DNA of 64,000 nt, from NCBI GenBank assembly GCA_963675595.2, contig CAXXLZ010000002.1:1024001-1088000 (forward strand), in the 5' to 3' direction. The notes under the pieces were generated by a model. The model was given only the letters and a program-made list of their open reading frames with translations, did not search any database and was not told where the DNA came from. Made by a program: the position numbers and the translations under genes. The DNA is from Thermodesulfobacteriota bacterium (GTDB lineage Bacteria > Desulfobacterota > Desulfarculia > JACQYL01). Positions 1 through 64,000 of this stretch are shown piece after piece. Within the stretch, counting starts at the first letter, position 1; every line of letters starts with the position of its first letter.

Positions 1-4
1 TCGT

Positions 5-1255
5 GTGGTAGACGTGGGACAAGCCATGGTGCGAGGGGAACACGGATTTGTCCCTTGGGTAAGTCTGTCGACGCAAGAGGAAGGGTGGCTCGCCTTCGCA
101 CCCGTTGAAGTGGGCGGCTGGTCTCTCGGCGTGTTCTTTCCGGAAAAAGAGCTCATGGAAAGCGTGAACCGGCTTACGCGAAATGCGCTTCTGTTGGGTT
201 CGGGGGGGTTTTTGGCGCTCTTGGGGATCGTGTTCCTCGCGGCGCATTCCATGACCCGACCTTTAAGGGAGCTGGCCCAAAGCACGGTGGAAATCGCGGA
301 AGGCAACCTGGACGCCGTGTTACCCGAAGTGAGGTCCCTCGACGAAATCGGACGTCTCACCCGGGCCTTCGAACACATGACCCAAGCTCTCAAAGAACAT
401 ATACGCCGGCTCACCGAAGCCACCCGCGCGAGAGAACGAATAGAGAGCGAATTGAGTATCGCCCGCGACATCCAGATGGGCATCCTCCCCAAGCTTTTTC
501 CCCCTTTTCCCGAGGAACACCAAGTCGACATCTATGCCGTGATCCTGCCCGCCAGGGAAGTGGGAGGAGATTTCTACGACTTCTACCGTGTGGATTCGGA
601 CAGAATCTGCTTCGTGATCGGGGACGTCTCCGGAAAGGGGGTGCCCGCTTCCCTGTTCATGGCGGTGGCCAAAACTCTGATCAAGGCGGCCGTGGGGGGC
701 GGTCTCGGCCCCGGGGACGCTCTGCGCCGTGTAAATGAGGAATTGGCCGAGGAAAACGAGGCGTGCATGTTCGTAACGGTCTTTCTGGGTATCATAGACT
801 TGAGAACCGGTGGCATCGAATATGCCAACGGCGGGCATAACCGTCCTTTCGTCCTTCCCAAACAGGGAGAGATCGCGGTCCTGCCGCCGAGCAATGGGGC
901 CGTTGTCGGCGCTTTGGAAGGGCTGGACTATGAAACCGGGGGTGCCTTCTTGAAGGAGGGAGACACGCTTCTTCTCTATACGGACGGAGTGACGGAAGCG
1001 CTCAACGAGCAGTTGGAGCTCTTCACGGAGGCTCGACTAAAACGCCTGCTGGAAGATGTCCGGGCAAAATCCCTCAAGGACACGGCGGCGAGAATCGTGT
1101 CCGAGGTAAAGGCGTTTGCGGGCGCTGCGGAGCAGGCCGACGACATCACTCTGCTCGCTTTGACTTATTACGGGGATCAAGGTCGAAACGACGGCGGTTC
1201 TCAGGATACCGCCCGCCGCATCGAGCAAGGGAGAACCACGCATGACGAAACCTGA
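5..1255 (+). CDS. HAMP + PP2C/SpoIIE (RsbU-like) Ser/Thr phosphatase, membrane-bound; N-terminal sensor (probably Cache) cut by window edge
   Basis: TM segment (ALLLGSGGFLALLGIVFLA), HAMP (TRPLRELA...DEIGRL), PP2C motifs EVGGDFYD, IGDVSGKG, LYTDGVTEA, DDIT; upstream 'WLAFAPVEVGGWSLGV' resembles a Cache C-terminus. Confidence 0.9.
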   Translation: MVDVGQAMVRGEHGFVPWVSLSTQEEGWLAFAPVEVGGWSLGVFFPEKELMESVNRLTRNALLLGSGGFLALLGIVFLAAHSMTRPLRELAQSTVEIAEGNLDAVLPEVRSLDEIGRLTRAFEHMTQALKEHIRRLTEATRARERIESELSIARDIQMGILPKLFPPFPEEHQVDIYAVILPAREVGGDFYDFYRVDSDRICFVIGDVSGKGVPASLFMAVAKTLIKAAVGGGLGPGDALRRVNEELAEENEACMFVTVFLGIIDLRTGGIEYANGGHNRPFVLPKQGEIAVLPPSNGAVVGALEGLDYETGGAFLKEGDTLLLYTDGVTEALNEQLELFTEARLKRLLEDVRAKSLKDTAARIVSEVKAFAGAAEQADDITLLALTYYGDQGRNDGGSQDTARRIEQGRTTHDET

Positions 1256-3566
1256 ATCGGCGTCCAAACCGCTCCAAATCGGCGTGTCGGTCCCGAGGGC
1301 GGACGGCTGGAGCAAGATCACGGGCCGAGAGCGGTACGCTGCGGACTACTATGGACCGGACTTTCTGTGGGCCGGGGTCAAACGCGCGGACATGTCTCAC
1401 GCCCTGCTTCGGGAACTGGACGTGGAAGCCGCCAAAGCCGTACCCGGTGTGACGGCCGTGTTGACCCACCGGGACGTGAAGGGTTCCAATCGGCAAGGTG
1501 TCGTGTTCAAGAACCAGCCTGTATTGGTGGACAAAAAGGTGCGACGACGCGGCGACGCCCTGGCGCTGGTCCTCGCCGAAAATCGGGAAGTCTTGAGCAC
1601 CGCTTTGAAGGCCGTGCATGTTCGTCTGGAACCGCTGCCGCCCGTGTTCTCCGTCGAGGAAGCGACGATGGAGGGTGCTCCCAAGGTGCACGAGGAGCAT
1701 CCCACCGGGAACATCCTGGCCGAGCTCACGGTAAGCAAAGGAAACGGCAAGGACGGCATCGACGAATGCACAGCCGTGGTGGAAGCTGAATTTGAACTAC
1801 CCCGCCAGGAACATGCGTACATGGAAACCGAGGCGGGTTGGGCCTACCTTGAGCATGACGGCCGTCTGGTCATCGTGGCCTCCACGCAGTCGCCTTTTCG
1901 CGATCGTTCGGAGGTGGCGGAAGCGCTGGGGATCGACATCGGCAAGGTGCGCATAACGGCTCCCTATCTGGGCGGCGGCTTCGGCGGGAAGGACGGGTGC
2001 ACGGTTCAAAGCCTGCTGGGACTCGCCGCGATGCACTCCCACGGACGGCCCGTGAAGATGTGGTGGGACCGTGAGGAGAGTTTTCTTGCCGGGGTGAAAC
2101 GTCTTTCCGGACGGGTCCGGTATCGTGTTGGAACAAACAAAGATGGTTGCCTGCACGCCCTCCAATGTGAACTGGACCTGGACAACGGGCCCTATGAGCA
2201 CTTGGGCGGCGAGGTGCTGGCGCTTGCGGTGGAACACGCGGGCGGTCCCTACCGGATTCCCCATGTGTGGATTCACGGACGATGTGTCTACACGAACAAC
2301 CCCGCCGGCGGTCCTTTTCGAGGATTCGGTGCGCCCCAGGTCGTCGCGGGCCTGGAGCAGGTCGTGGACATGCTGGCCGACCGATTGAACATGGACCCGG
2401 TTCTGTTCCGGATGCGAAACGCCGTAATCAGGGGAGACCGAAACCCCGTCGGAGTCACTCTCACTCAGTCCACAGGCCTGCTGGAATGTCTAGAACAGGT
2501 GACGCGGCATCCCCTTTGGACGGAACGACGAGAATGGAAGCGTCGTGCCGGCGCATTCAAAAAACGTGGTGTGGGTGTTGCCTGCACGACTCATGGTGCC
2601 GGATACGGACCGATTATCCCGGACTTCGCCCAAGCGCTCATCAAACTCACGCCCGAAGGCAGGATCACGGTTACCTGCGGCGTGCCGGATATGGGGCAGG
2701 GCAATGCCGCGACCTTTGTTCAGATTGCGGGCCACCTGCTGAACCAGAGCGCCGACCGTCTGGACCTGGTGCTTCCCGACACGGATCACACACTGCCTTC
2801 GTGCTCCTCCGCTGCGAGCAGAACCACCTATACGTATGCCAGGGCTCTGACGGGAGCCGCCGAATTACTCAAGAAACGAATTCTCGAGCAGGCGTCTCTC
2901 CTGATGATGGCCCCATCTCCCGACGAATTCCGGCTGCTGCCCGGGATGGTGCGTCATCTTCCTTCGGGTAAGGACCTGCCGTTGGCCATGGTGGCCCGCA
3001 CCATGTCTCCTTCGCAACGGGAATGTACCTACCACTGGCGTGCGCCGGTGTGCAGGGAACCCGTCCGGATGGAAAGCGTTTCCACGGTGTTCGGCATGCC
3101 GCACCTGCTCTTTTCCTATGCGGCCCACCTGGCCTGCGTCGAAGTGGATGAACTCACGGGCCGCGTCCAGGTTCTTAAATATCTCGCGGCGACGGATGCG
3201 GGAAGCGTCATCAATCCGCAGCTCTATGAACAGCAGGTCCAGGGTGGTATCGTTCAGGGCCTGGGATACGGTCTGTATGAAGATTACGTGGTTGACCGTG
3301 GAGAGGGACAAACACCGGATTTCGCCACCTACATCCTTCCCACCTCCATGGATGTGCCGGATATGGAATCCCTGCGGGTGGAAACCTTTGAGGAAACCGG
3401 TCCCTTCGGTCTCAAGGGAGTGGGAGAAATCTGCATAAACGCCCCGTTGCCGGCGGTGGCCAACGCACTCGCCGACGCCGCCGGCGTTCGAATCTCGCGA
3501 ATTCCCATGACCCCGGAACGAGTCTTGGACGCCTTGAGCCGGATTCAATCGGAGAAAACTTCATGA
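1242..3566 (+). CDS. Xanthine dehydrogenase/aldehyde oxidoreductase family, molybdopterin-binding large subunit
   Basis: Motifs QEHAYMET, GGGFGGK, FRGFGAPQ, DMGQG, SRTT, GLKGVGE; start overlaps the upstream stop by 14 nt. Confidence 0.93.
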   Translation: MTKPESASKPLQIGVSVPRADGWSKITGRERYAADYYGPDFLWAGVKRADMSHALLRELDVEAAKAVPGVTAVLTHRDVKGSNRQGVVFKNQPVLVDKKVRRRGDALALVLAENREVLSTALKAVHVRLEPLPPVFSVEEATMEGAPKVHEEHPTGNILAELTVSKGNGKDGIDECTAVVEAEFELPRQEHAYMETEAGWAYLEHDGRLVIVASTQSPFRDRSEVAEALGIDIGKVRITAPYLGGGFGGKDGCTVQSLLGLAAMHSHGRPVKMWWDREESFLAGVKRLSGRVRYRVGTNKDGCLHALQCELDLDNGPYEHLGGEVLALAVEHAGGPYRIPHVWIHGRCVYTNNPAGGPFRGFGAPQVVAGLEQVVDMLADRLNMDPVLFRMRNAVIRGDRNPVGVTLTQSTGLLECLEQVTRHPLWTERREWKRRAGAFKKRGVGVACTTHGAGYGPIIPDFAQALIKLTPEGRITVTCGVPDMGQGNAATFVQIAGHLLNQSADRLDLVLPDTDHTLPSCSSAASRTTYTYARALTGAAELLKKRILEQASLLMMAPSPDEFRLLPGMVRHLPSGKDLPLAMVARTMSPSQRECTYHWRAPVCREPVRMESVSTVFGMPHLLFSYAAHLACVEVDELTGRVQVLKYLAATDAGSVINPQLYEQQVQGGIVQGLGYGLYEDYVVDRGEGQTPDFATYILPTSMDVPDMESLRVETFEETGPFGLKGVGEICINAPLPAVANALADAAGVRISRIPMTPERVLDALSRIQSEKTS

Positions 3567-4036
3567 ACATCCGATTTGTCTTGAACGGCAAGCCCCTTAC
3601 CGTGGAGACACCGCCCGATCGTCGTGTGATCGACCTCCTGCGGGAGGACCTCGGACTCGCGGGAACCAAGGAATGCTGCGGTTCCGGGGAATGCGGGGCC
3701 TGTACCATTCTGGTGGACGGGGATAGCCGATTGTCCTGTCTTATGACGGCCGCTCAACTGGAGGGACGCCGCATACTCACCATTGAGGGCGCGGAGGAAG
3801 ACCCCCGTTTACGCACGATTCAAGAGGCCTTTGTTGAATGGGGAGCCGTTCAATGCGGCTACTGCATGCCCGGCATGGTTCTGGCCTCAGCCGCCCTTTT
3901 GAGCCGAACGCCGAACCCCAGCCGGGAACAGATTCGCGAGGGTCTGAGCGGCAACCTCTGCCGTTGCACGGGCTACCAGAAGATCGTGGACGCTGTGGAA
4001 CAGGCGGCGGCACTCTTGTTTCGAGGCCACCAATGA
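3563..4036 (+). CDS. 2Fe-2S small subunit of XDH-family enzyme (CoxS/XdhC-like)
   Basis: GTKECCGSGECGACT, QCGYC, GNLCRCTGY; ATGA overlap with upstream gene. Confidence 0.95.
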   Translation: MNIRFVLNGKPLTVETPPDRRVIDLLREDLGLAGTKECCGSGECGACTILVDGDSRLSCLMTAAQLEGRRILTIEGAEEDPRLRTIQEAFVEWGAVQCGYCMPGMVLASAALLSRTPNPSREQIREGLSGNLCRCTGYQKIVDAVEQAAALLFRGHQ

Positions 4037-4893
4037 CTCGAGACGTATTTATTCCCCGTAATCTGGAAGCACTTTGGGACCTGCTGGATGAAGACCCCGA
4101 AAGCCGAGTCTTCGCCGGAGGCACGGACCTGTTTGTGCGGCTGCGTCGTGATCAGGCCGTTCACCCGTCGTTGATCGGTCTGGAACGCATTGAGGAGCTT
4201 CAGGCCCTGGAAGAAGATGGTCCGGATGTGTTCATTGGAGCGTGCGTGACCCATGCGCGCATATCGGCTTCTCCCCTGGTGAAAAAGCACTTCTCCGTTC
4301 TGGAACAGGCGGTGCGCGTTTTGGGTTCACCGCCCATCCGTAATATGGGCACGTTGGGAGGCAACCTGGTCACCGCGTCCCCCGCTGGAGACACCATCCC
4401 TCCCCTCACGGTGCTGGGCGCGGAAGTGGAAGTAAGGAGCCGCGGCGCTTCCCGGCGGCTTCCCATACGAGAATTCATCCGGGGACCGGGACGCAGCGTG
4501 TTGGAACAAAAAGAAATCCTATCGGGAATTCGTCTAAGGAAAGACAACGTCCATACGGTCCACCATTTTGAAAAAGTGGGGCAACGCAACGCCTTGGCCA
4601 TCGCCGTGGTCTCCTTGGCCGCGGTGCTCCGCTTGTCCGAATCCGGCGTGGTCGAAAGGGCGAGACTGGCTTGGGGCAGCGTGGGACCCACGGTAATCAC
4701 CTCACGGGAGGTTGAACGGATCATCGAGGGGCGTCCCCTTTCGCGGCAAGTATTGGAGGAAGCCGCCATGCAGGCACAGAAGGAAGTATCCCCCATCGAC
4801 GACCTTCGAGCGAGCGCCGACTATCGCCGCCGCGTGGCGGGAAATCTGCTCTTGCGTCTGTGGACCCGGCTCAAAACGTTGGACGAATCATGA
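4033..4893 (+). CDS. FAD-binding medium subunit of XDH-family enzyme (CoxM/XdhB-like)
   Basis: AGGTDL, IRNMGTLGGN, SPAGD, PIDDLRASADYR; start placed at the ATGA overlap (4033) rather than 3838. Confidence 0.92.
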   Translation: MTRDVFIPRNLEALWDLLDEDPESRVFAGGTDLFVRLRRDQAVHPSLIGLERIEELQALEEDGPDVFIGACVTHARISASPLVKKHFSVLEQAVRVLGSPPIRNMGTLGGNLVTASPAGDTIPPLTVLGAEVEVRSRGASRRLPIREFIRGPGRSVLEQKEILSGIRLRKDNVHTVHHFEKVGQRNALAIAVVSLAAVLRLSESGVVERARLAWGSVGPTVITSREVERIIEGRPLSRQVLEEAAMQAQKEVSPIDDLRASADYRRRVAGNLLLRLWTRLKTLDES

Positions 4894-6107
4894 ACGATTC
4901 CAACCGCGTCGTGGACTCCGCACCCGAAATAGGCATCCAATCCATGTGGAACGGTCGGTTCGCCGCCCTGAATGGAGCGGTATTCCTCGCCTTTGCCAAT
5001 TTTGCCGTCTTCTTCCAGTATTACGCCTACTTGAAGACCCTGCAAATCGACGCCCGCTGGTTCGGACTGCTCATGGGCGTGTTCTCCGGCATGGCTTTGT
5101 TGCTGCGGCCGTTCATCAGTCCCCTTTTGCATGCCGGCAACGCGACGCGATGGATCATCGTGGGCGACCTGGGGACCATGGCCTGCTTGGCGTCCTACGG
5201 CTTCGCGGACGTATTCGAAACCATGTTCGTACTCCGCATACTCCACGGTGTGTTCCACGTGATCCTGGCCACCGGACTCCTGACCCTCATTGTGGAACAC
5301 ATACCTCCGAAGCGGAGCGGTCAGGCTTTCGGAATCATTTCCATCGTCGTTCTGCTGCCCTATGCCGTGGTGCCGTCCACCCTGCCGCTCCTTTCCGCGT
5401 GGCTCGGAGGATACGCCCGGGTCCTGATGTTTTTCGCGGCAGTCATGATATTCGTACTTCCCCTCACCTTGTACAAGGCCTCTTTCTCAGCCTCGGCTGC
5501 AACCGACGGGGCGGGCAAGACCTACAAGCTGTCTCGCGCGGAATACGCTCAGGACCTGAAAGACCCGAGGGTGCTCCTGCTTCTCACGGTCATGCTGCTT
5601 TTCTACAGCGGGTATGCTCTGGTGTTCTACTTCCTCGCCGGCTTCGGCCGCAGCATCGGATTGGCCGGAGTGGGCTTTTTTTTCACACTTTCCTCCATCA
5701 GCGAAATCGCCGTCCGCGTCTCCATGGGGTCCCGCTTCGACCGAGGCGATAAGACCCTCACCTGTACCATGGCCATGGGTGCTACCGTGCTGGGCTATGC
5801 CCTGCTTCCCCACGTTGAATCCTCCATGTGGTTCTTCTTCTTTGGGGGATTTCTGGGTCTGTGCTGGGGGGTCGTCATGCCCATGTTGAACGCACTGATG
5901 TTCGACGTGTCCCCCCCCAAGTTTCGCGCGGTCAATGTGAATCTGGGACTTCAGATGTATCAGGGAGGCTTCTTCCTGGGCCCGCTGGTGGGAGGCTTTC
6001 TTGCGGCGCGTACAGGGTTCGGAACGTTGTTTTCCTTGTGCGCGGTGTTGAGTCTCCTGTCCGTGTTTCTCCTGATCCTGTTGAAAAGGAACCCGTCCAG
6101 GAATTGA
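4890..6107 (+). CDS. MFS transporter
   Basis: About 12 hydrophobic segments, GSRFDRGDK loop motif; ATGA overlap at 4890. Confidence 0.88.
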   Translation: MNDSNRVVDSAPEIGIQSMWNGRFAALNGAVFLAFANFAVFFQYYAYLKTLQIDARWFGLLMGVFSGMALLLRPFISPLLHAGNATRWIIVGDLGTMACLASYGFADVFETMFVLRILHGVFHVILATGLLTLIVEHIPPKRSGQAFGIISIVVLLPYAVVPSTLPLLSAWLGGYARVLMFFAAVMIFVLPLTLYKASFSASAATDGAGKTYKLSRAEYAQDLKDPRVLLLLTVMLLFYSGYALVFYFLAGFGRSIGLAGVGFFFTLSSISEIAVRVSMGSRFDRGDKTLTCTMAMGATVLGYALLPHVESSMWFFFFGGFLGLCWGVVMPMLNALMFDVSPPKFRAVNVNLGLQMYQGGFFLGPLVGGFLAARTGFGTLFSLCAVLSLLSVFLLILLKRNPSRN

Positions 6108-6165
6108 AGCCCATAGAACAGGCTTCCGGTCCGTTCAGAACAAGAAAGGAAAGGAGTGTGAATCC

Positions 6166-7203
6166 GTGACCGAAAACCACACGAATCAATCGGAGATCGA
6201 GCCCGGGCAACCCTGGGAAGTGGACCTGTTTCGTCCGGAAGACGCTGAAGGAGTGGTGAGACTCTTTCGCATCGTTTACGGGGAGGGCTACCCCATAGCA
6301 ACCTTTATGGATGCCGACAAACTCATCGCGGAAAACGCGGCCGGCCGGGTGATTTCCAGTGTGGCCCGCACCCCGCGAGGGGACATCGTGGGCCACAACG
6401 CCTTGTTCAACAGCGCTCCTCACCTCGGAACCTACGAGTCGGGAGCGGGATTGGTGCACCCCGCCTATCGAGGAGGACGCGGTATCTTCAGCACCATGGG
6501 CCTGCACGGCCAGGAATTGGCCGCGCCGCTTTTCGAAGTGGATATGATTTTCGGAGAACCGGTGTGCAACCATCCTTATGCACAGAAAGCCACCGCCGGC
6601 CGGAATTTCATCACCCGTGCCATAGAAGTGGACCTGATGCCCGCCGCCGCGTACACCAAGGAAAAGAGCGCGGTCGGCAGGGTGACCACGCTTCTGGACT
6701 TCAAGACCTTTCGACCGAGACCTCATCGGGTCTATCTCCCTGAAGTCTATGAAGAGGCCCTTCGTTTCGCTTATGAAGGCATGGATGACGAAAGAGAATT
6801 CTGCATTTCCCGCGAAACCGCCCCTCCGGATGTGAAAACCGTCATGAACACACAGGTCTTTTCCTTCGCGCAAGTGGCTCGGCTGGCCGTGCATGAAATC
6901 GGTCCCGACTTAAGTCGGGTGATGGATGACACGGAACGCAGCCTGAACGAACAGGGGATACTGGTGATCCAGGTGTGGCTTAAGGCTTCCTGTCCCTGGC
7001 TTGCCCAGGCGGTGGATACTCTGCGGGAACGGGGCTATTTTTTGGGGGGTGCGCTCCCAAGGTGGTTTGACGACGACGGGCTTCTCATGCAGAAGAGGAT
7101 CGGCGCACCTTGCTGGGACACGATCGTTCTTGCGTACGACCGGGCTCGACGGCTACTGGAATGGGTCCGGAGGGACTGGTCCCAAAAGACCCCACCCGCA
7201 TGA
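6166..7203 (+). CDS. GNAT-fold (probably tandem GNAT) acyltransferase-like protein
   Basis: Motif A-like GLVHPAYRGGRGI; RBS AAGGAG upstream; second GNAT-like half ending RERGYFLGGALP. Confidence 0.7.
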   Translation: MTENHTNQSEIEPGQPWEVDLFRPEDAEGVVRLFRIVYGEGYPIATFMDADKLIAENAAGRVISSVARTPRGDIVGHNALFNSAPHLGTYESGAGLVHPAYRGGRGIFSTMGLHGQELAAPLFEVDMIFGEPVCNHPYAQKATAGRNFITRAIEVDLMPAAAYTKEKSAVGRVTTLLDFKTFRPRPHRVYLPEVYEEALRFAYEGMDDEREFCISRETAPPDVKTVMNTQVFSFAQVARLAVHEIGPDLSRVMDDTERSLNEQGILVIQVWLKASCPWLAQAVDTLRERGYFLGGALPRWFDDDGLLMQKRIGAPCWDTIVLAYDRARRLLEWVRRDWSQKTPPA

Positions 7204-7248
7204 AGCACGAAGCCGGTGGACGGGCGGCGCCGAAAGGAAGAGACGCCT

Positions 7249-8385
7249 TCAGGCCTTGGACCTCTTTTCTCCGATGTATCCGTCCAAAATGTTTTCCAGG
7301 GCTTGAACGAAGGCATCCAAGGCCGGTCTTTCCGCAATGGTCACCCGGATGTGGTCGGGAAAGCGGAAGCCGGTCATGGAACGTATCATGACTCCGTGCT
7401 TCATGAGCTTCCTGTAGGCCAACGTGTCGCTTATGGGAAGCCGAATCATCAGAAAGTTGCCTTCTCCGGCCACATGGGGCAGGCCCAACCGGTTCAGCTC
7501 CCCGGACAGGTACGCCTTCCCCGCCTCCACCATGGCACGCGTACGGAGAATGTGCTCGCCATCGCCCAACGCGGCCAGAGCCGCCTCCTGGCCAAGGGTG
7601 TTCACCGAATAAACCACGCACGTGCGGCGAATCACGTTCACCACCTCCCGATCCCCCGCCAGATAGCCTATACGCAGGCCCGCCAGAGCAAACATCTTGG
7701 AAAACGTCCGGAACACCACGAGGTTGGGATACTCCCGGATCAACTCGATGCCGTTGGGGAAGTCGTCTCGCCGGACGAATTCGAAGTAAGCCTCATCCAC
7801 CACCACGATCCCGGCGCCGGCCACGCGATCCAGGAACTTCCTGAGACGGGCCTCACTCCAATAGGTCCCCGTCGGATTGTTGGGATTGCAGACAAACAGT
7901 ATTCTTGTCCGGTCATCCATCCGCGCGAGCATGCCCTCATCGTCGAAGCCGTATTCTTTCAGAGGGACCAACTCCGCTCTGAAACCGGAGAACTCCGCCA
8001 CCCATTCGTACACGGCAAAGGTCTTGTCCGCCGTGACGATATTGTCGCCTTCACGGCAGAATGCTTTGATCACGAAGGCGATCACCTCGTTGGCTCCGTT
8101 CCCCACCAGGATTTGATCGGGGTGCAGCCCGTGAATCTCGGCGAGACGGCATCGCAGATGATACGAATCGCCGCTGGGATACACCGAAGCTCGCGGCGGA
8201 GGAAATCGTTCCAGAACCTCTCTCGCCCCCCTGGGCGGCCCCAGAGGATTTTCGTTGTTGTTGAGGCGGATGATGCGGGAACAACCGTAGAGCTTCATCA
8301 GCTCGTCGTCCGGCTTGCTAGGAATATACGCGTCAAAAGCTTTGACGTGCGCCGGCACCAGCCTGTCCAGGTCGAAACCGATCAT
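7249..8385 (-). CDS. PLP-dependent aminotransferase class I/II, histidinol-phosphate aminotransferase (HisC)-like
   Basis: NNNENPLG, NPNNPTG, VDEAY, RTFSKMFALAGLRIGY (PLP Lys); start at 8385 makes an ATGA overlap with the upstream gene; not within a his operon, so no symbol given. Confidence 0.9.
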   Translation of the reverse strand: MIGFDLDRLVPAHVKAFDAYIPSKPDDELMKLYGCSRIIRLNNNENPLGPPRGAREVLERFPPPRASVYPSGDSYHLRCRLAEIHGLHPDQILVGNGANEVIAFVIKAFCREGDNIVTADKTFAVYEWVAEFSGFRAELVPLKEYGFDDEGMLARMDDRTRILFVCNPNNPTGTYWSEARLRKFLDRVAGAGIVVVDEAYFEFVRRDDFPNGIELIREYPNLVVFRTFSKMFALAGLRIGYLAGDREVVNVIRRTCVVYSVNTLGQEAALAALGDGEHILRTRAMVEAGKAYLSGELNRLGLPHVAGEGNFLMIRLPISDTLAYRKLMKHGVMIRSMTGFRFPDHIRVTIAERPALDAFVQALENILDGYIGEKRSKA

Positions 8386-9707
8386 CGCTGCGCCCCGTTT
8401 CCTAGATACTGGAACACCACAACGTCCCCTTCTCCTCCATGAGGAATCACCAGACGCGGCTCGAACTCGCTGTCCAGGAGGGCGGGCGCCAGATCCGCCT
8501 GGGTGGGTTTGCCGGTATCCAGCTCGAACAATACCTGAGACATCCCTTCGTCCCGCAAGAGCGCCATGTGGCGCGACAGGTTCTCGCCGGCATCGGCCCC
8601 TTCCCAAAGAGAACGAAGGGTAACCGTTTGCAGGGAGGAATCGAATTCCGTCGAAAAGACCGAATGGGCGGAACGGTGTTCTCCGGCCGGTTCCACTAAT
8701 TGAAGGGAACGCCCGAGGTACAGGCGCTCGTACTGCTCCTCCAAAAATCCTCGGAGCCTGGGATGACACCACACGCTCCGGCCGGGGTCCTCCTTGAGTT
8801 GCCGGTACAGCACCGACTCGGAGACGGCGGACCCTTCCGCACGCCGGTGAATCAAGGACCCCAAAAACTCCATGTATCCGTCGGGAATCCCTGTCGCTCC
8901 GCAGCGACATATCACTCCCAATGCGTCCGTACGACCGTGTTTTCCGATACACTCGTCCAGGAGCGTCCGCGCCATGGCCGCGCGGTCCGAAGCGCTAAAA
9001 ACATAGGGACCGAAGATTTCCACCAATCCGGAACCCAGTCGACGCCACACGATCCCTCCCCCGATACGCATGCCCTCGTCGCGGGCTGCGAGAATTCCAT
9101 ATTCTCCGCACGCAGCCACATCCACCAGCTTGCCTGGAAAATGGAAGATTCGGGGAACCTCCGAAGCAGGGAAGTAACGGCTGATCCCGGAAGCCAGCAC
9201 CTTGGCTTCCTCCGAATTCGGAGTTACCACCTCGAAAGAATCCAAAGGAACCGGTTCCGATCCGCTCTCCCGTGGAGGTTCTTCCGGGTAGGCTTTCTCT
9301 TTGGTGAGCACCAGATGAATTCCCCTCGGGGGATATTCGGAAATCTGTAATCGATCAACGGATCGAGCGGCCAGGAGCAGCCCCAGATCTTCCAGGTCCG
9401 ACTCGCGTTCCGGCGAAAATGTGGCCGTCAAATTGAATGCTTCCATGCGGAACGGTTGAACAGGAACAATCAAGGAGAGTCGGACACAATAAATGCCGTC
9501 GGAACACTCCGCTTCCAGTTCCCGACCCGACTCACCTACACGAGTCAAGTAGGCGAAAAGCTCCTCCGCAGCCAAGACCAGCTTCAAAGTATCGGCGATT
9601 CCCATGCCGAAGGCATGCGAAGCGTTTTCCACCAGGGAAACGAACGTGTTTAAGAACGCAGACTCCAGCGGAATACGAATGGACAAAGTCTTACCGGGCG
9701 AGGTCAT
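8382..9707 (-). CDS. Degenerate RsbW/SpoIIAB-like HATPase domain fused to a GNAT-like region paralogous to 6166-7203
   Basis: N-terminal KLVLAAEELF and DLGLLLAARSVD resemble anti-sigma kinase N/G2 boxes; remainder aligns by eye with the 345-aa protein; RBS AGGAGG. Confidence 0.65.
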   Translation of the reverse strand: MTSPGKTLSIRIPLESAFLNTFVSLVENASHAFGMGIADTLKLVLAAEELFAYLTRVGESGRELEAECSDGIYCVRLSLIVPVQPFRMEAFNLTATFSPERESDLEDLGLLLAARSVDRLQISEYPPRGIHLVLTKEKAYPEEPPRESGSEPVPLDSFEVVTPNSEEAKVLASGISRYFPASEVPRIFHFPGKLVDVAACGEYGILAARDEGMRIGGGIVWRRLGSGLVEIFGPYVFSASDRAAMARTLLDECIGKHGRTDALGVICRCGATGIPDGYMEFLGSLIHRRAEGSAVSESVLYRQLKEDPGRSVWCHPRLRGFLEEQYERLYLGRSLQLVEPAGEHRSAHSVFSTEFDSSLQTVTLRSLWEGADAGENLSRHMALLRDEGMSQVLFELDTGKPTQADLAPALLDSEFEPRLVIPHGGEGDVVVFQYLGNGAQR

Positions 9708-10035
9708 GCGGACGCCTCCTGCAATGATTTTTCAACGATGGTGCGGTCGGTGCTCCGCCTCCGGATGCGGACGCTCAACGACGTGAGAAACGTGGCTCGG
9801 ATGGTGATCACACGTTCCGGTACACACAGGCTTCGTTCTTCACCGGACCGAAACGGCAATGATGAATATGGCATCATAACGCGACGAGTCGAATACCGCC
9901 ACACGGAATCCGTCGGCAACCGGGTGCGATCCCGAAATTGTCCGGGATGACGATCCTCACTTTTTCGGATGATGTTCTGCGAATCCGGACCGGGAAAGGA
10001 ATCTGGGAGGTTTCGGCGGGAAGCGGCGGTCCAAC

Positions 10036-10230
10036 TCAAGAATATCGCTGCGGGTGTAAGGAGTAGGAGACTTGAAGCCTTCTCATGAATTCCGCCGCAT
10101 CATTCGGATAGCTTGTCTTCAGCACTTTCGGAAAAATCCGGTCGATGTAGCAGTCGTCACACAACATCTCGGAATGAAATTCTCTTCCCTCATCATCGGG
10201 AATGGTTTCACGGCACTGATCGCAGGTCAT
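10036..10230 (-). CDS. Small Cys-rich (CxxC...CxxC) putative zinc-binding protein, 64 aa
   Basis: MTCDQC...LCDDCY; co-oriented downstream of the LuxR gene. Confidence 0.6.
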   Translation of the reverse strand: MTCDQCRETIPDDEGREFHSEMLCDDCYIDRIFPKVLKTSYPNDAAEFMRRLQVSYSLHPQRYS

Positions 10231-10292
10231 TACTTTGCCCGTTTCCCCGGTCTGATGATGAAGAACGTTATGACGACATGCGCGGCGAGGGT

Positions 10293-11000
10293 TCACACCA
10301 ATCCTTGGCGAGCGGCCCAAACCGCGGCCTGGGTGCGGTCGTTGACACCCAGCTTGTCGAAGATATTGTCCACGTGGCGCTTGACGGTATGGGGGCTCAA
10401 ATTCAAGACCTCGGCGATGTGGGGCTTGCTGAGCCCTTGAGACACCAAACGCAGCACTTCCAACTCGCGCATGGTCAGCGCACGTCCCGACACCGTTGGG
10501 AAGGAGCGGGGCTCGGGATAAGATCGGTTCAGCTCCTCCAACGAACGTTCGAGAGCGGCGAGACGGCGGATTTGTTTGCCTTGCCGTTCTTTGCGGTGCG
10601 AAATGTCGAAACTGATTCGGGCGACCAGGAGCACACGGCCGCGGCGGTCCAGGATCGGATACGCTCGCGCCTCCCTCCAGAGCACTCGCCCATCCTCAAG
10701 AACGATTCGGCGCTCCACCGCATGAGTGCGACCCGTAGCCCACACGGTTTTCACCGGGCAAGCGGATTCGCAAACCTCGTCACGGCCGAAAAAGGCCTCG
10801 TAGCAAAACCGGTCCACAATGGGGTTTCGTTCCCCGGACCGGCCTTCAGGCAACAGCGGCTCCCTGGCCCACACGATCCGGTAGGCGGAGTCCATCACCG
10901 CCAGGGAATCTCCCAAACCGGCCAAAATATCCCACGCCGATAACGCCGGCATGACGCGATCACCCGGGATCGCTTCTCGATTGGACTTCAGAACGGACAA
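10293..11000 (-). CDS. PAS-domain LuxR-family transcriptional regulator
   Basis: C-terminal LTMRELEVLRLVSQGLSKPHIAEVLNLSPHTVKRHVDNIFDKLGV; Cys-containing PAS (CYEAFFGRDEVCESACP); GGGAGG RBS before TTG. Confidence 0.9.
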   Translation of the reverse strand: MSVLKSNREAIPGDRVMPALSAWDILAGLGDSLAVMDSAYRIVWAREPLLPEGRSGERNPIVDRFCYEAFFGRDEVCESACPVKTVWATGRTHAVERRIVLEDGRVLWREARAYPILDRRGRVLLVARISFDISHRKERQGKQIRRLAALERSLEELNRSYPEPRSFPTVSGRALTMRELEVLRLVSQGLSKPHIAEVLNLSPHTVKRHVDNIFDKLGVNDRTQAAVWAARQGLV

Positions 11001-11136
11001 CCCGTGTCGCCTCCCACCCGTTTCCTATCAGCCGTTGCCGGCCGCATTAATGGACTATACGGTATTCCTCGCGCTCGATCAATGCACCGTTACGTCTCAC
11101 AACCGACCCGGAAACCCTGTTGTCACGGGAAACCCC

Positions 11137-11170
11137 AAAAAAGGGAGGACCGCCTAAGAAGCCCTCCCTT
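11137..11170 (-). terminator. Rho-independent terminator after the DUF3795 gene
   Basis: Minus strand reads AAGGGAGG...CCTCCCTT followed by a T-run. Confidence 0.6.
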
Positions 11171-11218
11171 CACAATGATCATGCCTGCGCGCAGCACGCG
11201 GCGCCCGCACTTGTCCAA

Positions 11219-11372
11219 CAGCCCGTTGAAAAAGTCGGATGATTGGAGATTGTTGAAAAACGATGACATGCAAGGCGCGCAAATCCCGAGAAATGAGACG
11301 TACCTAGAAGTACGTCGCAGTGACGAGGGACGAAGCGCAACGCCGCAGATCGCGTTTTTCAGCGGTCGGCTA
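11219..11372 (+). repeat. MITE-like dispersed repeat, copy A (full length)
   Basis: CAGCCCGTTGAAAAA...TGTTGAAAAACGATGACATGCAAGGCGCGCAAAT...GATCGCGTTTTTCAGCGG; matches the copies at 36.5, 41.7, 52.6, 54.1 and 59.2 kb. Confidence 0.85.
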
Positions 11373-11840
11373 AAGGGACCACCATTTGGTGGAATAGGTT
11401 TCCCTCACCCGCAGGGCCTTTTCCTCGGCCCAGCGTTCCAGTCCCATCTTCCGGATCAGGCAAAGATTGAAGACCTTGGTGTTGTGAGGAACCTTGTCGG
11501 CGCGGTCGGCATAGGGATGCAGATGATCGCAGGGAAACTCATCGCACTGAAAACAGAAGTCCACTCCCTTTGCTCGGCTGCAGGCATAAGCGGGACATGG
11601 TTCGCCTTCGCTGCGATTGGAAACCATGGGGTTCAAGTGAAGTTTGATGCACCCCCCTTGGGGCCGGCACCCTCGGCAAAACATGACCTCAACGGGCACT
11701 CCCAGAACGCGTTGATACCGCTCCAACTCTTCCATTGCCCTCGAGTCTTCACGGGCGAGGTAGAAAACGCAATTGAAGCAGTCCAGTCCGCAGGGAGCGG
11801 TCTTGAGAAGATAATCCACGACCCGGCCTTCTTCGGACAT
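11370..11840 (-). CDS. Cys-rich DUF3795-like protein
   Basis: APCGLDCFNC, CRGCR, CPAYAC, FCFQCDEFPC. Confidence 0.8.
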   Translation of the reverse strand: MSEEGRVVDYLLKTAPCGLDCFNCVFYLAREDSRAMEELERYQRVLGVPVEVMFCRGCRPQGGCIKLHLNPMVSNRSEGEPCPAYACSRAKGVDFCFQCDEFPCDHLHPYADRADKVPHNTKVFNLCLIRKMGLERWAEEKALRVRETYSTKWWSL

Positions 11841-11861
11841 GAATACCCTCCTGTTCTCAGC

Positions 11862-12662
11862 TCATTTGCCGTGGGTTCGGGCGATCTTTTCGAACATGTT
11901 CGTCATGCCCGTACCCAGATAGCAGAGCGAATCGATGTTCAGGTTCTCTTCGGCATCGGCGTCCCAGAACAGACTGAGATCGGAATCCATTCCTTCTTCG
12001 GGCTTCCAGTAACAGATCAGCATGGGAACCTTGGGCAGCGGATAGAGCACCACGGCCACATCGGAATCGAAGGCCCGTGCCGGTTCCGCTTGGAACACAT
12101 CGATCATGGTTTCGAAGAGGTCGGTGCATCCGTCGATCACTTTCTTCAACGTCTGTACGCATCGGTGTTCGAAGAACCGGCCCCAGTCCGGCCCTCCCGG
12201 GAGGTCTCGGAGCGGTACCCATCGGCCCGACGGCTCCTTACCCGAGCAGCGAATGATGTAGTTCAACAAAGGCATCCGCAACCACATATTGGTATGGCAT
12301 GTGGAAGCCACTTGCCCTTTCCGATCCACCAAAAAATCCTTTCCGAGCATGGGAACGGCGAGTTTGCCGTCCACGAGTCTCGCCCCCAGTCTCGACGTGG
12401 CCGAGTCGAAGTCCGTTTGGGCGACTTGACGCTCCAACTCCTCCACGATTCCCTGCTGATCCTGGTCCAGCCTATTCTCTCCTATAGACTGAACCCGACA
12501 AGACTCCACCACTTCGCCGGCCAGATGGGGGCAATCGGCGAGGGTCTTTTTGCCCTGCAGAACGCCCACGGCAAAGGTCATACAGGTGGGCATGCCGCAG
12601 TCACGGCAATTGGTTTTCGGCAATATTTTCAGGATGTCGAGATAGTTGTTGGCTTGCGGCAT
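11862..12662 (-). CDS. Putative Fe-S cluster domain + DUF3786 protein
   Basis: N-terminal LPKTNCRDCGMPTCMTFA...CPH; start chosen at the ATG at 12662. Confidence 0.8.
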   Translation of the reverse strand: MPQANNYLDILKILPKTNCRDCGMPTCMTFAVGVLQGKKTLADCPHLAGEVVESCRVQSIGENRLDQDQQGIVEELERQVAQTDFDSATSRLGARLVDGKLAVPMLGKDFLVDRKGQVASTCHTNMWLRMPLLNYIIRCSGKEPSGRWVPLRDLPGGPDWGRFFEHRCVQTLKKVIDGCTDLFETMIDVFQAEPARAFDSDVAVVLYPLPKVPMLICYWKPEEGMDSDLSLFWDADAEENLNIDSLCYLGTGMTNMFEKIARTHGK

Positions 12663-12999
12663 AAGTTTCCTCTCTTCACTTAATTGACGACCGTCATATA
12701 AGCCCGTCCGGCAAGAAAAAACAGGTGCGCGTGCAGGAAACCACGGGGGTGTGTGCACGGAACACGGCGGCATGCCGAACACTGCATTTGTCTCCAGTCT
12801 GGACATGCTGACAGTTGAAGCCGCAAAAAAAATCACCCGTTCGGGCCATTTTGTGGACGATCGATTTCGTCCCTTTCATCGACCTCGTGCAGGTTGGGAG
12901 TTGCGATCAAGGAAGGCATCGATGCCGGGCCCGGGGGCCCTATCACGTGCGGAGAAGAACCATGCTCCTGCGAATCGTCGGTCGGGAACGCGGCGCTGT

Positions 13000-14205
13000 C
13001 TATTCATGCCTGAGCGCGTCGATGGGATCCAGCCGAGCCGCCTTTCGCGCGGGGAAATAGCCGAAAATCACCCCTATGGCGGCGGAGAAAAGAAAGGAGA
13101 CAACCACGATGCCCGCATTCAAGACAAACGGTACATCGAGAACGTCCGCGAGCCGCACCGATGCGGCGAGCGCCAGGGCGATCCCGATCAAACCGCCTAG
13201 AGAAGACAACACCGCGGCCTCGACCAGGAATTGAAGCAGAACGTCTCTTTCGAGAGCTCCGACGGCAAGCCGGATACCGATTTCCCGAGTCCGCTCGGTC
13301 ACCGATACCAGCATAATGTTCATGATGCCGATCCCGCCCACCAAAAGGCTGACCGCGGCCACGGCGCCCAACAAGGCGGTGAGCACCTTGGTAGTCCCGG
13401 TAAGCGTTTTGGCAATTTCTTTCATGTCCCTCACATCAAAGTTATCGTCTTCGCTCGGGGAAAGATGGCGACGTTCCCGCATCAATTGCCGGATGTCTCG
13501 TTGGACTCTCTCCGTGGAAGCATCTTCCCGTGCCGAAACAAGCAGGAGGCTGATGTCCTGATTCCCGGCAATACGCCGCTGGTAGGTGCGCAGCGGGATC
13601 ACGACCACGTCGTCCTGATCGCGTCCCATGGCGCTCTGTCCTTTGGGCTCCAACAAACCGACGATTTGACAGGAAACCTTCCCCAGGCGGATCTTGCCGT
13701 CCACGACGTTCCGTCGCCCGAAAAGCTTATTGCGGACCGTTTCCCCCAAAATACATACGGCCGCACCGGACCGGAGTTCACTATCGGTGAAGAGCCTACC
13801 CGAGGATAGTTTCAGGTTGCGCACTTTGAAATACGAATTTTCCGTCCCGGTGACCGAGGTGGACCAATTCGAATTGCCGAACACGGCCATCACGGAACCG
13901 GAGGCAACAGGAGCCACGGAAGCGACTGAGCCGACCTCCCGGGCGATCGCCAAAGCGTCCCTTCGCTTGAACGGTGGAGCGGTGGATCTTTGACCGGGTC
14001 CCATCCGTTTTCCCTGAGTCACGATCAGCAGATTGCTGCCCAGCCCGGCAATTTCAGAGGTGACTTGTGCGGTGGCACCCCCGCCGATGGTCACCAGAGT
14101 AATCACCGCACCCACTCCGATGACGATGCCCAGCATAGTCAGGAATGAACGCATCAGGTTGCGCCTGATCTCACGCAACGCAAGCAGAATCGTGTTCCAG
14201 AGCAT
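13000..14205 (-). CDS. MacB/FtsX-family ABC permease
   Basis: RSFLTMLGIVIGV, GGIGIMNIMLVSVTERTREIGIR, PARKAARLDPIDALR. Confidence 0.95.
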   Translation of the reverse strand: MLWNTILLALREIRRNLMRSFLTMLGIVIGVGAVITLVTIGGGATAQVTSEIAGLGSNLLIVTQGKRMGPGQRSTAPPFKRRDALAIAREVGSVASVAPVASGSVMAVFGNSNWSTSVTGTENSYFKVRNLKLSSGRLFTDSELRSGAAVCILGETVRNKLFGRRNVVDGKIRLGKVSCQIVGLLEPKGQSAMGRDQDDVVVIPLRTYQRRIAGNQDISLLLVSAREDASTERVQRDIRQLMRERRHLSPSEDDNFDVRDMKEIAKTLTGTTKVLTALLGAVAAVSLLVGGIGIMNIMLVSVTERTREIGIRLAVGALERDVLLQFLVEAAVLSSLGGLIGIALALAASVRLADVLDVPFVLNAGIVVVSFLFSAAIGVIFGYFPARKAARLDPIDALRHE

Positions 14206-14942
14206 CAGGTTCTCTCCCCGTTGCGTGCATCCGATTCCACCAGACCATCCACAAAACGGATGACGCGCTTGGCATAGGCCGCCATGTCCTGTTCATGGGT
14301 GATCATGACGATGGTGATACCTTGGTCCCGGTTCAAGGACACGAGCAGTTCCATGATCTCGCGGCTGCGGGCCGTGTCCAGATTCCCAGTGGGCTCGTCC
14401 GCCAACAGCATGGCAGGCCCGGTGACAATGCCCCGGGCAATGGCCACCCGCTGCTCCTGACCGCCCGATAGTTCCCCCGGAGTGTGAGACTCCCATCCTT
14501 TGAGCCCCACCGTTTCCAGGGCTTGCAAGGCACGTGCCCGTCGTTCTTCCGCGGGCACTCCGCGATAAATCAAGGGGAGTTCCACATTCTCGAGCGCCGA
14601 CGTGCGTTTCAGCAGATTGAAGCCTTGAAACACAAACCCTTGGTAATGGCGACGCAGCAGGGCCCGTTGGTTGGACGAAAGTTGCCCCACCTCAACGCCT
14701 TGGAACCGATAAGAGCCGGCACTCGGAGTATCCAGGCACCCAAGAATATTCAAGAATGTGGATTTCCCCGATCCGCTGGGCCCCATTACGGCCAGGAAGT
14801 CACCCTCGTGGATGACGACGTCGATGCCCCGAAGCGCTTCCACCGCTCCAGGCCCTTCGCCGTAGACCCTGCGTATGCCCTCGAACACAATCAAGGGATG
14901 GTCGGAAGGATTCACCTCGGAAGGCGAGTCGACCAGCTTCAT
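14205..14942 (-). CDS. ABC ATP-binding protein (MacB/LolD type)
   Basis: Walker A GPSGSGKST, LSGGQ, LLADEPTGNLD. Confidence 0.95.
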   Translation of the reverse strand: MKLVDSPSEVNPSDHPLIVFEGIRRVYGEGPGAVEALRGIDVVIHEGDFLAVMGPSGSGKSTFLNILGCLDTPSAGSYRFQGVEVGQLSSNQRALLRRHYQGFVFQGFNLLKRTSALENVELPLIYRGVPAEERRARALQALETVGLKGWESHTPGELSGGQEQRVAIARGIVTGPAMLLADEPTGNLDTARSREIMELLVSLNRDQGITIVMITHEQDMAAYAKRVIRFVDGLVESDARNGERT

Positions 14943-16228
14943 TTATCCGTCTCCACATAATCCACTATCAGGGCCGTCCCGGCTTTGATCTCCGGCGCCG
15001 TGACCTCGCTCATGATTCCGTTGGTCGCTCCGACGGTGACGGCCACCGCCGAGGGTTTCCCATCCTTCAGGATCCAGACTCTCTGTTGTTTCTTATTCTT
15101 CGCCTGTTCCTCTCGAGGCTTGGATGAGGATCGGGGGGGACGGGGAAGCAGCGTGCCGACCAAGCCTCGCGAGGGGCGCTCTTCCTCGCGTGCCGGAGGG
15201 ATGAAGCGCAAGGCGGAATTTGGAACCAGAAGAGCGTTTTCCACCTTGTTCACCGTGATATCGGCGGTGGCCGTCATGCCGGGTCTCAGAGACAGATCGG
15301 AATTGTTCACTTCCAACACGGTTTCATACGTTACGACCCCTTCCGTGGATTCGGAGCCGTAACGGACTTGAGTAATCCGAGCCTCAAAGGTCCTTCCCGG
15401 ATACGCATCCGTAGAGAACTCCGCAGTCTGGCCTTCCCGCACCTGACCCACGTCCGCTTCATCAACATCAACGTGCAATTCCATCTGGGTCAGGTCCTCG
15501 GCCAAGCTGAACAGCACCGGTGCTTGAAAAGATGCCGCCACTGTCTGCCCCGGCTCCACGCTTCGGGTCAGCACGATTCCATTGATGGGGGACCGGATCA
15601 CCGTTTTCGACAGGTCTGTTTCGTTGGCTTCAAGCACGCCCAAAGCCTGAGAAGCCGAGGCTTTCGCGGCGGCTTCATCCGCTTCGGCACGATCGAGAGC
15701 CGCTTCCGCAGCATCGATCTCGAGTTGCGACGGAACTTTGTTGTTGCTCAACTTCCTCACCGTTTGAAGCTGTTTCAGCTTGCTGCGCGTCTCCTTTACG
15801 GTCGCACGCGCCTGCAGGACTTTGGCCTTGGCCGCCTCCAAGGCCGCCCTGGATTGCATAACCTGCGCCTTGAGTTTGGTGGTGTCCAGTGTGGCCAAGA
15901 CCTGGCCGACCCGCACCCTGTCGTTGTAATCCGCCTCCACGGTTTTGATGATGCCGGAGAGCTCGCTTCCCACCTCAACTTCGTTGGTGGGTTCAAGATT
16001 TCCCGTAGCCGTTACGATAACCGTCAAGTCGCCGACTTGCGCCTCCTGAGTTTTGTAGAAAATCGAATCCGACTTTCCTGCGGACCTCCAAATCACAACG
16101 ACCACGATTAAGGCCGCAACCAGAATGATCGGTACGATCCGACGCCTGAGTCTCTTTCCCCGTTTCGAAGACTGGTCGAGTTTCAGTGTTCGCGCAACGT
16201 CCGATTCCGAAACGGAATGCGATTTCAT
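14939..16228 (-). CDS. MacA-like periplasmic adaptor subunit
   Basis: N-terminal TM, VEVGSELSG, coiled hairpin, IRSPINGIV, LRPGMTA. Confidence 0.93.
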   Translation of the reverse strand: MKSHSVSESDVARTLKLDQSSKRGKRLRRRIVPIILVAALIVVVVIWRSAGKSDSIFYKTQEAQVGDLTVIVTATGNLEPTNEVEVGSELSGIIKTVEADYNDRVRVGQVLATLDTTKLKAQVMQSRAALEAAKAKVLQARATVKETRSKLKQLQTVRKLSNNKVPSQLEIDAAEAALDRAEADEAAAKASASQALGVLEANETDLSKTVIRSPINGIVLTRSVEPGQTVAASFQAPVLFSLAEDLTQMELHVDVDEADVGQVREGQTAEFSTDAYPGRTFEARITQVRYGSESTEGVVTYETVLEVNNSDLSLRPGMTATADITVNKVENALLVPNSALRFIPPAREEERPSRGLVGTLLPRPPRSSSKPREEQAKNKKQQRVWILKDGKPSAVAVTVGATNGIMSEVTAPEIKAGTALIVDYVETDK

Positions 16229-16434
16229 GTCTCAGCTCCTTGAGGATATTTGCCTTCCCATCATTGACCGGAGAGGTCCGCCCCCGGTACCGCATCCCAT
16301 GTCCCGGGGTCGCCGGCGGAAAACGCATGTCCGTCGGATCCATGCCGTGGCACTTTCCAAATCTCGCGGGTCTCCGGGGCAACAGTTGAAGTTTTTATTT
16401 CGAGAAGCCGTCCAAGCGGGTGTCCATGGGCACG

Positions 16435-17892
16435 TCATCCCGGTTCTTGGGACGACAAGGGCCTCCAACCACCACCTAAGGCTTTGTAAAGACGTATGAG
16501 GTTGGTGGTCACCGCGCCTTCGCTCTGGGCCAGTTGATCCTGAAAAGAAAGGAGAGACCTTTGGGCGTCCAAAACGTCCGAGAAATCCATAAGCCCGGCC
16601 GTGTATTGGGCTTCCGCAAGGCTCGCGGCCTGTCGTGCGGCTTCCACGGCAGCCGTGAGCCTTTCTCTTCGAAGCTGTTCTTGGGCGTAAGCGGTCAACG
16701 TGTTTTCCACCTCTTCCAAGGCCCCCAGCACGGCCGCTTCGTAAGCCAGCAAAACCTGTTCCCTGACGGCCCATTGCGCTTCAATGTTATTACGAACGGC
16801 ACCGGCATCGAACACATTCCAGGAAATCGTCGGGCCGAAGCTCCAGAAGCGGCTGGACCAATCAAGTAGATCGGCCGACTTCGAAGACTCCAGGCCGATG
16901 GATCCTGCCAGACGAAGTCTCGGATAGAGTTCCGCCACGGCCACGCCTACTCGGGCGGTCTCCGCAGCCAATTGGTATTCGGCACGCCGAACGTCGGGTC
17001 GCCGGCGCAATGCCTCGGCCGGCACACCCACGGCAACCGAGGGAGGCGTGATCGGTATGGACCGGTGCTCTTCCAGCATTTCGTGAAGCGTTCCGGGCGC
17101 ACGTGCCGTCAAAACGGCCAGTCGATTCAGGGTCTCTTCCAGCCCTGTGCGAAGCGTCGGAATCCGGGAACGGGTATTCTCTAGGTTGTAACGTGCCTGC
17201 TGAACGGCCAATTCGTTGCCCAGACCTGCTTGATAACGGAATCGCGCAATCTCGAATGTCTCTCGCTGGGCGTCAAGGTTGGCTTGGGCCAGGTCAAGCC
17301 GGGTTTGATACGTACGGACCTCCACGTAATTGAGAGCCACCTCCGCGAGAAGCGATACCAGCACATCGTTGAGATCTTCTCCCGCAGCCTGCAAATCGGC
17401 GTCCGCCGCTTCCACGGATCTCCGGACGCCGCCGAAAATATCGATTTCCCAGCCGGCGTCAAAGGACGTCATGAAAAGCGTGTTGGTGTTCCCGGTACCT
17501 ACGTTCCCACTACTACGACTCTTTGAGACGGAGGCGTCCACATCCAAGACGGGAAACAGATCGGCCTTTGTGATGCCGCGTCGAGCCCGTGCCTCACGCA
17601 CACGGGATTCAGCCTGTTTCATTTCGAGGTTGCCTTCCACCACCAGAGCGATCAACTCGGACAAGTCCGGGTCGCTCAGGGTGCGCCACCATTCGGCAAG
17701 GCCTTCGGAATCCGGGGGACCGGGTCGTAGGCCTTCCATGAGTTCAGTGTGCCAGGTCTTGGGTGCCGTTTGCGGAGGGGGAACATGATCCGGCCCCACT
17801 GCGGCGCAAGCGGCGAACATCATCATGATCGCCGGTACGCAGATTGCCCAAAAAGCTCTTCCGGCGAGTACCCCCTCTCCCGGTGCCGACAT
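16435..17892 (-). CDS. NodT/OprM-family outer-membrane efflux lipoprotein
   Basis: Lipobox FAAC, WEIDIFGG, RRPDVRRAE, LYKALGGGW; start uncertain (17892-17955). Confidence 0.92.
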   Translation of the reverse strand: MSAPGEGVLAGRAFWAICVPAIMMMFAACAAVGPDHVPPPQTAPKTWHTELMEGLRPGPPDSEGLAEWWRTLSDPDLSELIALVVEGNLEMKQAESRVREARARRGITKADLFPVLDVDASVSKSRSSGNVGTGNTNTLFMTSFDAGWEIDIFGGVRRSVEAADADLQAAGEDLNDVLVSLLAEVALNYVEVRTYQTRLDLAQANLDAQRETFEIARFRYQAGLGNELAVQQARYNLENTRSRIPTLRTGLEETLNRLAVLTARAPGTLHEMLEEHRSIPITPPSVAVGVPAEALRRRPDVRRAEYQLAAETARVGVAVAELYPRLRLAGSIGLESSKSADLLDWSSRFWSFGPTISWNVFDAGAVRNNIEAQWAVREQVLLAYEAAVLGALEEVENTLTAYAQEQLRRERLTAAVEAARQAASLAEAQYTAGLMDFSDVLDAQRSLLSFQDQLAQSEGAVTTNLIRLYKALGGGWRPLSSQEPG

Positions 17893-18945
17893 TTCCCTAT
17901 GGCGTTTCTCTTTCATTCGTATTGACCCCGATAGCGGGCCGCGCGCTCGTTCCATGAGACATCCGTTCCGGACTCTAATTTCAGCGTCTCGTCTCGCTAA
18001 GTATTATTCCAGCTACACCTGCCGGCCGGGAAGGCCGACCTCCGTTTCAACGGATTCCGGCAGACTTTTGCGGACTCAAGAAATCTCACCGCCCAATCCC
18101 CTATAGAAGCCAAGTCGGAATCTCCTACCGGGACGGCTCCTGTACGATACGAAAGCCGTTCCTCCTTCCGCTTTCCTTTGCGACAATGCTCGGGCTCCGA
18201 AGAGGAAATTTCGGCAAGAAAACGACTCTCCCAATCCCAGCCGGCATTGATCAGGGAAATTTCAGCATCATAGGCAAGATATTATGCCATGTCTCCCGGA
18301 AAAAGCGTTTCCACGTGTTCCGACACCCTCTTTACGTTTCTTATCCTTATGAAGAGACGAACGTTCTCCCTTAGGGGAGGCAGGCATTCGAACAAGGGAA
18401 GGCTCATTTGGATCGGCTCTTTTCTCATTCCGCCGAAGGGTACAATCAAGCCGCTCTTAGGTTTCGACCACCATCATCGTCTCAACGTTTATCCAAGCAA
18501 CAATTGTTTACCCAAAACTTCGAAGGCTGGAAGATCGGGATCCCCGGCAACTTGCCTGTCTTCTTCCGACCAACCCCCATCCGTTATGACGCCGACCAAC
18601 ATTGACTTCAAAGAACGACGGGACTAAAAGAAACAGTGTCGATGCAGCTGCGGGAGCCGATTCATCTCACGGCCGTCAAAGGCTCCGGTGAAAACCAATT
18701 TCCAGGACCGCAGAGAAACCGCCCCCCCGCCGAAGACTCGATGAACCCCGGGCAGGGAAGTCCGAATTTGCCGACGTTACGTCCGGTGACTGCGTACGGC
18801 TCAGGTGTTTCCGGGAGCCGGACGCTCCCTGGAAGAAGGTGGAATATTTCCATGCGAAAGGGCTTGCAGCTGTCCGGGATATTGGGGCCCGACTTCACCC
18901 ACGGCATACACCCCATTCGCCCACAACCGGAATGGGAGACGCCCT

Positions 18946-19593
18946 ATGACTCTCAAAATCATGCTCGCCGATGACCACAAAGTGTTGCTGGAAGGACTGC
19001 GCGCTCTCATCAGCCAAGTGAAGAATCTTTCCGTTGAGGGTACCGCGCTTACGGGAAGGGAAGCGCTTCGACTGGCCGATGAGATCAAACCCGATATCGT
19101 CATCATGGACATCGGCATGCCGGACCTGAACGGCATCGAAGCGACCCGACGGATATTGACCAACCACCCTGGGACCAAGGTCATTGCATTATCCGTCCAT
19201 TCCGAAAGCAGGTATGTGACGGAGATGATTCGGGCCGGTGCCTCGGGTTACGTCCTGAAACAGTGCGCTTTCGAAGAAATCGAGCGGGCCATCGAAGCGG
19301 TCGCCGCTCATCAGGCCTACCTCAGTCCCGGAGTGGCGCGTGAGGTGTTCCGCCGACTCTCGGACCCCGAGACACAGGAACAGGAATCCGCCTTTTCAAC
19401 GCTTTCTTCCAGAGAACGAGAGATACTCCAGTTGTTGGCCGAGGGCAAGACCTCCCGTGAAGTATCGGAAACGATCAACATCAGTGTGAAAACCGTGGAC
19501 ACGCACAAACAAAACGTGATGCGAAAGTTGAATCTGGGGAGCTTCGCCGACCTCGTCAAGTATGCGGTGCGCCAGGGTTTGACGCCGTTATGA
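18946..19593 (+). CDS. NarL/FixJ-family response regulator, copy 1
   Basis: LADDH, MDIGMP, Lux[13 protein letters not shown]; ATG at 18946. Confidence 0.95.
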   Translation: MTLKIMLADDHKVLLEGLRALISQVKNLSVEGTALTGREALRLADEIKPDIVIMDIGMPDLNGIEATRRILTNHPGTKVIALSVHSESRYVTEMIRAGASGYVLKQCAFEEIERAIEAVAAHQAYLSPGVAREVFRRLSDPETQEQESAFSTLSSREREILQLLAEGKTSREVSETINISVKTVDTHKQNVMRKLNLGSFADLVKYAVRQGLTPL

Positions 19594-20141
19594 AGCACCA
19601 TGCGGCTCCGAGATTCGGGGCCTCCATTGCCCTCTGAATAAACTCCCGGGTCCGCATCCGGCCCCCGGATCGACTCCCAGCCTTCTTTGGGCACCTAATG
19701 CGCCGCAATGCAATGACAAGGCGACGAATTACTCCAAGCGGCATTGGTTCAGCAAAGAAATCCGATTCCTTCGGACCGGACTCGATGCAAGCCCCCTCCC
19801 GCCCAACGGCGCCTGTAACGGGCGCCCACCGCACGATTGACTTCATGGCATCTCGGGATTACAAAGGATCATGCGAGGCGAACCGGGGACCCATAATGTG
19901 CAGTGGCCACCGATGGATGGAGAGACGAGCCCGCCCCACGACCATCCGAAGAACGACTATTCGTCCCAAACTCGATGAATGAGGGCAAAGCTTCCGAATG
20001 GTCCGACGGGGTTGCGAAGCCCTCCGGAAATAAGGTGCGGTCCGTACACGTGTACTCTGAATCCTTCAGTCGAACACCCGCGGACCTCGCACGACTTCAA
20101 TGTTCGTGCACGTCGCTTGCCGCCGCTCAAGAAACGCGCGG

Positions 20142-22289
20142 ATGCTTCGTTTCCAACAAAGGTCGTACATCTTGTTGAAGTCCGGTTCCCAGCTCATACT
20201 CCTTCTGTTGATCTCTTTGGGCCTAACGGGTCCGTTTTCATTCGCGTCCGAAGTGTCTCATGTCCGAGCTCTCCCGGTTTCCCCCACGGAAACCTGGATC
20301 GCCGCAGTACCGCGCGATCACCCGCCTCAATATTCAATGGGTCCGTCCGGAGCACCCGAGGGTTTCGCCATTGAAGTAATGGACATCCTGGCTCGAAGGG
20401 CCGGGGTCCTGGTTCGCTATGAGGTCAAGGACACCTGGTTGCAGGCGGCGGATTCGCTAAAGAACGGGGAAGTGCACCTTATCCCCAACATGGGAGTCAG
20501 CGAAGAGAGGAAAATCAGCTTCGACTTCACTTCCCCGGTGGAGGCCTACAACCAGTCCCTATTCATAAGAAGCAGCGCGAAAAACCTGGATCAAATCGAA
20601 GACCTGAAGTCCCGCAGAATTGCCGTCGTGCAATTCAACACCGCGCTTGAATTCCTCAAACCTCTCAATCTCAAACACGTAAGGGTCTATGCGGACTTCA
20701 ATAATGCGCTCTTCGGACTGCTGTCGGGCACCGTCGATGTTCTGGCATTCCCCGAACCGGTGTTCTTCTGCCTCGTAAGGAAGGCGGGCCTGCGGGATCG
20801 CGTCAAGAATACGACGATTTCTTTGGGCGAAGTCAAACGAGCCGTGGCGGTAAGAAAGGGTGATTCGCAACTACTGGAACGGCTCAAGCCGTTAGTGAAA
20901 GACTTCGTCGGCACTCCGGAATTCCATGCCATGTATACCAAGTGGTATGGAACGCCTCCGTCCTTCTGGAGCATATCCCGGGTCGTTTTGGCCATGGGAG
21001 CGTTGACCGCCCTCGTCGCCGCCGTCATGTTTCTGTGGCATTACCGAAGCATCATCAGGCTCAATCGGGACCTGTCCACCGCCGTGTCTCGTTTGGGCGT
21101 TGCGGAAGAACAACTCCGCGAGTCCAACGTGCAACTCGAAGAGCGAGTCAGAAAACGCACCGCGGCCATGGAAAGAACCAACAAGAAACTCCAGCGAGAG
21201 GTGGAGGAAAGACGTAGGCTCGAGGAAGCCCTGCTGGAAAGCAGAAAAACCCTGAATGCCATTCTGGATGCCTCACCCGCAGCCATCGCTCTGTTTGAGG
21301 AAGGCAGAATTGCTTGGTTTAACGATGCGCTGGTGCGCATATCCGGTTACGAGGCCGAAGAGCTCAAAGGAAGAATCGTATCTTCATTCTATCCTGACAA
21401 GGCACGCTTCTTGCTTGATGAAAAAGATATAATGGCCAGTCTCGATCAGACGGGAAAAGCAGTCAAAGACGCCCGTTTGATGTGCAGGGACGGCAGAATG
21501 ATAGACGTTATCTTCCAGGCTCGACTGCTGGACAGAGAAGACGTGGGAGGCGGAATCATAGCGGCCGTGATGGACATCACGGAACGCAAGAACAATGAAA
21601 AGGCCCTACTCGATTATCAAGAACGTCTGAAAAGCCTGCTGTCGGAAATCACCATGGCGGAAGAGCGTGAACGACGCAGACTGGCTGCGGACCTTCATGA
21701 CGGACTCAGCCAGGATCTGGCGCTTCTGCGAATCAGATTACAGCAGGCCATCAGCACGGCGGACCCGAGCATTCAGGATTCTTTGTTCAAAATTAGGAAC
21801 ATGGTCGATTCGATCTTAGAAAGCGCCCGCCAAGTCACTATGGAACTCAGCCCTCCGCTGCTCTATGATTTGGGATTCGACGCGGCGGTGGAATGGCTGA
21901 CGGACCGAGTCCGGCGGCGCAGCGGCCTATCCATTGTCCTGACGAAACATGGGGAATCCGGATCATTAAACGACGAGCTGTCCATCGCTCTATTCCGAAT
22001 GCTCAGGGAACTCTTACAGAACGTGGAAAAACACGCCGAAGCCAAGCGGGTCGAGATCATCCTCCGGTCCGAATCCGAATCAGTATCGTTGTGTGTCCGC
22101 GACGACGGTAAGGGGTTCGACCCCAAGGCGCAAGAGCACCTCGGGTCCAAAGGATTCGGCCTTTTCAGCATACGTGAGCGTATCACCACCATGCACGGCA
22201 AACTGGACTTGCAATCCGGCCCCGGACAGGGAACCTGTATCGCTCTGTGGCTGCCCGTTCCCCCGGCACTCGGGATTGGAGACGCGTAA
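20142..22289 (+). CDS. Sensor histidine kinase: periplasmic amino-acid-binding (SBP family 3) domain + PAS + HisKA_3/HATPase
   Basis: PPQY...GFAIEV, ERRRLAADLHDGLSQ, ELLQNVEKHA, DDGKGF, GFGL; start 20100 or 20142. Confidence 0.92.
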   Translation: MLRFQQRSYILLKSGSQLILLLLISLGLTGPFSFASEVSHVRALPVSPTETWIAAVPRDHPPQYSMGPSGAPEGFAIEVMDILARRAGVLVRYEVKDTWLQAADSLKNGEVHLIPNMGVSEERKISFDFTSPVEAYNQSLFIRSSAKNLDQIEDLKSRRIAVVQFNTALEFLKPLNLKHVRVYADFNNALFGLLSGTVDVLAFPEPVFFCLVRKAGLRDRVKNTTISLGEVKRAVAVRKGDSQLLERLKPLVKDFVGTPEFHAMYTKWYGTPPSFWSISRVVLAMGALTALVAAVMFLWHYRSIIRLNRDLSTAVSRLGVAEEQLRESNVQLEERVRKRTAAMERTNKKLQREVEERRRLEEALLESRKTLNAILDASPAAIALFEEGRIAWFNDALVRISGYEAEELKGRIVSSFYPDKARFLLDEKDIMASLDQTGKAVKDARLMCRDGRMIDVIFQARLLDREDVGGGIIAAVMDITERKNNEKALLDYQERLKSLLSEITMAEERERRRLAADLHDGLSQDLALLRIRLQQAISTADPSIQDSLFKIRNMVDSILESARQVTMELSPPLLYDLGFDAAVEWLTDRVRRRSGLSIVLTKHGESGSLNDELSIALFRMLRELLQNVEKHAEAKRVEIILRSESESVSLCVRDDGKGFDPKAQEHLGSKGFGLFSIRERITTMHGKLDLQSGPGQGTCIALWLPVPPALGIGDA

Positions 22290-22936
22290 TGAATTTGAAA
22301 ATCATGCTGGCCGACGACCACAGAGTCCTCTTGGAGGGGCTGCGCGCCCTCATCAGCGGGGTTCAGGGCCTGTCCGTGGCGGGCACGGCGTTTACGGGAC
22401 ACGAGGCATTGCGTTTGGCGGATGAAATCAAACCGGACATCGTCATCATGGACATCGGGATGCCGGACATGAACGGCATCGAAGCAACCCGGCGAATCAT
22501 TTCGAACCATCCCGGAACCAAAGTCATTGCATTGTCCGTCCACTCCGAAGGCAAGTATGTGATGGAGATGATTCGGGCGGGCGCCGCCGGCTACGTGTTG
22601 AAGGAATGTGCCTTTGAAGAGATAGAGCGGGCCATCGGAGCGGTCGTTGATCACCAGGCCTATCTGAGTCCCGGCGTAACCCGTGAAGTATTTCAAGGCC
22701 TCTCCGATCCCGAAGCACGGCAACCCGAGTCCGCCTTCTCTTTGCTGTCTTCCCGCGAACGCGAGATTCTTCAGTTGCTGGCCGAGGGAAAAACCGTTCG
22801 CGAAGTGGCGGACACGATCAATGTCAGTGTCAAGACCGTGGATACCCACAAGCAGAACGTGATGCGGAAGCTCAACCTCGGCAGCTTCGCGGAGCTGATC
22901 AAATACGCGGTACGCCAAGGACTGACGCCCCTATAA
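22289..22936 (+). CDS. NarL/FixJ-family response regulator, copy 2 (cognate of the upstream kinase)
   Basis: TAATG overlap with the kinase stop; same motifs as copy 1. Confidence 0.95.
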
Positions 22937-23483
22937 GCCGCGGTCGGGCTACGAAATTCGAAGCCTTCATCGGAAACAAAGCCCACCTTACGAGGCCGAC
23001 ACCCGCCGCCTCGCTCATTCTCAGCCCAAACCTTTGCGTTCCGTGAGATTCCCTTCGGTGAGTCCATGTGGGGAGAGCGCCAAACCAGGTATCCCCCCCC
23101 CCTCGAATCAGGTTTTTGGAACCAAAAAATCCGCAGTGCGCTTATTGCCCGTTTTAAGGAATTCTGCCAGAATTTGTATTATATTTTCGATCCAAACGTT
23201 GCGGCGGCCCAACCGTCTGTTTTCTCCATCGACGGCTCATACTTACCGGGCGGATGGGGTCACGTCGCTTCTTACCCCCTCTCACTTCCCATTGATCCAG
23301 GAATGGCGAAACATTGCATTGTTTCGCTTGATATATGCAATCTCCGGAGTGCGCCGCGAGCGCGTTCCTTATGTCCCGAGGACGAGCCGCACCGAACCCG
23401 TACTTCGAACCGCGGATCGAGAAGAACCCGGTCCCGGAATCCCCATGTTGAGTCCTCCGGCCTCGTGGTTTTCTTGTGGTTTT

Positions 23484-23511
23484 TACATACCCGAGAGACA
23501 CGGACCGATAA
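23484..23511 (+). promoter_or_regulatory. Possible sigma-28 (FliA) promoter for the MCP
   Basis: TACA-N16-ACCGATAA about 45 nt upstream of the MCP start; consensus is TAAA-N15-GCCGATAA. Confidence 0.3.
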
Positions 23512-23555
23512 CGCTCGAAACTTTCAGCGCATACCTTGATCAAGGAGGCTCCCTC

Positions 23556-25490
23556 ATGAGGAAGGCGACCATTAGACGCAGGCTCGTTGCCTTGGTGCTC
23601 GGCATGGTTTTGTTGGTGGCTCTGGTGTCGGTTTTCTTCTTGAACCGCTTCGGTGTCGTGGTTGGATACTACGAGGATATCACGGAGGTCAGAATCCCAC
23701 AGCAAGCCGTTGCAGACCGGATGATCGGCACATTGCTCGAGGTTCAATTGTCCCTGAACGAGCTTTACGCAGTGAATCGCAGCAGTGATGAGCTCCAGGC
23801 GTATTCACAAAGAGTCCGAAATGGTCTCCAACAATGTGAAGCGCTGATGGAAGCGATTCTCAATGGGTCCTCGAACCTCGGAACCATCATGCCCGGAATG
23901 GAGGGGATGACCCTACCGCCTTGCCGTGAGGGAGGGCGAATCGAAAAACTCATTCACAAAGGAGAACCTGTATTCGCCGAATTCAGTGACCTTATCCAAA
24001 ATGTTCTTGAGCTCAAGAAAGCACAGGTGAATCTCGTAAGGGAAATCGGATGGTACGACTCCGCCGAGAACCGCTTCGGCGCCGTGGGAACCCTGGTGGA
24101 GGCCGGTCGAGAAATGGAAACCCTGGCGAATGACGATCAGGTCAAGCTGTTGGTGGCCGAAATTCGTCGACAGGAGAAGAACATTCTCCAACGGGCCGAC
24201 CAGAGGTACATCGACCGGTGGAAAGAAGCCGCGGAACGACTGAAGCCGTTGGCCGTCGGAGACATGAGCGGAATCCTCCGGAATTACGTACGAACCTTTG
24301 AGGGGATATTCGAAAAGATCCCGGCCAGAGACGAGTCCATAGACCGCATCAGGTCGCTCATGACGGGAGAGATCAAAACGAGCCGAACAAAGATCGAAGG
24401 CGCCGCAAACGAGATTGCCGACAGAGCTCGAGAACAACTCATGGAAGGCAACCGGGCTGCACGGTCCGTAGAGGAATCCGCCAGGACATGGATTACCGCC
24501 ATCGCAGCCTGCATCGCCCTCGGGGCTCTCTTTTTCGGATGGTTGGTTTCGGATCGCATCAACAAGGTCCTGGGCGAAATCATCGGTTCCCTGAACGATG
24601 GTTCCGAGCAACTGGTCGCCGCTTCAACCCAGCTCGCGGCTTCCAGTCAATCCATTGCCGAGGGGGCTTCAGAACAGGCCGCATCATTAGAAGAGACTTC
24701 CGCCTCATTGGAAGAGATGGCCACCATGGCCAGAGGAAACGCCGAGCACGCCTCACAGGCGGATCGGCTGATGCGGAATACACGGGAAGAGGTCGGCAAA
24801 GCCCAAAAGGCCATGGCCGAACTTACTCGATCCATGGAGGATATCTCGACGGCCAGTGGGGAGATATCAAAGATCACCAAAACCATTGATGAGATCGCTT
24901 TCCAGACCAACCTTCTAGCGCTGAACGCAGCGGTGGAAGCGGCCAGGGCGGGTGAACACGGAGTGGGGTTCGCGGTTGTGGCGGAAGAAGTCCGCAATCT
25001 TGCCATGCGGGCGGGAGAAGCCGCTAAGGAAGTGGGAATCCTCATTGAAACGACCGGGCGGCGGGTCAATAACAGCTCGGCCCTTGTCGGGGAAACCAAC
25101 GGAGCGGTTGCTTCGGTCTCTTCCAGCGCCGAAAAGGTGGCCGGGTTCATCGCTGAGATATCCGCCGCTTCCGGCGAACAGTCCCAAGGAGTGAGCCAGA
25201 TCAATCGAGCGGTGTCCGAAATGGACAAAGTGATTCAACGAAACTCATCGGGGGCGGAGGAATCCGCGGGTGCGGCGGAAGAGCTGAGTTCCCAGGCGGA
25301 ATTGATCAAGGACACCATCATGCAGCTGATGGTGCTGGTCGGACAAACCAAAAACGCCGATACTCGAAAGCGGATATCCGTAAGGAATCCGGAAGGAGAT
25401 CATGGGAAGAAGTCTATGCCGATCCTCGGCTCCCTGAGAGCGCCCAAGAGAGTCAACGAGTTACGCGCCCTTCCGGAGCACTTGGGCTGA
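23556..25490 (+). CDS. Methyl-accepting chemotaxis protein
   Basis: Two TMs, [34 protein letters not shown]; AAGGAGG RBS before the ATG at 23556. Confidence 0.95.
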
Positions 25491-25816
25491 TGACTCATCG
25501 ACGAAAACCGAAAAAACATTCTCCGACGCTTCAGAGAACCATGAAACGCGGTTCTTCCCCCGGGTGGAGCGCACTGCCTCTCCGGGGGTTGGACGAGGCA
25601 GGCGCCCGGGACGAAGCTTCCGAACGTCTATTCTTCCCGGCCTCGTTGAGACGAGGGCTTGCCTTCGCTTGGTCGGTGCATGTGATATCGCGATGATTCA
25701 AGCATCCCCGACAACCGTCCCGGTGCAAGCGAGCGTCATGACGGGCTCCTGCGAGAGTCGGCCCCTCTATAACGAAACGGAAACGAGGAAAGCGTGTTGA
25801 CACCCTCTGATCCCGG

Positions 25817-28447
25817 ATGTTCGTGGGTCCTATTTCGAGGTCGACGGCCTTGAACCTGTTCCCGATCATTCTCGTTTCGCTGCTTCTCCAGATCACCGCT
25901 GCCGTTCTGGCATTACGACTGATTAGGATCACGGGCCGTCGAAGAGCTTGGCTGTTGATCGCTACTGCGGCCATCGGCATGGCCGTTCGCCGCTTGTTGG
26001 CCCTCTACGCATCGTGGGGCGACGGTTCGCCCCCTGAGCTCGGCGGCATCGGCTCCGAGGAACTCGTGGCGCTGATTACCTCGGCCTTAATGGTGGGCGG
26101 AATGGCGTTGATCAGACCCATCTTCCTGGACTTTCGGCGATCGGAAGAAGAAATCAGGGAGAGTCGGGAACGCTACCGTTCCGTATTCGAACTTTCGAGG
26201 GACGCCATCGTCATTTCCTCCCCGGACGGTTGGATCGAAGACGTAAATCCGGCCGCAGCGCATATGTTCGGCTGTCCGCGGAGTGAATTGATCGGCACGA
26301 ATATCGAGAATTGGCACACCAAGCCCGTGCGACAAGCTCTGTTCGCAAGCGACATCGGCGCTGCCGGTTTTGTCTCCGATTGGGAAGCCGAAATGACTAC
26401 GAAACAAGGACAGACCATTCAATGTGAAATCAGTGCCACATTGAGGAAAGGCCTGTCGGGAGAAGTCCTGGGGCATCAATCACTTTTCCGCGACGTCACC
26501 GAGAAGAAACAGGCACAGAAGGCGCTCAGAGAAAGCAAGGAACTCCTGGACGCCATACTGGCGGCATCCGCCGTGGGCATTTGCATGGTCCGGGATCGTG
26601 AGGTCAAATGGGCGAATCAAGCTCTGCTTGATATCTTGGGCTATGAGCAGTCCGACATGATCGGCCAACCCACGAGAATCGCGTATCCCGACGAGGCCGA
26701 ATTCCTGCGTGTGGGCAAAGACCTCATCCCAAGCCTGAGAAGCTTTGGCCAAGCAGCCTTGGATGCCCGCTGGATTAGAAAAGACGGGGAGGAAATCCAC
26801 GTTTATCTCCAGGCCCGAAGCCTGGATCCAACCAACTTCTCCCGCGGCTTCATCGCTTCCGCCACGGACATCACCCAGAGAAAATGTTCGGAGGAAGCTT
26901 TGGAGCGGTCCGAAGAGAAATACCGGCTTGTTCTGGATCATGCCGGTGAGGCCATTTTTGTGGCCCAAGAGGGTTGGATCCTATTCTGCAACCCCATGAC
27001 CGAAAAATTGTTCGGTTTTTCCGAGGAGGAGCTGAAGAGAATCCCGTTAATCGACCTCTTACAAGCGGAGGACCATGTCGCATTTCAGGTTCTCGACGAA
27101 AACAATCTGAAAGGACACGAATCCACCACTATCCAGACCGTTCGTTTCACGGCCAAAGGCGGCAAGTCCAGGTGGCTGGAGATGACGGGCGTTCCCGTTG
27201 TCTGGGACGACCTGCCCGCATCGTTGGTTTTCGTGCGGGATGTTACCCGCCAGAAGGAACTGGAACGGCAACTGCTTCATTCTCAGAAAATGGAAGCCAT
27301 CGGCCGTCTCGCGGGAGGGGTGGCTCATGACTTCAACAACCTGCTCCTCGTGATCAACGGCTACAGTGAAATGGCCCTCCAAAGTTCCGAATGCGGGGAA
27401 CACATGAGGGAAATCATACAAGGAATCCATGAAGCGGGTGAGAGCGCCGCCGCGTTAACGCGCCAATTGCTCGCTTTCAGCCATCAACGGTTGGCGACTC
27501 CCAAGAAACTCGACCTCAACGAAGTGGTTTCGGGAATGGACAGGATGCTGAGGCGTGTCATCGGAGAGGATATCGAGCTGTCCTTGAAGCTTCAGGAAGA
27601 CCTTTGGCCCGTGGAGGGAGACACCGGGGAGCTGGAGCAGGTAATCATGAACTTGGCGGTAAATGCCCGAGATGCTATGCCGCGCGGCGGAGAGCTTACG
27701 GTGGAGACGGGCAACGTCACCCTGACCCCCGATTATACGGAAGAGCAAATCGATTTGACGCCCGGTCCCCATGTGATGCTGACGGTGAGCGATACGGGAA
27801 AGGGAATGGACGCCTTCGTACAGAGCCACCTGTTTGAGCCGTTTTTCACGACCAAGGAAATGGGACAGGGTTCCGGCCTCGGGCTGTCCATCGTCTATGG
27901 AATTGTGAGGAAATATGGAGGAAACATCCACGTATACAGCGAACCGGACCAGGGGACCACTTTCAGGGCCTACTTCCCCCGAGTGGAACAGGCCGCTGTG
28001 GAGATGAAGCCACAGGAGACCCAGGCTGATACGCAAAGGGGACAGGGAACGATCTTGTTGGTGGAGGATGAAGACAAGGTCCGCGCTCTGGTGGCCGAAG
28101 TGCTGCGTCGGTTCGGCTTCAAGGTTTTGCAGGCCTCCGGGTACGACGAGGCCGTCGATCTGGTGTTCAACGGCAATGAGCCCGTGCATCTCCTGATCAG
28201 TGACGTGGTGATGCCGAAAATGAACGGGTTCGATCTGGCGGCGCGCATACGTCAACTAAGACCCGGAATCGAGGTTATCCTGATGTCGGGTTACACCGAA
28301 ACCCACATTTCCCGAAAGAACTCCATCGAACCCGACTACGCCTTCATCCAGAAACCGTTTGCCATCGGCGCTCTGATCGACAAAATCCATGAGAAGCTGA
28401 ACGTGAAGAAGCAAAGCACTACTCAAATCCCTCCCCACGCGCTCTAA
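25817..28447 (+). CDS. Hybrid sensor kinase (TM, 3 PAS, HisKA, HATPase, REC), CckA-like architecture
   Basis: LAGGVAHDFNN, NARDAM, FFTTK, GSGLGL, LISDVVMP. Confidence 0.93.
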   Translation: MFVGPISRSTALNLFPIILVSLLLQITAAVLALRLIRITGRRRAWLLIATAAIGMAVRRLLALYASWGDGSPPELGGIGSEELVALITSALMVGGMALIRPIFLDFRRSEEEIRESRERYRSVFELSRDAIVISSPDGWIEDVNPAAAHMFGCPRSELIGTNIENWHTKPVRQALFASDIGAAGFVSDWEAEMTTKQGQTIQCEISATLRKGLSGEVLGHQSLFRDVTEKKQAQKALRESKELLDAILAASAVGICMVRDREVKWANQALLDILGYEQSDMIGQPTRIAYPDEAEFLRVGKDLIPSLRSFGQAALDARWIRKDGEEIHVYLQARSLDPTNFSRGFIASATDITQRKCSEEALERSEEKYRLVLDHAGEAIFVAQEGWILFCNPMTEKLFGFSEEELKRIPLIDLLQAEDHVAFQVLDENNLKGHESTTIQTVRFTAKGGKSRWLEMTGVPVVWDDLPASLVFVRDVTRQKELERQLLHSQKMEAIGRLAGGVAHDFNNLLLVINGYSEMALQSSECGEHMREIIQGIHEAGESAAALTRQLLAFSHQRLATPKKLDLNEVVSGMDRMLRRVIGEDIELSLKLQEDLWPVEGDTGELEQVIMNLAVNARDAMPRGGELTVETGNVTLTPDYTEEQIDLTPGPHVMLTVSDTGKGMDAFVQSHLFEPFFTTKEMGQGSGLGLSIVYGIVRKYGGNIHVYSEPDQGTTFRAYFPRVEQAAVEMKPQETQADTQRGQGTILLVEDEDKVRALVAEVLRRFGFKVLQASGYDEAVDLVFNGNEPVHLLISDVVMPKMNGFDLAARIRQLRPGIEVILMSGYTETHISRKNSIEPDYAFIQKPFAIGALIDKIHEKLNVKKQSTTQIPPHAL

Positions 28448-28582
28448 CATGTCTTTATGCTCCGCCTTCGACATGAAAGACGCCATAACCCTTGCATCAC
28501 GGAACTTCTTCTTTCAGGAATTGATCATGTCCACCTTGGCTACAATGCGATATTTTATAGAAACGGCAGGTTGAAGACGATT

Positions 28583-31500
28583 TCAGGCTTTGCGGCCTCC
28601 AACACTTTTGAGGAGTACGGGAAGCACGATCAGCACCAGGGGGATCTGAACGATCAAGCCGGATATGATTGCAACGGCGAGGGGCTGTTGCATGGCTGAT
28701 CCCCGGCCGATGCCCAAAGCAAGTGGGAGGAGTGCCAGAATAGTCGCCAGAGTTGTCATGGCGATGGGTCTCATTCGGTTTTTCCCGGCACTGATCAGAG
28801 TGACGGCGTTATTTTCCTCACCGGGCAAACTGTAATATTCCGAGACGTAAAAGATGCCCACTTCGGTCACTATGCCCACGATCATGGTCATGCCCATCAT
28901 CGACGTGATATTCAGCTCCGTTCCGGTGATCCACAGGCCGATGAATACCGTGCAAACGGCCATCAGAGTGGTTACCAGGATCGAGCCTGCAACCCGGAAG
29001 CTCTCATAGAGGAAGAGTAACAGGCAGAACACGAGAAGAACGGCGGCCAAGAAAACCGTCATGAGCCCTGAGAAAGCAATTTGCTGCTGCTCATACAGTC
29101 CGCCCATGCTCCAATAGACATCTTTGGGCAGAAGGCCGGGCCGATTAAGAATCTCTTTTATCCGGCTGATCACCGATCCCATGTCACTGCCGCTGATACG
29201 GCCGGTAACCGCGATCATGCGTTTGAGGTCGTCACGCATGATCTGTGGCTGCCCGGTGATCAACTCAATGCTTCCAATCCTTTCAATCGGGAAGAGATGC
29301 CCGTCCGGAGCACGAAGCTGCAGGCGTCGAACATCCCAAACCGTTCTACGCGAGGCGTCGGGGACCCACACTCTCACACCGACCATTTTTGGCCCCCGCC
29401 GGACGTGGGTTGTGATAACCCCGCTCAAGACTTCATGGAGGCTGTCTGTAATCGATTCGGGGTCCACTCCCTCAAGCGAAGCCCTGTCTCTATCGATTTT
29501 GATGTTGAGTGCATCGCCCGCAAACACGACTCCATCGTTCACTTCCACCACACCAGGAACCTTGGAAACGGCATCCGCTACTTTGGGTCCCAGTTCGCCG
29601 AGGAGTCGGCCGTTGTCTGAATAGATCTTGATTTCAATCGGCTGAGGCACAGCAGTGAGATCCCCGATGAGATCTTCCATAAGCTGAGCCATCTCGATGT
29701 GGACACCGGGGACGGAGTGCCGAATCTTCGTTTGCACGTCGTCCATAACCGTCCATATGGAGGGGCGAGGAAGGGGCTTTAGGCGTACGAAGAAATCACC
29801 TTCGTTCGCCTCACTCAGTGAGCCGCCCAGCGCGAGGCCGGTGCGGCGAGAATAGGTTGAGACGGCCGGTGTGGAAAGAAGGATGCCCTCGACCTGACGC
29901 AGCAGCCGGTCCGTCTCCGAAAGGGAAGTGCCCGCCGCTGTTCTGTAATCGAGAATAAATCCCCCCTCATCCATGGAGGGCATGAATCCGGAGCCGACTC
30001 GCGAATAGCCCAGCCAACCAAGCAGAATCAGAGGCAAGACGAACAAGATCACCAGAGAACGATGTTCCAGCATCCGGCGCATGAGGGCTTCGTATCCTTG
30101 ATGCATCCGGAGTGCCAGAGGCCCGCCTTCTTTTGCTTGTGCGTCTTTTGCGCTCAGTATGTGGTCTGCCAGAAGCGGTTCCGCCAGCCACGCGACCAGA
30201 AAGGATATGAACAAAGCGGCCGCCATGGTGAGGGAAAGAGATTTGAAGAAAGCCCCCGTGACACCCGACAAGAAAGCCAGCGGAAGAAAAATGATGATCG
30301 TCGAAGCAGAGGAGCCCATGAGTGGTCCGCTGAATTCCCGTACGGCGCTCATCACCTGACGATGATGATCGCCGGTGCCGCCGCGCAGCCTTCTAATGAT
30401 ATGCTCTACCATAACTATGGTATCGTCGATGATGAGGCCGACGGCCGCCGCCATACCTCCAAGGGTCATGATGTTCAAGCTCATATGCAACGCATGGAGG
30501 AGGAACATGGTGGCTGCGAGAACGCTCGGTACGGAGATGACGGCGATCAAGGTGATTTTCAGACTGCGCAGAAAGAGGAGCAGAATCAGGGCCGCCAGCA
30601 GCACGCCGATGAGAATCGCATCGCGCACACTTGCAGCCGAGGAAAGGATCAGCTCGCTCTGATCGTACCAGTTGGAAATCTTCACGTCCTTGGGTAGGTG
30701 CTTGCGATACCCGGCGAGCTTCGTTTTCAGCTCGCGATCAATTTGCACCGTGTTGCCTCCAGGCTGCTGGTAAATCTGAAAGATCACGGCGTCTCGCCCG
30801 TCTGCCGTAACTTTGGTCCATTGCGGCACTGTTGACCGAGCCACTGTGGCCACGTCTTTGACGAACACGACTCCGTCTTTCTCGGACCGGAGGGCGGTCA
30901 TGCTGATACTGGAAAGGTCCGTAAATCGCGTATCCGAGACGATTAGGTACAGCTTGTAGTGATCCTCGACGCGACCGACCGCTGTAATGATATTCGACGC
31001 CGAAAGGGCCTTTGACACATCGCCGAGTGAGAGGCCGAAAGAGACAAGCTTTGCGGGATTCACCGTGACGCGGTACTCCTCTTTCTCTCCACCCACAACT
31101 CCGACCCTGGCGACTCCCTTGACCGTGGAGAGGAGGGGTCGGAGCTGATAAAGAGCGATATCCCGGAGCTCAACGAGAGAATGTTTTTCCGAAGTCATGC
31201 TGTAAGCCAGCACGGGGAATACCGTGGGATCCATGCGTCGGACTGCGAAAACGGTCTCTTTGGGAAGTTGCGAAAGTGTTTGGTTTATGGCTGATTCGAC
31301 CAGGAGCAGGCTGGACACCATGTCCTGTCCCCACTCGAACTTGACCGAAATATCGGCGCCACCCCGACTCGTGGTCGATCGGATATTGACCACACCGGGA
31401 ACCCCTCGTATGGCCTCCTCAACCGGCCAAGTGACCTCCAAAGCCGTCTGGTCCGCCGGACGATCTCCAGCGTCCAGGCTGACCTCGATTCGAGGAAAGC

Positions 31501-31621
31501 TGATTTGGGGAAAGAGAGCCACCGGAAGTTTCAGTGCCGCGGCCAATCCGCCGGCGATCAGCAGTCCGACCAGGAAGAGGATCGAGCGTCGGTGGGCCTG
31601 CATCCAATCGGTTACGGTCAT
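28583..31621 (-). CDS. RND efflux permease (AcrB/CzcA family)
   Basis: GLIIDDTIVMVE, RMRPIAMTT, QQPLAVAIISGL; ATGA overlap with the adaptor gene. Confidence 0.93.
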   Translation of the reverse strand: MTVTDWMQAHRRSILFLVGLLIAGGLAAALKLPVALFPQISFPRIEVSLDAGDRPADQTALEVTWPVEEAIRGVPGVVNIRSTTSRGGADISVKFEWGQDMVSSLLLVESAINQTLSQLPKETVFAVRRMDPTVFPVLAYSMTSEKHSLVELRDIALYQLRPLLSTVKGVARVGVVGGEKEEYRVTVNPAKLVSFGLSLGDVSKALSASNIITAVGRVEDHYKLYLIVSDTRFTDLSSISMTALRSEKDGVVFVKDVATVARSTVPQWTKVTADGRDAVIFQIYQQPGGNTVQIDRELKTKLAGYRKHLPKDVKISNWYDQSELILSSAASVRDAILIGVLLAALILLLFLRSLKITLIAVISVPSVLAATMFLLHALHMSLNIMTLGGMAAAVGLIIDDTIVMVEHIIRRLRGGTGDHHRQVMSAVREFSGPLMGSSASTIIIFLPLAFLSGVTGAFFKSLSLTMAAALFISFLVAWLAEPLLADHILSAKDAQAKEGGPLALRMHQGYEALMRRMLEHRSLVILFVLPLILLGWLGYSRVGSGFMPSMDEGGFILDYRTAAGTSLSETDRLLRQVEGILLSTPAVSTYSRRTGLALGGSLSEANEGDFFVRLKPLPRPSIWTVMDDVQTKIRHSVPGVHIEMAQLMEDLIGDLTAVPQPIEIKIYSDNGRLLGELGPKVADAVSKVPGVVEVNDGVVFAGDALNIKIDRDRASLEGVDPESITDSLHEVLSGVITTHVRRGPKMVGVRVWVPDASRRTVWDVRRLQLRAPDGHLFPIERIGSIELITGQPQIMRDDLKRMIAVTGRISGSDMGSVISRIKEILNRPGLLPKDVYWSMGGLYEQQQIAFSGLMTVFLAAVLLVFCLLLFLYESFRVAGSILVTTLMAVCTVFIGLWITGTELNITSMMGMTMIVGIVTEVGIFYVSEYYSLPGEENNAVTLISAGKNRMRPIAMTTLATILALLPLALGIGRGSAMQQPLAVAIISGLIVQIPLVLIVLPVLLKSVGGRKA

Positions 31622-32724
31622 CGACACGCCTCCGCTGTGACCGCCATGCCGTCCGTAAGCTCGTAGTTGCCTAAAACGACCACGTCTTCGCCGCCTTTTA
31701 GGTCTTGTGTAATGACTTGATATTCCATAGCATTTTCGATTCCTATATTCACAATGTGCCTGACGGCGCGGCCCTTTTCCACCGTGAAGAGAATATGCCG
31801 ATCCCCGTCCGGGAGCACAGCCGACCTGGGGACAATCAGGCCTTCCGCCACGCTCGTTACGACCCTTCCTTCGATGGATTCCCCTAATAGAAATCCCGCT
31901 GTCGAAGTCGGAGTAACAAACACATCAACCAGGCGCGTCTTCGGATTAACGGCATATGAGATTTCACGTACCTTTCCGCTTACCGCCGGTGAGGCAGGGA
32001 CATTGACGCGAGTCAGCGAAACCACTTGGTCCGGGTGCACGGTTTCAATATCTTCCGGCTCGATCCCAACCAAGGCCTCTACATGATTTCCTTCCACGAT
32101 ATCCATAATCGGGCTGCCCGCCGGGACAATCGATCCCTGACGAACGTAGATTCTCTTTACCAGCCCCTCAACACTGGAAGTGATTTTGCTCTTGCCGTCT
32201 ATGCCTCGCTTTCTCAAACTCTCCAATCGCAGCCGCGCTTGGTCCAGTACCTGTTTTGCCTGAAGAAGCTGTTCGTTGGTCGCCAGTTTCAGGTTGTACC
32301 TGCGATCCGTCTGCTTGTAGCTCTCTTGCGCCAAGTCGAAGGCATTCTCGGCTTGGTCGAGTTGAAGCATCGTATCCGGACTGGGCAGGTATTCCAGCAA
32401 ACCGTCGCCTTTGGACATCCTTTGTCCTTCGTTTACCATGACGCTCAGCGTCCGGCTCTCAAAAGGTATCGACACGGTCTGCAAAGCACCTGGTGCAGCG
32501 ATCACCGAACCATAGACAACCAGACGTTCCTTAATGGTCCCCTTTCTTATGGGAACGGTTTGGACGCACGCCACCGGCCCGTCCGGATCACCTTTTTCCG
32601 TAATCGATCTCGAATTCACTCCGTTGGATGCGTGTCCATCCGCCTCACCGAAAGCGTAATCGCGGTCGGGAAAGAACGAAATGATCGCCAGACAGACAGC
32701 AAGAAACAAGATACACCGTCTCAC
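31618..32724 (-). CDS. RND periplasmic adaptor (MFP)
   Basis: Signal/TM, IVPRSAV, VVVLGNYELTDG; lies between the TolC and RND genes. Confidence 0.88.
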   Translation of the reverse strand: MRRCILFLAVCLAIISFFPDRDYAFGEADGHASNGVNSRSITEKGDPDGPVACVQTVPIRKGTIKERLVVYGSVIAAPGALQTVSIPFESRTLSVMVNEGQRMSKGDGLLEYLPSPDTMLQLDQAENAFDLAQESYKQTDRRYNLKLATNEQLLQAKQVLDQARLRLESLRKRGIDGKSKITSSVEGLVKRIYVRQGSIVPAGSPIMDIVEGNHVEALVGIEPEDIETVHPDQVVSLTRVNVPASPAVSGKVREISYAVNPKTRLVDVFVTPTSTAGFLLGESIEGRVVTSVAEGLIVPRSAVLPDGDRHILFTVEKGRAVRHIVNIGIENAMEYQVITQDLKGGEDVVVLGNYELTDGMAVTAEACR

Positions 32725-32738
32725 TTGAATGACCTCCC

Positions 32739-34118
32739 TTATTGACCCTCACATTGAGTTTGCCATAAGTAGGCGCCGGATGCGATTTCGAGAGCTACGA
32801 ACCGGTCCACCAACCGGACCTGAAGACTAAGCAAAGAGATGCGCGTGGCGATGAGTTCGTCGCGTGCATTATAGTAAGTAAGGGCATCGGCATTGCCTTG
32901 CAGCATGGCTTCATAGTAAGTTCCGACCAGTTCATTTTGGGCAGGCAAATAGGATTCGGTCGCCTTGATCTGCCTGGAAATGGATACCATATCGGCCCTA
33001 AATTCCGCGACGTCCGACTGAGCCTCGAAAAGCCGGGCGATATACTCGTCGAAAAGCCGCTCACGTGTAGCCTTTTCGAGGGCAATTGGGCCCTGGTTTC
33101 GATCAAAGAACGGAAGTTCGATGCCGATGGAGAAACCGTGCGTTATAACGTTTCCAGTATCTCGTGCCCGGGAAGTTCCAATGGTGATTTTTGGAAACTG
33201 ACCCAAAATCGCGGCCCGCAACCGTTCCTCCTGGCTTTGGTAGCCCATCTTGAGGGCTACAAGATCAAGTCGGCGATCCGCTATTTCATCCGTAAGATCT
33301 TCCAGCGGAGGAATCCGCACCATCTTCGGTAGCTCAATATCCCGGCTCAGTCTCAGAGGCCGCGTCGGTTCAAAACCGACGGAGCGGCGCAGTGCGAGCC
33401 GCTCCTTGGCCAGATCCTGTTGGATGCCGAGCACCGACAGGTGTACTTTTTCGAGAGACGCCTGGGCGGCGGACAGGTCCATAATAGTTATATCTCCATA
33501 GTCGACAGCTCGCCTTACCGCGTCCCTATTCTCTTTCAGTCCTTTTTCTTCGCTCTGTGCGAGCTCAAGCTGCTTTTCAAGCAGGAACAATCGATATGCA
33601 TGGAGTTTCGCACTTTCCGCCACCTGCCATTCCTGCCACGCCACATCGAGAGCGACCGAAGTTCCGTGAAACCGCGCGGCATTTACTTCCGCACCCCGGG
33701 TAATCAATGATTGGAGATCGTATTCAAGGCCTAAACCGTAGGCGATCACCTCCCCCCCTGTCGTTCCCGCGGCAGGGAAGTCAAAACCGGCTGAAAAACG
33801 GGGATTCGGCAAGATGCCCGCCTGGTATAGCTGGGCTGCTGAAACCCCTTTCTTGTCTCTTTCGGCTCTAAGCCCGGGGTTCAGGAGTACGGCCAGTATG
33901 GCGGCTTCGTCGGGTGTGAGACCGTCCTCTTCATCAATTTCCACCGGTCTGAGTATGGGATGCTTGATCTGCTCGGCTTCAACCTTCAGGACATCCATAT
34001 TTAGAGCAGACAACTTGTCATGAACAGCCACATCGGTCAGCGGCTGCTCACGATAGGAGATGCATCCGGGTACGGCCGTCAGTAATAATACGAAAACAAA
34101 TACGAGTCTTGTCGTCAT
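32739..34118 (-). CDS. TolC/CzcC-family outer-membrane lipoprotein
   Basis: Lipobox VPGC, ILPNP, IELPFFDRNQG. Confidence 0.88.
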   Translation of the reverse strand: MTTRLVFVFVLLLTAVPGCISYREQPLTDVAVHDKLSALNMDVLKVEAEQIKHPILRPVEIDEEDGLTPDEAAILAVLLNPGLRAERDKKGVSAAQLYQAGILPNPRFSAGFDFPAAGTTGGEVIAYGLGLEYDLQSLITRGAEVNAARFHGTSVALDVAWQEWQVAESAKLHAYRLFLLEKQLELAQSEEKGLKENRDAVRRAVDYGDITIMDLSAAQASLEKVHLSVLGIQQDLAKERLALRRSVGFEPTRPLRLSRDIELPKMVRIPPLEDLTDEIADRRLDLVALKMGYQSQEERLRAAILGQFPKITIGTSRARDTGNVITHGFSIGIELPFFDRNQGPIALEKATRERLFDEYIARLFEAQSDVAEFRADMVSISRQIKATESYLPAQNELVGTYYEAMLQGNADALTYYNARDELIATRISLLSLQVRLVDRFVALEIASGAYLWQTQCEGQ

Positions 34119-35829
34119 GCCGGGCGACTCCGAGGGGCTTATTTCGTTGAGGCCAATATTTGAGCGGCTAAATAATCGAATTTACAGGAATCATCATATA
34201 GTTTGGCATTGAAAGCTGTCAAATATTAACCTTCAGGAACAATATTCCGATATTTTAGGAAACAGTCAATGAAGCTATCCAATCTTTATTACCGAAACTA
34301 AGACCCAAAACGCCATTCTTCCGTGTCCTATAAATGAGACTGTGTTTGCAGAAGTGGGCTACCTTTTTTCCATTGCGGGACTATCGCCATTTCCGCGCTC
34401 ATCAGCATCAGTTTACACCTATTACCAATCATCTTAACGGCCATCGGAAAAATGTGCATCGTTGCCGCTATAAATCCAGCCGTCCAGGCTGATCGGATCA
34501 TTGGCAGCTCCCCCTACACATATCGGAGAAATGCCGGCCCAGCGGTGAGAAAGAGACGCCCACTCGCTGTAGCCCTACAAGGCACCGCTGTCCGTCGGCA
34601 TGGCGGTGCTTCTGAAAAGCCTCTTCAAACTCAGCGGCCTTTGAGCAGGATGTGATCAAAACGAAACGAAACGGAGCACGTTGGATACGGCTGCGATATC
34701 CATTTCAAAATTGGAGGGTCGCGAAGTCGACGGAAAACCGTTCCTCATGATCCAGTTCTCCCGCACGGTAAGATAACGATCCGGACTCCCATAATTCCTT
34801 GCCGAATTATCACCTGGACCTTATCGGCATCCGTTTCATGAAAGTGCCGGTTCTTTTTGGAAATTGGTATATAGCAGGCCAAGATGATGAAATGATGAAG
34901 ACAATGGCGATGGAAGTCCTTTTCTGTTTTATATCTTTAATATCAACAAGATGGAACAGGACGACTTTTTCGCCCATTTCATGGAAGGGGTAGACCTTGA
35001 TTTGAGGCGGTTCGGTTGGAGACAAGAATGGAACCGAGGGCCGCAAGTGAGGGCTACGGGATGGAGGCAGGATGAAGAGGTTCGGGGGACGGTGAAAAAG
35101 GCCCTGAATACCCCCTCCGTATTCCGGACCGGGCATGCTGTGCGGAACGAAACGATTCGAACAAACCGGTGGCCGGAAGTTAACGGAGGATGCCGTCGCT
35201 TCCCGCCGCTCCACAAAAGTCGGGGATCCCTTGAGCGCTCACCCCGCCGGCGGCCGTATAGAGAGTATTCTTCAAGAATGCTTCATATGAGACCACTCAG
35301 ACCATCCATGCAGGGGGGATTGCACACATGCTGCAGAGGAATTCCGCCGGAAGCACGGCAAGACGTCCGACTGCGCGGAGGAACAGTCATGACCCTGAGG
35401 CATCGAAAGGAATCGGAACCGGAAGCAAACAGGCGAATCCGGGAGGTGCTACGGCATCTGTCGAAAATATGTTCCTGTTGGCGGGTTTGTGCATAAGCGA
35501 AACTAGACATTGAAATCCGAACCTCTCAAAGATTATGATGCCTGGGATTCGCCTTCGACGTGATATTTTCACCGGTTTGCCGAACAGATAAGTGAAAATC
35601 TCCGGAGGTCGACAATCCTTGGATTCGGGCGGAAGACGACCCACCGGGGAGTATCGGAAGTGGATTTCCGTCGCACTCGTGCCGGTGGACGGCGAGCAGA
35701 CGGGACCCCGCCGGAAATATTTTTCAACGGGGCGGAGAGCGCGGGATTTTTGCGGTTCAGACCGAGCGCGCTTGTCGCTCGGCATGCCGACAGCTCGAAA
35801 GATGGCGCCAACACGAAAAGGAGAATGTC

Positions 35830-36498
35830 ATGGAAACGACCGAAGCAATCCACAAGTGGCGAAGCATCCGGAAATTCAAAGACCAGCCCGTAACGAAGGA
35901 ACAAATGAAAGCCGTCCTGGAAGCCGGAAGACGGGCGCCGTCATGGGAAAACGTGCAACCCTGGCACTTCATCGTGATTGAAGATCCCGAAACCAAACAA
36001 GAGCTTGCCAAGGTGGCGGCGGGCCAGAAGCAGGTGGCCAACGCCCCCGCGGTAATCGCCGTGTGCGGCGACCTTTCCGCCTGGGACAGGCCCAAGAACA
36101 AGGAAGCTTTGATGGGCTTGGTGGAAGCCGGCGTAATGAAGCTGAACGAAGAAATCGTCGATAAGATATTGGACGATCCCGTCTTCGGTGTGGCTCAAAA
36201 CGGCCCCGCCATGATTCTGGCCCGTACCCTGGAGCAGCTGGGCATTGCTTACGCCTTCATGGGGATTGAGGCGGTGAACCAGGGCCTGGGCATGTGTATC
36301 GTGGGCGCTTTGAATAATGAAGCCACCGGTGCAAAAAAGGAAATATACGAAGGCCTGAAGAGCAAACTAGGGATTCCGAACAATGTGTACCTTCTGACCT
36401 TGCTCACGTTGGGCGTTCCGGCCGAAGACCCCAAGCCCCGTCCGCGTAAAGCTTTTGACGCCGTGGTCTCCAAAGAGAAGATGGGAGCCAAGCTTTAG
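35830..36498 (+). CDS. Nitroreductase family protein
   Basis: RSIRKF, RAPSWENVQPWHFIVI, GLGMCIVGA, PRPRK; RBS AAGGAG. Confidence 0.93.
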   Translation: METTEAIHKWRSIRKFKDQPVTKEQMKAVLEAGRRAPSWENVQPWHFIVIEDPETKQELAKVAAGQKQVANAPAVIAVCGDLSAWDRPKNKEALMGLVEAGVMKLNEEIVDKILDDPVFGVAQNGPAMILARTLEQLGIAYAFMGIEAVNQGLGMCIVGALNNEATGAKKEIYEGLKSKLGIPNNVYLLTLLTLGVPAEDPKPRPRKAFDAVVSKEKMGAKL

Positions 36499-36594
36499 AC
36501 AGTCTGTTGTGAAACGCGATCTTCGGCGTTGCGCCTCGGCATTCATCGTTTCTCAACAACCTGCGGCAACCGGCCTTTTTCAAGGGGCGGTTAA
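36496..36594 (-). repeat. MITE-like repeat, copy B (internal deletion)
   Basis: Both ends of the element are retained; the centre is lost between TTGCGC repeats. Confidence 0.75.
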
Positions 36595-37355
36595 GTCGTT
36601 CGTATTGGGAAGCGGGGAATTCGCCAACGATGATGGGTCGGCGGCGCGCCGGCCGCTCCTTGAGTCGCACGGCGCTCGAACCCTGTCGGAGTTCAATCAA
36701 TGTTGCGGGGAAGCCTGAGCGAAAAGGAGTTCCCCGCGACATCCGACGAACAACGGGAAATGAAATTGCGTCGGAACGGGGTTGGGTCCCGGACACGGTC
36801 GTAGGTGAGCGATTCAGATGCTTCCTTTCCTGAGGCAACTACCGACGTTTCTCGAAAAGCCGTGGGCTCGGTGCATTTTTCATCCGGACTTAGCCGCTTT
36901 CATTATTCGCAAATCTCGAAGGAATAATTGGCCATAGAAAAATACAAATGAAGAAGAGAAGATCAATCTATTAAACGATATCATCACGTATCTTGGTACC
37001 AATGCGAAAAGCAAACTCGCTATGATAGAGGCAATGGACTACTTTAGAGAGACAAGTCTGGTCTAAGCCGTCGCCTCGGGAATGATTCCGAAAGGACCGC
37101 GACTTCCCAAGAAAGAGCCTAATTCGTTCAGCCGCAATAAGAGCGGCCTGTGGCATTCTTCCGAAGCCGTGCACAACCGCCCCTTCCAGCTTTCATATGC
37201 ACCCTGTTCACATCCACAAGCTTGATCATGCGCTTTTCCTCATGTATGAGTAGTTCCGTCGACCGGAACCGGCGGATAAGACGCACTGAAGCCGGAACCG
37301 GCCTCTGAGACGAATGCCCACTTCTCTCTTCGGGAGTGCCGAAATGCTCTGGGGT

Positions 37356-38732
37356 ATGAGGCGAAGCATCGGAATACCGATCCTCCTTCTCGTCTTGGGC
37401 GTTGTCCCCTTGGGAGTTCTTGGTGTCACTTCCATGATCCGGTCCACGGGAGAGTTGACGCGGCAGGTCTTCTCACAGCTCGAAGGCCTTCGAGAAATCA
37501 AGAAAGCACAAATTCAACGCTTTTTCGACGAAAGAAGAAGCGATCTGGATACTCTGATCCTTTGCGTCGACCGATTTCGACATGACGCCTTGCGGGAATT
37601 GTCCGCAATTCATGAAGCAAGGAAGGCTGCGCTCGAATGGGGTTTCGGCTCGGATTTATCGAAAGCGTCGACCGAGAGAATAAATTTCGCACTCGACAAC
37701 CTGTCCGTGCTTACGCCCCGCCATCGTTCACGCGTCATCCTTTCGGACGACGATGTGACTCCGTCGATCCGGAACAACAGGAAAACTTCTCCTGAGCTCG
37801 ATCTCGTATTCGATGGAGTCGCCTCATCCGCCGGAACTCCCATTCTATTCCATTCCGTGGAAGGGGGGGGAAACAAAGCCGAATTTGTGCTTATGGACAG
37901 GCTCGACCTCCCTCCCGAAAGGCCATTGCATTTAGAAACGAGAACCGGTTGGAAAGAGACCTTGATCCTTGAGAGTCAAGAGCCCACCGACGGATTTTTC
38001 CAGGGATTCGTGAAGGAGAAAGGTTACTACGACCTTCTTCTCATCGATCCCGACGGTGAAGTGCTCTTTTCGGCGGCCCGGGAGTCGGATTACGGGACCA
38101 ATATGCTCACGGGCCGTTACGCGGACTCGTCATTGGGAAGATTGGTCAGGAAGATACTGGAAACCGGGAGTACCGGCATGGCCGACTTCGAACCATATGC
38201 TCCCAGCGGCAACGAACCCGCGGCTTTCATCGCGCGGCCCTTTGCATCGGACAATGGAATCGAGCTCATCGTGGCGCTTCAACTCTCCGTCGACGCCATC
38301 AACCGCATCATGCTGGAACGGACGGGTTTGGGCAAGACGGGGGAAACCTACTTGGTCGGCCCGGACTTGCTGATGCGATCCGATTCTCACCTTGACCCAC
38401 TTCACCACTCTCTCAAGGCCTCTTTTGCGGATCCGGAACAAGGCAAAGTGGACACCGAGGCGACGCGCGAGGCCTTGGCGGGCATCAAAGGCGAAAAAAT
38501 CATTGTAGATTACAACGGCAACCCGGTGCTGTCGGCTTACACGCCGGTCCGACTCTGGGACGTTACATGGGCTCTGGTCGCCGAGATGGACTCGGCCGAG
38601 GCATTCGAGTCCGCGAATCGTCTGACTTGGATCATCGGGATCGTCGCGGTGCTGAGTATCGCGGCGATTATCGCCGTGGCCCTGCTGATCGTGCTTCTCT
38701 TACTCAATCGAACCCACGCGGCCTCTCCCTGA
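37356..38732 (+). CDS. Membrane protein with periplasmic Cache-type sensor and no cytoplasmic output domain
   Basis: TM-periplasm-TM; YYDLLLID, DFEPYAPS, GETYLVG, DYNGNPVLSAY, WALVAE as in MCP Cache domains; stop about 8 aa after TM2. Confidence 0.75.
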   Translation: MRRSIGIPILLLVLGVVPLGVLGVTSMIRSTGELTRQVFSQLEGLREIKKAQIQRFFDERRSDLDTLILCVDRFRHDALRELSAIHEARKAALEWGFGSDLSKASTERINFALDNLSVLTPRHRSRVILSDDDVTPSIRNNRKTSPELDLVFDGVASSAGTPILFHSVEGGGNKAEFVLMDRLDLPPERPLHLETRTGWKETLILESQEPTDGFFQGFVKEKGYYDLLLIDPDGEVLFSAARESDYGTNMLTGRYADSSLGRLVRKILETGSTGMADFEPYAPSGNEPAAFIARPFASDNGIELIVALQLSVDAINRIMLERTGLGKTGETYLVGPDLLMRSDSHLDPLHHSLKASFADPEQGKVDTEATREALAGIKGEKIIVDYNGNPVLSAYTPVRLWDVTWALVAEMDSAEAFESANRLTWIIGIVAVLSIAAIIAVALLIVLLLLNRTHAASP

Positions 38733-38841
38733 CCGGCATCGTTCAGCAGAATCAACCACAAGAGCTTCGCTCCTGAATACATCGGAACAGATTCACTGAT
38801 AAAGTCGCCGCTTGAACGGCGGTTCTTTTCTTAAGACGATA

Positions 38842-40428
38842 ATGACATTCCGTAGACGCTATTTTTTACCTTTGGCGGTTCTCAGTCTCGCAGCCTCCAT
38901 AATTACCGCCGTGTGGGTTATCGTGTTCTGGCACGATCTCACGCCCGCGGAAGAGGCTCTTTTTGAGCACCTGCTGCTCAACCGATTCGCCCAAATCCTG
39001 GTCGTCGCTTTTCTGATCCTCTCCGCTTTGGCCTTTTGCCTGGGTGCGTTGCTTCATTATTATCTCATCCCCTTGAGAAGACTGACCGAAGAGACCATGA
39101 TCATTTCCACGGCCAATCCGTCTCACCGTATTCGACTGAAGGGAGCACGGAGCATCCTGAATCTCGTGGATGTGATTAATCGAAGCGCCGACCGGTTTGA
39201 AGAGATGAACCGTAGAATCCGTGCAATCATCCGATTGGGAAAACAACGGGCGGAAACGGAAAAGGCGATTCTGGCGGAGGTTCTGGCCCAAGTATCGGAG
39301 GCCGTGGTGGTGTGCAACAATGCGGGAAAGATCCTGCTCTACAACGAGAAAGCCAGGCGGTTGCTTTCCGCCGGCTCCAATACGGACGAAGCCGACGCTC
39401 CCCCCGACAATCCTTTGGGACTGAACCGTTCCATCTACCGATGGCTCGACCGTGAGAAGATGGAAAGGCGGATCCGGAGCCTCTCTCAATCAGTGGAGGG
39501 CCCTGCAGGCCCATCCGAACACTCCTTCGTGGCCCGCCTGCCGGACGGCCGCAATATCTCGATGAGAATCTCTCCGGTACTCGATTCGACACTACGCCGC
39601 ATGGGATTCGTTCTTATCCCGACCGACGACGAACGGTCTCAGATCCAAGCCCTCCCACCGGATCCATTCGTTGCTCACGGTCCGAATCCATCCATGGAAG
39701 AAGATCGACGGATCCCGTACCCTCTACGTTCGAACCTTCAGGCTCCGGAGGCGGCCTTTAGAGTTGTTGGAGGGCCGGTGGTATGGGACTTCAACTTGTT
39801 CAGCCATGGAGACGAACCCGGATACGGCCACCGCTCCCTGAAGTCCCTGAGCTACACGGTGTTCGACACGGAGACGAGCGGGCTCTTTCCCCTCGACGGG
39901 GACGAGATCATCTCCATCGGCGCGGTGAGGGCCACCGGAGAAAGACTGCTTCCCGGAGAGACATTCGACCAACTCGTGGACCCTAGAGGCCCGTTGCGGC
40001 CTCAATCCATGCACATCCACGGAATCCGTCCGGAGATGCTCAAAGGTCGTCCGGGAATTGAAAAAGTGCTGCCCGCTTTCCATCGCTTCGCGCAGGATTC
40101 CGTCCTTGTGGGACATAACGCGGCCTTCGACATGCGCTTCATAGGGCTGAAAGAGAAGGTCGCCGGAGTCACATTCCGCAACCCCCTGCTGGACACCCTT
40201 CTCCTGTCCGCGGTGGTGCTGCCCCATCAGGAGACTCACGGCCTGGAGGCCCTCGCCGATCGACTGGGAATAGAAAAAACGGGCAGGCATACCGCCCTGG
40301 ACGACGCCCTCACCACGGCGAAAATCTTTCTCAAGCTCATTCCCCTGCTCGAAGAAAAGGGAATCATTATCTTGAAGCAAGCATTGAAAGCGTCTAAAGA
40401 AACGCCCTACGCCCGTATCCGATACTAG
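38842..40428 (+). CDS. Membrane-anchored HAMP/PAS-containing DEDDh 3'-5' exonuclease (DnaQ-like)
   Basis: Two N-terminal TMs, PAS-like EAVVVCNNAGKILLYN, Exo motifs VFDTETSG, HNAAFD, HTALDDA; start 38812 or 38842. Confidence 0.88.
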   Translation: MTFRRRYFLPLAVLSLAASIITAVWVIVFWHDLTPAEEALFEHLLLNRFAQILVVAFLILSALAFCLGALLHYYLIPLRRLTEETMIISTANPSHRIRLKGARSILNLVDVINRSADRFEEMNRRIRAIIRLGKQRAETEKAILAEVLAQVSEAVVVCNNAGKILLYNEKARRLLSAGSNTDEADAPPDNPLGLNRSIYRWLDREKMERRIRSLSQSVEGPAGPSEHSFVARLPDGRNISMRISPVLDSTLRRMGFVLIPTDDERSQIQALPPDPFVAHGPNPSMEEDRRIPYPLRSNLQAPEAAFRVVGGPVVWDFNLFSHGDEPGYGHRSLKSLSYTVFDTETSGLFPLDGDEIISIGAVRATGERLLPGETFDQLVDPRGPLRPQSMHIHGIRPEMLKGRPGIEKVLPAFHRFAQDSVLVGHNAAFDMRFIGLKEKVAGVTFRNPLLDTLLLSAVVLPHQETHGLEALADRLGIEKTGRHTALDDALTTAKIFLKLIPLLEEKGIIILKQALKASKETPYARIRY

Positions 40429-40511
40429 AGCTTAAATAACCTCGAAGAATACATTGTGCGGGCGACTCTCGAGAACGGGTCTCCGAAGTTCGCCGGACAC
40501 CGCAGTCCCTC

Positions 40512-41627
40512 TCATAATTCGGAGAGTCGAAGACCTTTTTGGAGATTCTTCAGTGTATTCAGTGCGGCGCGGAGCCGCCTCTGCTGAATCACCCCTAAAG
40601 TCTTCACCGAAATCCAGGGCCCCTCGTGCGTTTCTCCCGCAATCAAAGCCGCGACTTCCCTATCGAGCCGCAATCGCAGCAGAGCCGAATAGGCAAGGAG
40701 CAATTCGTCTCGCTTGGACGGACCCCAAACCCCCACTTCCGCCAGCCGCCGAATGCGTCCGAACGTGTTGACTTCTTCGAGTCCGTGGGCGAAGGCGTAT
40801 AGGCGGATGATGAAGACGAAAGGCTCCAAGGCTTTTTTCAGATTCAACATCCCCCTGTGAGGCCCCTTGCGTTCCACACGGACGTTCCCCCAAAACCTCA
40901 AGGGAATCCGGTAACGCAGGGCCGTCTCCCCAAGATGGCGAAAAAAGCCTCTGGAAGCACGCAAGAGCCGAAATACATGATCTCGCAGGTCGGTCACCAG
41001 ATCCTCCCCGCCACAAAGGCCTCGGAAGTCGAAAAAAGTTCCGAAGCGCACCTGCAACTCCGGCTCGATGGAAAAGATCCAATCCTCGAAGTGAGATTTC
41101 CACCGGCTCGCCGGGAGACACCAGAGAGGATTCCGGGCCATTACCTCCCCCAGACAAAAACGATAGCCCGCCCGATCCAACCAGTCGCAGAGTTTTTCGC
41201 CCAGTGCCGAGAAATATTCCCTGGTTCGGGTTTCTTCTCCGCTTCGGGGATCCTCCAGGAGAAGAGCATTGTCCTGATCCGTAACGAGAGTCTGCTCATT
41301 GCGGCCGGCGCTGCCCAATACCAGAAAGCTGAACCGAGCCGGAGGAGGCCCCGCCGCCTCAAGGGCCAGTTCCACGAACCTCAGTACCACCGCGTCACCA
41401 ACCGCTGATATGTACCCGACCAGCGTTTCCGGTGAAACGGCTTGAGCCAGACCCGCTTCAATCAGATTCGGCAGCCTGCTTCGCAAGTCTGAAACCTGAG
41501 CGACCTCCTCCGCATTGCGAATTCGCCGCAGCAGGTCACCGGTTCCGAGTCCCTCCCCTTCCCATTGCAGGTCCCGCGAGTCCGGAGAGCTGTTTCCACC
41601 GACGCTCTCTTTGGACGGACGGTCCAT
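40512..41627 (-). CDS. DUF294 putative nucleotidyltransferase + DUF294_C substrate-binding domain, without cNMP/CBS domains
   Basis: GSAGRNEQTLVTDQDNAL (GS..R.E....D.DN), CLGEVMARNPLW, FFDFR, LNLK; AAGGAGG RBS before the ATG at 41627. Confidence 0.88.
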   Translation of the reverse strand: MDRPSKESVGGNSSPDSRDLQWEGEGLGTGDLLRRIRNAEEVAQVSDLRSRLPNLIEAGLAQAVSPETLVGYISAVGDAVVLRFVELALEAAGPPPARFSFLVLGSAGRNEQTLVTDQDNALLLEDPRSGEETRTREYFSALGEKLCDWLDRAGYRFCLGEVMARNPLWCLPASRWKSHFEDWIFSIEPELQVRFGTFFDFRGLCGGEDLVTDLRDHVFRLLRASRGFFRHLGETALRYRIPLRFWGNVRVERKGPHRGMLNLKKALEPFVFIIRLYAFAHGLEEVNTFGRIRRLAEVGVWGPSKRDELLLAYSALLRLRLDREVAALIAGETHEGPWISVKTLGVIQQRRLRAALNTLKNLQKGLRLSEL

Positions 41628-41717
41628 ACAGGCCTCCTTGCCAAGATTCGAGGGTGAAAACTCCTTCATGATTCACCGACGGCCACGGAACCCCCACCCG
41701 CTCCTTTCAATACCCAT

Positions 41718-41868
41718 CAGTCTGTTGAAAAGCGCGATCTGCGGTGTCGCGCCTTATTTCTCGTCACTGCGACGTACTTCTATTCACGACTCGTCCCTCA
41801 AAATTTGTGCGCTTTGCATCTCATCGTTTTTCAACAGACTGCGATGATCCGACGTTTTCAACGGGCAG
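41718..41868 (-). repeat. MITE-like repeat, copy C (full length)
   Basis: CAGTCTGTTGAAAAGCGCGATCTGCGG...TTTTTCAACAGACTG...TTTTCAACGGGC. Confidence 0.85.
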
Positions 41869-42018
41869 CCGCGTCGCGTCATCTCCTCCGGATCGAGCAA
41901 AGCATCGCAGCGCATCTTCCATTCACATGCTGGAGACGTGGGCCGCAGTCAAGCCAAATGAGACTCGGCAAACCCGGGAAAGTGACACTCCGGCCGGTCG
42001 AATGGGCACACATTTTCC

Positions 42019-42047
42019 TTGACCTCTATAGACGACCGGTCTATTAG
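42019..42047 (+). promoter_or_regulatory. Sigma70 promoter with a palindromic NemR-like operator in the spacer
   Basis: TTGACC-N17-TATTAG; ATAGAC-GACCG-GTCTAT (42028-42044) resembles the NemR box TAGACC-N4-GGTCTA. Confidence 0.7.
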
Positions 42048-42062
42048 TACCGAAGCAACGAA

Positions 42063-42704
42063 ATGAGAGCGACCGTGAACAAGAAAGAATCGACCAAGGA
42101 AAAGCTGCTGGAGGCAGGCGCCGAGATCGTCCATCAAAAGGGCTTCCACCACACCGGCATTCAGGAAGTCCTGCAGTCCGCTCGGGTACCCAAAGGATCC
42201 TTCTATTTCTATTTCAAGAGCAAGGAGGACTTCGGCATCCAGTTGGTCGACCACTTCGGGCGACGGTTTCTCGGAATGGTCGGACCGATCCTCCAAGATC
42301 GTCGGCTATCCCCCATGGAGAGAATTGAAGGAATTCTCGACCTATTCATCCGGTTCTTCAGGGACAGGGAATATACCGGCGGCTGCCCGGTGGGCAATCT
42401 TGCCCAGGAAATGGGGGACCTCAGTCCCGCATTCCGAGAAAGACTCGAGCAATCCATCCGTGGAATGTCCCGCCTCTTTGCCGGACTTCTGGAAGAGGCG
42501 CGTGAGGCCGGTGAAGCGGCCGCGGATCTGGACGTGGAAAGAGCGGGTCGCTTGATCGTAGCCGGCTGGCACGGGGCACTGATTCATATGAAGATATGTA
42601 AGGGGCCTCAACCGTTGGAGGATCACAAGCGATTCGTTTGTGAGGCGTTTTTTAAGTCGAGGGAGCAAACCATCGACGGTCGGGGTCGAGAAGGGTCTTT
42701 CTGA
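42063..42704 (+). CDS. TetR-family regulator, NemR-like
   Basis: KGFHHTGIQEVL...VPKGSFYFYFKSKE; GGCPVGNLAQE. Confidence 0.9.
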   Translation: MRATVNKKESTKEKLLEAGAEIVHQKGFHHTGIQEVLQSARVPKGSFYFYFKSKEDFGIQLVDHFGRRFLGMVGPILQDRRLSPMERIEGILDLFIRFFRDREYTGGCPVGNLAQEMGDLSPAFRERLEQSIRGMSRLFAGLLEEAREAGEAAADLDVERAGRLIVAGWHGALIHMKICKGPQPLEDHKRFVCEAFFKSREQTIDGRGREGSF

Positions 42705-42827
42705 TTGAGGAGCTTCCGCACCGGTCTGTCCGGGAACCCATGACCCAGGATCATCCAACGGCGTTTGCGGGAGTACCCGACTCCTCGACCATTCCACACC
42801 CGCAAATCGACAAGAGGAGGAAGTACC

Positions 42828-43346
42828 ATGTTCATCCTGAATCACGTTATGCCGGAAGAAGCCACGGGAAAAGTCGCAGAGGCCTATTCGGTCTTCCCCA
42901 AACAGGTTCCCGTCGCCGAGCCCCTTATCCTCATGAGCGCCAGCCCGGATCTCGCTCTGGCCCAGAGCGGGATCATCCGCCATTTCGTAACTCACGACCA
43001 ACTCGACCTGGGATTGCTGGCCATGATCCGTTATCTCGCGGCCCACGAATTGGACTACACCTTCTGTGCCCGGTTCAACGCCGACCTGCTCAAACGTGCC
43101 GGGGGCCTTTCCGATGAGGAACTGGATAGTCTGAGAACACACCCGGAAAACGCGCCTTTGGAGGAGCCTCAAAAGGCTCTGCTCCTTTTCGTTCTCAAGG
43201 TGATACGCAGTCCCCAAGAGGTGACGGCGGAAGATGTGGACCAGCTCAGAAAGTTGGGCTGGACGGACCAGGCAATCTTTGACGCGTCCTATCACGGAGC
43301 GGCCATGTCCGGTCCCGCCACTTTGTACAAGGCCTTCCGAAAATAA
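42828..43346 (+). CDS. AhpD/carboxymuconolactone decarboxylase-like protein
   Basis: PEEATGKVAEAY, YTFC, DVDQLRKLGWTDQAI; GAGGAGG RBS. Confidence 0.75.
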   Translation: MFILNHVMPEEATGKVAEAYSVFPKQVPVAEPLILMSASPDLALAQSGIIRHFVTHDQLDLGLLAMIRYLAAHELDYTFCARFNADLLKRAGGLSDEELDSLRTHPENAPLEEPQKALLLFVLKVIRSPQEVTAEDVDQLRKLGWTDQAIFDASYHGAAMSGPATLYKAFRK

Positions 43347-43416
43347 CGCCGCCGACGGTCATAAGAAATGCGCGCACACAAGCGCCCTTCAAGCCGTTGA
43401 CGACGGACGAGGAAAA

Positions 43417-43445
43417 CCGGGAATCCGCCTGAGACGGGTTCCCGG
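43417..43445. terminator. Hairpin between the convergent AhpD-like and catalase genes
   Basis: CCGGGAATCCG-N7-CGGGTTCCCGG. Confidence 0.55.
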
Positions 43446-43467
43446 ACGATTCAGTTCACGCCGCCCA

Positions 43468-44979
43468 CTATGCCATGGTGGCCTTCACCCGTTCTTCCTG
43501 AGACATGGCCGCCAACCGTTCCGCTTCTCCGGCGTCCAGGCCCAATCCCTGCGCCACGCGACGACCCAAGTCCTCGTCCGCCTTGAAGAACAGGGCGGTT
43601 TGCCTGAGCTGGATGCGCTTCTGCGCGTTGCCCAGATGGTCCACGATGTTCCCCACGAGGTGGTCTTTGGCTTCGTCCGTCATGACCTTGCGATACAGGT
43701 TTCCGGGCTGGACGAAGTCGTCGTTGGGGAAATTGAACGGGTAACGATCCGCGGGCCCGTTCAAATCAATGGGAGGTTCTCCGGCGGTCGGATCGGGTGC
43801 CGGGCCGCCGAAGCTGTTGGGCCAGTAGTTGGGGCCATTTCCCCCGTTGGCATCCGTCCGCATGAACGCATCCCGCTGATAGCCGGTCTCCGGAGCGTTC
43901 TTAGGGGCATTTACGGGGATCAAATGGTAGTTGGGTCCCAATCTGTGGATGTGCGTGTCATGATAGGAGAATACACGGGCCTGAAGCATCTTGTCCGGTG
44001 AGATCGCAATGCCGGGCACGACGTTTCCGGGACAGAAAGCGGCTTGCTCCACCTCGGCGAAGTAGTTCACCGGGTTGCAGTTGAGCACCAGCTTGCCCAC
44101 TTTAATGGGCGGCACCTCGCTGTGGGGCCACACCTTGGTGATGTCGAAGATATCCCATTGAAAGTCCCGGGCCTGCTCCGACGTCAGAATCTGCATCTCA
44201 AGGGTCCAGGAAGGGTACTCACCCCGTTCGATGGCCTGATACAGATCCCGAGTCGCATGGTCCGGATCATCACTCTTCATGCGGTCGGCTTCCTGCCTGG
44301 TAAGGTTCTTGATTCCCTGGTCCGTTTTGAAGTGGTACTGGACCCAGAAGTACTCACCTTTGTCATTGTACCACTTGTACGTGTGGCTGCTGTATCCGTT
44401 CATGTTTCTGAAAGTTGCCGGCGTACCCCTGTCCGAAAACAGAATCATGACTTGGTGAATCGATTCGGGAGTAAGCGACAAGAAGTCCCAGAACATGTCG
44501 GCATCCGGGAGGTTCGTGGCGGGATGACGCTTCTGGGTATGAATGAAATCCGGGAACTTGAGCGGGTCGCGGATGAAAAACACCGGAGTGTTGTTCCCCA
44601 CGAAATCGTAATTCCCTTCCTCCGTGTACATTTTGACGGCAAACCCTCTGGGATCTCGCGCAGCGTCGGCCGACCCCTTCTCACCACCCACGGTGGAAAA
44701 TCTAGCGAAAACGTCCGTTCGCTTCCCGATCTCCGACAGGAATTCGGCTTTGGTGTACCTGGTAACATCCGCAGTCACCTCAAAATAGCCGTAAGCTCCC
44801 GCACCCTTGGCATGCACCACGCGCTCGGGTATGCGCTCCCGGTCGAAGTGTCCGAGCTTTTCCAGCAGGTGGACGTCCTGCATGAGGATGGGTCCGCGTT
44901 CTCCTGCGGTGAAGCTGTTGAGGTCGTCGGCCACGGGAATCCCGAACGCCGTGGTCATGGCGCCTTTCTTTTTTTCCAT
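43468..44979 (-). CDS. katA: Monofunctional heme catalase
   Basis: FDRERIPERVVHAKG, RFSTV, VGNNTPVFF, RVFSYHDTH. Confidence 0.97.
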   Translation of the reverse strand: MEKKKGAMTTAFGIPVADDLNSFTAGERGPILMQDVHLLEKLGHFDRERIPERVVHAKGAGAYGYFEVTADVTRYTKAEFLSEIGKRTDVFARFSTVGGEKGSADAARDPRGFAVKMYTEEGNYDFVGNNTPVFFIRDPLKFPDFIHTQKRHPATNLPDADMFWDFLSLTPESIHQVMILFSDRGTPATFRNMNGYSSHTYKWYNDKGEYFWVQYHFKTDQGIKNLTRQEADRMKSDDPDHATRDLYQAIERGEYPSWTLEMQILTSEQARDFQWDIFDITKVWPHSEVPPIKVGKLVLNCNPVNYFAEVEQAAFCPGNVVPGIAISPDKMLQARVFSYHDTHIHRLGPNYHLIPVNAPKNAPETGYQRDAFMRTDANGGNGPNYWPNSFGGPAPDPTAGEPPIDLNGPADRYPFNFPNDDFVQPGNLYRKVMTDEAKDHLVGNIVDHLGNAQKRIQLRQTALFFKADEDLGRRVAQGLGLDAGEAERLAAMSQEERVKATMA

Positions 44980-45094
44980 GTAGTGGCTCCTTTTTCGTCT
45001 GTGATGTTTACTTACACCTGTCGAGATGCCTCGGGGGCCTACCCCTCGCTCTCCCCGGGTTCCCGGCAGGCCAATAACTACAACTCTTATCTAT

Positions 45095-45109
45095 AAATAA
45101 CTATTCTCC
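45095..45109 (-). promoter_or_regulatory. Putative PerR/Fur box upstream of katA
   Basis: Minus strand GGAGAATAGTTATTT in an AT-rich patch; matches the site upstream of the perR-like gene. Confidence 0.5.
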
Positions 45110-45176
45110 TTATGTGCCCAAAAAAAATCCCGGCAATTCGATAGACCACGATCTACAGAGTACGACGTGATCGGAC

Positions 45177-45644
45177 TTAACGGGATTCACGCAGGTCGCG
45201 TTGGCTCTTCCGCCGGCATTCAGGACAAATTCCGAAGAAATCCAACCGATGGCTCTCAATGAGGAAACCCGTCTTTCTCGACGCTTCCTCGGTGATTTGG
45301 TCCAAACTGGTCAGTTCCGGATCCATAATTTTTTTGCAGCGCGTACAGATCATGTGGGGATGGGGAAACGGTTTACTTCCATCGTATCGGTTCCCGCCTT
45401 CGGAGAATCCCAGTTCCAACACTTCGCCTAGTTCCTTGAGCAAGGTCAGCGTCTTGTACACCGTAGCCAGGCTTGTGGTTGGAAAGTCCCTCTTCACCTT
45501 CTCGTAGATGGTTTCCACACCGGGATGTTCATTCCCTGAAGCGAGGATTTTAAGCACCGCCAATCTCTGGGGCGTAATCCGGAAATCCCGCTCCCTGAGC
45601 TTGGAGAGCATCTGCTCGAATCTTTTCTGTGAGTATTCCACCAC
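45177..45644 (-). CDS. perR: Fur-family regulator, PerR-like
   Basis: RITPQR, HP, SLATVYKTL, HPHMICTRC, GICPEC; adjacent to catalase; start uncertain. Confidence 0.8.
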   Translation of the reverse strand: MVEYSQKRFEQMLSKLRERDFRITPQRLAVLKILASGNEHPGVETIYEKVKRDFPTTSLATVYKTLTLLKELGEVLELGFSEGGNRYDGSKPFPHPHMICTRCKKIMDPELTSLDQITEEASRKTGFLIESHRLDFFGICPECRRKSQRDLRESR

Positions 45645-45714
45645 GTTCCACCCAACGAAAAGGAATGCCGGCGACGCGCTTGCAGCGCCGCCAAGCGACC
45701 TACCCGCCCCCTTC

Positions 45715-45729
45715 GGAGAATCATTATTA
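45715..45729 (+). promoter_or_regulatory. Putative PerR/Fur autoregulatory box
   Basis: GGAGAATCATTATTA, a 7-1-7 Fur-type motif. Confidence 0.55.
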
Positions 45730-45921
45730 TTAGAGAATAACACCCATTCCATCAAAGATCAAGCAGTTCTATGCTGTGTTCACAACCGAGACATTCGATC
45801 GATCCTCGCTCCTATGCGTCCTCAAGGCTCAAAAAGCCGCTTGAATTTCCATCAAGATACTCTTCCGTTATACTCGTGGAATGCTTATGTTGATGTGGAT
45901 GTCGAGGATAGAAAGTGAACA

Positions 45922-48102
45922 ATGAATATGGGTCTTCTGAACAGCTTCATCGAGCGCTGGTCGCTTCTTGAAAGGAAACTGCTTCCCTCCTACGTCTGGA
46001 ATGCCGATCCCCTCACTTTCTGGCGGGAACGAATCCTGTTTGTGATCTGCTTCACCGCCGCCCTTCTGGGCCCCATCGCTCTCGTCCCTTCCACCGCATT
46101 GGCGATTCACGAACGTCTTTGGGGTGTCTGCATATTGGATATCGTCTCGTACCTGATGGTCGTGGCGCTCCTTTTCGCTCGAAATCTACCGCTGCGGCTG
46201 CGCACCGGCACGGCGTGTCTCGTTCTGTACACCCTGGGCATCTGGATTCTATTCGCTCTCGGCCCTTCCGGAGCCGGATATATCTGGCTGTTCGGAGCGT
46301 CGGTAATCGTCGGCTCTTTCATGGGACTGCACGCCTCGGTCTTCGCATTGATTCTCAATGCTCTCGTCCTCGCCGCAGTCGCCGTTTTCATTTATTATGG
46401 TTCACCCGAATGGACGGCTCACGTACAAAACCCATTGCAGAAGTGGGCTGTTATGGCGGTTAACTTTCTGCTTATCAATTCAGTGGTTACAATAACAACC
46501 GCTTTGATGCTCAACGGTCTGAGAACCGCTCTTGTCAAGGAGCAGAATACAAGTGTAAGTTTACAGGAAAGTGAAATCAGATATCAGCTTCTTGCAGAGA
46601 ATACCTATGACGTCATTTGGTTAATGGATATGGAGTTGATGTTTACCTATGTCAATCCGGCCATCCGTACCATCATGGGATACGATCCCATGGAGTGGAT
46701 CGGATCAAGACTGTCCGACTACTGCCGGGAGTCATGTACAGTAAAGATTCAGAGTCACTTGGATAGACTACTTCAAAAGAACACCGGAAAGGAGAAATCC
46801 ATTGTTGAAGTAAATATGAAGAATCGTGACGGTAATGATGTGACTCTTGAAGTATCTCAAAGTTTAATATTTGACCATTCCTCTCGACCCGTGGCCATAC
46901 AAGGCGTTGCGCGCGATGTCACGGAAAGGAAGTTATTCGAGGCTCGACTTCGGCAGGCTCAGAAAATGGAGGCCGTCGGCACACTGGCGGGAGGCATAGC
47001 CCATGACTTCAATAACATCTTGTTTCCCGTCATGGGAATGGCTGAATTGCTGCTCCAGGACGTCCCCAAGCACAGCGTGGCTTACGAGAACGCCAAAGAA
47101 ATTTTGATTGCGGGGAGAAGGGGAACCGATCTAGTGCGGCAGATCCTGGCGTTCAGCCGCCGATCCGAACATAAAAAAGGAGTCGTCAGGCTTCAACCTT
47201 TGTTGGACGAGGTCCTCAGACTGGCGAGATCGACCATTCCCACGAACATTGAAATCAACCGCCGGATCGACGATCATTGCGGTCCCGTCTTAGCGAATCC
47301 GACCCAGGTGCACCAGATCGTCATGAACCTTCTGACCAACGCCTACCATGCCGTGGAGAAGACCGGAGGGAACATATGGGTGTACCTGAGGGCAGTACTT
47401 GTGGGCGCGAACGAACTTCCCGACAGTTCGCTCAGACCGGGGAGATGCGCGCTTTTAACGATTTCAGACACGGGATGCGGGATCAAGCCCGAGGTGATGA
47501 GCAAGATATTCGAGCCCTATTTCACGACCAAGGAGCAAGGCAAAGGAACGGGACTCGGTCTTGCCGTCGCTTACGGCATCGTCAAGGAATACGGCGGAGA
47601 CATTAAAGTCTACAGCGAGTTGGGCCAAGGAACTTCTTTCAATATCTACCTGCCTTTGAGCGATGAATCCCCGGAAACCGCCGAAGAAGAGAAGCACGAG
47701 CAATTTGAAGTCGGCAACGAACGCATATTGCTGGTGGATGATGAAGAGGTGATCGTCAGTCTCGAGACCCAAATGCTTGAGCGGCTCGGTTACATCGTGA
47801 CCCCGCATTCGAACAGCCTGGACGCCTTGGAAGATTTCAAGATCAGCCCTGAATCTTTCGATTTGGTGATCACCGATATGTCCATGCCGAACATGACCGG
47901 GGCGCAATTCGCGAAAAAAATCATTTCCATACGCCCCGACGTACCCGTGATTATCTGTTCAGGATACAGTGAGGCCATCAACCACGAAAAAGCCGATGAG
48001 ATGGGCATAAGCGGCTTTCTCATGAAGCCGATAATCATCTCGGAAATGGCCAAAACGGTGAGAGGCACGATTGATGAAGCCAAGACGAAGCGGGCGGGAT
48101 GA
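45922..48102 (+). CDS. Hybrid sensor kinase (multi-TM, PAS, HisKA, HATPase, REC)
   Basis: LAGGIAHDFNN, NAYHA, YFTTK, GTGLGL, VITDMSMP. Confidence 0.93.
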   Translation: MNMGLLNSFIERWSLLERKLLPSYVWNADPLTFWRERILFVICFTAALLGPIALVPSTALAIHERLWGVCILDIVSYLMVVALLFARNLPLRLRTGTACLVLYTLGIWILFALGPSGAGYIWLFGASVIVGSFMGLHASVFALILNALVLAAVAVFIYYGSPEWTAHVQNPLQKWAVMAVNFLLINSVVTITTALMLNGLRTALVKEQNTSVSLQESEIRYQLLAENTYDVIWLMDMELMFTYVNPAIRTIMGYDPMEWIGSRLSDYCRESCTVKIQSHLDRLLQKNTGKEKSIVEVNMKNRDGNDVTLEVSQSLIFDHSSRPVAIQGVARDVTERKLFEARLRQAQKMEAVGTLAGGIAHDFNNILFPVMGMAELLLQDVPKHSVAYENAKEILIAGRRGTDLVRQILAFSRRSEHKKGVVRLQPLLDEVLRLARSTIPTNIEINRRIDDHCGPVLANPTQVHQIVMNLLTNAYHAVEKTGGNIWVYLRAVLVGANELPDSSLRPGRCALLTISDTGCGIKPEVMSKIFEPYFTTKEQGKGTGLGLAVAYGIVKEYGGDIKVYSELGQGTSFNIYLPLSDESPETAEEEKHEQFEVGNERILLVDDEEVIVSLETQMLERLGYIVTPHSNSLDALEDFKISPESFDLVITDMSMPNMTGAQFAKKIISIRPDVPVIICSGYSEAINHEKADEMGISGFLMKPIIISEMAKTVRGTIDEAKTKRAG

Positions 48103-48204
48103 AGCTGAGAGACCGTCGGACGAATTGCCGTTTCAGGAGGATTTTAGCATGGGAACGCCTTCATCGTCTTTTCTCACGAAACCCGACGTTCCTCTCGGGT
48201 GGGA

Positions 48205-48236
48205 GTCCGAGGGAAACACCGACGTTTCCCTCGGAC
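48205..48236. terminator. Perfect 13-bp hairpin between convergent genes
   Basis: GTCCGAGGGAAAC-ACCGAC-GTTTCCCTCGGAC. Confidence 0.65.
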
Positions 48237-48264
48237 GTTTAAGATTCCCAGATGAATCGGAGGA

Positions 48265-49422
48265 TCAAAGCGTACTAGCAACCACGATTTTCTGAATCTG
48301 ACTGGTTCCTTCGTAAATCTGCGTGATTTTCGCGTCACGCATCATCCGCTCCACCGGGTACTCCTTGATATAGCCGTAACCGCCGAGAAGTTGTACCGCA
48401 TCCGTGGTGACCTTCATGGCCGTTTCCGCGGCGAACAGTTTGGCAATGGCGGAGCACCGGACGACGTCCTTGGGCAGCTTGTCGAGGTTCTTGGGCAATT
48501 CCTGGTAGACACCTGCGGCATTATAGGTCAATTGTCGGGCCGCTTCGGTCTGCGTGGTCATGTCGGCCAGCATCCACTGGATCCCCTGATTCGCGAAGAT
48601 CGGTTGTCCAAACTGCCGGCGATCCCGGGTATACTGGAGGGCGTAATCGATTGCCCCTTGGGCGACGCCCAAGGCCTGAGCCGCGACGGGAATACGGGTG
48701 AAGTCCAGCGTCTTCATCAGGATGTGAAAGCCTTTCCCTTCTCCCGCCAGTAGATTGGCCGCCGGTACGCGAACATCCTCGAAGATCAACTCCACCGTGG
48801 TCGAGGCCCTCAGGCCCATCTTGTTTTCGTGTTTTCCCACGCTGAGTCCGGGCGAATCCTTGTCCACAATAAACATGCTTGTTCCCTTATGGCCGGGAAC
48901 CGAGGTATCCGTCTTGGCAGCCACGGTGAGTACATTGGCCACGTTGCCGTGGGATATGAATATCTTGCTGCCGTTGAGCACATAGTGGTCGCCGTCTTTG
49001 ACCGCTTTGGTTCTCAACCCCGCCACGTCGGAACCCGCGTTTGGTTCGGTAAGGGCGAAGGCCGCCAGAGTTTCCCCCTCGGCCAAACCGGGCAAATACC
49101 GTTTCTTCTGCTCATCGGAACCCGCAAGCAGGATGGGCATGGCGCCGAGCTCATGAACCAGCAGCATGCACGCAGTGGAAGCGCACACCTTGGCCAGCTC
49201 CTCAATGGCCATGCACAAAGCCAGCATTCCCATGGCCGATCCGCCGTATTCCTCGGGAAAATCCGCGCCGAACAGTGCGTTCTCTTTCAGGATACCGGCC
49301 ATTTCCCAGGAGAACTCCGCTTCCTCGTCTCGTTTCTCCGCACCGGGAGCTACCTGCTCTTTAGCGATTCGAGCAACCGTCTCTTTCAACATCAAATGTT
49401 CTTCGGTAATTTCATATGCCAT
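48265..49422 (-). CDS. Acyl-CoA dehydrogenase
   Basis: FALTEPNAGSD, NGSKIFISHG, GGYGYIKEYPVERMMRDAKITQIYEGT. Confidence 0.95.
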   Translation of the reverse strand: MAYEITEEHLMLKETVARIAKEQVAPGAEKRDEEAEFSWEMAGILKENALFGADFPEEYGGSAMGMLALCMAIEELAKVCASTACMLLVHELGAMPILLAGSDEQKKRYLPGLAEGETLAAFALTEPNAGSDVAGLRTKAVKDGDHYVLNGSKIFISHGNVANVLTVAAKTDTSVPGHKGTSMFIVDKDSPGLSVGKHENKMGLRASTTVELIFEDVRVPAANLLAGEGKGFHILMKTLDFTRIPVAAQALGVAQGAIDYALQYTRDRRQFGQPIFANQGIQWMLADMTTQTEAARQLTYNAAGVYQELPKNLDKLPKDVVRCSAIAKLFAAETAMKVTTDAVQLLGGYGYIKEYPVERMMRDAKITQIYEGTSQIQKIVVASTL

Positions 49423-49452
49423 GTTGCCGCTCCTTTTGTTGTCGAGAAGTTC

Positions 49453-50130
49453 TCAATGCCCGTCCACTTGCCTTCGGTTGGGCCGTCTTATCGCATCGAT
49501 AAGCAAGGGGGAAATCTCCTTGTTCAGTTTATCGATGTCCACCTCTTTTTGAAAAATGACATAAGGTAGGATGGCGTGTTCCACACCGCCGAGAAGCATC
49601 TGTCGCATTCTCGTGGGAGGAACATCGTCCCGGATTTCTCGGGATTTGATTCCTTCTTCCAAGATACTGAGGTACCTGTCTCCGTATTGACGAATCAGAG
49701 CATACGCTTCGCTGTCGAAATAGTCCTGAAAATTTCTCACTTCCAGGAGCAGAATCCGGGCGAACACCCGGTTGTTGTTATACAAGGCCAGGAGTCCGTA
49801 AATCATGGCCCTGATCTTGTTCAATGCGCCTTCGGCCTCATCTAAAGACTTGTAGATGTTCGTACCGTAGTTCTTCAGGTATTCCGCCAGAAGAGAATAC
49901 AACAACCCCTTCCTGGTCTTGAAATACTGATAGATCAGTGCTTCGGAAACTCCGGCGGTGACCGCGATTTCCCGCCATGTGATCTCCTGGAACCCCTTTT
50001 CCATCAGAAGAGTCTTCAAAGCATCCAGGATTTTGACATAGCCGGCTGGGTCTCCGCCGCTTTTGGGCCGCCCGCGCTTTCGCGGCCTGTTTTCAGTTCT
50101 TCGCGTCATGGTTCCTTTGGTTTGAGGCAT
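49453..50130 (-). CDS. TetR-family regulator (FadR-like context)
   Basis: IAVTAGVSEALIYQYFKTR; co-oriented directly upstream of the acyl-CoA dehydrogenase. Confidence 0.88.
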   Translation of the reverse strand: MPQTKGTMTRRTENRPRKRGRPKSGGDPAGYVKILDALKTLLMEKGFQEITWREIAVTAGVSEALIYQYFKTRKGLLYSLLAEYLKNYGTNIYKSLDEAEGALNKIRAMIYGLLALYNNNRVFARILLLEVRNFQDYFDSEAYALIRQYGDRYLSILEEGIKSREIRDDVPPTRMRQMLLGGVEHAILPYVIFQKEVDIDKLNKEISPLLIDAIRRPNRRQVDGH

Positions 50131-50346
50131 AACACTTCCTATTTAACTAAGTATAACCTACTTATAGCCAGGACGTCTGTCAATCGGATTTGCTTCCATG
50201 GAACACCGAGGGACCATTCGGAGAGCTGCATTTTAGGCGGCATACCCTCGCTCCTGCGACCCACCGTTGCGTAGTCGTTATGAAAACCGGTCCCCTGCAC
50301 ATCGGGAGCCGGGGAAATAAGCTTATCGCGAGGAGCGCGGAAAGTC

Positions 50347-51270
50347 TCAAGCCTCCTCCGAACCGCAAGTTCGCCTCCCCTCCATCAATGAGGCCAAGTA
50401 CTCATCCCCGTCAAAAAAAAGTCTCTCCTTCACTCGTTCCAGTTCCAGTATCCTCGGTTGATCAACCATATGGCCCACAAACGAAGAAAAGCAAGCTCGT
50501 AGGGCCAATCTCAGCGACAGCGGAAGAGCGGCACGATACACCGGGGCCGCGGCGGTCATGAACCGCAGGTAGGTCCGCGATCCCCGCATAGAGCCCTTTG
50601 CAGCGGGTCCGGCTGAAAAGACCCCTCTACCTAAATGAAAAATCATGTCGTCGAAAATATTGGCGCACATGCCCTGCAGCGTCTCATCACCGCATGTCCG
50701 CCGCATGGAGTACCAAGACCGCCCTTCACAGTAAGCCGCAAATCCGTACCCGATGCCGGAGTGTTCTATCGGGTTGTGCCGTTCCATGTACCGCGAGTAT
50801 TCCGGACTGCGGCACTCCGCTTCGGACAGCCGAAGCGTCGGTCGGTGTTGCAGGTGGAAGTCTCTGCCGAAAAAAAGGCATGCCGTGTTGATCCGTTCAA
50901 TGGTGGCCATTACACGGGACTCGGAAAGTTTGTCGGCCAATGCCTCCGCCCAGCCCGGACGCACGGGAAAGGAATCGACATGCATGGTCACGATATGAGT
51001 GGCGCCGTCGGCGACCGCGATCTCCACCAGCCGATCCAGGTAATAAGCATGCTCTTCGGCGCCGCGCAGGTCCGTCTCCGGAACCTCACAGATATTCACT
51101 CGGGGGTATCCGGAAAGATATTCTCGGAACCGAGGCGCCAGACGGTTCACACCGCCGTAGATGACGTAAGGAACCTCCGTATGCCTCTCAATACGGCCTA
51201 AATGCAGATCCACCATGTTCAGGTATCGGTCGTCGGCAAAAAGATAGACAACGACAATGCCCAGCTTCAT
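50347..51270 (-). CDS. Hypothetical protein, possible GT-A glycosyltransferase-like
   Basis: N-terminal beta strand LGIVVVY, DxD-like HVDSFP; overlaps the stop of the upstream gene. Confidence 0.5.
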   Translation of the reverse strand: MKLGIVVVYLFADDRYLNMVDLHLGRIERHTEVPYVIYGGVNRLAPRFREYLSGYPRVNICEVPETDLRGAEEHAYYLDRLVEIAVADGATHIVTMHVDSFPVRPGWAEALADKLSESRVMATIERINTACLFFGRDFHLQHRPTLRLSEAECRSPEYSRYMERHNPIEHSGIGYGFAAYCEGRSWYSMRRTCGDETLQGMCANIFDDMIFHLGRGVFSAGPAAKGSMRGSRTYLRFMTAAAPVYRAALPLSLRLALRACFSSFVGHMVDQPRILELERVKERLFFDGDEYLASLMEGRRTCGSEEA

Positions 51271-52589
51271 CGGCGGGTTTCCCGAGATGCGATCAAAGAT
51301 TCGGCGAACAGCTTGAAGTCGAAACGGTCCCTGTCGTAGCTGACATCGGTCGTAGTGATCTTTTCATCTTTTCGGATATCACGGACCAAAGCCACACCAT
51401 CCGCCAGACAGATCGGCAGGCCGAGGTCTTCATGATCTTCGGGACAATTCTCCACCATGCCGTAACAAGTGAACCCACCAATGCCGTCCAAAACTTCGCC
51501 TTTGGCGAGATCCCTTTTGGCGTAGGCATAAACATTGGCTTTGAAGCCGAAATCCGGTTTCAACACGGAACGCCCGTCCAATACCGCCGTGGCCACGGTG
51601 GCCATGGATTCCATATGAGCCAGATGATAGGGCCGGTGGAACAGGTAGAAGGGTCCGGAACCCATTTCGGGGGGAATCCAGGCAAAGGTATCCCGCTGGT
51701 GCTTCTCATCGTTGAATCCAACGGCAAAAACTCCGCCTTTAGGCACGGCGCCCAATACATAATCCGCAATCGGCCGCCTGTCCTCCCAAAGAGCCTCAAA
51801 GTCGAAATGATCGAAGACCTCGATGATGTGATTCATCCTTGGGCCCATCATTCCCGGTACCGTGACCCGTAAATTGAGCCCATTGGCCAAAACGGCCATT
51901 TCCACGCCCAGTTTGCTGCCGTCCGTATAAGAAGTACACATCCGATAGTCGAGGTTGCGTTTATCCGCCTCGGGGACAATGGAAGCGGGATCGGCATACC
52001 GGTCCAGAAAGCCTTTGATATTGCCTGCCATAACCAATTCAAACCCCATGAACTCCATTTCTTCGACGAGGTGTTTGATCACGGCGGGCTGGTCTCCGTC
52101 GCAGACCGTGTAGACGAGCCCATTCTCTTCGGCCAAGCGCATAAGGTATGAGCCGAACATGAGGTCCGCCTCGTAATTCATCATGATCGCATGTTTATTG
52201 TTGTGAAGGGCCGTTATGGCCAACCGTCCTCCATCGGCCACCGAATTGGTGCTCTCGATAAACACGTCCACAGAGGAGCAACGCGCCAACGGCTCACCAT
52301 CCTCACACACGGCGAGTTTGCCCTGACGGATCACGTCGTGCATTTGTTCCGGATTATCAACGATTCGATAGTCCCGCTTGAGATACTCCGCCCAAGACAC
52401 GGCTCGTTCCAGGATGACGTCGGCAATGGCCACACACTCCATCCCGGGGGTTAGTTGCGCCTGGAGGGCCAACCCTCTGCCGATGGAGCCGATGCCTGCG
52501 ATGCCCACTTTGATCTTGGTATCCAGTTGTTTCAGTCTTTCCAACAAACCTGTCACACTCTTGCTCCTTTGGAGTTCGATGAGATGCAA
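51267..52589 (-). CDS. NAD(P)-dependent oxidoreductase (homoserine dehydrogenase-like) with C-terminal SAF domain
   Basis: GIGSIGRG, DGDQP, DGSKLGVEM, RPYHL, AKRDLAKGEVLDGIGG. Confidence 0.85.
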   Translation of the reverse strand: MHLIELQRSKSVTGLLERLKQLDTKIKVGIAGIGSIGRGLALQAQLTPGMECVAIADVILERAVSWAEYLKRDYRIVDNPEQMHDVIRQGKLAVCEDGEPLARCSSVDVFIESTNSVADGGRLAITALHNNKHAIMMNYEADLMFGSYLMRLAEENGLVYTVCDGDQPAVIKHLVEEMEFMGFELVMAGNIKGFLDRYADPASIVPEADKRNLDYRMCTSYTDGSKLGVEMAVLANGLNLRVTVPGMMGPRMNHIIEVFDHFDFEALWEDRRPIADYVLGAVPKGGVFAVGFNDEKHQRDTFAWIPPEMGSGPFYLFHRPYHLAHMESMATVATAVLDGRSVLKPDFGFKANVYAYAKRDLAKGEVLDGIGGFTCYGMVENCPEDHEDLGLPICLADGVALVRDIRKDEKITTTDVSYDRDRFDFKLFAESLIASRETRR

Positions 52590-52621
52590 CCCGACCTGAT
52601 ATCGTGTCTATTGATCCTTAT

Positions 52622-52775
52622 CAGGTCGTTGAAGAAGGCGATCTGCGGCGTTGCACTTCATCCCTCGTTACTGCGACGTACTTCTATGTACGCCTCGTTC
52701 CTCGGATTTTGCGCGCCTTGCATCTCATCATTTTTCAACAGCCTGCCATAACTCGACCTTTTCAACGGGCTATTA
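52622..52775 (-). repeat. MITE-like repeat, copy D (full length)
   Basis: CAGGTCGTTGAAGAAGGCGATCTGCGG...TTTTTCAACAGCCTG...TTTTCAACGGGC. Confidence 0.85.
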
Positions 52776-53579
52776 TGATAAGGCCGGCCGCAGTCCGCGG
52801 GAATCTGAACGGCGAGGACGGAAGCGCAGCATACAAGCCTCATCGGTGGGGCGTTCACCCGAAATCCATGTTTTGGACAGACGCCGACCACTGGGATTTT
52901 GGACACCGTAGGTTTCCGCGCAGGCCGCGGCGGCCCTAAAGAGCCTTTCCAGCTGCGGTGAATAATCGTCGATACCCTGCTCAACAGCTCCAAATCCAGC
53001 CCGCTCGTCTCGTTCCAACGACGAATTCGGGCGGTCGAACGATCCATTATAACATGGGGAACATGGGTTCCGAAGGTTCTTCGACATGCCTCGACCTGAA
53101 TGTGCTTCCGAAATCAACCAGTGCGGAGGGGCCCAACCGGCTAACCCATGCTCACAAGAGCGACGTCTTGGGATTCACGGTCCGTTTATCGGCGTTTTTC
53201 GTCTGAAAAAACTATACTGTCACTCAAATAGATATTTCGATCCATATCACTGAAGGATATATCAGGCGATCGTCCTCATTGGAACAGGATCACCACCCGG
53301 AGCTCGGCGATCTTCGTCGGTGGGACGAACTTCCGCCCTGTGCGGTCCGTTGAGAAGGCCGCCCCGGGAATCGAGTCGTAACGTTCCGGAATTCGGGAGG
53401 CATCTCAGAAGACCAAGGCCCCGAATGCGTCGACGTGACCCGCCTCGTTCGCACGACACGGATTCTATATCCATTGGTTTGCGAAATTTTCAGGAAGGAA
53501 TTATGTAGATGATTTGAATGGTTTTCGAATCACTTTCGCTTCACACCATAAGCTTACGTATGAGAAGGAGGAGCAAATC

Positions 53580-54014
53580 ATGCGAAAGACCGCTCTCATG
53601 TTTGTGGTCGCTGCGTTGTCCCTAACAGCCTTCTGGGCGTGCAAGCCTGCGGTCGCGGCCGACGCCGACCTGACTTCCCATTTGGTTCAGGCCCTCGGAG
53701 TAACCCAGGAGCAGGCCCAGGGCGGCGCAGGGTCCATCTTGAAATACGCCAAGGATAAGCTGAGCGGCGATGACTTCGCCAAGGTGGCCGCAGCCGTTCC
53801 GGATACGAATGCGTTGCTGAGTGCCGCGCCTTCCATTTCGGGTCTTGGAAGCGCGTTCGGCAACATAGGAGGCATTGCGTCTCTTGCCGGTTCCTTCCAA
53901 CAATTGGGGTTGAGCAAGGAAATGGTGGGAAAATTCGTTCCCGAGATATTGTCTTATGTGGAATCCAAGGGCGGTACGGAAGTCTCGAATATCCTCGCTT
54001 CCGCGCTCAAGTAG
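53580..54014 (+). CDS. Secreted DUF2780-like protein
   Basis: Signal peptide, LGVTQEQAQGGAGSIL, FQQLGLSKEMVGKFVP; AAGGAGG RBS. Confidence 0.8.
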   Translation: MRKTALMFVVAALSLTAFWACKPAVAADADLTSHLVQALGVTQEQAQGGAGSILKYAKDKLSGDDFAKVAAAVPDTNALLSAAPSISGLGSAFGNIGGIASLAGSFQQLGLSKEMVGKFVPEILSYVESKGGTEVSNILASALK

Positions 54015-54071
54015 TCTACCGTGTCGCCCAAGACGATGGGGGAAGGGGTTCTTGCGTCCCCGTCATGACCT

Positions 54072-54128
54072 GGACAGGCCGTTGAAAAACGCGATCTGCG
54101 GCAACCGGCTCTTTTCAACGGCTGTTAA
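54072..54128 (-). repeat. MITE-like repeat, copy E (minimal, both TIRs only)
   Basis: CAGGCCGTTGAAAAACGCGATCTGCGGCAACCGGCTCTTTTCAACGGCTG. Confidence 0.8.
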
Positions 54129-54207
54129 GGGATGCCGGGACCGCCCCCATCGGCCTCTTTTCCGTCGGGGGCGGCAAGTCCCTTGCAGAAATCCGATCGG
54201 CTCCGGC

Positions 54208-55710
54208 TCAGGGTGCATAGGGCGCGGCAAACCAATTGTAAAGCGTATAGTACATAGGCATCTCGTCGGCGTAGTAGGTCAAGGTGGCGTAGCCTTCCTG
54301 CGCATCCATGAAATCGCCGTCAAGATGTGAAGCGCCGCTCAGGGAATCCACATTGAAACCGTCGCTCTTGTCCGAATCCAGAAACACCTGATAATTCACC
54401 GCATCGGAGGTGCCGATCAGCACCATGGAACCGGCTTCGTAGGTCTGTACGTAGAAGTTGACGGCCGCCTGCGATCCGCCCCGGGGTTCATTTTTCCAGA
54501 TTCCGGGAAACGCGTCCGTGGAAGCGGCCTTGAACCACCGGTAGATGGTGTAGCCGGCGCCGGCTTGGCCGTCGGTGGAGAGCGTAACGGTCGCCTGATT
54601 CCAGTCCGATTCAAAGCTTATGCTGATATGGTATCCCAAACCTCCGATATCATCCGCTTCGATGCCCTGGTCGAAACTCTCCGCTATGAACGCCCGGCAT
54701 GAAACGCCGTCCGGACTGACCACCACGACGGCCGATCCCGTTGTGTAGGTCTGGATGTACACATTCATGCTCACCGCCTGTGCCTCCATGGAAGCGTCTT
54801 TCCATATCCCGTCGGGTACCCCGTCGGTTTCGGGCTCCGATCCTCCGGTTCCGTCCCATCCCACCAGTCGCGCGGCGAGCCACCAAAAAGCCTTGGCTTT
54901 GAGCACGCAGTTGAGACCGTGTGAGTGTTGGCACTCGGAATCGTCTTCCGGGCGGTTGACGCAATCCGGATCGGTCGGATGATTTTCACACCACGTGTAG
55001 CACCATCCACAAGCGTCGTCGGTGTCCGCATGCTCGACACCGTCGGGGTCGTAGCGCTCGATATCGGCAAAATCGAAAAGAATTTTGGCGTTGGCGTCCA
55101 CGTAGTCCCGCACCAGGTCGTTGTTACGCACCAGGTAGGACGTGTCGTCGCCGTCCGTGTGGCCCGTCTGGTAGATGAAACGCATCCCGGCATATTCGCT
55201 CTCCAGTTGGTCGAGGGCCGAAAGATACCGCTGCACCGTGTCCACGTCGTTCCAGGATTGCTGACCGCACCAGGCCCACATGGAATAATCGAACAAACCC
55301 GTATCCGCCACGGCCCGAGTCAGGTCGAGCGCGTACTCGCCGTCCCAATACAACTCCGGCGTGATATAGGTGTCCGGCGGATTCCCGTCGTACATGCGTA
55401 AAACCGGGGGATTCTCCTGGGGAGGCAATGCCGCCGTCTCGGCATCCTCATTCACCGCGAAACCGTACTTGGGGTCGATGCGTTCCAAGGCGAGGAGTCC
55501 CGCTACGATTTGGGAACCATGCGAGGTGTGGGCATAATGGAACGTCAGATTCTTCGCCGCTTCAATCCACGTGTCCGGGATCTGTTCGAACTGCCTTACC
55601 GCGTTATGATCGGCGGTGATTTGAGCTTGAACATCGGCGACACACCCGATGATCGCCGTCATGACGACCAGACCCAAGCAAACGGAAACAGCTTTGTTCT
55701 TTGCGCCCAT
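54208..55710 (-). CDS. Secreted hypothetical protein (possible hydrolase) with two C-terminal repeat domains
   Basis: Signal peptide from the ATG at 55710; HTSHGSQ, WCGQ, TGH, FDFADIE, HSH motifs; two GIWK...YxQTY repeats. Confidence 0.75.
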   Translation of the reverse strand: MGAKNKAVSVCLGLVVMTAIIGCVADVQAQITADHNAVRQFEQIPDTWIEAAKNLTFHYAHTSHGSQIVAGLLALERIDPKYGFAVNEDAETAALPPQENPPVLRMYDGNPPDTYITPELYWDGEYALDLTRAVADTGLFDYSMWAWCGQQSWNDVDTVQRYLSALDQLESEYAGMRFIYQTGHTDGDDTSYLVRNNDLVRDYVDANAKILFDFADIERYDPDGVEHADTDDACGWCYTWCENHPTDPDCVNRPEDDSECQHSHGLNCVLKAKAFWWLAARLVGWDGTGGSEPETDGVPDGIWKDASMEAQAVSMNVYIQTYTTGSAVVVVSPDGVSCRAFIAESFDQGIEADDIGGLGYHISISFESDWNQATVTLSTDGQAGAGYTIYRWFKAASTDAFPGIWKNEPRGGSQAAVNFYVQTYEAGSMVLIGTSDAVNYQVFLDSDKSDGFNVDSLSGASHLDGDFMDAQEGYATLTYYADEMPMYYTLYNWFAAPYAP

Positions 55711-55805
55711 GTTTGCACACTCCTTTCGGGCAAAGGTGCGATACATCGATACGGTTCCCCTACCGGTCCGCATCCCTCGGTCCTCTTCGTAGAGGAACGG
55801 CCGGA

Positions 55806-57374
55806 TCACTCCACATCCTGAAAGGCCAAAGACACCTGCACGTGGAGACTCCCCAAATCCGGGACGTCCGCCGTCACCGTTCCCTGAGTCTCGGAGGACA
55901 ACTGAAGAGTCAGCGTCCCGCCTCGGCCGAGCACGTCGTTTTGCACCGAAATTCCGTCCGAAGAATCTCCGTCCAGAAACGCCGTATAAACACCGGAGGT
56001 CAAGATTACGACGGCACAAGAGCCTGTGGCGTATTTCTGGATATACAAATTCACAACCCCGTCCGAAGATTTCCAGATGCCGTCTTTCGGTGAGAGAGAC
56101 GGAGCCGCCCCCCCTGCTTTCACCTTCCACACGTGGACCAGGCTCTTATCCCCGTCGCCTCGAATCTCCATGACGTAGATCAACCCGCGAACTTCGTCGA
56201 AAGCGGCCGCCCCGACACGGTTCTGTTCGTTGAGGGCATGCGTGCGGTAGAATACGTCGTCGATGTCCAGATAGGCGTAGGGTTGGGGCTCGTAGGATTC
56301 CATATTCCCAAGGGCCACTGCGGCCAACTGGTCCGTGTCGAAGAAAATAATCCTGCTTCGGGCTTCGGCCGCCCACCAACCTCGATTCGCCCTTCCACCG
56401 CAGGGAGGGTTCTCATTCACGCAATCCGAATACACCGTGCCGTCGTCATAGCCGTACCACGAGTCGCCGATCCCTTTGTTCCCCACAAGGAGCACGGCCG
56501 AGGAGCTCTCGGCGGTGACCCAAACGGCGCCCTCCCATTGATCGCTTTCCGAGTACCCTTCCATGGCCGGCGACCCGTCCTCTTCCACCGCACCGTATTC
56601 CAGAAGAGTGACGTTATCGAGCGCCGTATCCGGAGCGGGCGGGTCTCCCTGGAGCCATGGACCGTAAGCGTATACCGCAGGCCCCTTGCCGCCCAGACCC
56701 CCGTCTCGAAATCGGCCGCAGGCCAACCTGTACCCGGGAGTGTACAACCCCGCCCAGGCCGTTGGGATGGTCATCACATAATCGTTCGTGGAGAAATTAC
56801 CGTGATCACCCAAGTACCAGGGTCCGGCAACCTGAGGATTTGAGAGGTTCAGCTCGCTCCAGCTGTGGGAAGGCGCGGTTTCATACTGGAAGTGCGAACC
56901 CCAGGCCGCGTGAATCTTGTCCGAACTTTGGCCGATCTGTTTGGGAAGATATTCGAGACCGCCCCGCAAGGCCCCATCACCCGGATTCTCAATGTTTGGA
57001 CGGATGTCCGCGAAAGGCTGCAGGGTCACCGCTGTGTTCAATTCGCCGAGGTTCTTAGTGGACGAAATCACAGGCACGGGAATGCTCACTTCCGACACCT
57101 GATAGTCCCAGTCATGGCCGATTCCGAATAAGGAACCCGGAAAGCCGTCCGAGGGGCCCTCGGGATTGCCGTAGGGATAGTAGGTGAGCCCTCCTCCACT
57201 CCATTCCCAACTCGAGCCGCCGGATTCATCGGGCAGTCGGAATGCGCCTCGATATTCGAGATCGGTCGGCTGAAGTCGGGCGGACCGGACGTCGGTTTCA
57301 GAGGATATCAGGCACAACACGGTGGCCGCACCGACAAGAAACCAGCGCGCGCCGATCAAGAAGAGCCGTACCAT
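55806..57374 (-). CDS. Secreted hypothetical protein (beta-rich) with one C-terminal repeat domain
   Basis: Signal-like N-terminus, LEYRGAFRLP, Trp/Gly-rich body, DGIWK...YIQKY tail. Confidence 0.75.
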   Translation of the reverse strand: MVRLFLIGARWFLVGAATVLCLISSETDVRSARLQPTDLEYRGAFRLPDESGGSSWEWSGGGLTYYPYGNPEGPSDGFPGSLFGIGHDWDYQVSEVSIPVPVISSTKNLGELNTAVTLQPFADIRPNIENPGDGALRGGLEYLPKQIGQSSDKIHAAWGSHFQYETAPSHSWSELNLSNPQVAGPWYLGDHGNFSTNDYVMTIPTAWAGLYTPGYRLACGRFRDGGLGGKGPAVYAYGPWLQGDPPAPDTALDNVTLLEYGAVEEDGSPAMEGYSESDQWEGAVWVTAESSSAVLLVGNKGIGDSWYGYDDGTVYSDCVNENPPCGGRANRGWWAAEARSRIIFFDTDQLAAVALGNMESYEPQPYAYLDIDDVFYRTHALNEQNRVGAAAFDEVRGLIYVMEIRGDGDKSLVHVWKVKAGGAAPSLSPKDGIWKSSDGVVNLYIQKYATGSCAVVILTSGVYTAFLDGDSSDGISVQNDVLGRGGTLTLQLSSETQGTVTADVPDLGSLHVQVSLAFQDVE

Positions 57375-57507
57375 CCATTCTCTCCCGTTTCCAATTCGGG
57401 GAATCCCCAACACGCCGCCGTCGAAGCCCCCCAAAGCTTTGCGACGATGGAATCAGAGAGGAGCCGGGATACGGAGCCACGCCGACTCGCCGTGAAGGTT
57501 CACTCTA

Positions 57508-59127
57508 CTATGAAAAGGGTCTGATGTCCGCCTGTTCAGGGCGGCCGTTTCCATCACTCGGGCTCCACGTCGGATTCAACGGTAACATGGTCCCGCAAAA
57601 GGTACCGCTCGAGAGGATCATGGGTAATGTCGACGGAACGTGCACGGGCTTCGGCTTCTCAGTAAACAGGCTCTGGTATATGATTTTGAAAATGTCCGTA
57701 TTGTCGCGATGGTCGCCTGGAAATCGGGCTTGAAACCTGCTCGCTCCGGGCCCCTGCGCATAGATGGGAACCAGGGAATTGGTGTGGGACCCGGTCTTCA
57801 CGCAGCCCGGTCCCCAACATTCGTTGTTGAAAACGGCCCCGCCGACAGCGTCCCCCACAGGTTGCAGGTGTCCGGTTTCATGATCCGCCGTGACCACAAC
57901 GATGGTGTTGTCCCAGCTGCTTCCGTTGTCGGGATCGTTGACCCACTCGATCACGGCATGCACGGTGTTATCGAAGTCCGCCGCCTCTTCCACGACACGT
58001 CGCAGATTACTCGCATGGCCCGCCCAATCAATGGCTCCGCCTTCAATCATCAGAAAAAAGCCCTCGGGGTCTTGCTCCAGCACTTTCAATGCCCCCTCGG
58101 CCATGGTTTGCAGGGAGGGCACGTTCTGAATCAGGGGTCCGTCCAAAGAGGGGATTCCGTTCGTATCGGCCGAGGGGGAGGCATCCGACGGTTGTGCGGA
58201 AGCGGTCCGATTGAATTGCAGTGTCTCGGCAACTTGAGCCAGACCGAAAACGCGAGTGGGAACCGGGCCGCCTCTGAAGGTTCCACCGTCGGACAGGTCC
58301 TCGAAGTCCCCTTTGGTTTGGATGAAAACCCTACCTTGAAATCCGCCGGCAACCAGATCATACAACGCCTCTCCGTCTTCGTCCTCCAGGTAATTGCCGC
58401 GGTTTTCACCCCATTTCCCCCAGTCGGGCGTGACCGCTTCGCCGTCATTGTTGAAGGCCGGGTGCCCGGCGCCCATGACCACTTCCATATCGGAGTAAAT
58501 CATCTGACGGATGATCTCACCGTAGTTCTTTCGATATTGCGTTTTCGCAGCGAAGGCGGCGGGTGTGGCGTGATAAAAATTGACCGACGTCACCGTGCCC
58601 GCGGCCTTACCTGCGGCTCGCGCCGAGTCCGTAATGGTGGAGAAGTATTGAACGGCGGACGGATCGTTGCCGTCATAGCCCTCGTCTTTCGGAAGCACGT
58701 TCAGAGAGTACTTGGGGGTCTTATGCCCATTGGCCATGGCGCTCCCCGATGCGGCCGAATCCGTTGCCCCCGAATCCACGTACGTGGGCACGGGTTGAAA
58801 TTGCCATGGCGTGGTTCCGCCCAGAGCAGCATCGTAGAAACCGATCTCACTAGGATTGTCCCAGTATTCGCCGGGATGCAGGTCCGGGTCGACGGACGCG
58901 GGATTGCGCATGAACGTGGTCATGTATCCTTTATATTGCAGAGTTTCCATGGCCAAGTCCCCCTTGTCGAGATACTTGTGCGCCGCATCCACATGCCACC
59001 ATCCCATGCCGTCGCCGATGAGCAGAATCGCGTACTTGGCCGGTCCCGCGGTCTCAGCCGCACCCCCCAAGCAGAAAATCGATACCCAGAGCGTCACGAA
59101 GAAGACAATTGCCTTTGTCGTATTCAT
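57508..59127 (-). CDS. phoA: Alkaline phosphatase (PhoA family), secreted
   Basis: IGDGMG, TDSAAS (catalytic Ser), HATPAAF, EGGAIDWAGH, TADHETG, HT; signal peptide from the ATG at 59127. Confidence 0.9.
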   Translation of the reverse strand: MNTTKAIVFFVTLWVSIFCLGGAAETAGPAKYAILLIGDGMGWWHVDAAHKYLDKGDLAMETLQYKGYMTTFMRNPASVDPDLHPGEYWDNPSEIGFYDAALGGTTPWQFQPVPTYVDSGATDSAASGSAMANGHKTPKYSLNVLPKDEGYDGNDPSAVQYFSTITDSARAAGKAAGTVTSVNFYHATPAAFAAKTQYRKNYGEIIRQMIYSDMEVVMGAGHPAFNNDGEAVTPDWGKWGENRGNYLEDEDGEALYDLVAGGFQGRVFIQTKGDFEDLSDGGTFRGGPVPTRVFGLAQVAETLQFNRTASAQPSDASPSADTNGIPSLDGPLIQNVPSLQTMAEGALKVLEQDPEGFFLMIEGGAIDWAGHASNLRRVVEEAADFDNTVHAVIEWVNDPDNGSSWDNTIVVVTADHETGHLQPVGDAVGGAVFNNECWGPGCVKTGSHTNSLVPIYAQGPGASRFQARFPGDHRDNTDIFKIIYQSLFTEKPKPVHVPSTLPMILSSGTFCGTMLPLNPTWSPSDGNGRPEQADIRPFS

Positions 59128-59162
59128 TTGTATTATATTAATCTCCGAGGATGCTGATTTCG

Positions 59163-59321
59163 TAACAGCCGTTGAAGAAAAGCCGGTTGCCGCGGGTTGG
59201 TGAAAAACGATGACATGCAAGGCGCGCAAATCCCAAGGAAGGAGACGTTCATGGAAGTGCTCAGCAGTGACGAGGGACAAAGCGCAATGCCGCAGGTCGG
59301 GTTTTTCAACGACCTGTCTAA
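59163..59321 (+). repeat. MITE-like repeat, copy F (full length)
   Basis: TAACAGCCGTTGAAG...GAAAAACGATGACATGCAAGGCGCGCAAAT...TTTTTCAACGACCTGTCTAA. Confidence 0.85.
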
Positions 59322-59558
59322 AGAATCTTCACAATGGCCATTTTACACGCTCCGGCCGCATCCTGAAATCTTTTTGAAGCGCAAACGTTCCCGTCCCCAA
59401 AAGTCCATGCGGGGAACGTCCCGGACGATGAATGTGCTTACCCGGGCACGGAACCGAAAGTCGTCGTCTCAAAGAGATTCGACGAGAATCCGGCAAGACG
59501 AAGGGACGGCACGCCTTGCCGCCCGGATGGAACCTCTCTTATGGAAAGGGATAACCGT

Positions 59559-60980
59559 ATGACTCGTTCAACGATCCTTGTCGCCGTGACGGCGGTTTTG
59601 CTCATGGTCGGGCTGCGGACGCCGGCCATGTCCGATTGCTCAGCCATCGCCACGTTCGCCGATGGTCTCGAACCTCAGGCCGAATTACATGTGGCGGGGG
59701 ACGGCAACGACGTCACCGGTACCGGCACCGCCTCCAATCCGTTCGCCACGATTCAGCGCGCATCACAACAGGCCACGGCCGGGACGGCCGTCGTCGTTCA
59801 CTCCGGGGTCTATTCCGGCGGAACGTACTTGAGCGGCATTGAAGGCACGTCGACGGCTCCCATCTGGATCGGGGGAGCGGATGAAGAAGACAAACCGGTT
59901 ATCCAGGGGAGTAATGAGGCCCTGCACCTGGTACGGGCGAAATACGTAATCGTGCATGATCTGGAGGTTCGCAACAGCACGTCCAACGGAATCAATGCCG
60001 ATGACGGCGGGGACTACGACGACGCAACCGCTTCCCACCATTTGCTTTTTCAGCGACTCCATATCCACGACATCGGCGGCACGGGCAATCAGGACGGCCT
60101 GAAACTTTCCGGCATTCGCGACTTCGCCGTGTTGGACTGCGAGTTCGCCCGCTGCGGGGGAGGAGCGTCGGGAAGCGGGGTGGACATGGTTGGCTGTCAT
60201 CAGGGGCAAATCGCCCGCAATCATTTTGAGGACATGTCCGCGAACGCCGTCCAGTGCAAGGGGGGTTCCACGGACGTTGAAATTCTGCGCAACCGAATCG
60301 TCGATGCGGGGGAACGCGGGGTCAATATCGGCGGTTCCACGGGGTTTCAGTATTTCCGTCCCCCGCTTTCCACTACCGAACCCAACGCGGAATCACGCAA
60401 CATCCGAGTATTGGCCAACGTTTTCGAGGGAGCGGTCACGCCCGTGGCATTCGTGGGCACGGTGGACAGCGTGGTCGCCGACAACACCCTCGTGAACCCC
60501 ACCACCTGGCTGCTGCGCATCCTCCAGGAAACCACAAGCTCGGGCGACTATGAATTCCTGCCCTGCGGCAATAATCTTTTCCAAAACAATCTCGTCTACT
60601 TCGAGCGGAATACCATCAGTACCTACCTAAATATCGGCCCCAACACGGCAGAAGAAACCTTCACTTTTTCACACAACCTATGGTACGCGCATGACGTACC
60701 GGAAAGTTCGCAACCCACCCTGCCCGTTTCCGAAACGAACGGAATCTACGGAGCCGATCCCGAATTCACGGACCCGGCCACGGGCGATTACGGCATCGAC
60801 AAAGACGGGCCTGCGGCTCGCGCGGGTCTCACCCCGGCGTCCACGAGCGGGGACTTCGTCGGTACCTGCTATCGCACACCGCCATCCATCGGCGCCTATG
60901 AGATTCCGGGAGCCGGTTCTTCTCCGTCAAGGGCCGTCCCCCCGGCCCTTAATCTCCTTTGTGGGGATTCGGAGGAATGA
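59559..60980 (+). CDS. Secreted right-handed parallel beta-helix protein (pectin lyase-like fold)
   Basis: Signal peptide, GNDVTGTGTASNPFATIQRA, Asn-ladder repeats, IGAYE terminus. Confidence 0.82.
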   Translation: MTRSTILVAVTAVLLMVGLRTPAMSDCSAIATFADGLEPQAELHVAGDGNDVTGTGTASNPFATIQRASQQATAGTAVVVHSGVYSGGTYLSGIEGTSTAPIWIGGADEEDKPVIQGSNEALHLVRAKYVIVHDLEVRNSTSNGINADDGGDYDDATASHHLLFQRLHIHDIGGTGNQDGLKLSGIRDFAVLDCEFARCGGGASGSGVDMVGCHQGQIARNHFEDMSANAVQCKGGSTDVEILRNRIVDAGERGVNIGGSTGFQYFRPPLSTTEPNAESRNIRVLANVFEGAVTPVAFVGTVDSVVADNTLVNPTTWLLRILQETTSSGDYEFLPCGNNLFQNNLVYFERNTISTYLNIGPNTAEETFTFSHNLWYAHDVPESSQPTLPVSETNGIYGADPEFTDPATGDYGIDKDGPAARAGLTPASTSGDFVGTCYRTPPSIGAYEIPGAGSSPSRAVPPALNLLCGDSEE

Positions 60981-61011
60981 ACGGCCTGAAACGGCTCCCG
61001 TCGGTTTTCCG

Positions 61012-61440
61012 CTATACGAATGCCACCAGTTCGATATCGAAGGTCAGGGTCAGGCCCGCCAGAGGAGGATTGGCATCCAACGTGACTTCCTCGTCAGAGA
61101 TGTCCGTCACAACGACCCGTACCGGCTCTCCGGAAGGCGTGGTCACCTGCAGCGGCAGTCCCTCGGTAAGTTCAATATGGTCCGGAATGGCGCTCCTTGG
61201 AACTTTCGAGACCATCTCGGGCCTCTTCTCACCGAAACCTTCACTCGGTTCCACTCGAATTGTCTTTCGTTCGCCTTCCGTCATACCCACCGTCGCCTTT
61301 TCGAAGCCGGGGATCAATTGGCCGTCTCCAATGGTAAATTCAAGCGGTTCATCGCCATTGGAATTGGCGAATTCCGTCCCATCGTCCAATCTGCCCGTGA
61401 AGTTGACCTTTACCGTATCGCCTTGTTCCGCCTTTCTCAT
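61012..61440 (-). CDS. FKBP-type peptidyl-prolyl isomerase (SlyD/SlpA-like, no His-rich tail)
   Basis: GRLDDGTEF, PLEFTIGDGQLIPGFE, LDANPPLAGLTLTFDIE. Confidence 0.92.
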   Translation of the reverse strand: MRKAEQGDTVKVNFTGRLDDGTEFANSNGDEPLEFTIGDGQLIPGFEKATVGMTEGERKTIRVEPSEGFGEKRPEMVSKVPRSAIPDHIELTEGLPLQVTTPSGEPVRVVVTDISDEEVTLDANPPLAGLTLTFDIELVAFV

Positions 61441-61949
61441 GAATATCTCCTTTTCACCGCGTTGGGGATACCGTTCGAGTGTACCGCGTATCCCGATCTC
61501 TTTCAGAAAACCTGAACCACCACTTCGGTTTCCTTACGACCTTTCAGGCAAGGATATTCCTAAGATACGGATCATCCGTATTTTCGCACTTTCGAGCATC
61601 AAGCGATTTGAGAGGAAAACCGGATGATTCCTCCGGAAACTTCGGCAACGCAATTGTTATGGGATGACCATCATTTAAGCCGAAAAGCAAGAGCGCAACA
61701 AAACCGGAGTAAGTAATCTTGGAACGAATCGAAGGAATGGAGAATATCAAAAACTGATTAACCGATGTTCAATGGTGAGACATTTGGATGGTACTTAATA
61801 TTCCCTCGAAGAATCTTACCAGCCTGCTGAAAATTGTTTGAACAATAACAACCCCATAACCATTTGTCAAATAATCTGAGGAAATATGTTCGACCCATCA
61901 TTCGGATTCTCGTATCATGTATGCGTGCGAGAAAGGGAACAAAATAACA

Positions 61950-63829
61950 TTGATGCCGTCGTAAGAACCCCCCTTTACGAACAGGGCTGTTTTTTGGAGC
62001 ATTGGAAGTTCAAGCGGCCATTGCAACACTGCCAAGGTTACTGTCATCGTGACATAGGCTACAAAGACGACGGAAATTATCGTTGCTGCCTCCCTCTATC
62101 GAGTTGGAAAGGGCCTTCTTGGCCTTATCAAGGCGGCTCTGGACGAACCTCTTGATGTTGATGGCCAGGGCCTTCATGAAAACAGATAAGGTGACCCGTT
62201 TTTTGCCTCGGGTCCACGATCGTTTCAATCCCGTGACCCGATCCGCTTCGGAGATGGTGGCCTCGATGCCGGACCGGATTTTGTAGCGTTCTTTGAAATC
62301 ATGGCTTTCCTGCTGTAGTCTGCGCTTGGAGGTCGCCATGTCCTTGCGCTTGTACTTCAGTCGATAATTTCCGCCCTTGATCCGTTTTACCGGACAGATG
62401 GGGAGAAATTCGCATAGGAGACAGTGCTCGCGGGAAAACACGGCTTCCACCGCTTTGCCGCGGTCAACGATCTTGCATTCAAGTGGCGCGTGCCCCCGGA
62501 TACAGTAAACGACCTGGGTGCAGTCCTCGTTCGTTTCAAAGTCACTCAACTGCATCTTATTGAGATCCGGCGCTTTTCCGCAAGTCACCGGAGCGGTAAG
62601 CTCGACTCCGTGCTCGTGAGCTTGAAGGATGTTCTCGCCGCTGCCGTAGCCTGCGTCGGCGAACAACTCTTCGGGTTTGCGGCCCGTTTCCTCCAGGCGT
62701 TCGATAACGGGCATCACGTCTTTCTGGTCGCTGTCATAGGAAGGGGCCACGTCCACATCGGTGATCACCTGGAAGGGATTTTCCTTCACGCAGGTCTCCG
62801 TGAGGGAAGCCTTATATCCTTTGCCCTTGCGCCCATAGGTGGCGTCGGGATCCGAAGGATTCTGCAGGGAGTCCGCAGGGATTTCCTTGGGCTTCTCGAG
62901 TTCTGTTTTGTCGGGATCTCCCTCGGTGAAACGGCATTGCTCCGACAGTAGTCGGGCCATCAGCCGGTATTCTTTCATTCGGCTGATTTCCGGATGACCT
63001 CGGAAGCGGTCCACCAGGTCGGCGAGATGGCGGGCGGACTTGTCCAGACGACGCTTGGCCCGCGATGATTTTGCATCGGCAAAATAGCCTGCGCGCTTCA
63101 AGTAGGCCTTGTCGTAAAGTCGGGGCAGTTTCTCATACAACTTGGGATGTTTCTTATGGAGCCGTTTCAAGAACGCCTCGATGGTGCGCGTAAAGAGCCC
63201 CAGACGGCTCAGATGAGCCATGTTGGAAGTGATCTGTGTGGAGTCCAACCGCTGTTTGTCCGTGCTAAGGGCCGCCGTCTCGATGATGGCGTCCGTGATT
63301 CCGGTAAAGAGGCTCCGCGCTTGCTTGTTGTCGGTAATCAAGGTCCGGAAATTGTGCAGGGTCTTCTGGCAGACGTGAGATTCAAAGGCGTTGATGTTGA
63401 AGGCATATTGCCAACGCAGATCGAAGTCCAGAGCGCCCAAGACTTCCGCATCGGTCAGGCTGTTCATTTCCTTCAAAACACACGCTCCGACAAGGATGGC
63501 CACGGGTCTGTTGGGCCTGCCGTTGTCCTCACAGTAGAAAGGCCGGAAAGACTCCTCATCGATCATGGGAAGCACCAGGCGCCGGAACGGACCGGCCCAC
63601 GTCTTCTCCAACGCCTCGATCCTGTCTGCGGGAAGGCAAATATCGTGGTCGAAAATGGTCTTTTGCGTTCTCTTAGGCCGAAACAAAACAACCCCCCTAA
63701 GGACCATATTATTAATCAAGTCAGATACTTATCATACAGGACCCAAAAGAAAGGTCAACCCATAAATGCCATTTTTATTCATATTTTCAACTAGATACCT
63801 TTACGGAGAGGTTTTTACGAACTCATCAA
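61950..63829 (-). mobile_element. Insertion sequence, IS1182/IS5-like, about 1.88 kb
   Basis: Imperfect terminal IRs TTGATGCCGTCGTAAGAA / TTGATGAGTTCGTAAAAA (14/18) enclosing a DDE transposase; no target duplication seen. Confidence 0.75.
62010..63719 (-). CDS. DDE transposase (DUF772 + DDE_Tnp_1_6 type)
   Basis: NGRP, RLDST, QNPSDPDATY, ADAGY, Cys cluster, YKIRSGIEATIS; true start may be the TTG at 63686. Confidence 0.9.
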   Translation of the reverse strand: MINNMVLRGVVLFRPKRTQKTIFDHDICLPADRIEALEKTWAGPFRRLVLPMIDEESFRPFYCEDNGRPNRPVAILVGACVLKEMNSLTDAEVLGALDFDLRWQYAFNINAFESHVCQKTLHNFRTLITDNKQARSLFTGITDAIIETAALSTDKQRLDSTQITSNMAHLSRLGLFTRTIEAFLKRLHKKHPKLYEKLPRLYDKAYLKRAGYFADAKSSRAKRRLDKSARHLADLVDRFRGHPEISRMKEYRLMARLLSEQCRFTEGDPDKTELEKPKEIPADSLQNPSDPDATYGRKGKGYKASLTETCVKENPFQVITDVDVAPSYDSDQKDVMPVIERLEETGRKPEELFADAGYGSGENILQAHEHGVELTAPVTCGKAPDLNKMQLSDFETNEDCTQVVYCIRGHAPLECKIVDRGKAVEAVFSREHCLLCEFLPICPVKRIKGGNYRLKYKRKDMATSKRRLQQESHDFKERYKIRSGIEATISEADRVTGLKRSWTRGKKRVTLSVFMKALAINIKRFVQSRLDKAKKALSNSIEGGSNDNFRRLCSLCHDDSNLGSVAMAA

Positions 63830-64000
63830 GCTCTGTGTTGCGCCGTTCCAGTCTCCGCTCCGCAGCCTTGATCTCACGCCACCGCCTCATGGAATATACG
63901 GCCATAGCTACCAACAAGAATAATGACGTCGGTATAATTTCATCCAATTCCCAATTTTCATGCCTTCTGGCGACTTCTGCAATACCTTCTAGGATATCGT
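63801..64000 (-). pseudogene. Membrane/sensor protein gene interrupted by the IS (5' part lies outside the window)
   Basis: Open frame DILEGIAEVARRHENWELDEIIPTSLFLLVAMAVYSMRRWREIKAAERRLERRNTE runs into the IS IR and stops there (LDEFVKTSP*). Confidence 0.55.

Follow-up and report, generated by a model that had tools for sequence, protein, structure and literature searches.

The window, a 64,000-nucleotide stretch of DNA, begins with eight genes that are best read as one copy of a conserved gene cluster of anaerobic Thermodesulfobacteriota, so far undescribed (literature searches found no published description of it) and rearranged here into two convergent operons (Table 1). At its centre stands ORF8, best read as a catalytically dead adaptor that putatively links a partner switch to HisC2, an aminotransferase of the HisC family. 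The account we favour, to which we give roughly even chances, is that a partner-switching relay acts through this adaptor on a line of aminotransferase, acyltransferase and transporter, usually with a Mo-hydroxylase.

Table 1 Genes of the cluster copy in the window
Feature	Positions	Strand	Basis
HAMP + SpoIIE/PP2C phosphatase, 3' part	2..1255	+	Pfam SpoIIE 5e-51, HAMP 1e-14
XDH-L, MoCo-binding large subunit, 774 aa	1242..3566	+	Pfam MoCoBD_1, MoCoBD_2, Ald_Xan_dh_C
XDH-S, [2Fe-2S] small subunit, 157 aa	3563..4036	+	Pfam Fer2_2 4.7e-31, Fer2
XDH-M, FAD-binding medium subunit, 286 aa	4033..4893	+	FAD_binding_5 6e-45, CO_deh_flav_C 2e-26
MFS transporter, 405 aa	4890..6107	+	Pfam MFS_1 3.8e-31
ORF6, two-domain GNAT-fold protein, 345 aa, putative active acyltransferase	6166..7203	+	Structure model, loop motif
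HisC2, HisC-family PLP aminotransferase, 378 aa	7249..8385	-	Pfam Aminotran_1_2 2.2e-53
ORF8, degenerate RsbW-like + degenerate ORF6-like double GNAT, 441 aa, putative adaptor	8382..9707	-	Fold matches

What a preliminary description of this DNA observed is real, as read from the sequence: the eight genes are there, the phosphatase and XDH-L genes overlap by 14 nt, and ATGA overlaps lie at four junctions (XDH-L/XDH-S, XDH-S/XDH-M, XDH-M/MFS and ORF8/HisC2). The phosphatase reading frame extends ~803 nt upstream of window base 1 (positions 11198..13255 of our locus L009, 685 aa from a TTG start).

The arrangement is far beyond chance because it recurs across genomes. Of 401 genomes sampled from this environmentally important anaerobic phylum, 47 (~12%) carry the ORF8 family, and the two signature proteins, ORF8 and ORF6, have no annotation beyond "hypothetical". 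Our census covers 39 ORF8 loci, each from a different genome of the phylum other than the window's own and together spanning many families; some Syntrophomonadaceae carry the cluster too. HisC2 follows ORF8 in 38 of the 39 loci, and in 36 of these 38 the ends of the two alignments are separated by −19 to +57 nt. Other components are present in smaller numbers of the 39 loci, many of which end at contig ends: MFS in 28, XDH-L in 25, ORF6 in 24, STAS in 16, a dCache–PP2C phosphatase in 14, a stand-alone RsbW in 13 and an NMT1-like binding protein in 7. The co-occurrence of homologues in other genomes, on which the preliminary description had staked its proposal, is therefore found. The commonest gene order is [STAS] ORF8 HisC2 XDH-L/S/M MFS [GDSL] ORF6 [STAS RsbW NMT1 PP2C]; STAS lies within ~500 bp of ORF8 in seven loci (L043, L070, L074, L073, L063, L071 and L079), and no switch gene lies within the fetched stretch in 21 of the 39 relatives. 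ORF6 is missing from five otherwise complete clusters (L062, L063, L064, L068 and L071). XDH is missing from about one third of clusters and is therefore accessory; its slot is taken by an adenosine deaminase in L056 (TIGR01430, 254 bits versus a cut-off of 216.55) and also in L076, and by a CDA-fold deaminase in L057. A GDSL esterase gene adjoins ORF6 in four loci and a carboxylesterase gene does so in L099. Identities of 55–74% between HisC2 and the copies in other clusters and of 25–42% for ORF8, both taken from sequence comparison, argue against a single recently transferred island.

Neither Pfam nor NCBIfam has a family that ORF8 from the window matches at E ≤ 0.01; the protein has 45 homologues, 28 of which match PF13581, and 303 representative clusters at E ≤ 1e-30. 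Its predicted model (pLDDT 90.9) divides into an RsbW-like part (residues ~1–145), of which residues 2–141 match SpoIIAB/RsbW (Z 15.8, rmsd 3.2, 136 aligned), and an ORF6-like double GNAT (residues ~156–441), of which residues 156–310 match GNATs (Z 14.5, rmsd 2.3, 141 aligned). The structure models of ORF8 and ORF6 thus bear out the RsbW-like and GNAT-like labels first given from the letters alone, whereas the reading of the N-terminal half as an RsbW-type kinase fails: none of the 45 ORF8 members has the N-box Asn, a G1 or G2 box or the Gly-rich loop of GNATs, and the GNAT half carries a ~21-residue deletion where ORF6 has the conserved segment CNH...QK. With ATP boxes and cofactor loop gone from all 45 members, ORF8 is best read as neither a kinase nor an acyltransferase.

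The kinship of ORF8 and ORF6 is not seen by direct comparison (BLASTP E 1.2; hhalign E 0.0093, probability 4.4%). It becomes visible through a bridging family of ~500-aa proteins, all 10 fetched members of which match both profiles (ORF8 at 2e-17 to 3e-5, ORF6 at 2e-49 to 7e-36), and a collinear alignment of the three families supports the paralogy that had been noted earlier. This sister family keeps the ATP-box and GNAT-loop motifs in 7–8 of 10 members and occurs in varied gene contexts; it indicates a wider, uncharacterised family of RsbW-kinase/double-GNAT fusions, and we propose that ORF8 descends from such a fusion protein. One 813-aa representative carries ORF8 and HisC2 fused in frame, a single case that may stem from misassembly or a frameshift error.

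Structure prediction suggests that ORF8 keeps a STAS-docking face, with the contact at the STAS phospho-serine loop. Docking of ORF8(1–150) with the STAS protein of its own genome gave an ipSAE of 0.76 (runs 0.76, 0.76 and 0.74), compared with 0.00 for the best of three controls; contacts agree to 94% or more between runs, and partner pLDDT is 89 or higher. The predicted contact joins STAS residues 52–57 to ORF8 residues 41–52 and 108–116, and the ORF8 interface includes the invariant E49, A113 and R115. Of solved complexes, 116 of 157 reached this docking mark, as did 2 of 215 mismatched pairs; the counts hold roughly because self-made alignments were used. RsbV/RsbW and SpoIIAA/SpoIIAB complexes that look much like the prediction have been solved, and its passing score may therefore mirror a memorised likeness rather than retained binding.

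ORF6, for which Pfam and NCBIfam likewise gave no match at E ≤ 0.01, has at least 1,570 homologues, the best 120 of which are 57–76% identical to it, with a mean column identity of 65%. Residues 14–188 of its predicted model (pLDDT 89.9) match GNATs (VIA Z 13.3, rmsd 2.6, 155 aligned), and PF00583 is found in 12–87% of members of related Atlas clusters. In GNATs the Gly-rich β4–α3 loop, with the motif Q/R-x-x-G-x-G/A, binds the CoA pyrophosphate; the loop [YF]RGG.G, present in 111 of 120 ORF6 members, is near but not identical to it. ORF6 looks like an intact GNAT and is a putative acyltransferase; ORF6-type and 500-aa-type genes also recur next to MFS genes elsewhere. As described in the available text of PMC12219266, HisAT/NAT16 is a histidine acetyltransferase with a double GNAT. 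Like it, ORF6 has two GNAT-like halves in one ~330-aa chain, and among the structural matches of ORF6 only HisAT is full-length (Foldseek E 2e-7; VIA Z 11.2, residues 12–293), but it superposes poorly (TM 0.31, rmsd 7.2 over 202 residues) and single-domain GNATs score no worse. The two share no sequence similarity, and we found no sign of histidine as the ORF6 substrate.

HisC2 passes the HisC equivalog model (TIGR01141, 295.1 bits versus a cut-off of 276.55), and its best solved match is the HisC structure 3ffh (188 bits). It differs from HisC in being a second copy, in forming its own clade (SH-aLRT 100 in a quick tree) and in its coupling to ORF8. Another, higher-scoring HisC (315–348 bits) is present in six of six genomes checked, in line with the earlier expectation that the aminotransferase would not be the sole HisC; the other HisC of the window's genome is 36% identical to HisC2. 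The extra copy and the separate clade exclude HisC2 as the genome's histidine-pathway enzyme. Judged from sequence, HisC2 is dedicated to the cluster and translationally coupled to ORF8.

The Mo enzyme resembles PucCDE/XdhABC, nicotinate dehydrogenase and 4-hydroxybenzoyl-CoA reductase in its MoCo, 2Fe-2S and FAD subunits; it differs from characterised Mo hydroxylases in falling below all equivalog cut-offs and in lying roughly equidistant from several of them. The best NCBIfam match of XDH-L is pucD (511 bits versus a cut-off of 783.65), and the other XDH equivalog cut-offs were also missed (XdhA 497 versus 780, pucE 177.5 versus 254.3, XdhB 210.5 versus 310). Its nearest solved chains are 4-hydroxybenzoyl-CoA reductase (290 bits) and nicotinate dehydrogenase (287 bits), with Desulfovibrio gigas aldehyde oxidoreductase at 286 bits, while true xanthine dehydrogenases, at ~199 bits, score lowest among its relatives. 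XDH-L retains the GVGE and FRGFG motifs, which have catalytic roles in Mo hydroxylases, and has Asp after GGGFGGK, where true xanthine dehydrogenases have Glu. The enzyme reaches no purine-type cut-off and is linked to GNAT genes; the refuting case set by the preliminary description, grouping with plain purine-catabolic enzymes apart from GNAT genes, was not found. The MFS protein has weak NCBIfam matches, the best being the metallophore exporter CntE (39 bits versus a cut-off of 235).

The full-length phosphatase has the architecture dCache_1–HAMP–SpoIIE (PP2C), so that the Cache domain anticipated upstream of the window is present (MCP-like_PDC_1 1.7e-26, dCache_1 1.7e-15). Its orthologues, 38–49% identical over ~640 aa, adjoin the cluster in 14 of the 39 relatives; its best NCBIfam match is SiaA (NF038263), yet at 92.6 bits versus a cut-off of 700. 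Ligand motifs were searched for as approximate regexes built from residue numbers in the available text of PMC11245519: the purine motif dCache_1PU was found in 0 of 7 cluster phosphatases by this approximate pattern, and the amino-acid motif dCache_1AA, equally approximate, in 2 of 7, with the motif Arg not conserved. A secreted NMT1-like binding protein often accompanies the phosphatase. The loop YISSAGLR is kept in 17 of 17 STAS sequences, and its serine, which by analogy we take to be the phospho-site, would be phosphorylatable. The stand-alone RsbW proteins (133–137 aa, PF13581 up to 3.7e-29) largely keep their boxes (N in 9, G1 in 11 and G2 in 10 of 13).

STAS and RsbW genes, of the kind that the preliminary description proposed to look for upstream, occur in the clusters of relatives but not here: in the window's genome STAS and RsbW lie 420 kb from the cluster, with the STAS orthologue (49.5% identical) at 604 kb of contig C2. 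Where a cluster is without STAS, one is encoded elsewhere in five of five such genomes. Cluster-type STAS (E ≤ 1e-30) is found in 43 of 47 ORF8-positive versus 30 of 354 other genomes, counts that come from related genomes and hence are not independent, and 11 of those 30 genomes carry ORF6-type or 500-aa-type relatives. Given the 420-kb distance and the loci devoid of switch genes, the link is therefore partly phyletic. No sigma-70-family gene or Sigma70 domain was found among 169 ORFs flanking the clusters (46 + 123), and a sigma factor encoded elsewhere is possible.

In the favoured account, the relay would consist of the periplasm-sensing dCache–HAMP–PP2C phosphatase, the STAS antagonist and the small RsbW-type serine kinase, and its output would be ORF8 rather than a sigma factor. 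An outside ligand would alter phosphatase activity; dephosphorylated STAS would move onto ORF8, or release ORF8 from the kinase, and this switching of ORF8 would gate HisC2. The amine made by HisC2 would be N-acylated by ORF6, the Mo enzyme would hydroxylate an N-heteroaromatic ring in most clusters (a nucleobase-type deaminase acting instead in a few), and the MFS protein would carry the compound over the membrane. The sequence of reactions, the kind of substrate and transport outwards rather than inwards are our inferences. A more specific version has as its product an N-acylated heteroaromatic amine that the cluster exports and that its own dCache phosphatase, with the secreted NMT1-like protein, then senses; this autoinducer circuit, with a post-translational loop through ORF8 onto the first enzyme, we regard as unlikely. 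If it were true, sulfate reducers and syntrophs would have a quorum-sensing-like circuit that works around transcription factors; a product that proved to be an exported signal or a metallophore would open up small-molecule signalling in these organisms. The interpretation given in the preliminary description is partly supported: its expectations on co-occurrence, the extra HisC, the XDH, the Cache domain and the switch genes are borne out, and its make, export and sense loop is a candidate reading.

The genes might instead serve to sense, import and degrade or detoxify an external N-heteroaromatic or aromatic amino compound, detected by dCache and NMT1-like proteins, imported by the MFS protein and broken down or inactivated by enzymes that the switch tunes; this we hold possible, at clearly lower probability than the favoured account. 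Sensors encoded next to enzymes usually detect the substrate. XDH-family enzymes, adenosine deaminase and CDA-fold deaminases, which share one slot of the cluster, are typically catabolic or salvage enzymes, esterases adjoin ORF6, and the MFS protein carries no reliable exporter assignment. Yet transcriptional control is normal for catabolic operons, and a search for a conserved regulator, a riboswitch or a sigma-54 site found none. ORF6 and HisC2 are so tightly conserved that a single fixed metabolite seems likelier than a nutrient that varies, and a GNAT gene adjoining an MFS gene is known as an acetylate-and-export pairing from Bacillus subtilis blt–bltD. These counterpoints are not decisive.

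We think it improbable that ORF6, like the ancestral 500-aa fusions, acetylates proteins, with a switch that controls acetylation of metabolic enzymes and with the aminotransferase, Mo enzyme and MFS protein as targets or mere neighbours rather than one pathway. The best fold matches do include N-terminal and ribosomal-protein acetyltransferases (RimI, RimJ, NatA/Naa10 and Ard1), the fusion of a regulatory domain to a GNAT is a known layout of bacterial protein acetyltransferases, and the varied contexts of the 500-aa relatives would fit. However, small-molecule GNATs (phosphinothricin, spermidine, aminoglycoside and tabtoxin acetyltransferases) score equally, ORF6-type genes fused or next to sugar-nucleotide dehydratase/epimerase genes point to a small-molecule context, and the fixed order with a transporter and the ORF8–HisC2 coupling suit a pathway better. 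It is highly improbable that the window holds chance neighbours, namely a purine-catabolic xanthine dehydrogenase with its permease, a housekeeping hisC and unrelated hypothetical genes. HMM scores do place the three subunits of the Mo enzyme closest to models of the PucD/E and XdhA/B/C types, and HisC2 exceeds the hisC cut-off, but recurrence of the set in 39 genomes of many families contradicts this explanation, as do the widely missed XDH cut-offs, the low scores of solved true xanthine dehydrogenases and the extra, separate-clade status of HisC2.

Partner switching is the textbook control of sigma factors, and to our knowledge only a handful of other outputs are known. As in the RsbU–RsbV–RsbW and SpoIIE–SpoIIAA–SpoIIAB modules of Bacillus, the parts include a PP2C phosphatase, a single-domain STAS protein with the serine loop and a HATPase_c_2 kinase with its boxes; the N-terminal domain of ORF8 superposes on SpoIIAB (Z 15.8) and RsbW (Z 14.8), and its predicted STAS contact is the serine loop. 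Unlike those modules, the clusters have no sigma factor gene among the 169 flanking ORFs. What presumably receives the signal is an RsbW-like domain, dead as a kinase, that is joined to a likewise dead double GNAT and coupled to an aminotransferase; the phosphatase senses the periplasm through dCache, and a secreted NMT1-like protein often accompanies it. Among partner switches with non-sigma outputs is Pseudomonas SiaABCD, in which a HAMP–PP2C membrane phosphatase and a small kinase steer an enzyme rather than a sigma factor, as proposed here; in our cluster, by contrast, the switch protein is a true STAS protein and no diguanylate cyclase serves as output. Two mycobacterial examples, UsfX and the RsbW domain of Rv1364c, are kinase-poor and not known to act as kinases, and they offer a precedent for RsbW-like domains that work by binding. 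UsfX chains are the only sequence-level PDB matches of ORF8, at a non-significant E of 0.48–0.65, and in structure ORF8 matches 8ih8 (Z 15.0) and 3ke6 (Z 13.3) from this comparison. The mycobacterial proteins bind sigma F and, unlike ORF8, are neither fused to a GNAT nor coupled to an aminotransferase. For the cluster, the findings point towards partner switching tied to metabolism by a pseudoenzyme that is degenerate twice over, as a dead kinase and a dead acyltransferase, and is coupled to the dedicated HisC2.

Eight genes occupy window positions 1..9707 in two tightly packed, convergent units (see the table), and the gene junctions given in the preliminary description proved exact, with a 14-nt overlap, ATGA overlaps at three plus-strand junctions and another ATGA at ORF8/HisC2, where HisC2 is a HisC-family aminotransferase. 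Sequence read upstream of the window completes the phosphatase to 685 aa, a membrane protein in which HAMP and SpoIIE domains follow a periplasmic sensor of dCache_1/PDC type, so that the Cache domain sought beyond the window edge is present; a check of dCache ligand motifs on the phosphatases gave no ligand assignment. Ahead of the phosphatase gene lies a polysaccharide-synthesis cluster in divergent orientation, which contains an IS110-family transposase (L009 5400-6518, plus strand). Upstream of ORF8, a PAS-LuxR regulator gene and two small ORFs have no counterpart in the first 20 related loci and thus probably lie outside the system; we do not count them as parts. Neither a riboswitch nor any other RNA was matched by Rfam in window positions 1-13000 at E ≤ 0.1, and eight loci gave a single Rfam match, at the contig end of a relative's locus (L047 18364-18451, plus strand), to an unrelated fragment of a group II intron (D1-D4; RF02005, 79 bits). 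Of 40 stretches lying upstream of ORF8 or of the PP2C gene, one contained a sigma-54 promoter-like site. The remainder of the window encodes efflux pumps, two-component systems, a catalase and transposases, none tied to the cluster.

Features of the window, and deaminase genes of related loci (L numbers)
Feature	Location	Strand	Remarks
HAMP-SpoIIE (PP2C) phosphatase, 3' part	2..1255	+	
MoCo subunit, XDH-family enzyme (XDH-L)	1242..3566	+	
[2Fe-2S] subunit, XDH-family enzyme (XDH-S)	3563..4036	+	
FAD subunit, XDH-family enzyme (XDH-M)	4033..4893	+	
MFS transporter	4890..6107	+	
ORF6	6166..7203	+	345 aa
HisC2, HisC-family aminotransferase	7249..8385	-	
ORF8	8382..9707	-	441 aa
111-aa ORF	9704-10039	-	upstream of ORF8
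94-aa Cys-rich ORF	10036-10320	-	upstream of ORF8
PAS + LuxR-type regulator	10293-11000	-	upstream of ORF8
Fe-S-type protein pair	11370-12836	-	function not assigned; DUF3795, and DUF3786 with putative Fe-S cluster domain
Tripartite efflux system	13000-17955	-	MacB-type ABC pump, HlyD, OEP
Tripartite efflux system	28583-34118	-	RND AcrB-type pump, HlyD, OEP
Catalase and adjoining Fur-family regulator	43468-45755	-	
DDE transposase	62010-63719	-	close to window end
Adenosine deaminase	L056 8247-9224		slot after HisC2, cluster without Mo enzyme; TIGR01430 above cut-off
Adenosine deaminase	L076 6858-7832		slot after HisC2, cluster without Mo enzyme; TIGR01430 above cut-off; same genus as L056
CDA-fold deaminase	L057 7239-7769		slot after HisC2, cluster without Mo enzyme

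ORF6 and ORF8 match no model in Pfam or NCBIfam, and all their relatives carry the source names 'hypothetical protein' or the generic 'anti-sigma regulatory factor'. Their AlphaFold models are confident (pLDDT 89.9 for ORF6 and 90.9 for ORF8) and predict a canonical GNAT at ORF6 residues 14-188 (VIA, Z 13.3, rmsd 2.6, 155 aligned; Foldseek E ~1e-8). On the model of ORF8, SpoIIAB, UsfX and RsbW superpose over residues 2-141 (Z 15.8, 15.0 and 14.8) and GNATs over residues 156-310 (Z 14.5), so that both the RsbW-like and the GNAT-type domain originally assigned to ORF8 are matched in predicted structure; PF13581 is matched by 28 of its 45 relatives. The modelled strand-helix pattern of the C-terminal remainder of both proteins, together with a weak full-length match of ORF6 to a double-GNAT histidine acetyltransferase, suggests a second GNAT-like half. 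A sequence-profile search of the PDB gave nothing significant for either protein (ORF8, E 0.48; ORF6, E 0.12, to dopamine N-acetyltransferase). ORF6 has 1,570 homologues, the best 120 of them at 57-76% identity, and is strongly conserved (mean column identity 65% over 36 aligned sequences); ORF8 is rarer, with 45 homologues in a word-index search and 303 clusters at E ≤ 1e-30 among the 1.84 billion of a representative library.

The weaker matches of the ORF6 profile included a family of proteins of about 500 aa (loci L082-L091; for example L082 6351-7832, plus strand, and L086 3419-4927, minus strand), in which an apparently intact RsbW-type kinase domain is fused to an ORF6-like double GNAT. 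Both members scanned contain HATPase_c_2 above the Pfam cut-off. All ten members fetched are matched by the ORF6 profile (E 2e-49 to 7e-36, residues ~165-495) and by the ORF8 profile (E 2e-17 to 3e-5), and a three-family alignment is collinear, with the common motifs Y..L...R, G.D and GF....P....D....Q. Direct comparison of ORF6 with ORF8 is insufficient alone (BLASTP not significant, E 1.2; hhalign of the family alignments E 0.0093, probability 4.4%, collinear over 286 columns); because the bridging family matches both profiles, we accept the C-terminal 290 residues of ORF8 as distantly homologous to ORF6, as the preliminary description had proposed in calling them paralogues.

The N, G1 and G2 boxes of the kinase and the GNAT loop have functional roles established for SpoIIAB/RsbW and for GNATs. 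In related clusters the stand-alone RsbW retains the ATP-binding boxes N (E..N), G1 (D.G.P) and G2 (GGLG), and so does most of the 500-aa family (N and G1 in 7 of 10); all three are missing from each of the 45 ORF8 members, with five residues gone at G2. On the GNAT side, a Gly-rich [YF]RGG.G loop is present in 111 of 120 ORF6 members and a CNH...QK segment in 94 of 120, with RG.[GD] in 8 and H...QK in 7 of the ten 500-aa proteins; ORF8 has neither the loop nor the segment, and about 21 residues are deleted at that place. Judged by its motifs, ORF8 is a double pseudoenzyme that has lost both its kinase and its GNAT signatures, and the 500-aa family is probably its ancestor type.

Of the 401 genomes sampled from the phylum, 47 contain a single copy matching the ORF8 profile and 66 have ORF6 matches. 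We read out 12-20 kb around ORF8 from 39 of the 46 other positive genomes, using tblastn with the window's proteins and leaving out G215, G288, G374, G127, G121, G362 and G089 for very short contigs or partial matches. HisC2 directly follows ORF8 in 38 of these 39 loci, G096 being the exception, and in 36 of the 38 the distance between the two alignment ends is -19 to +57 nt. The anticipated co-occurrence extends to XDH-L (25 loci), XDH-S (23), XDH-M (23), MFS (28) and ORF6 (24), all lower bounds, as many loci stop at contig edges (in G031, for instance, the other half is on another contig, L099). Switch genes, which had been suspected near the cluster, are found in the relatives: Pfam searches of unassigned ORFs recovered a 112-117-aa STAS protein (16 of 39 loci), a 133-137-aa HATPase_c_2 kinase of RsbW type (13), a secreted NMT1/THI5-like binding protein (7) and an orthologous dCache-PP2C (14), with two further PP2C genes, in L062 and L081, from Pfam only. 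The usual order is [STAS] ORF8 HisC2 XDH-L/S/M MFS [GDSL hydrolase] ORF6 [STAS RsbW NMT1 PP2C], the GDSL hydrolases, which bear an N-terminal membrane helix, lying between the MFS gene and ORF6 in four loci. In the window this order is rearranged: the phosphatase comes first, and the ORF8-HisC2 pair is inverted.

The link between switch and cluster is also phyletic. Cluster-type STAS (E ≤ 1e-30) is present in 43 of the 47 ORF8-positive genomes vs 30 of 354 others, a contrast on which no p-value should lean because the genomes are related and not independent; the four ORF8-positive genomes that lack it are incomplete or have partial ORF8 matches, and 11 of the 30 STAS-positive, ORF8-negative genomes contain ORF6-type or 500-aa-type relatives. 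Where the cluster is devoid of switch genes, this STAS type is located elsewhere in the genome (5 of 5 genomes). The window lies at C2:1024001-1088000 of its genome, and an orthologous STAS-RsbW pair is encoded there at C2:604488-605364; its two members are 49.5% and 44.6% identical to those of L041, a related locus. The YISSAGLR loop is kept in 17 of 17 STAS sequences, and no sigma-70-family gene occurs among 169 flanking ORFs.

Co-folding of ORF8(1-150), with a 45-row alignment, and the STAS protein of the same genome, with a 13-row alignment, predicted docking in each of three runs (ipSAE 0.76, 0.76 and 0.74), with no more than 0.00 for any of three controls. Contacts agreed between runs to at least 94%, with partner pLDDT of at least 89; 116 of 157 solved complexes reach the docking mark, against 2 of 215 mismatched pairs, counts that are only rough here as our own alignments were used. 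The modelled contacts join STAS residues 52-57, the serine loop, to ORF8 residues 41-52 and 108-116, and invariant ORF8 residues (E49, N92, A113, R115 and others) lie on helices that would face the antagonist. Since solved RsbV/RsbW and SpoIIAA/SpoIIAB complexes exist, this predicted docking may reflect learned likeness to those structures and not binding retained by ORF8.

HisC2 scores above the hisC equivalog cut-off (295.1 vs 276.55 bits), yet it is not the genome's only HisC: another, higher-scoring copy (315-348 bits) is present in 6 of 6 genomes checked. The two copies of the window's genome are 36% identical, whereas the window's HisC2 shares 55-74% identity with its orthologues, and in a quick tree (one partial row dropped) a branch with SH-aLRT 100 sets HisC2 (38 rows) apart from 11 other paralogues. 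A single 813-aa protein of the representative library, P0238, is an in-frame ORF8-HisC2 fusion with its junction at about residues 440-450, which an indel at the ATGA overlap could have produced as an artefact. An 812-aa open frame of G161 was rejected as a second such case, as a stop lies between the two genes. The Mo enzyme falls below all equivalog cut-offs and keeps the GVGE and FRGFG motifs. Its scores against 4-hydroxybenzoyl-CoA reductase, nicotinate dehydrogenase and aldehyde oxidoreductase are about equal, and those against true XDHs are lower. In three clusters without it, deaminases take the slot after HisC2; because the Mo enzyme and the deaminases both put an oxo group on such a ring, we infer that the metabolite carries an N-heteroaromatic ring.

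Relatives of ORF6 also occur in other settings, and MFS genes repeatedly adjoin both ORF6-type and 500-aa-type genes outside the cluster. Neighbours of the 500-aa family genes are MFS in 3 of 10, SpoIIM-like in 2 and STAS + RsbW in 1. Four tandem ORF6-type copies followed by an MFS gene are found in G096 (L077 7639-11775, contig G096:C100), whose ORF8 stands alone on a different contig, and two or three copies in G129 and G161 (L054, L055). An NAD-dependent sugar-nucleotide epimerase/dehydratase is elsewhere the fusion partner (679 aa) or the neighbour of an ORF6-type domain (L092 5269-7308, plus strand, in G289; L093 1742-3906, in G035), which puts the family in a different context, one of small molecules. 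The window's genome encodes a second ORF6 paralogue (C1:505485-506474, minus strand; L061 6465-7523), which matches the family profile at E 4.9e-112 and whose neighbours are uninformative.

The best-supported reading is that of a partner switch in which the dead adaptor ORF8 would act as receiver, coupled to HisC2; downstream come ORF6 as a putatively active acyltransferase, a transporter and, in an accessory role, a ring-modifying enzyme. ORF8 may bind STAS directly or may pair with the RsbW kinase, and the line may either make and export its compound or take one up and break it down. We found no description of the HATPase_c_2/RsbW-GNAT architecture or of the cluster in the literature outside subscription journals and supplements. 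What would be new here, relative to known partner switches, is a partner-switching system with a pseudoenzyme-mediated metabolic output, linked to an uncharacterised pathway.
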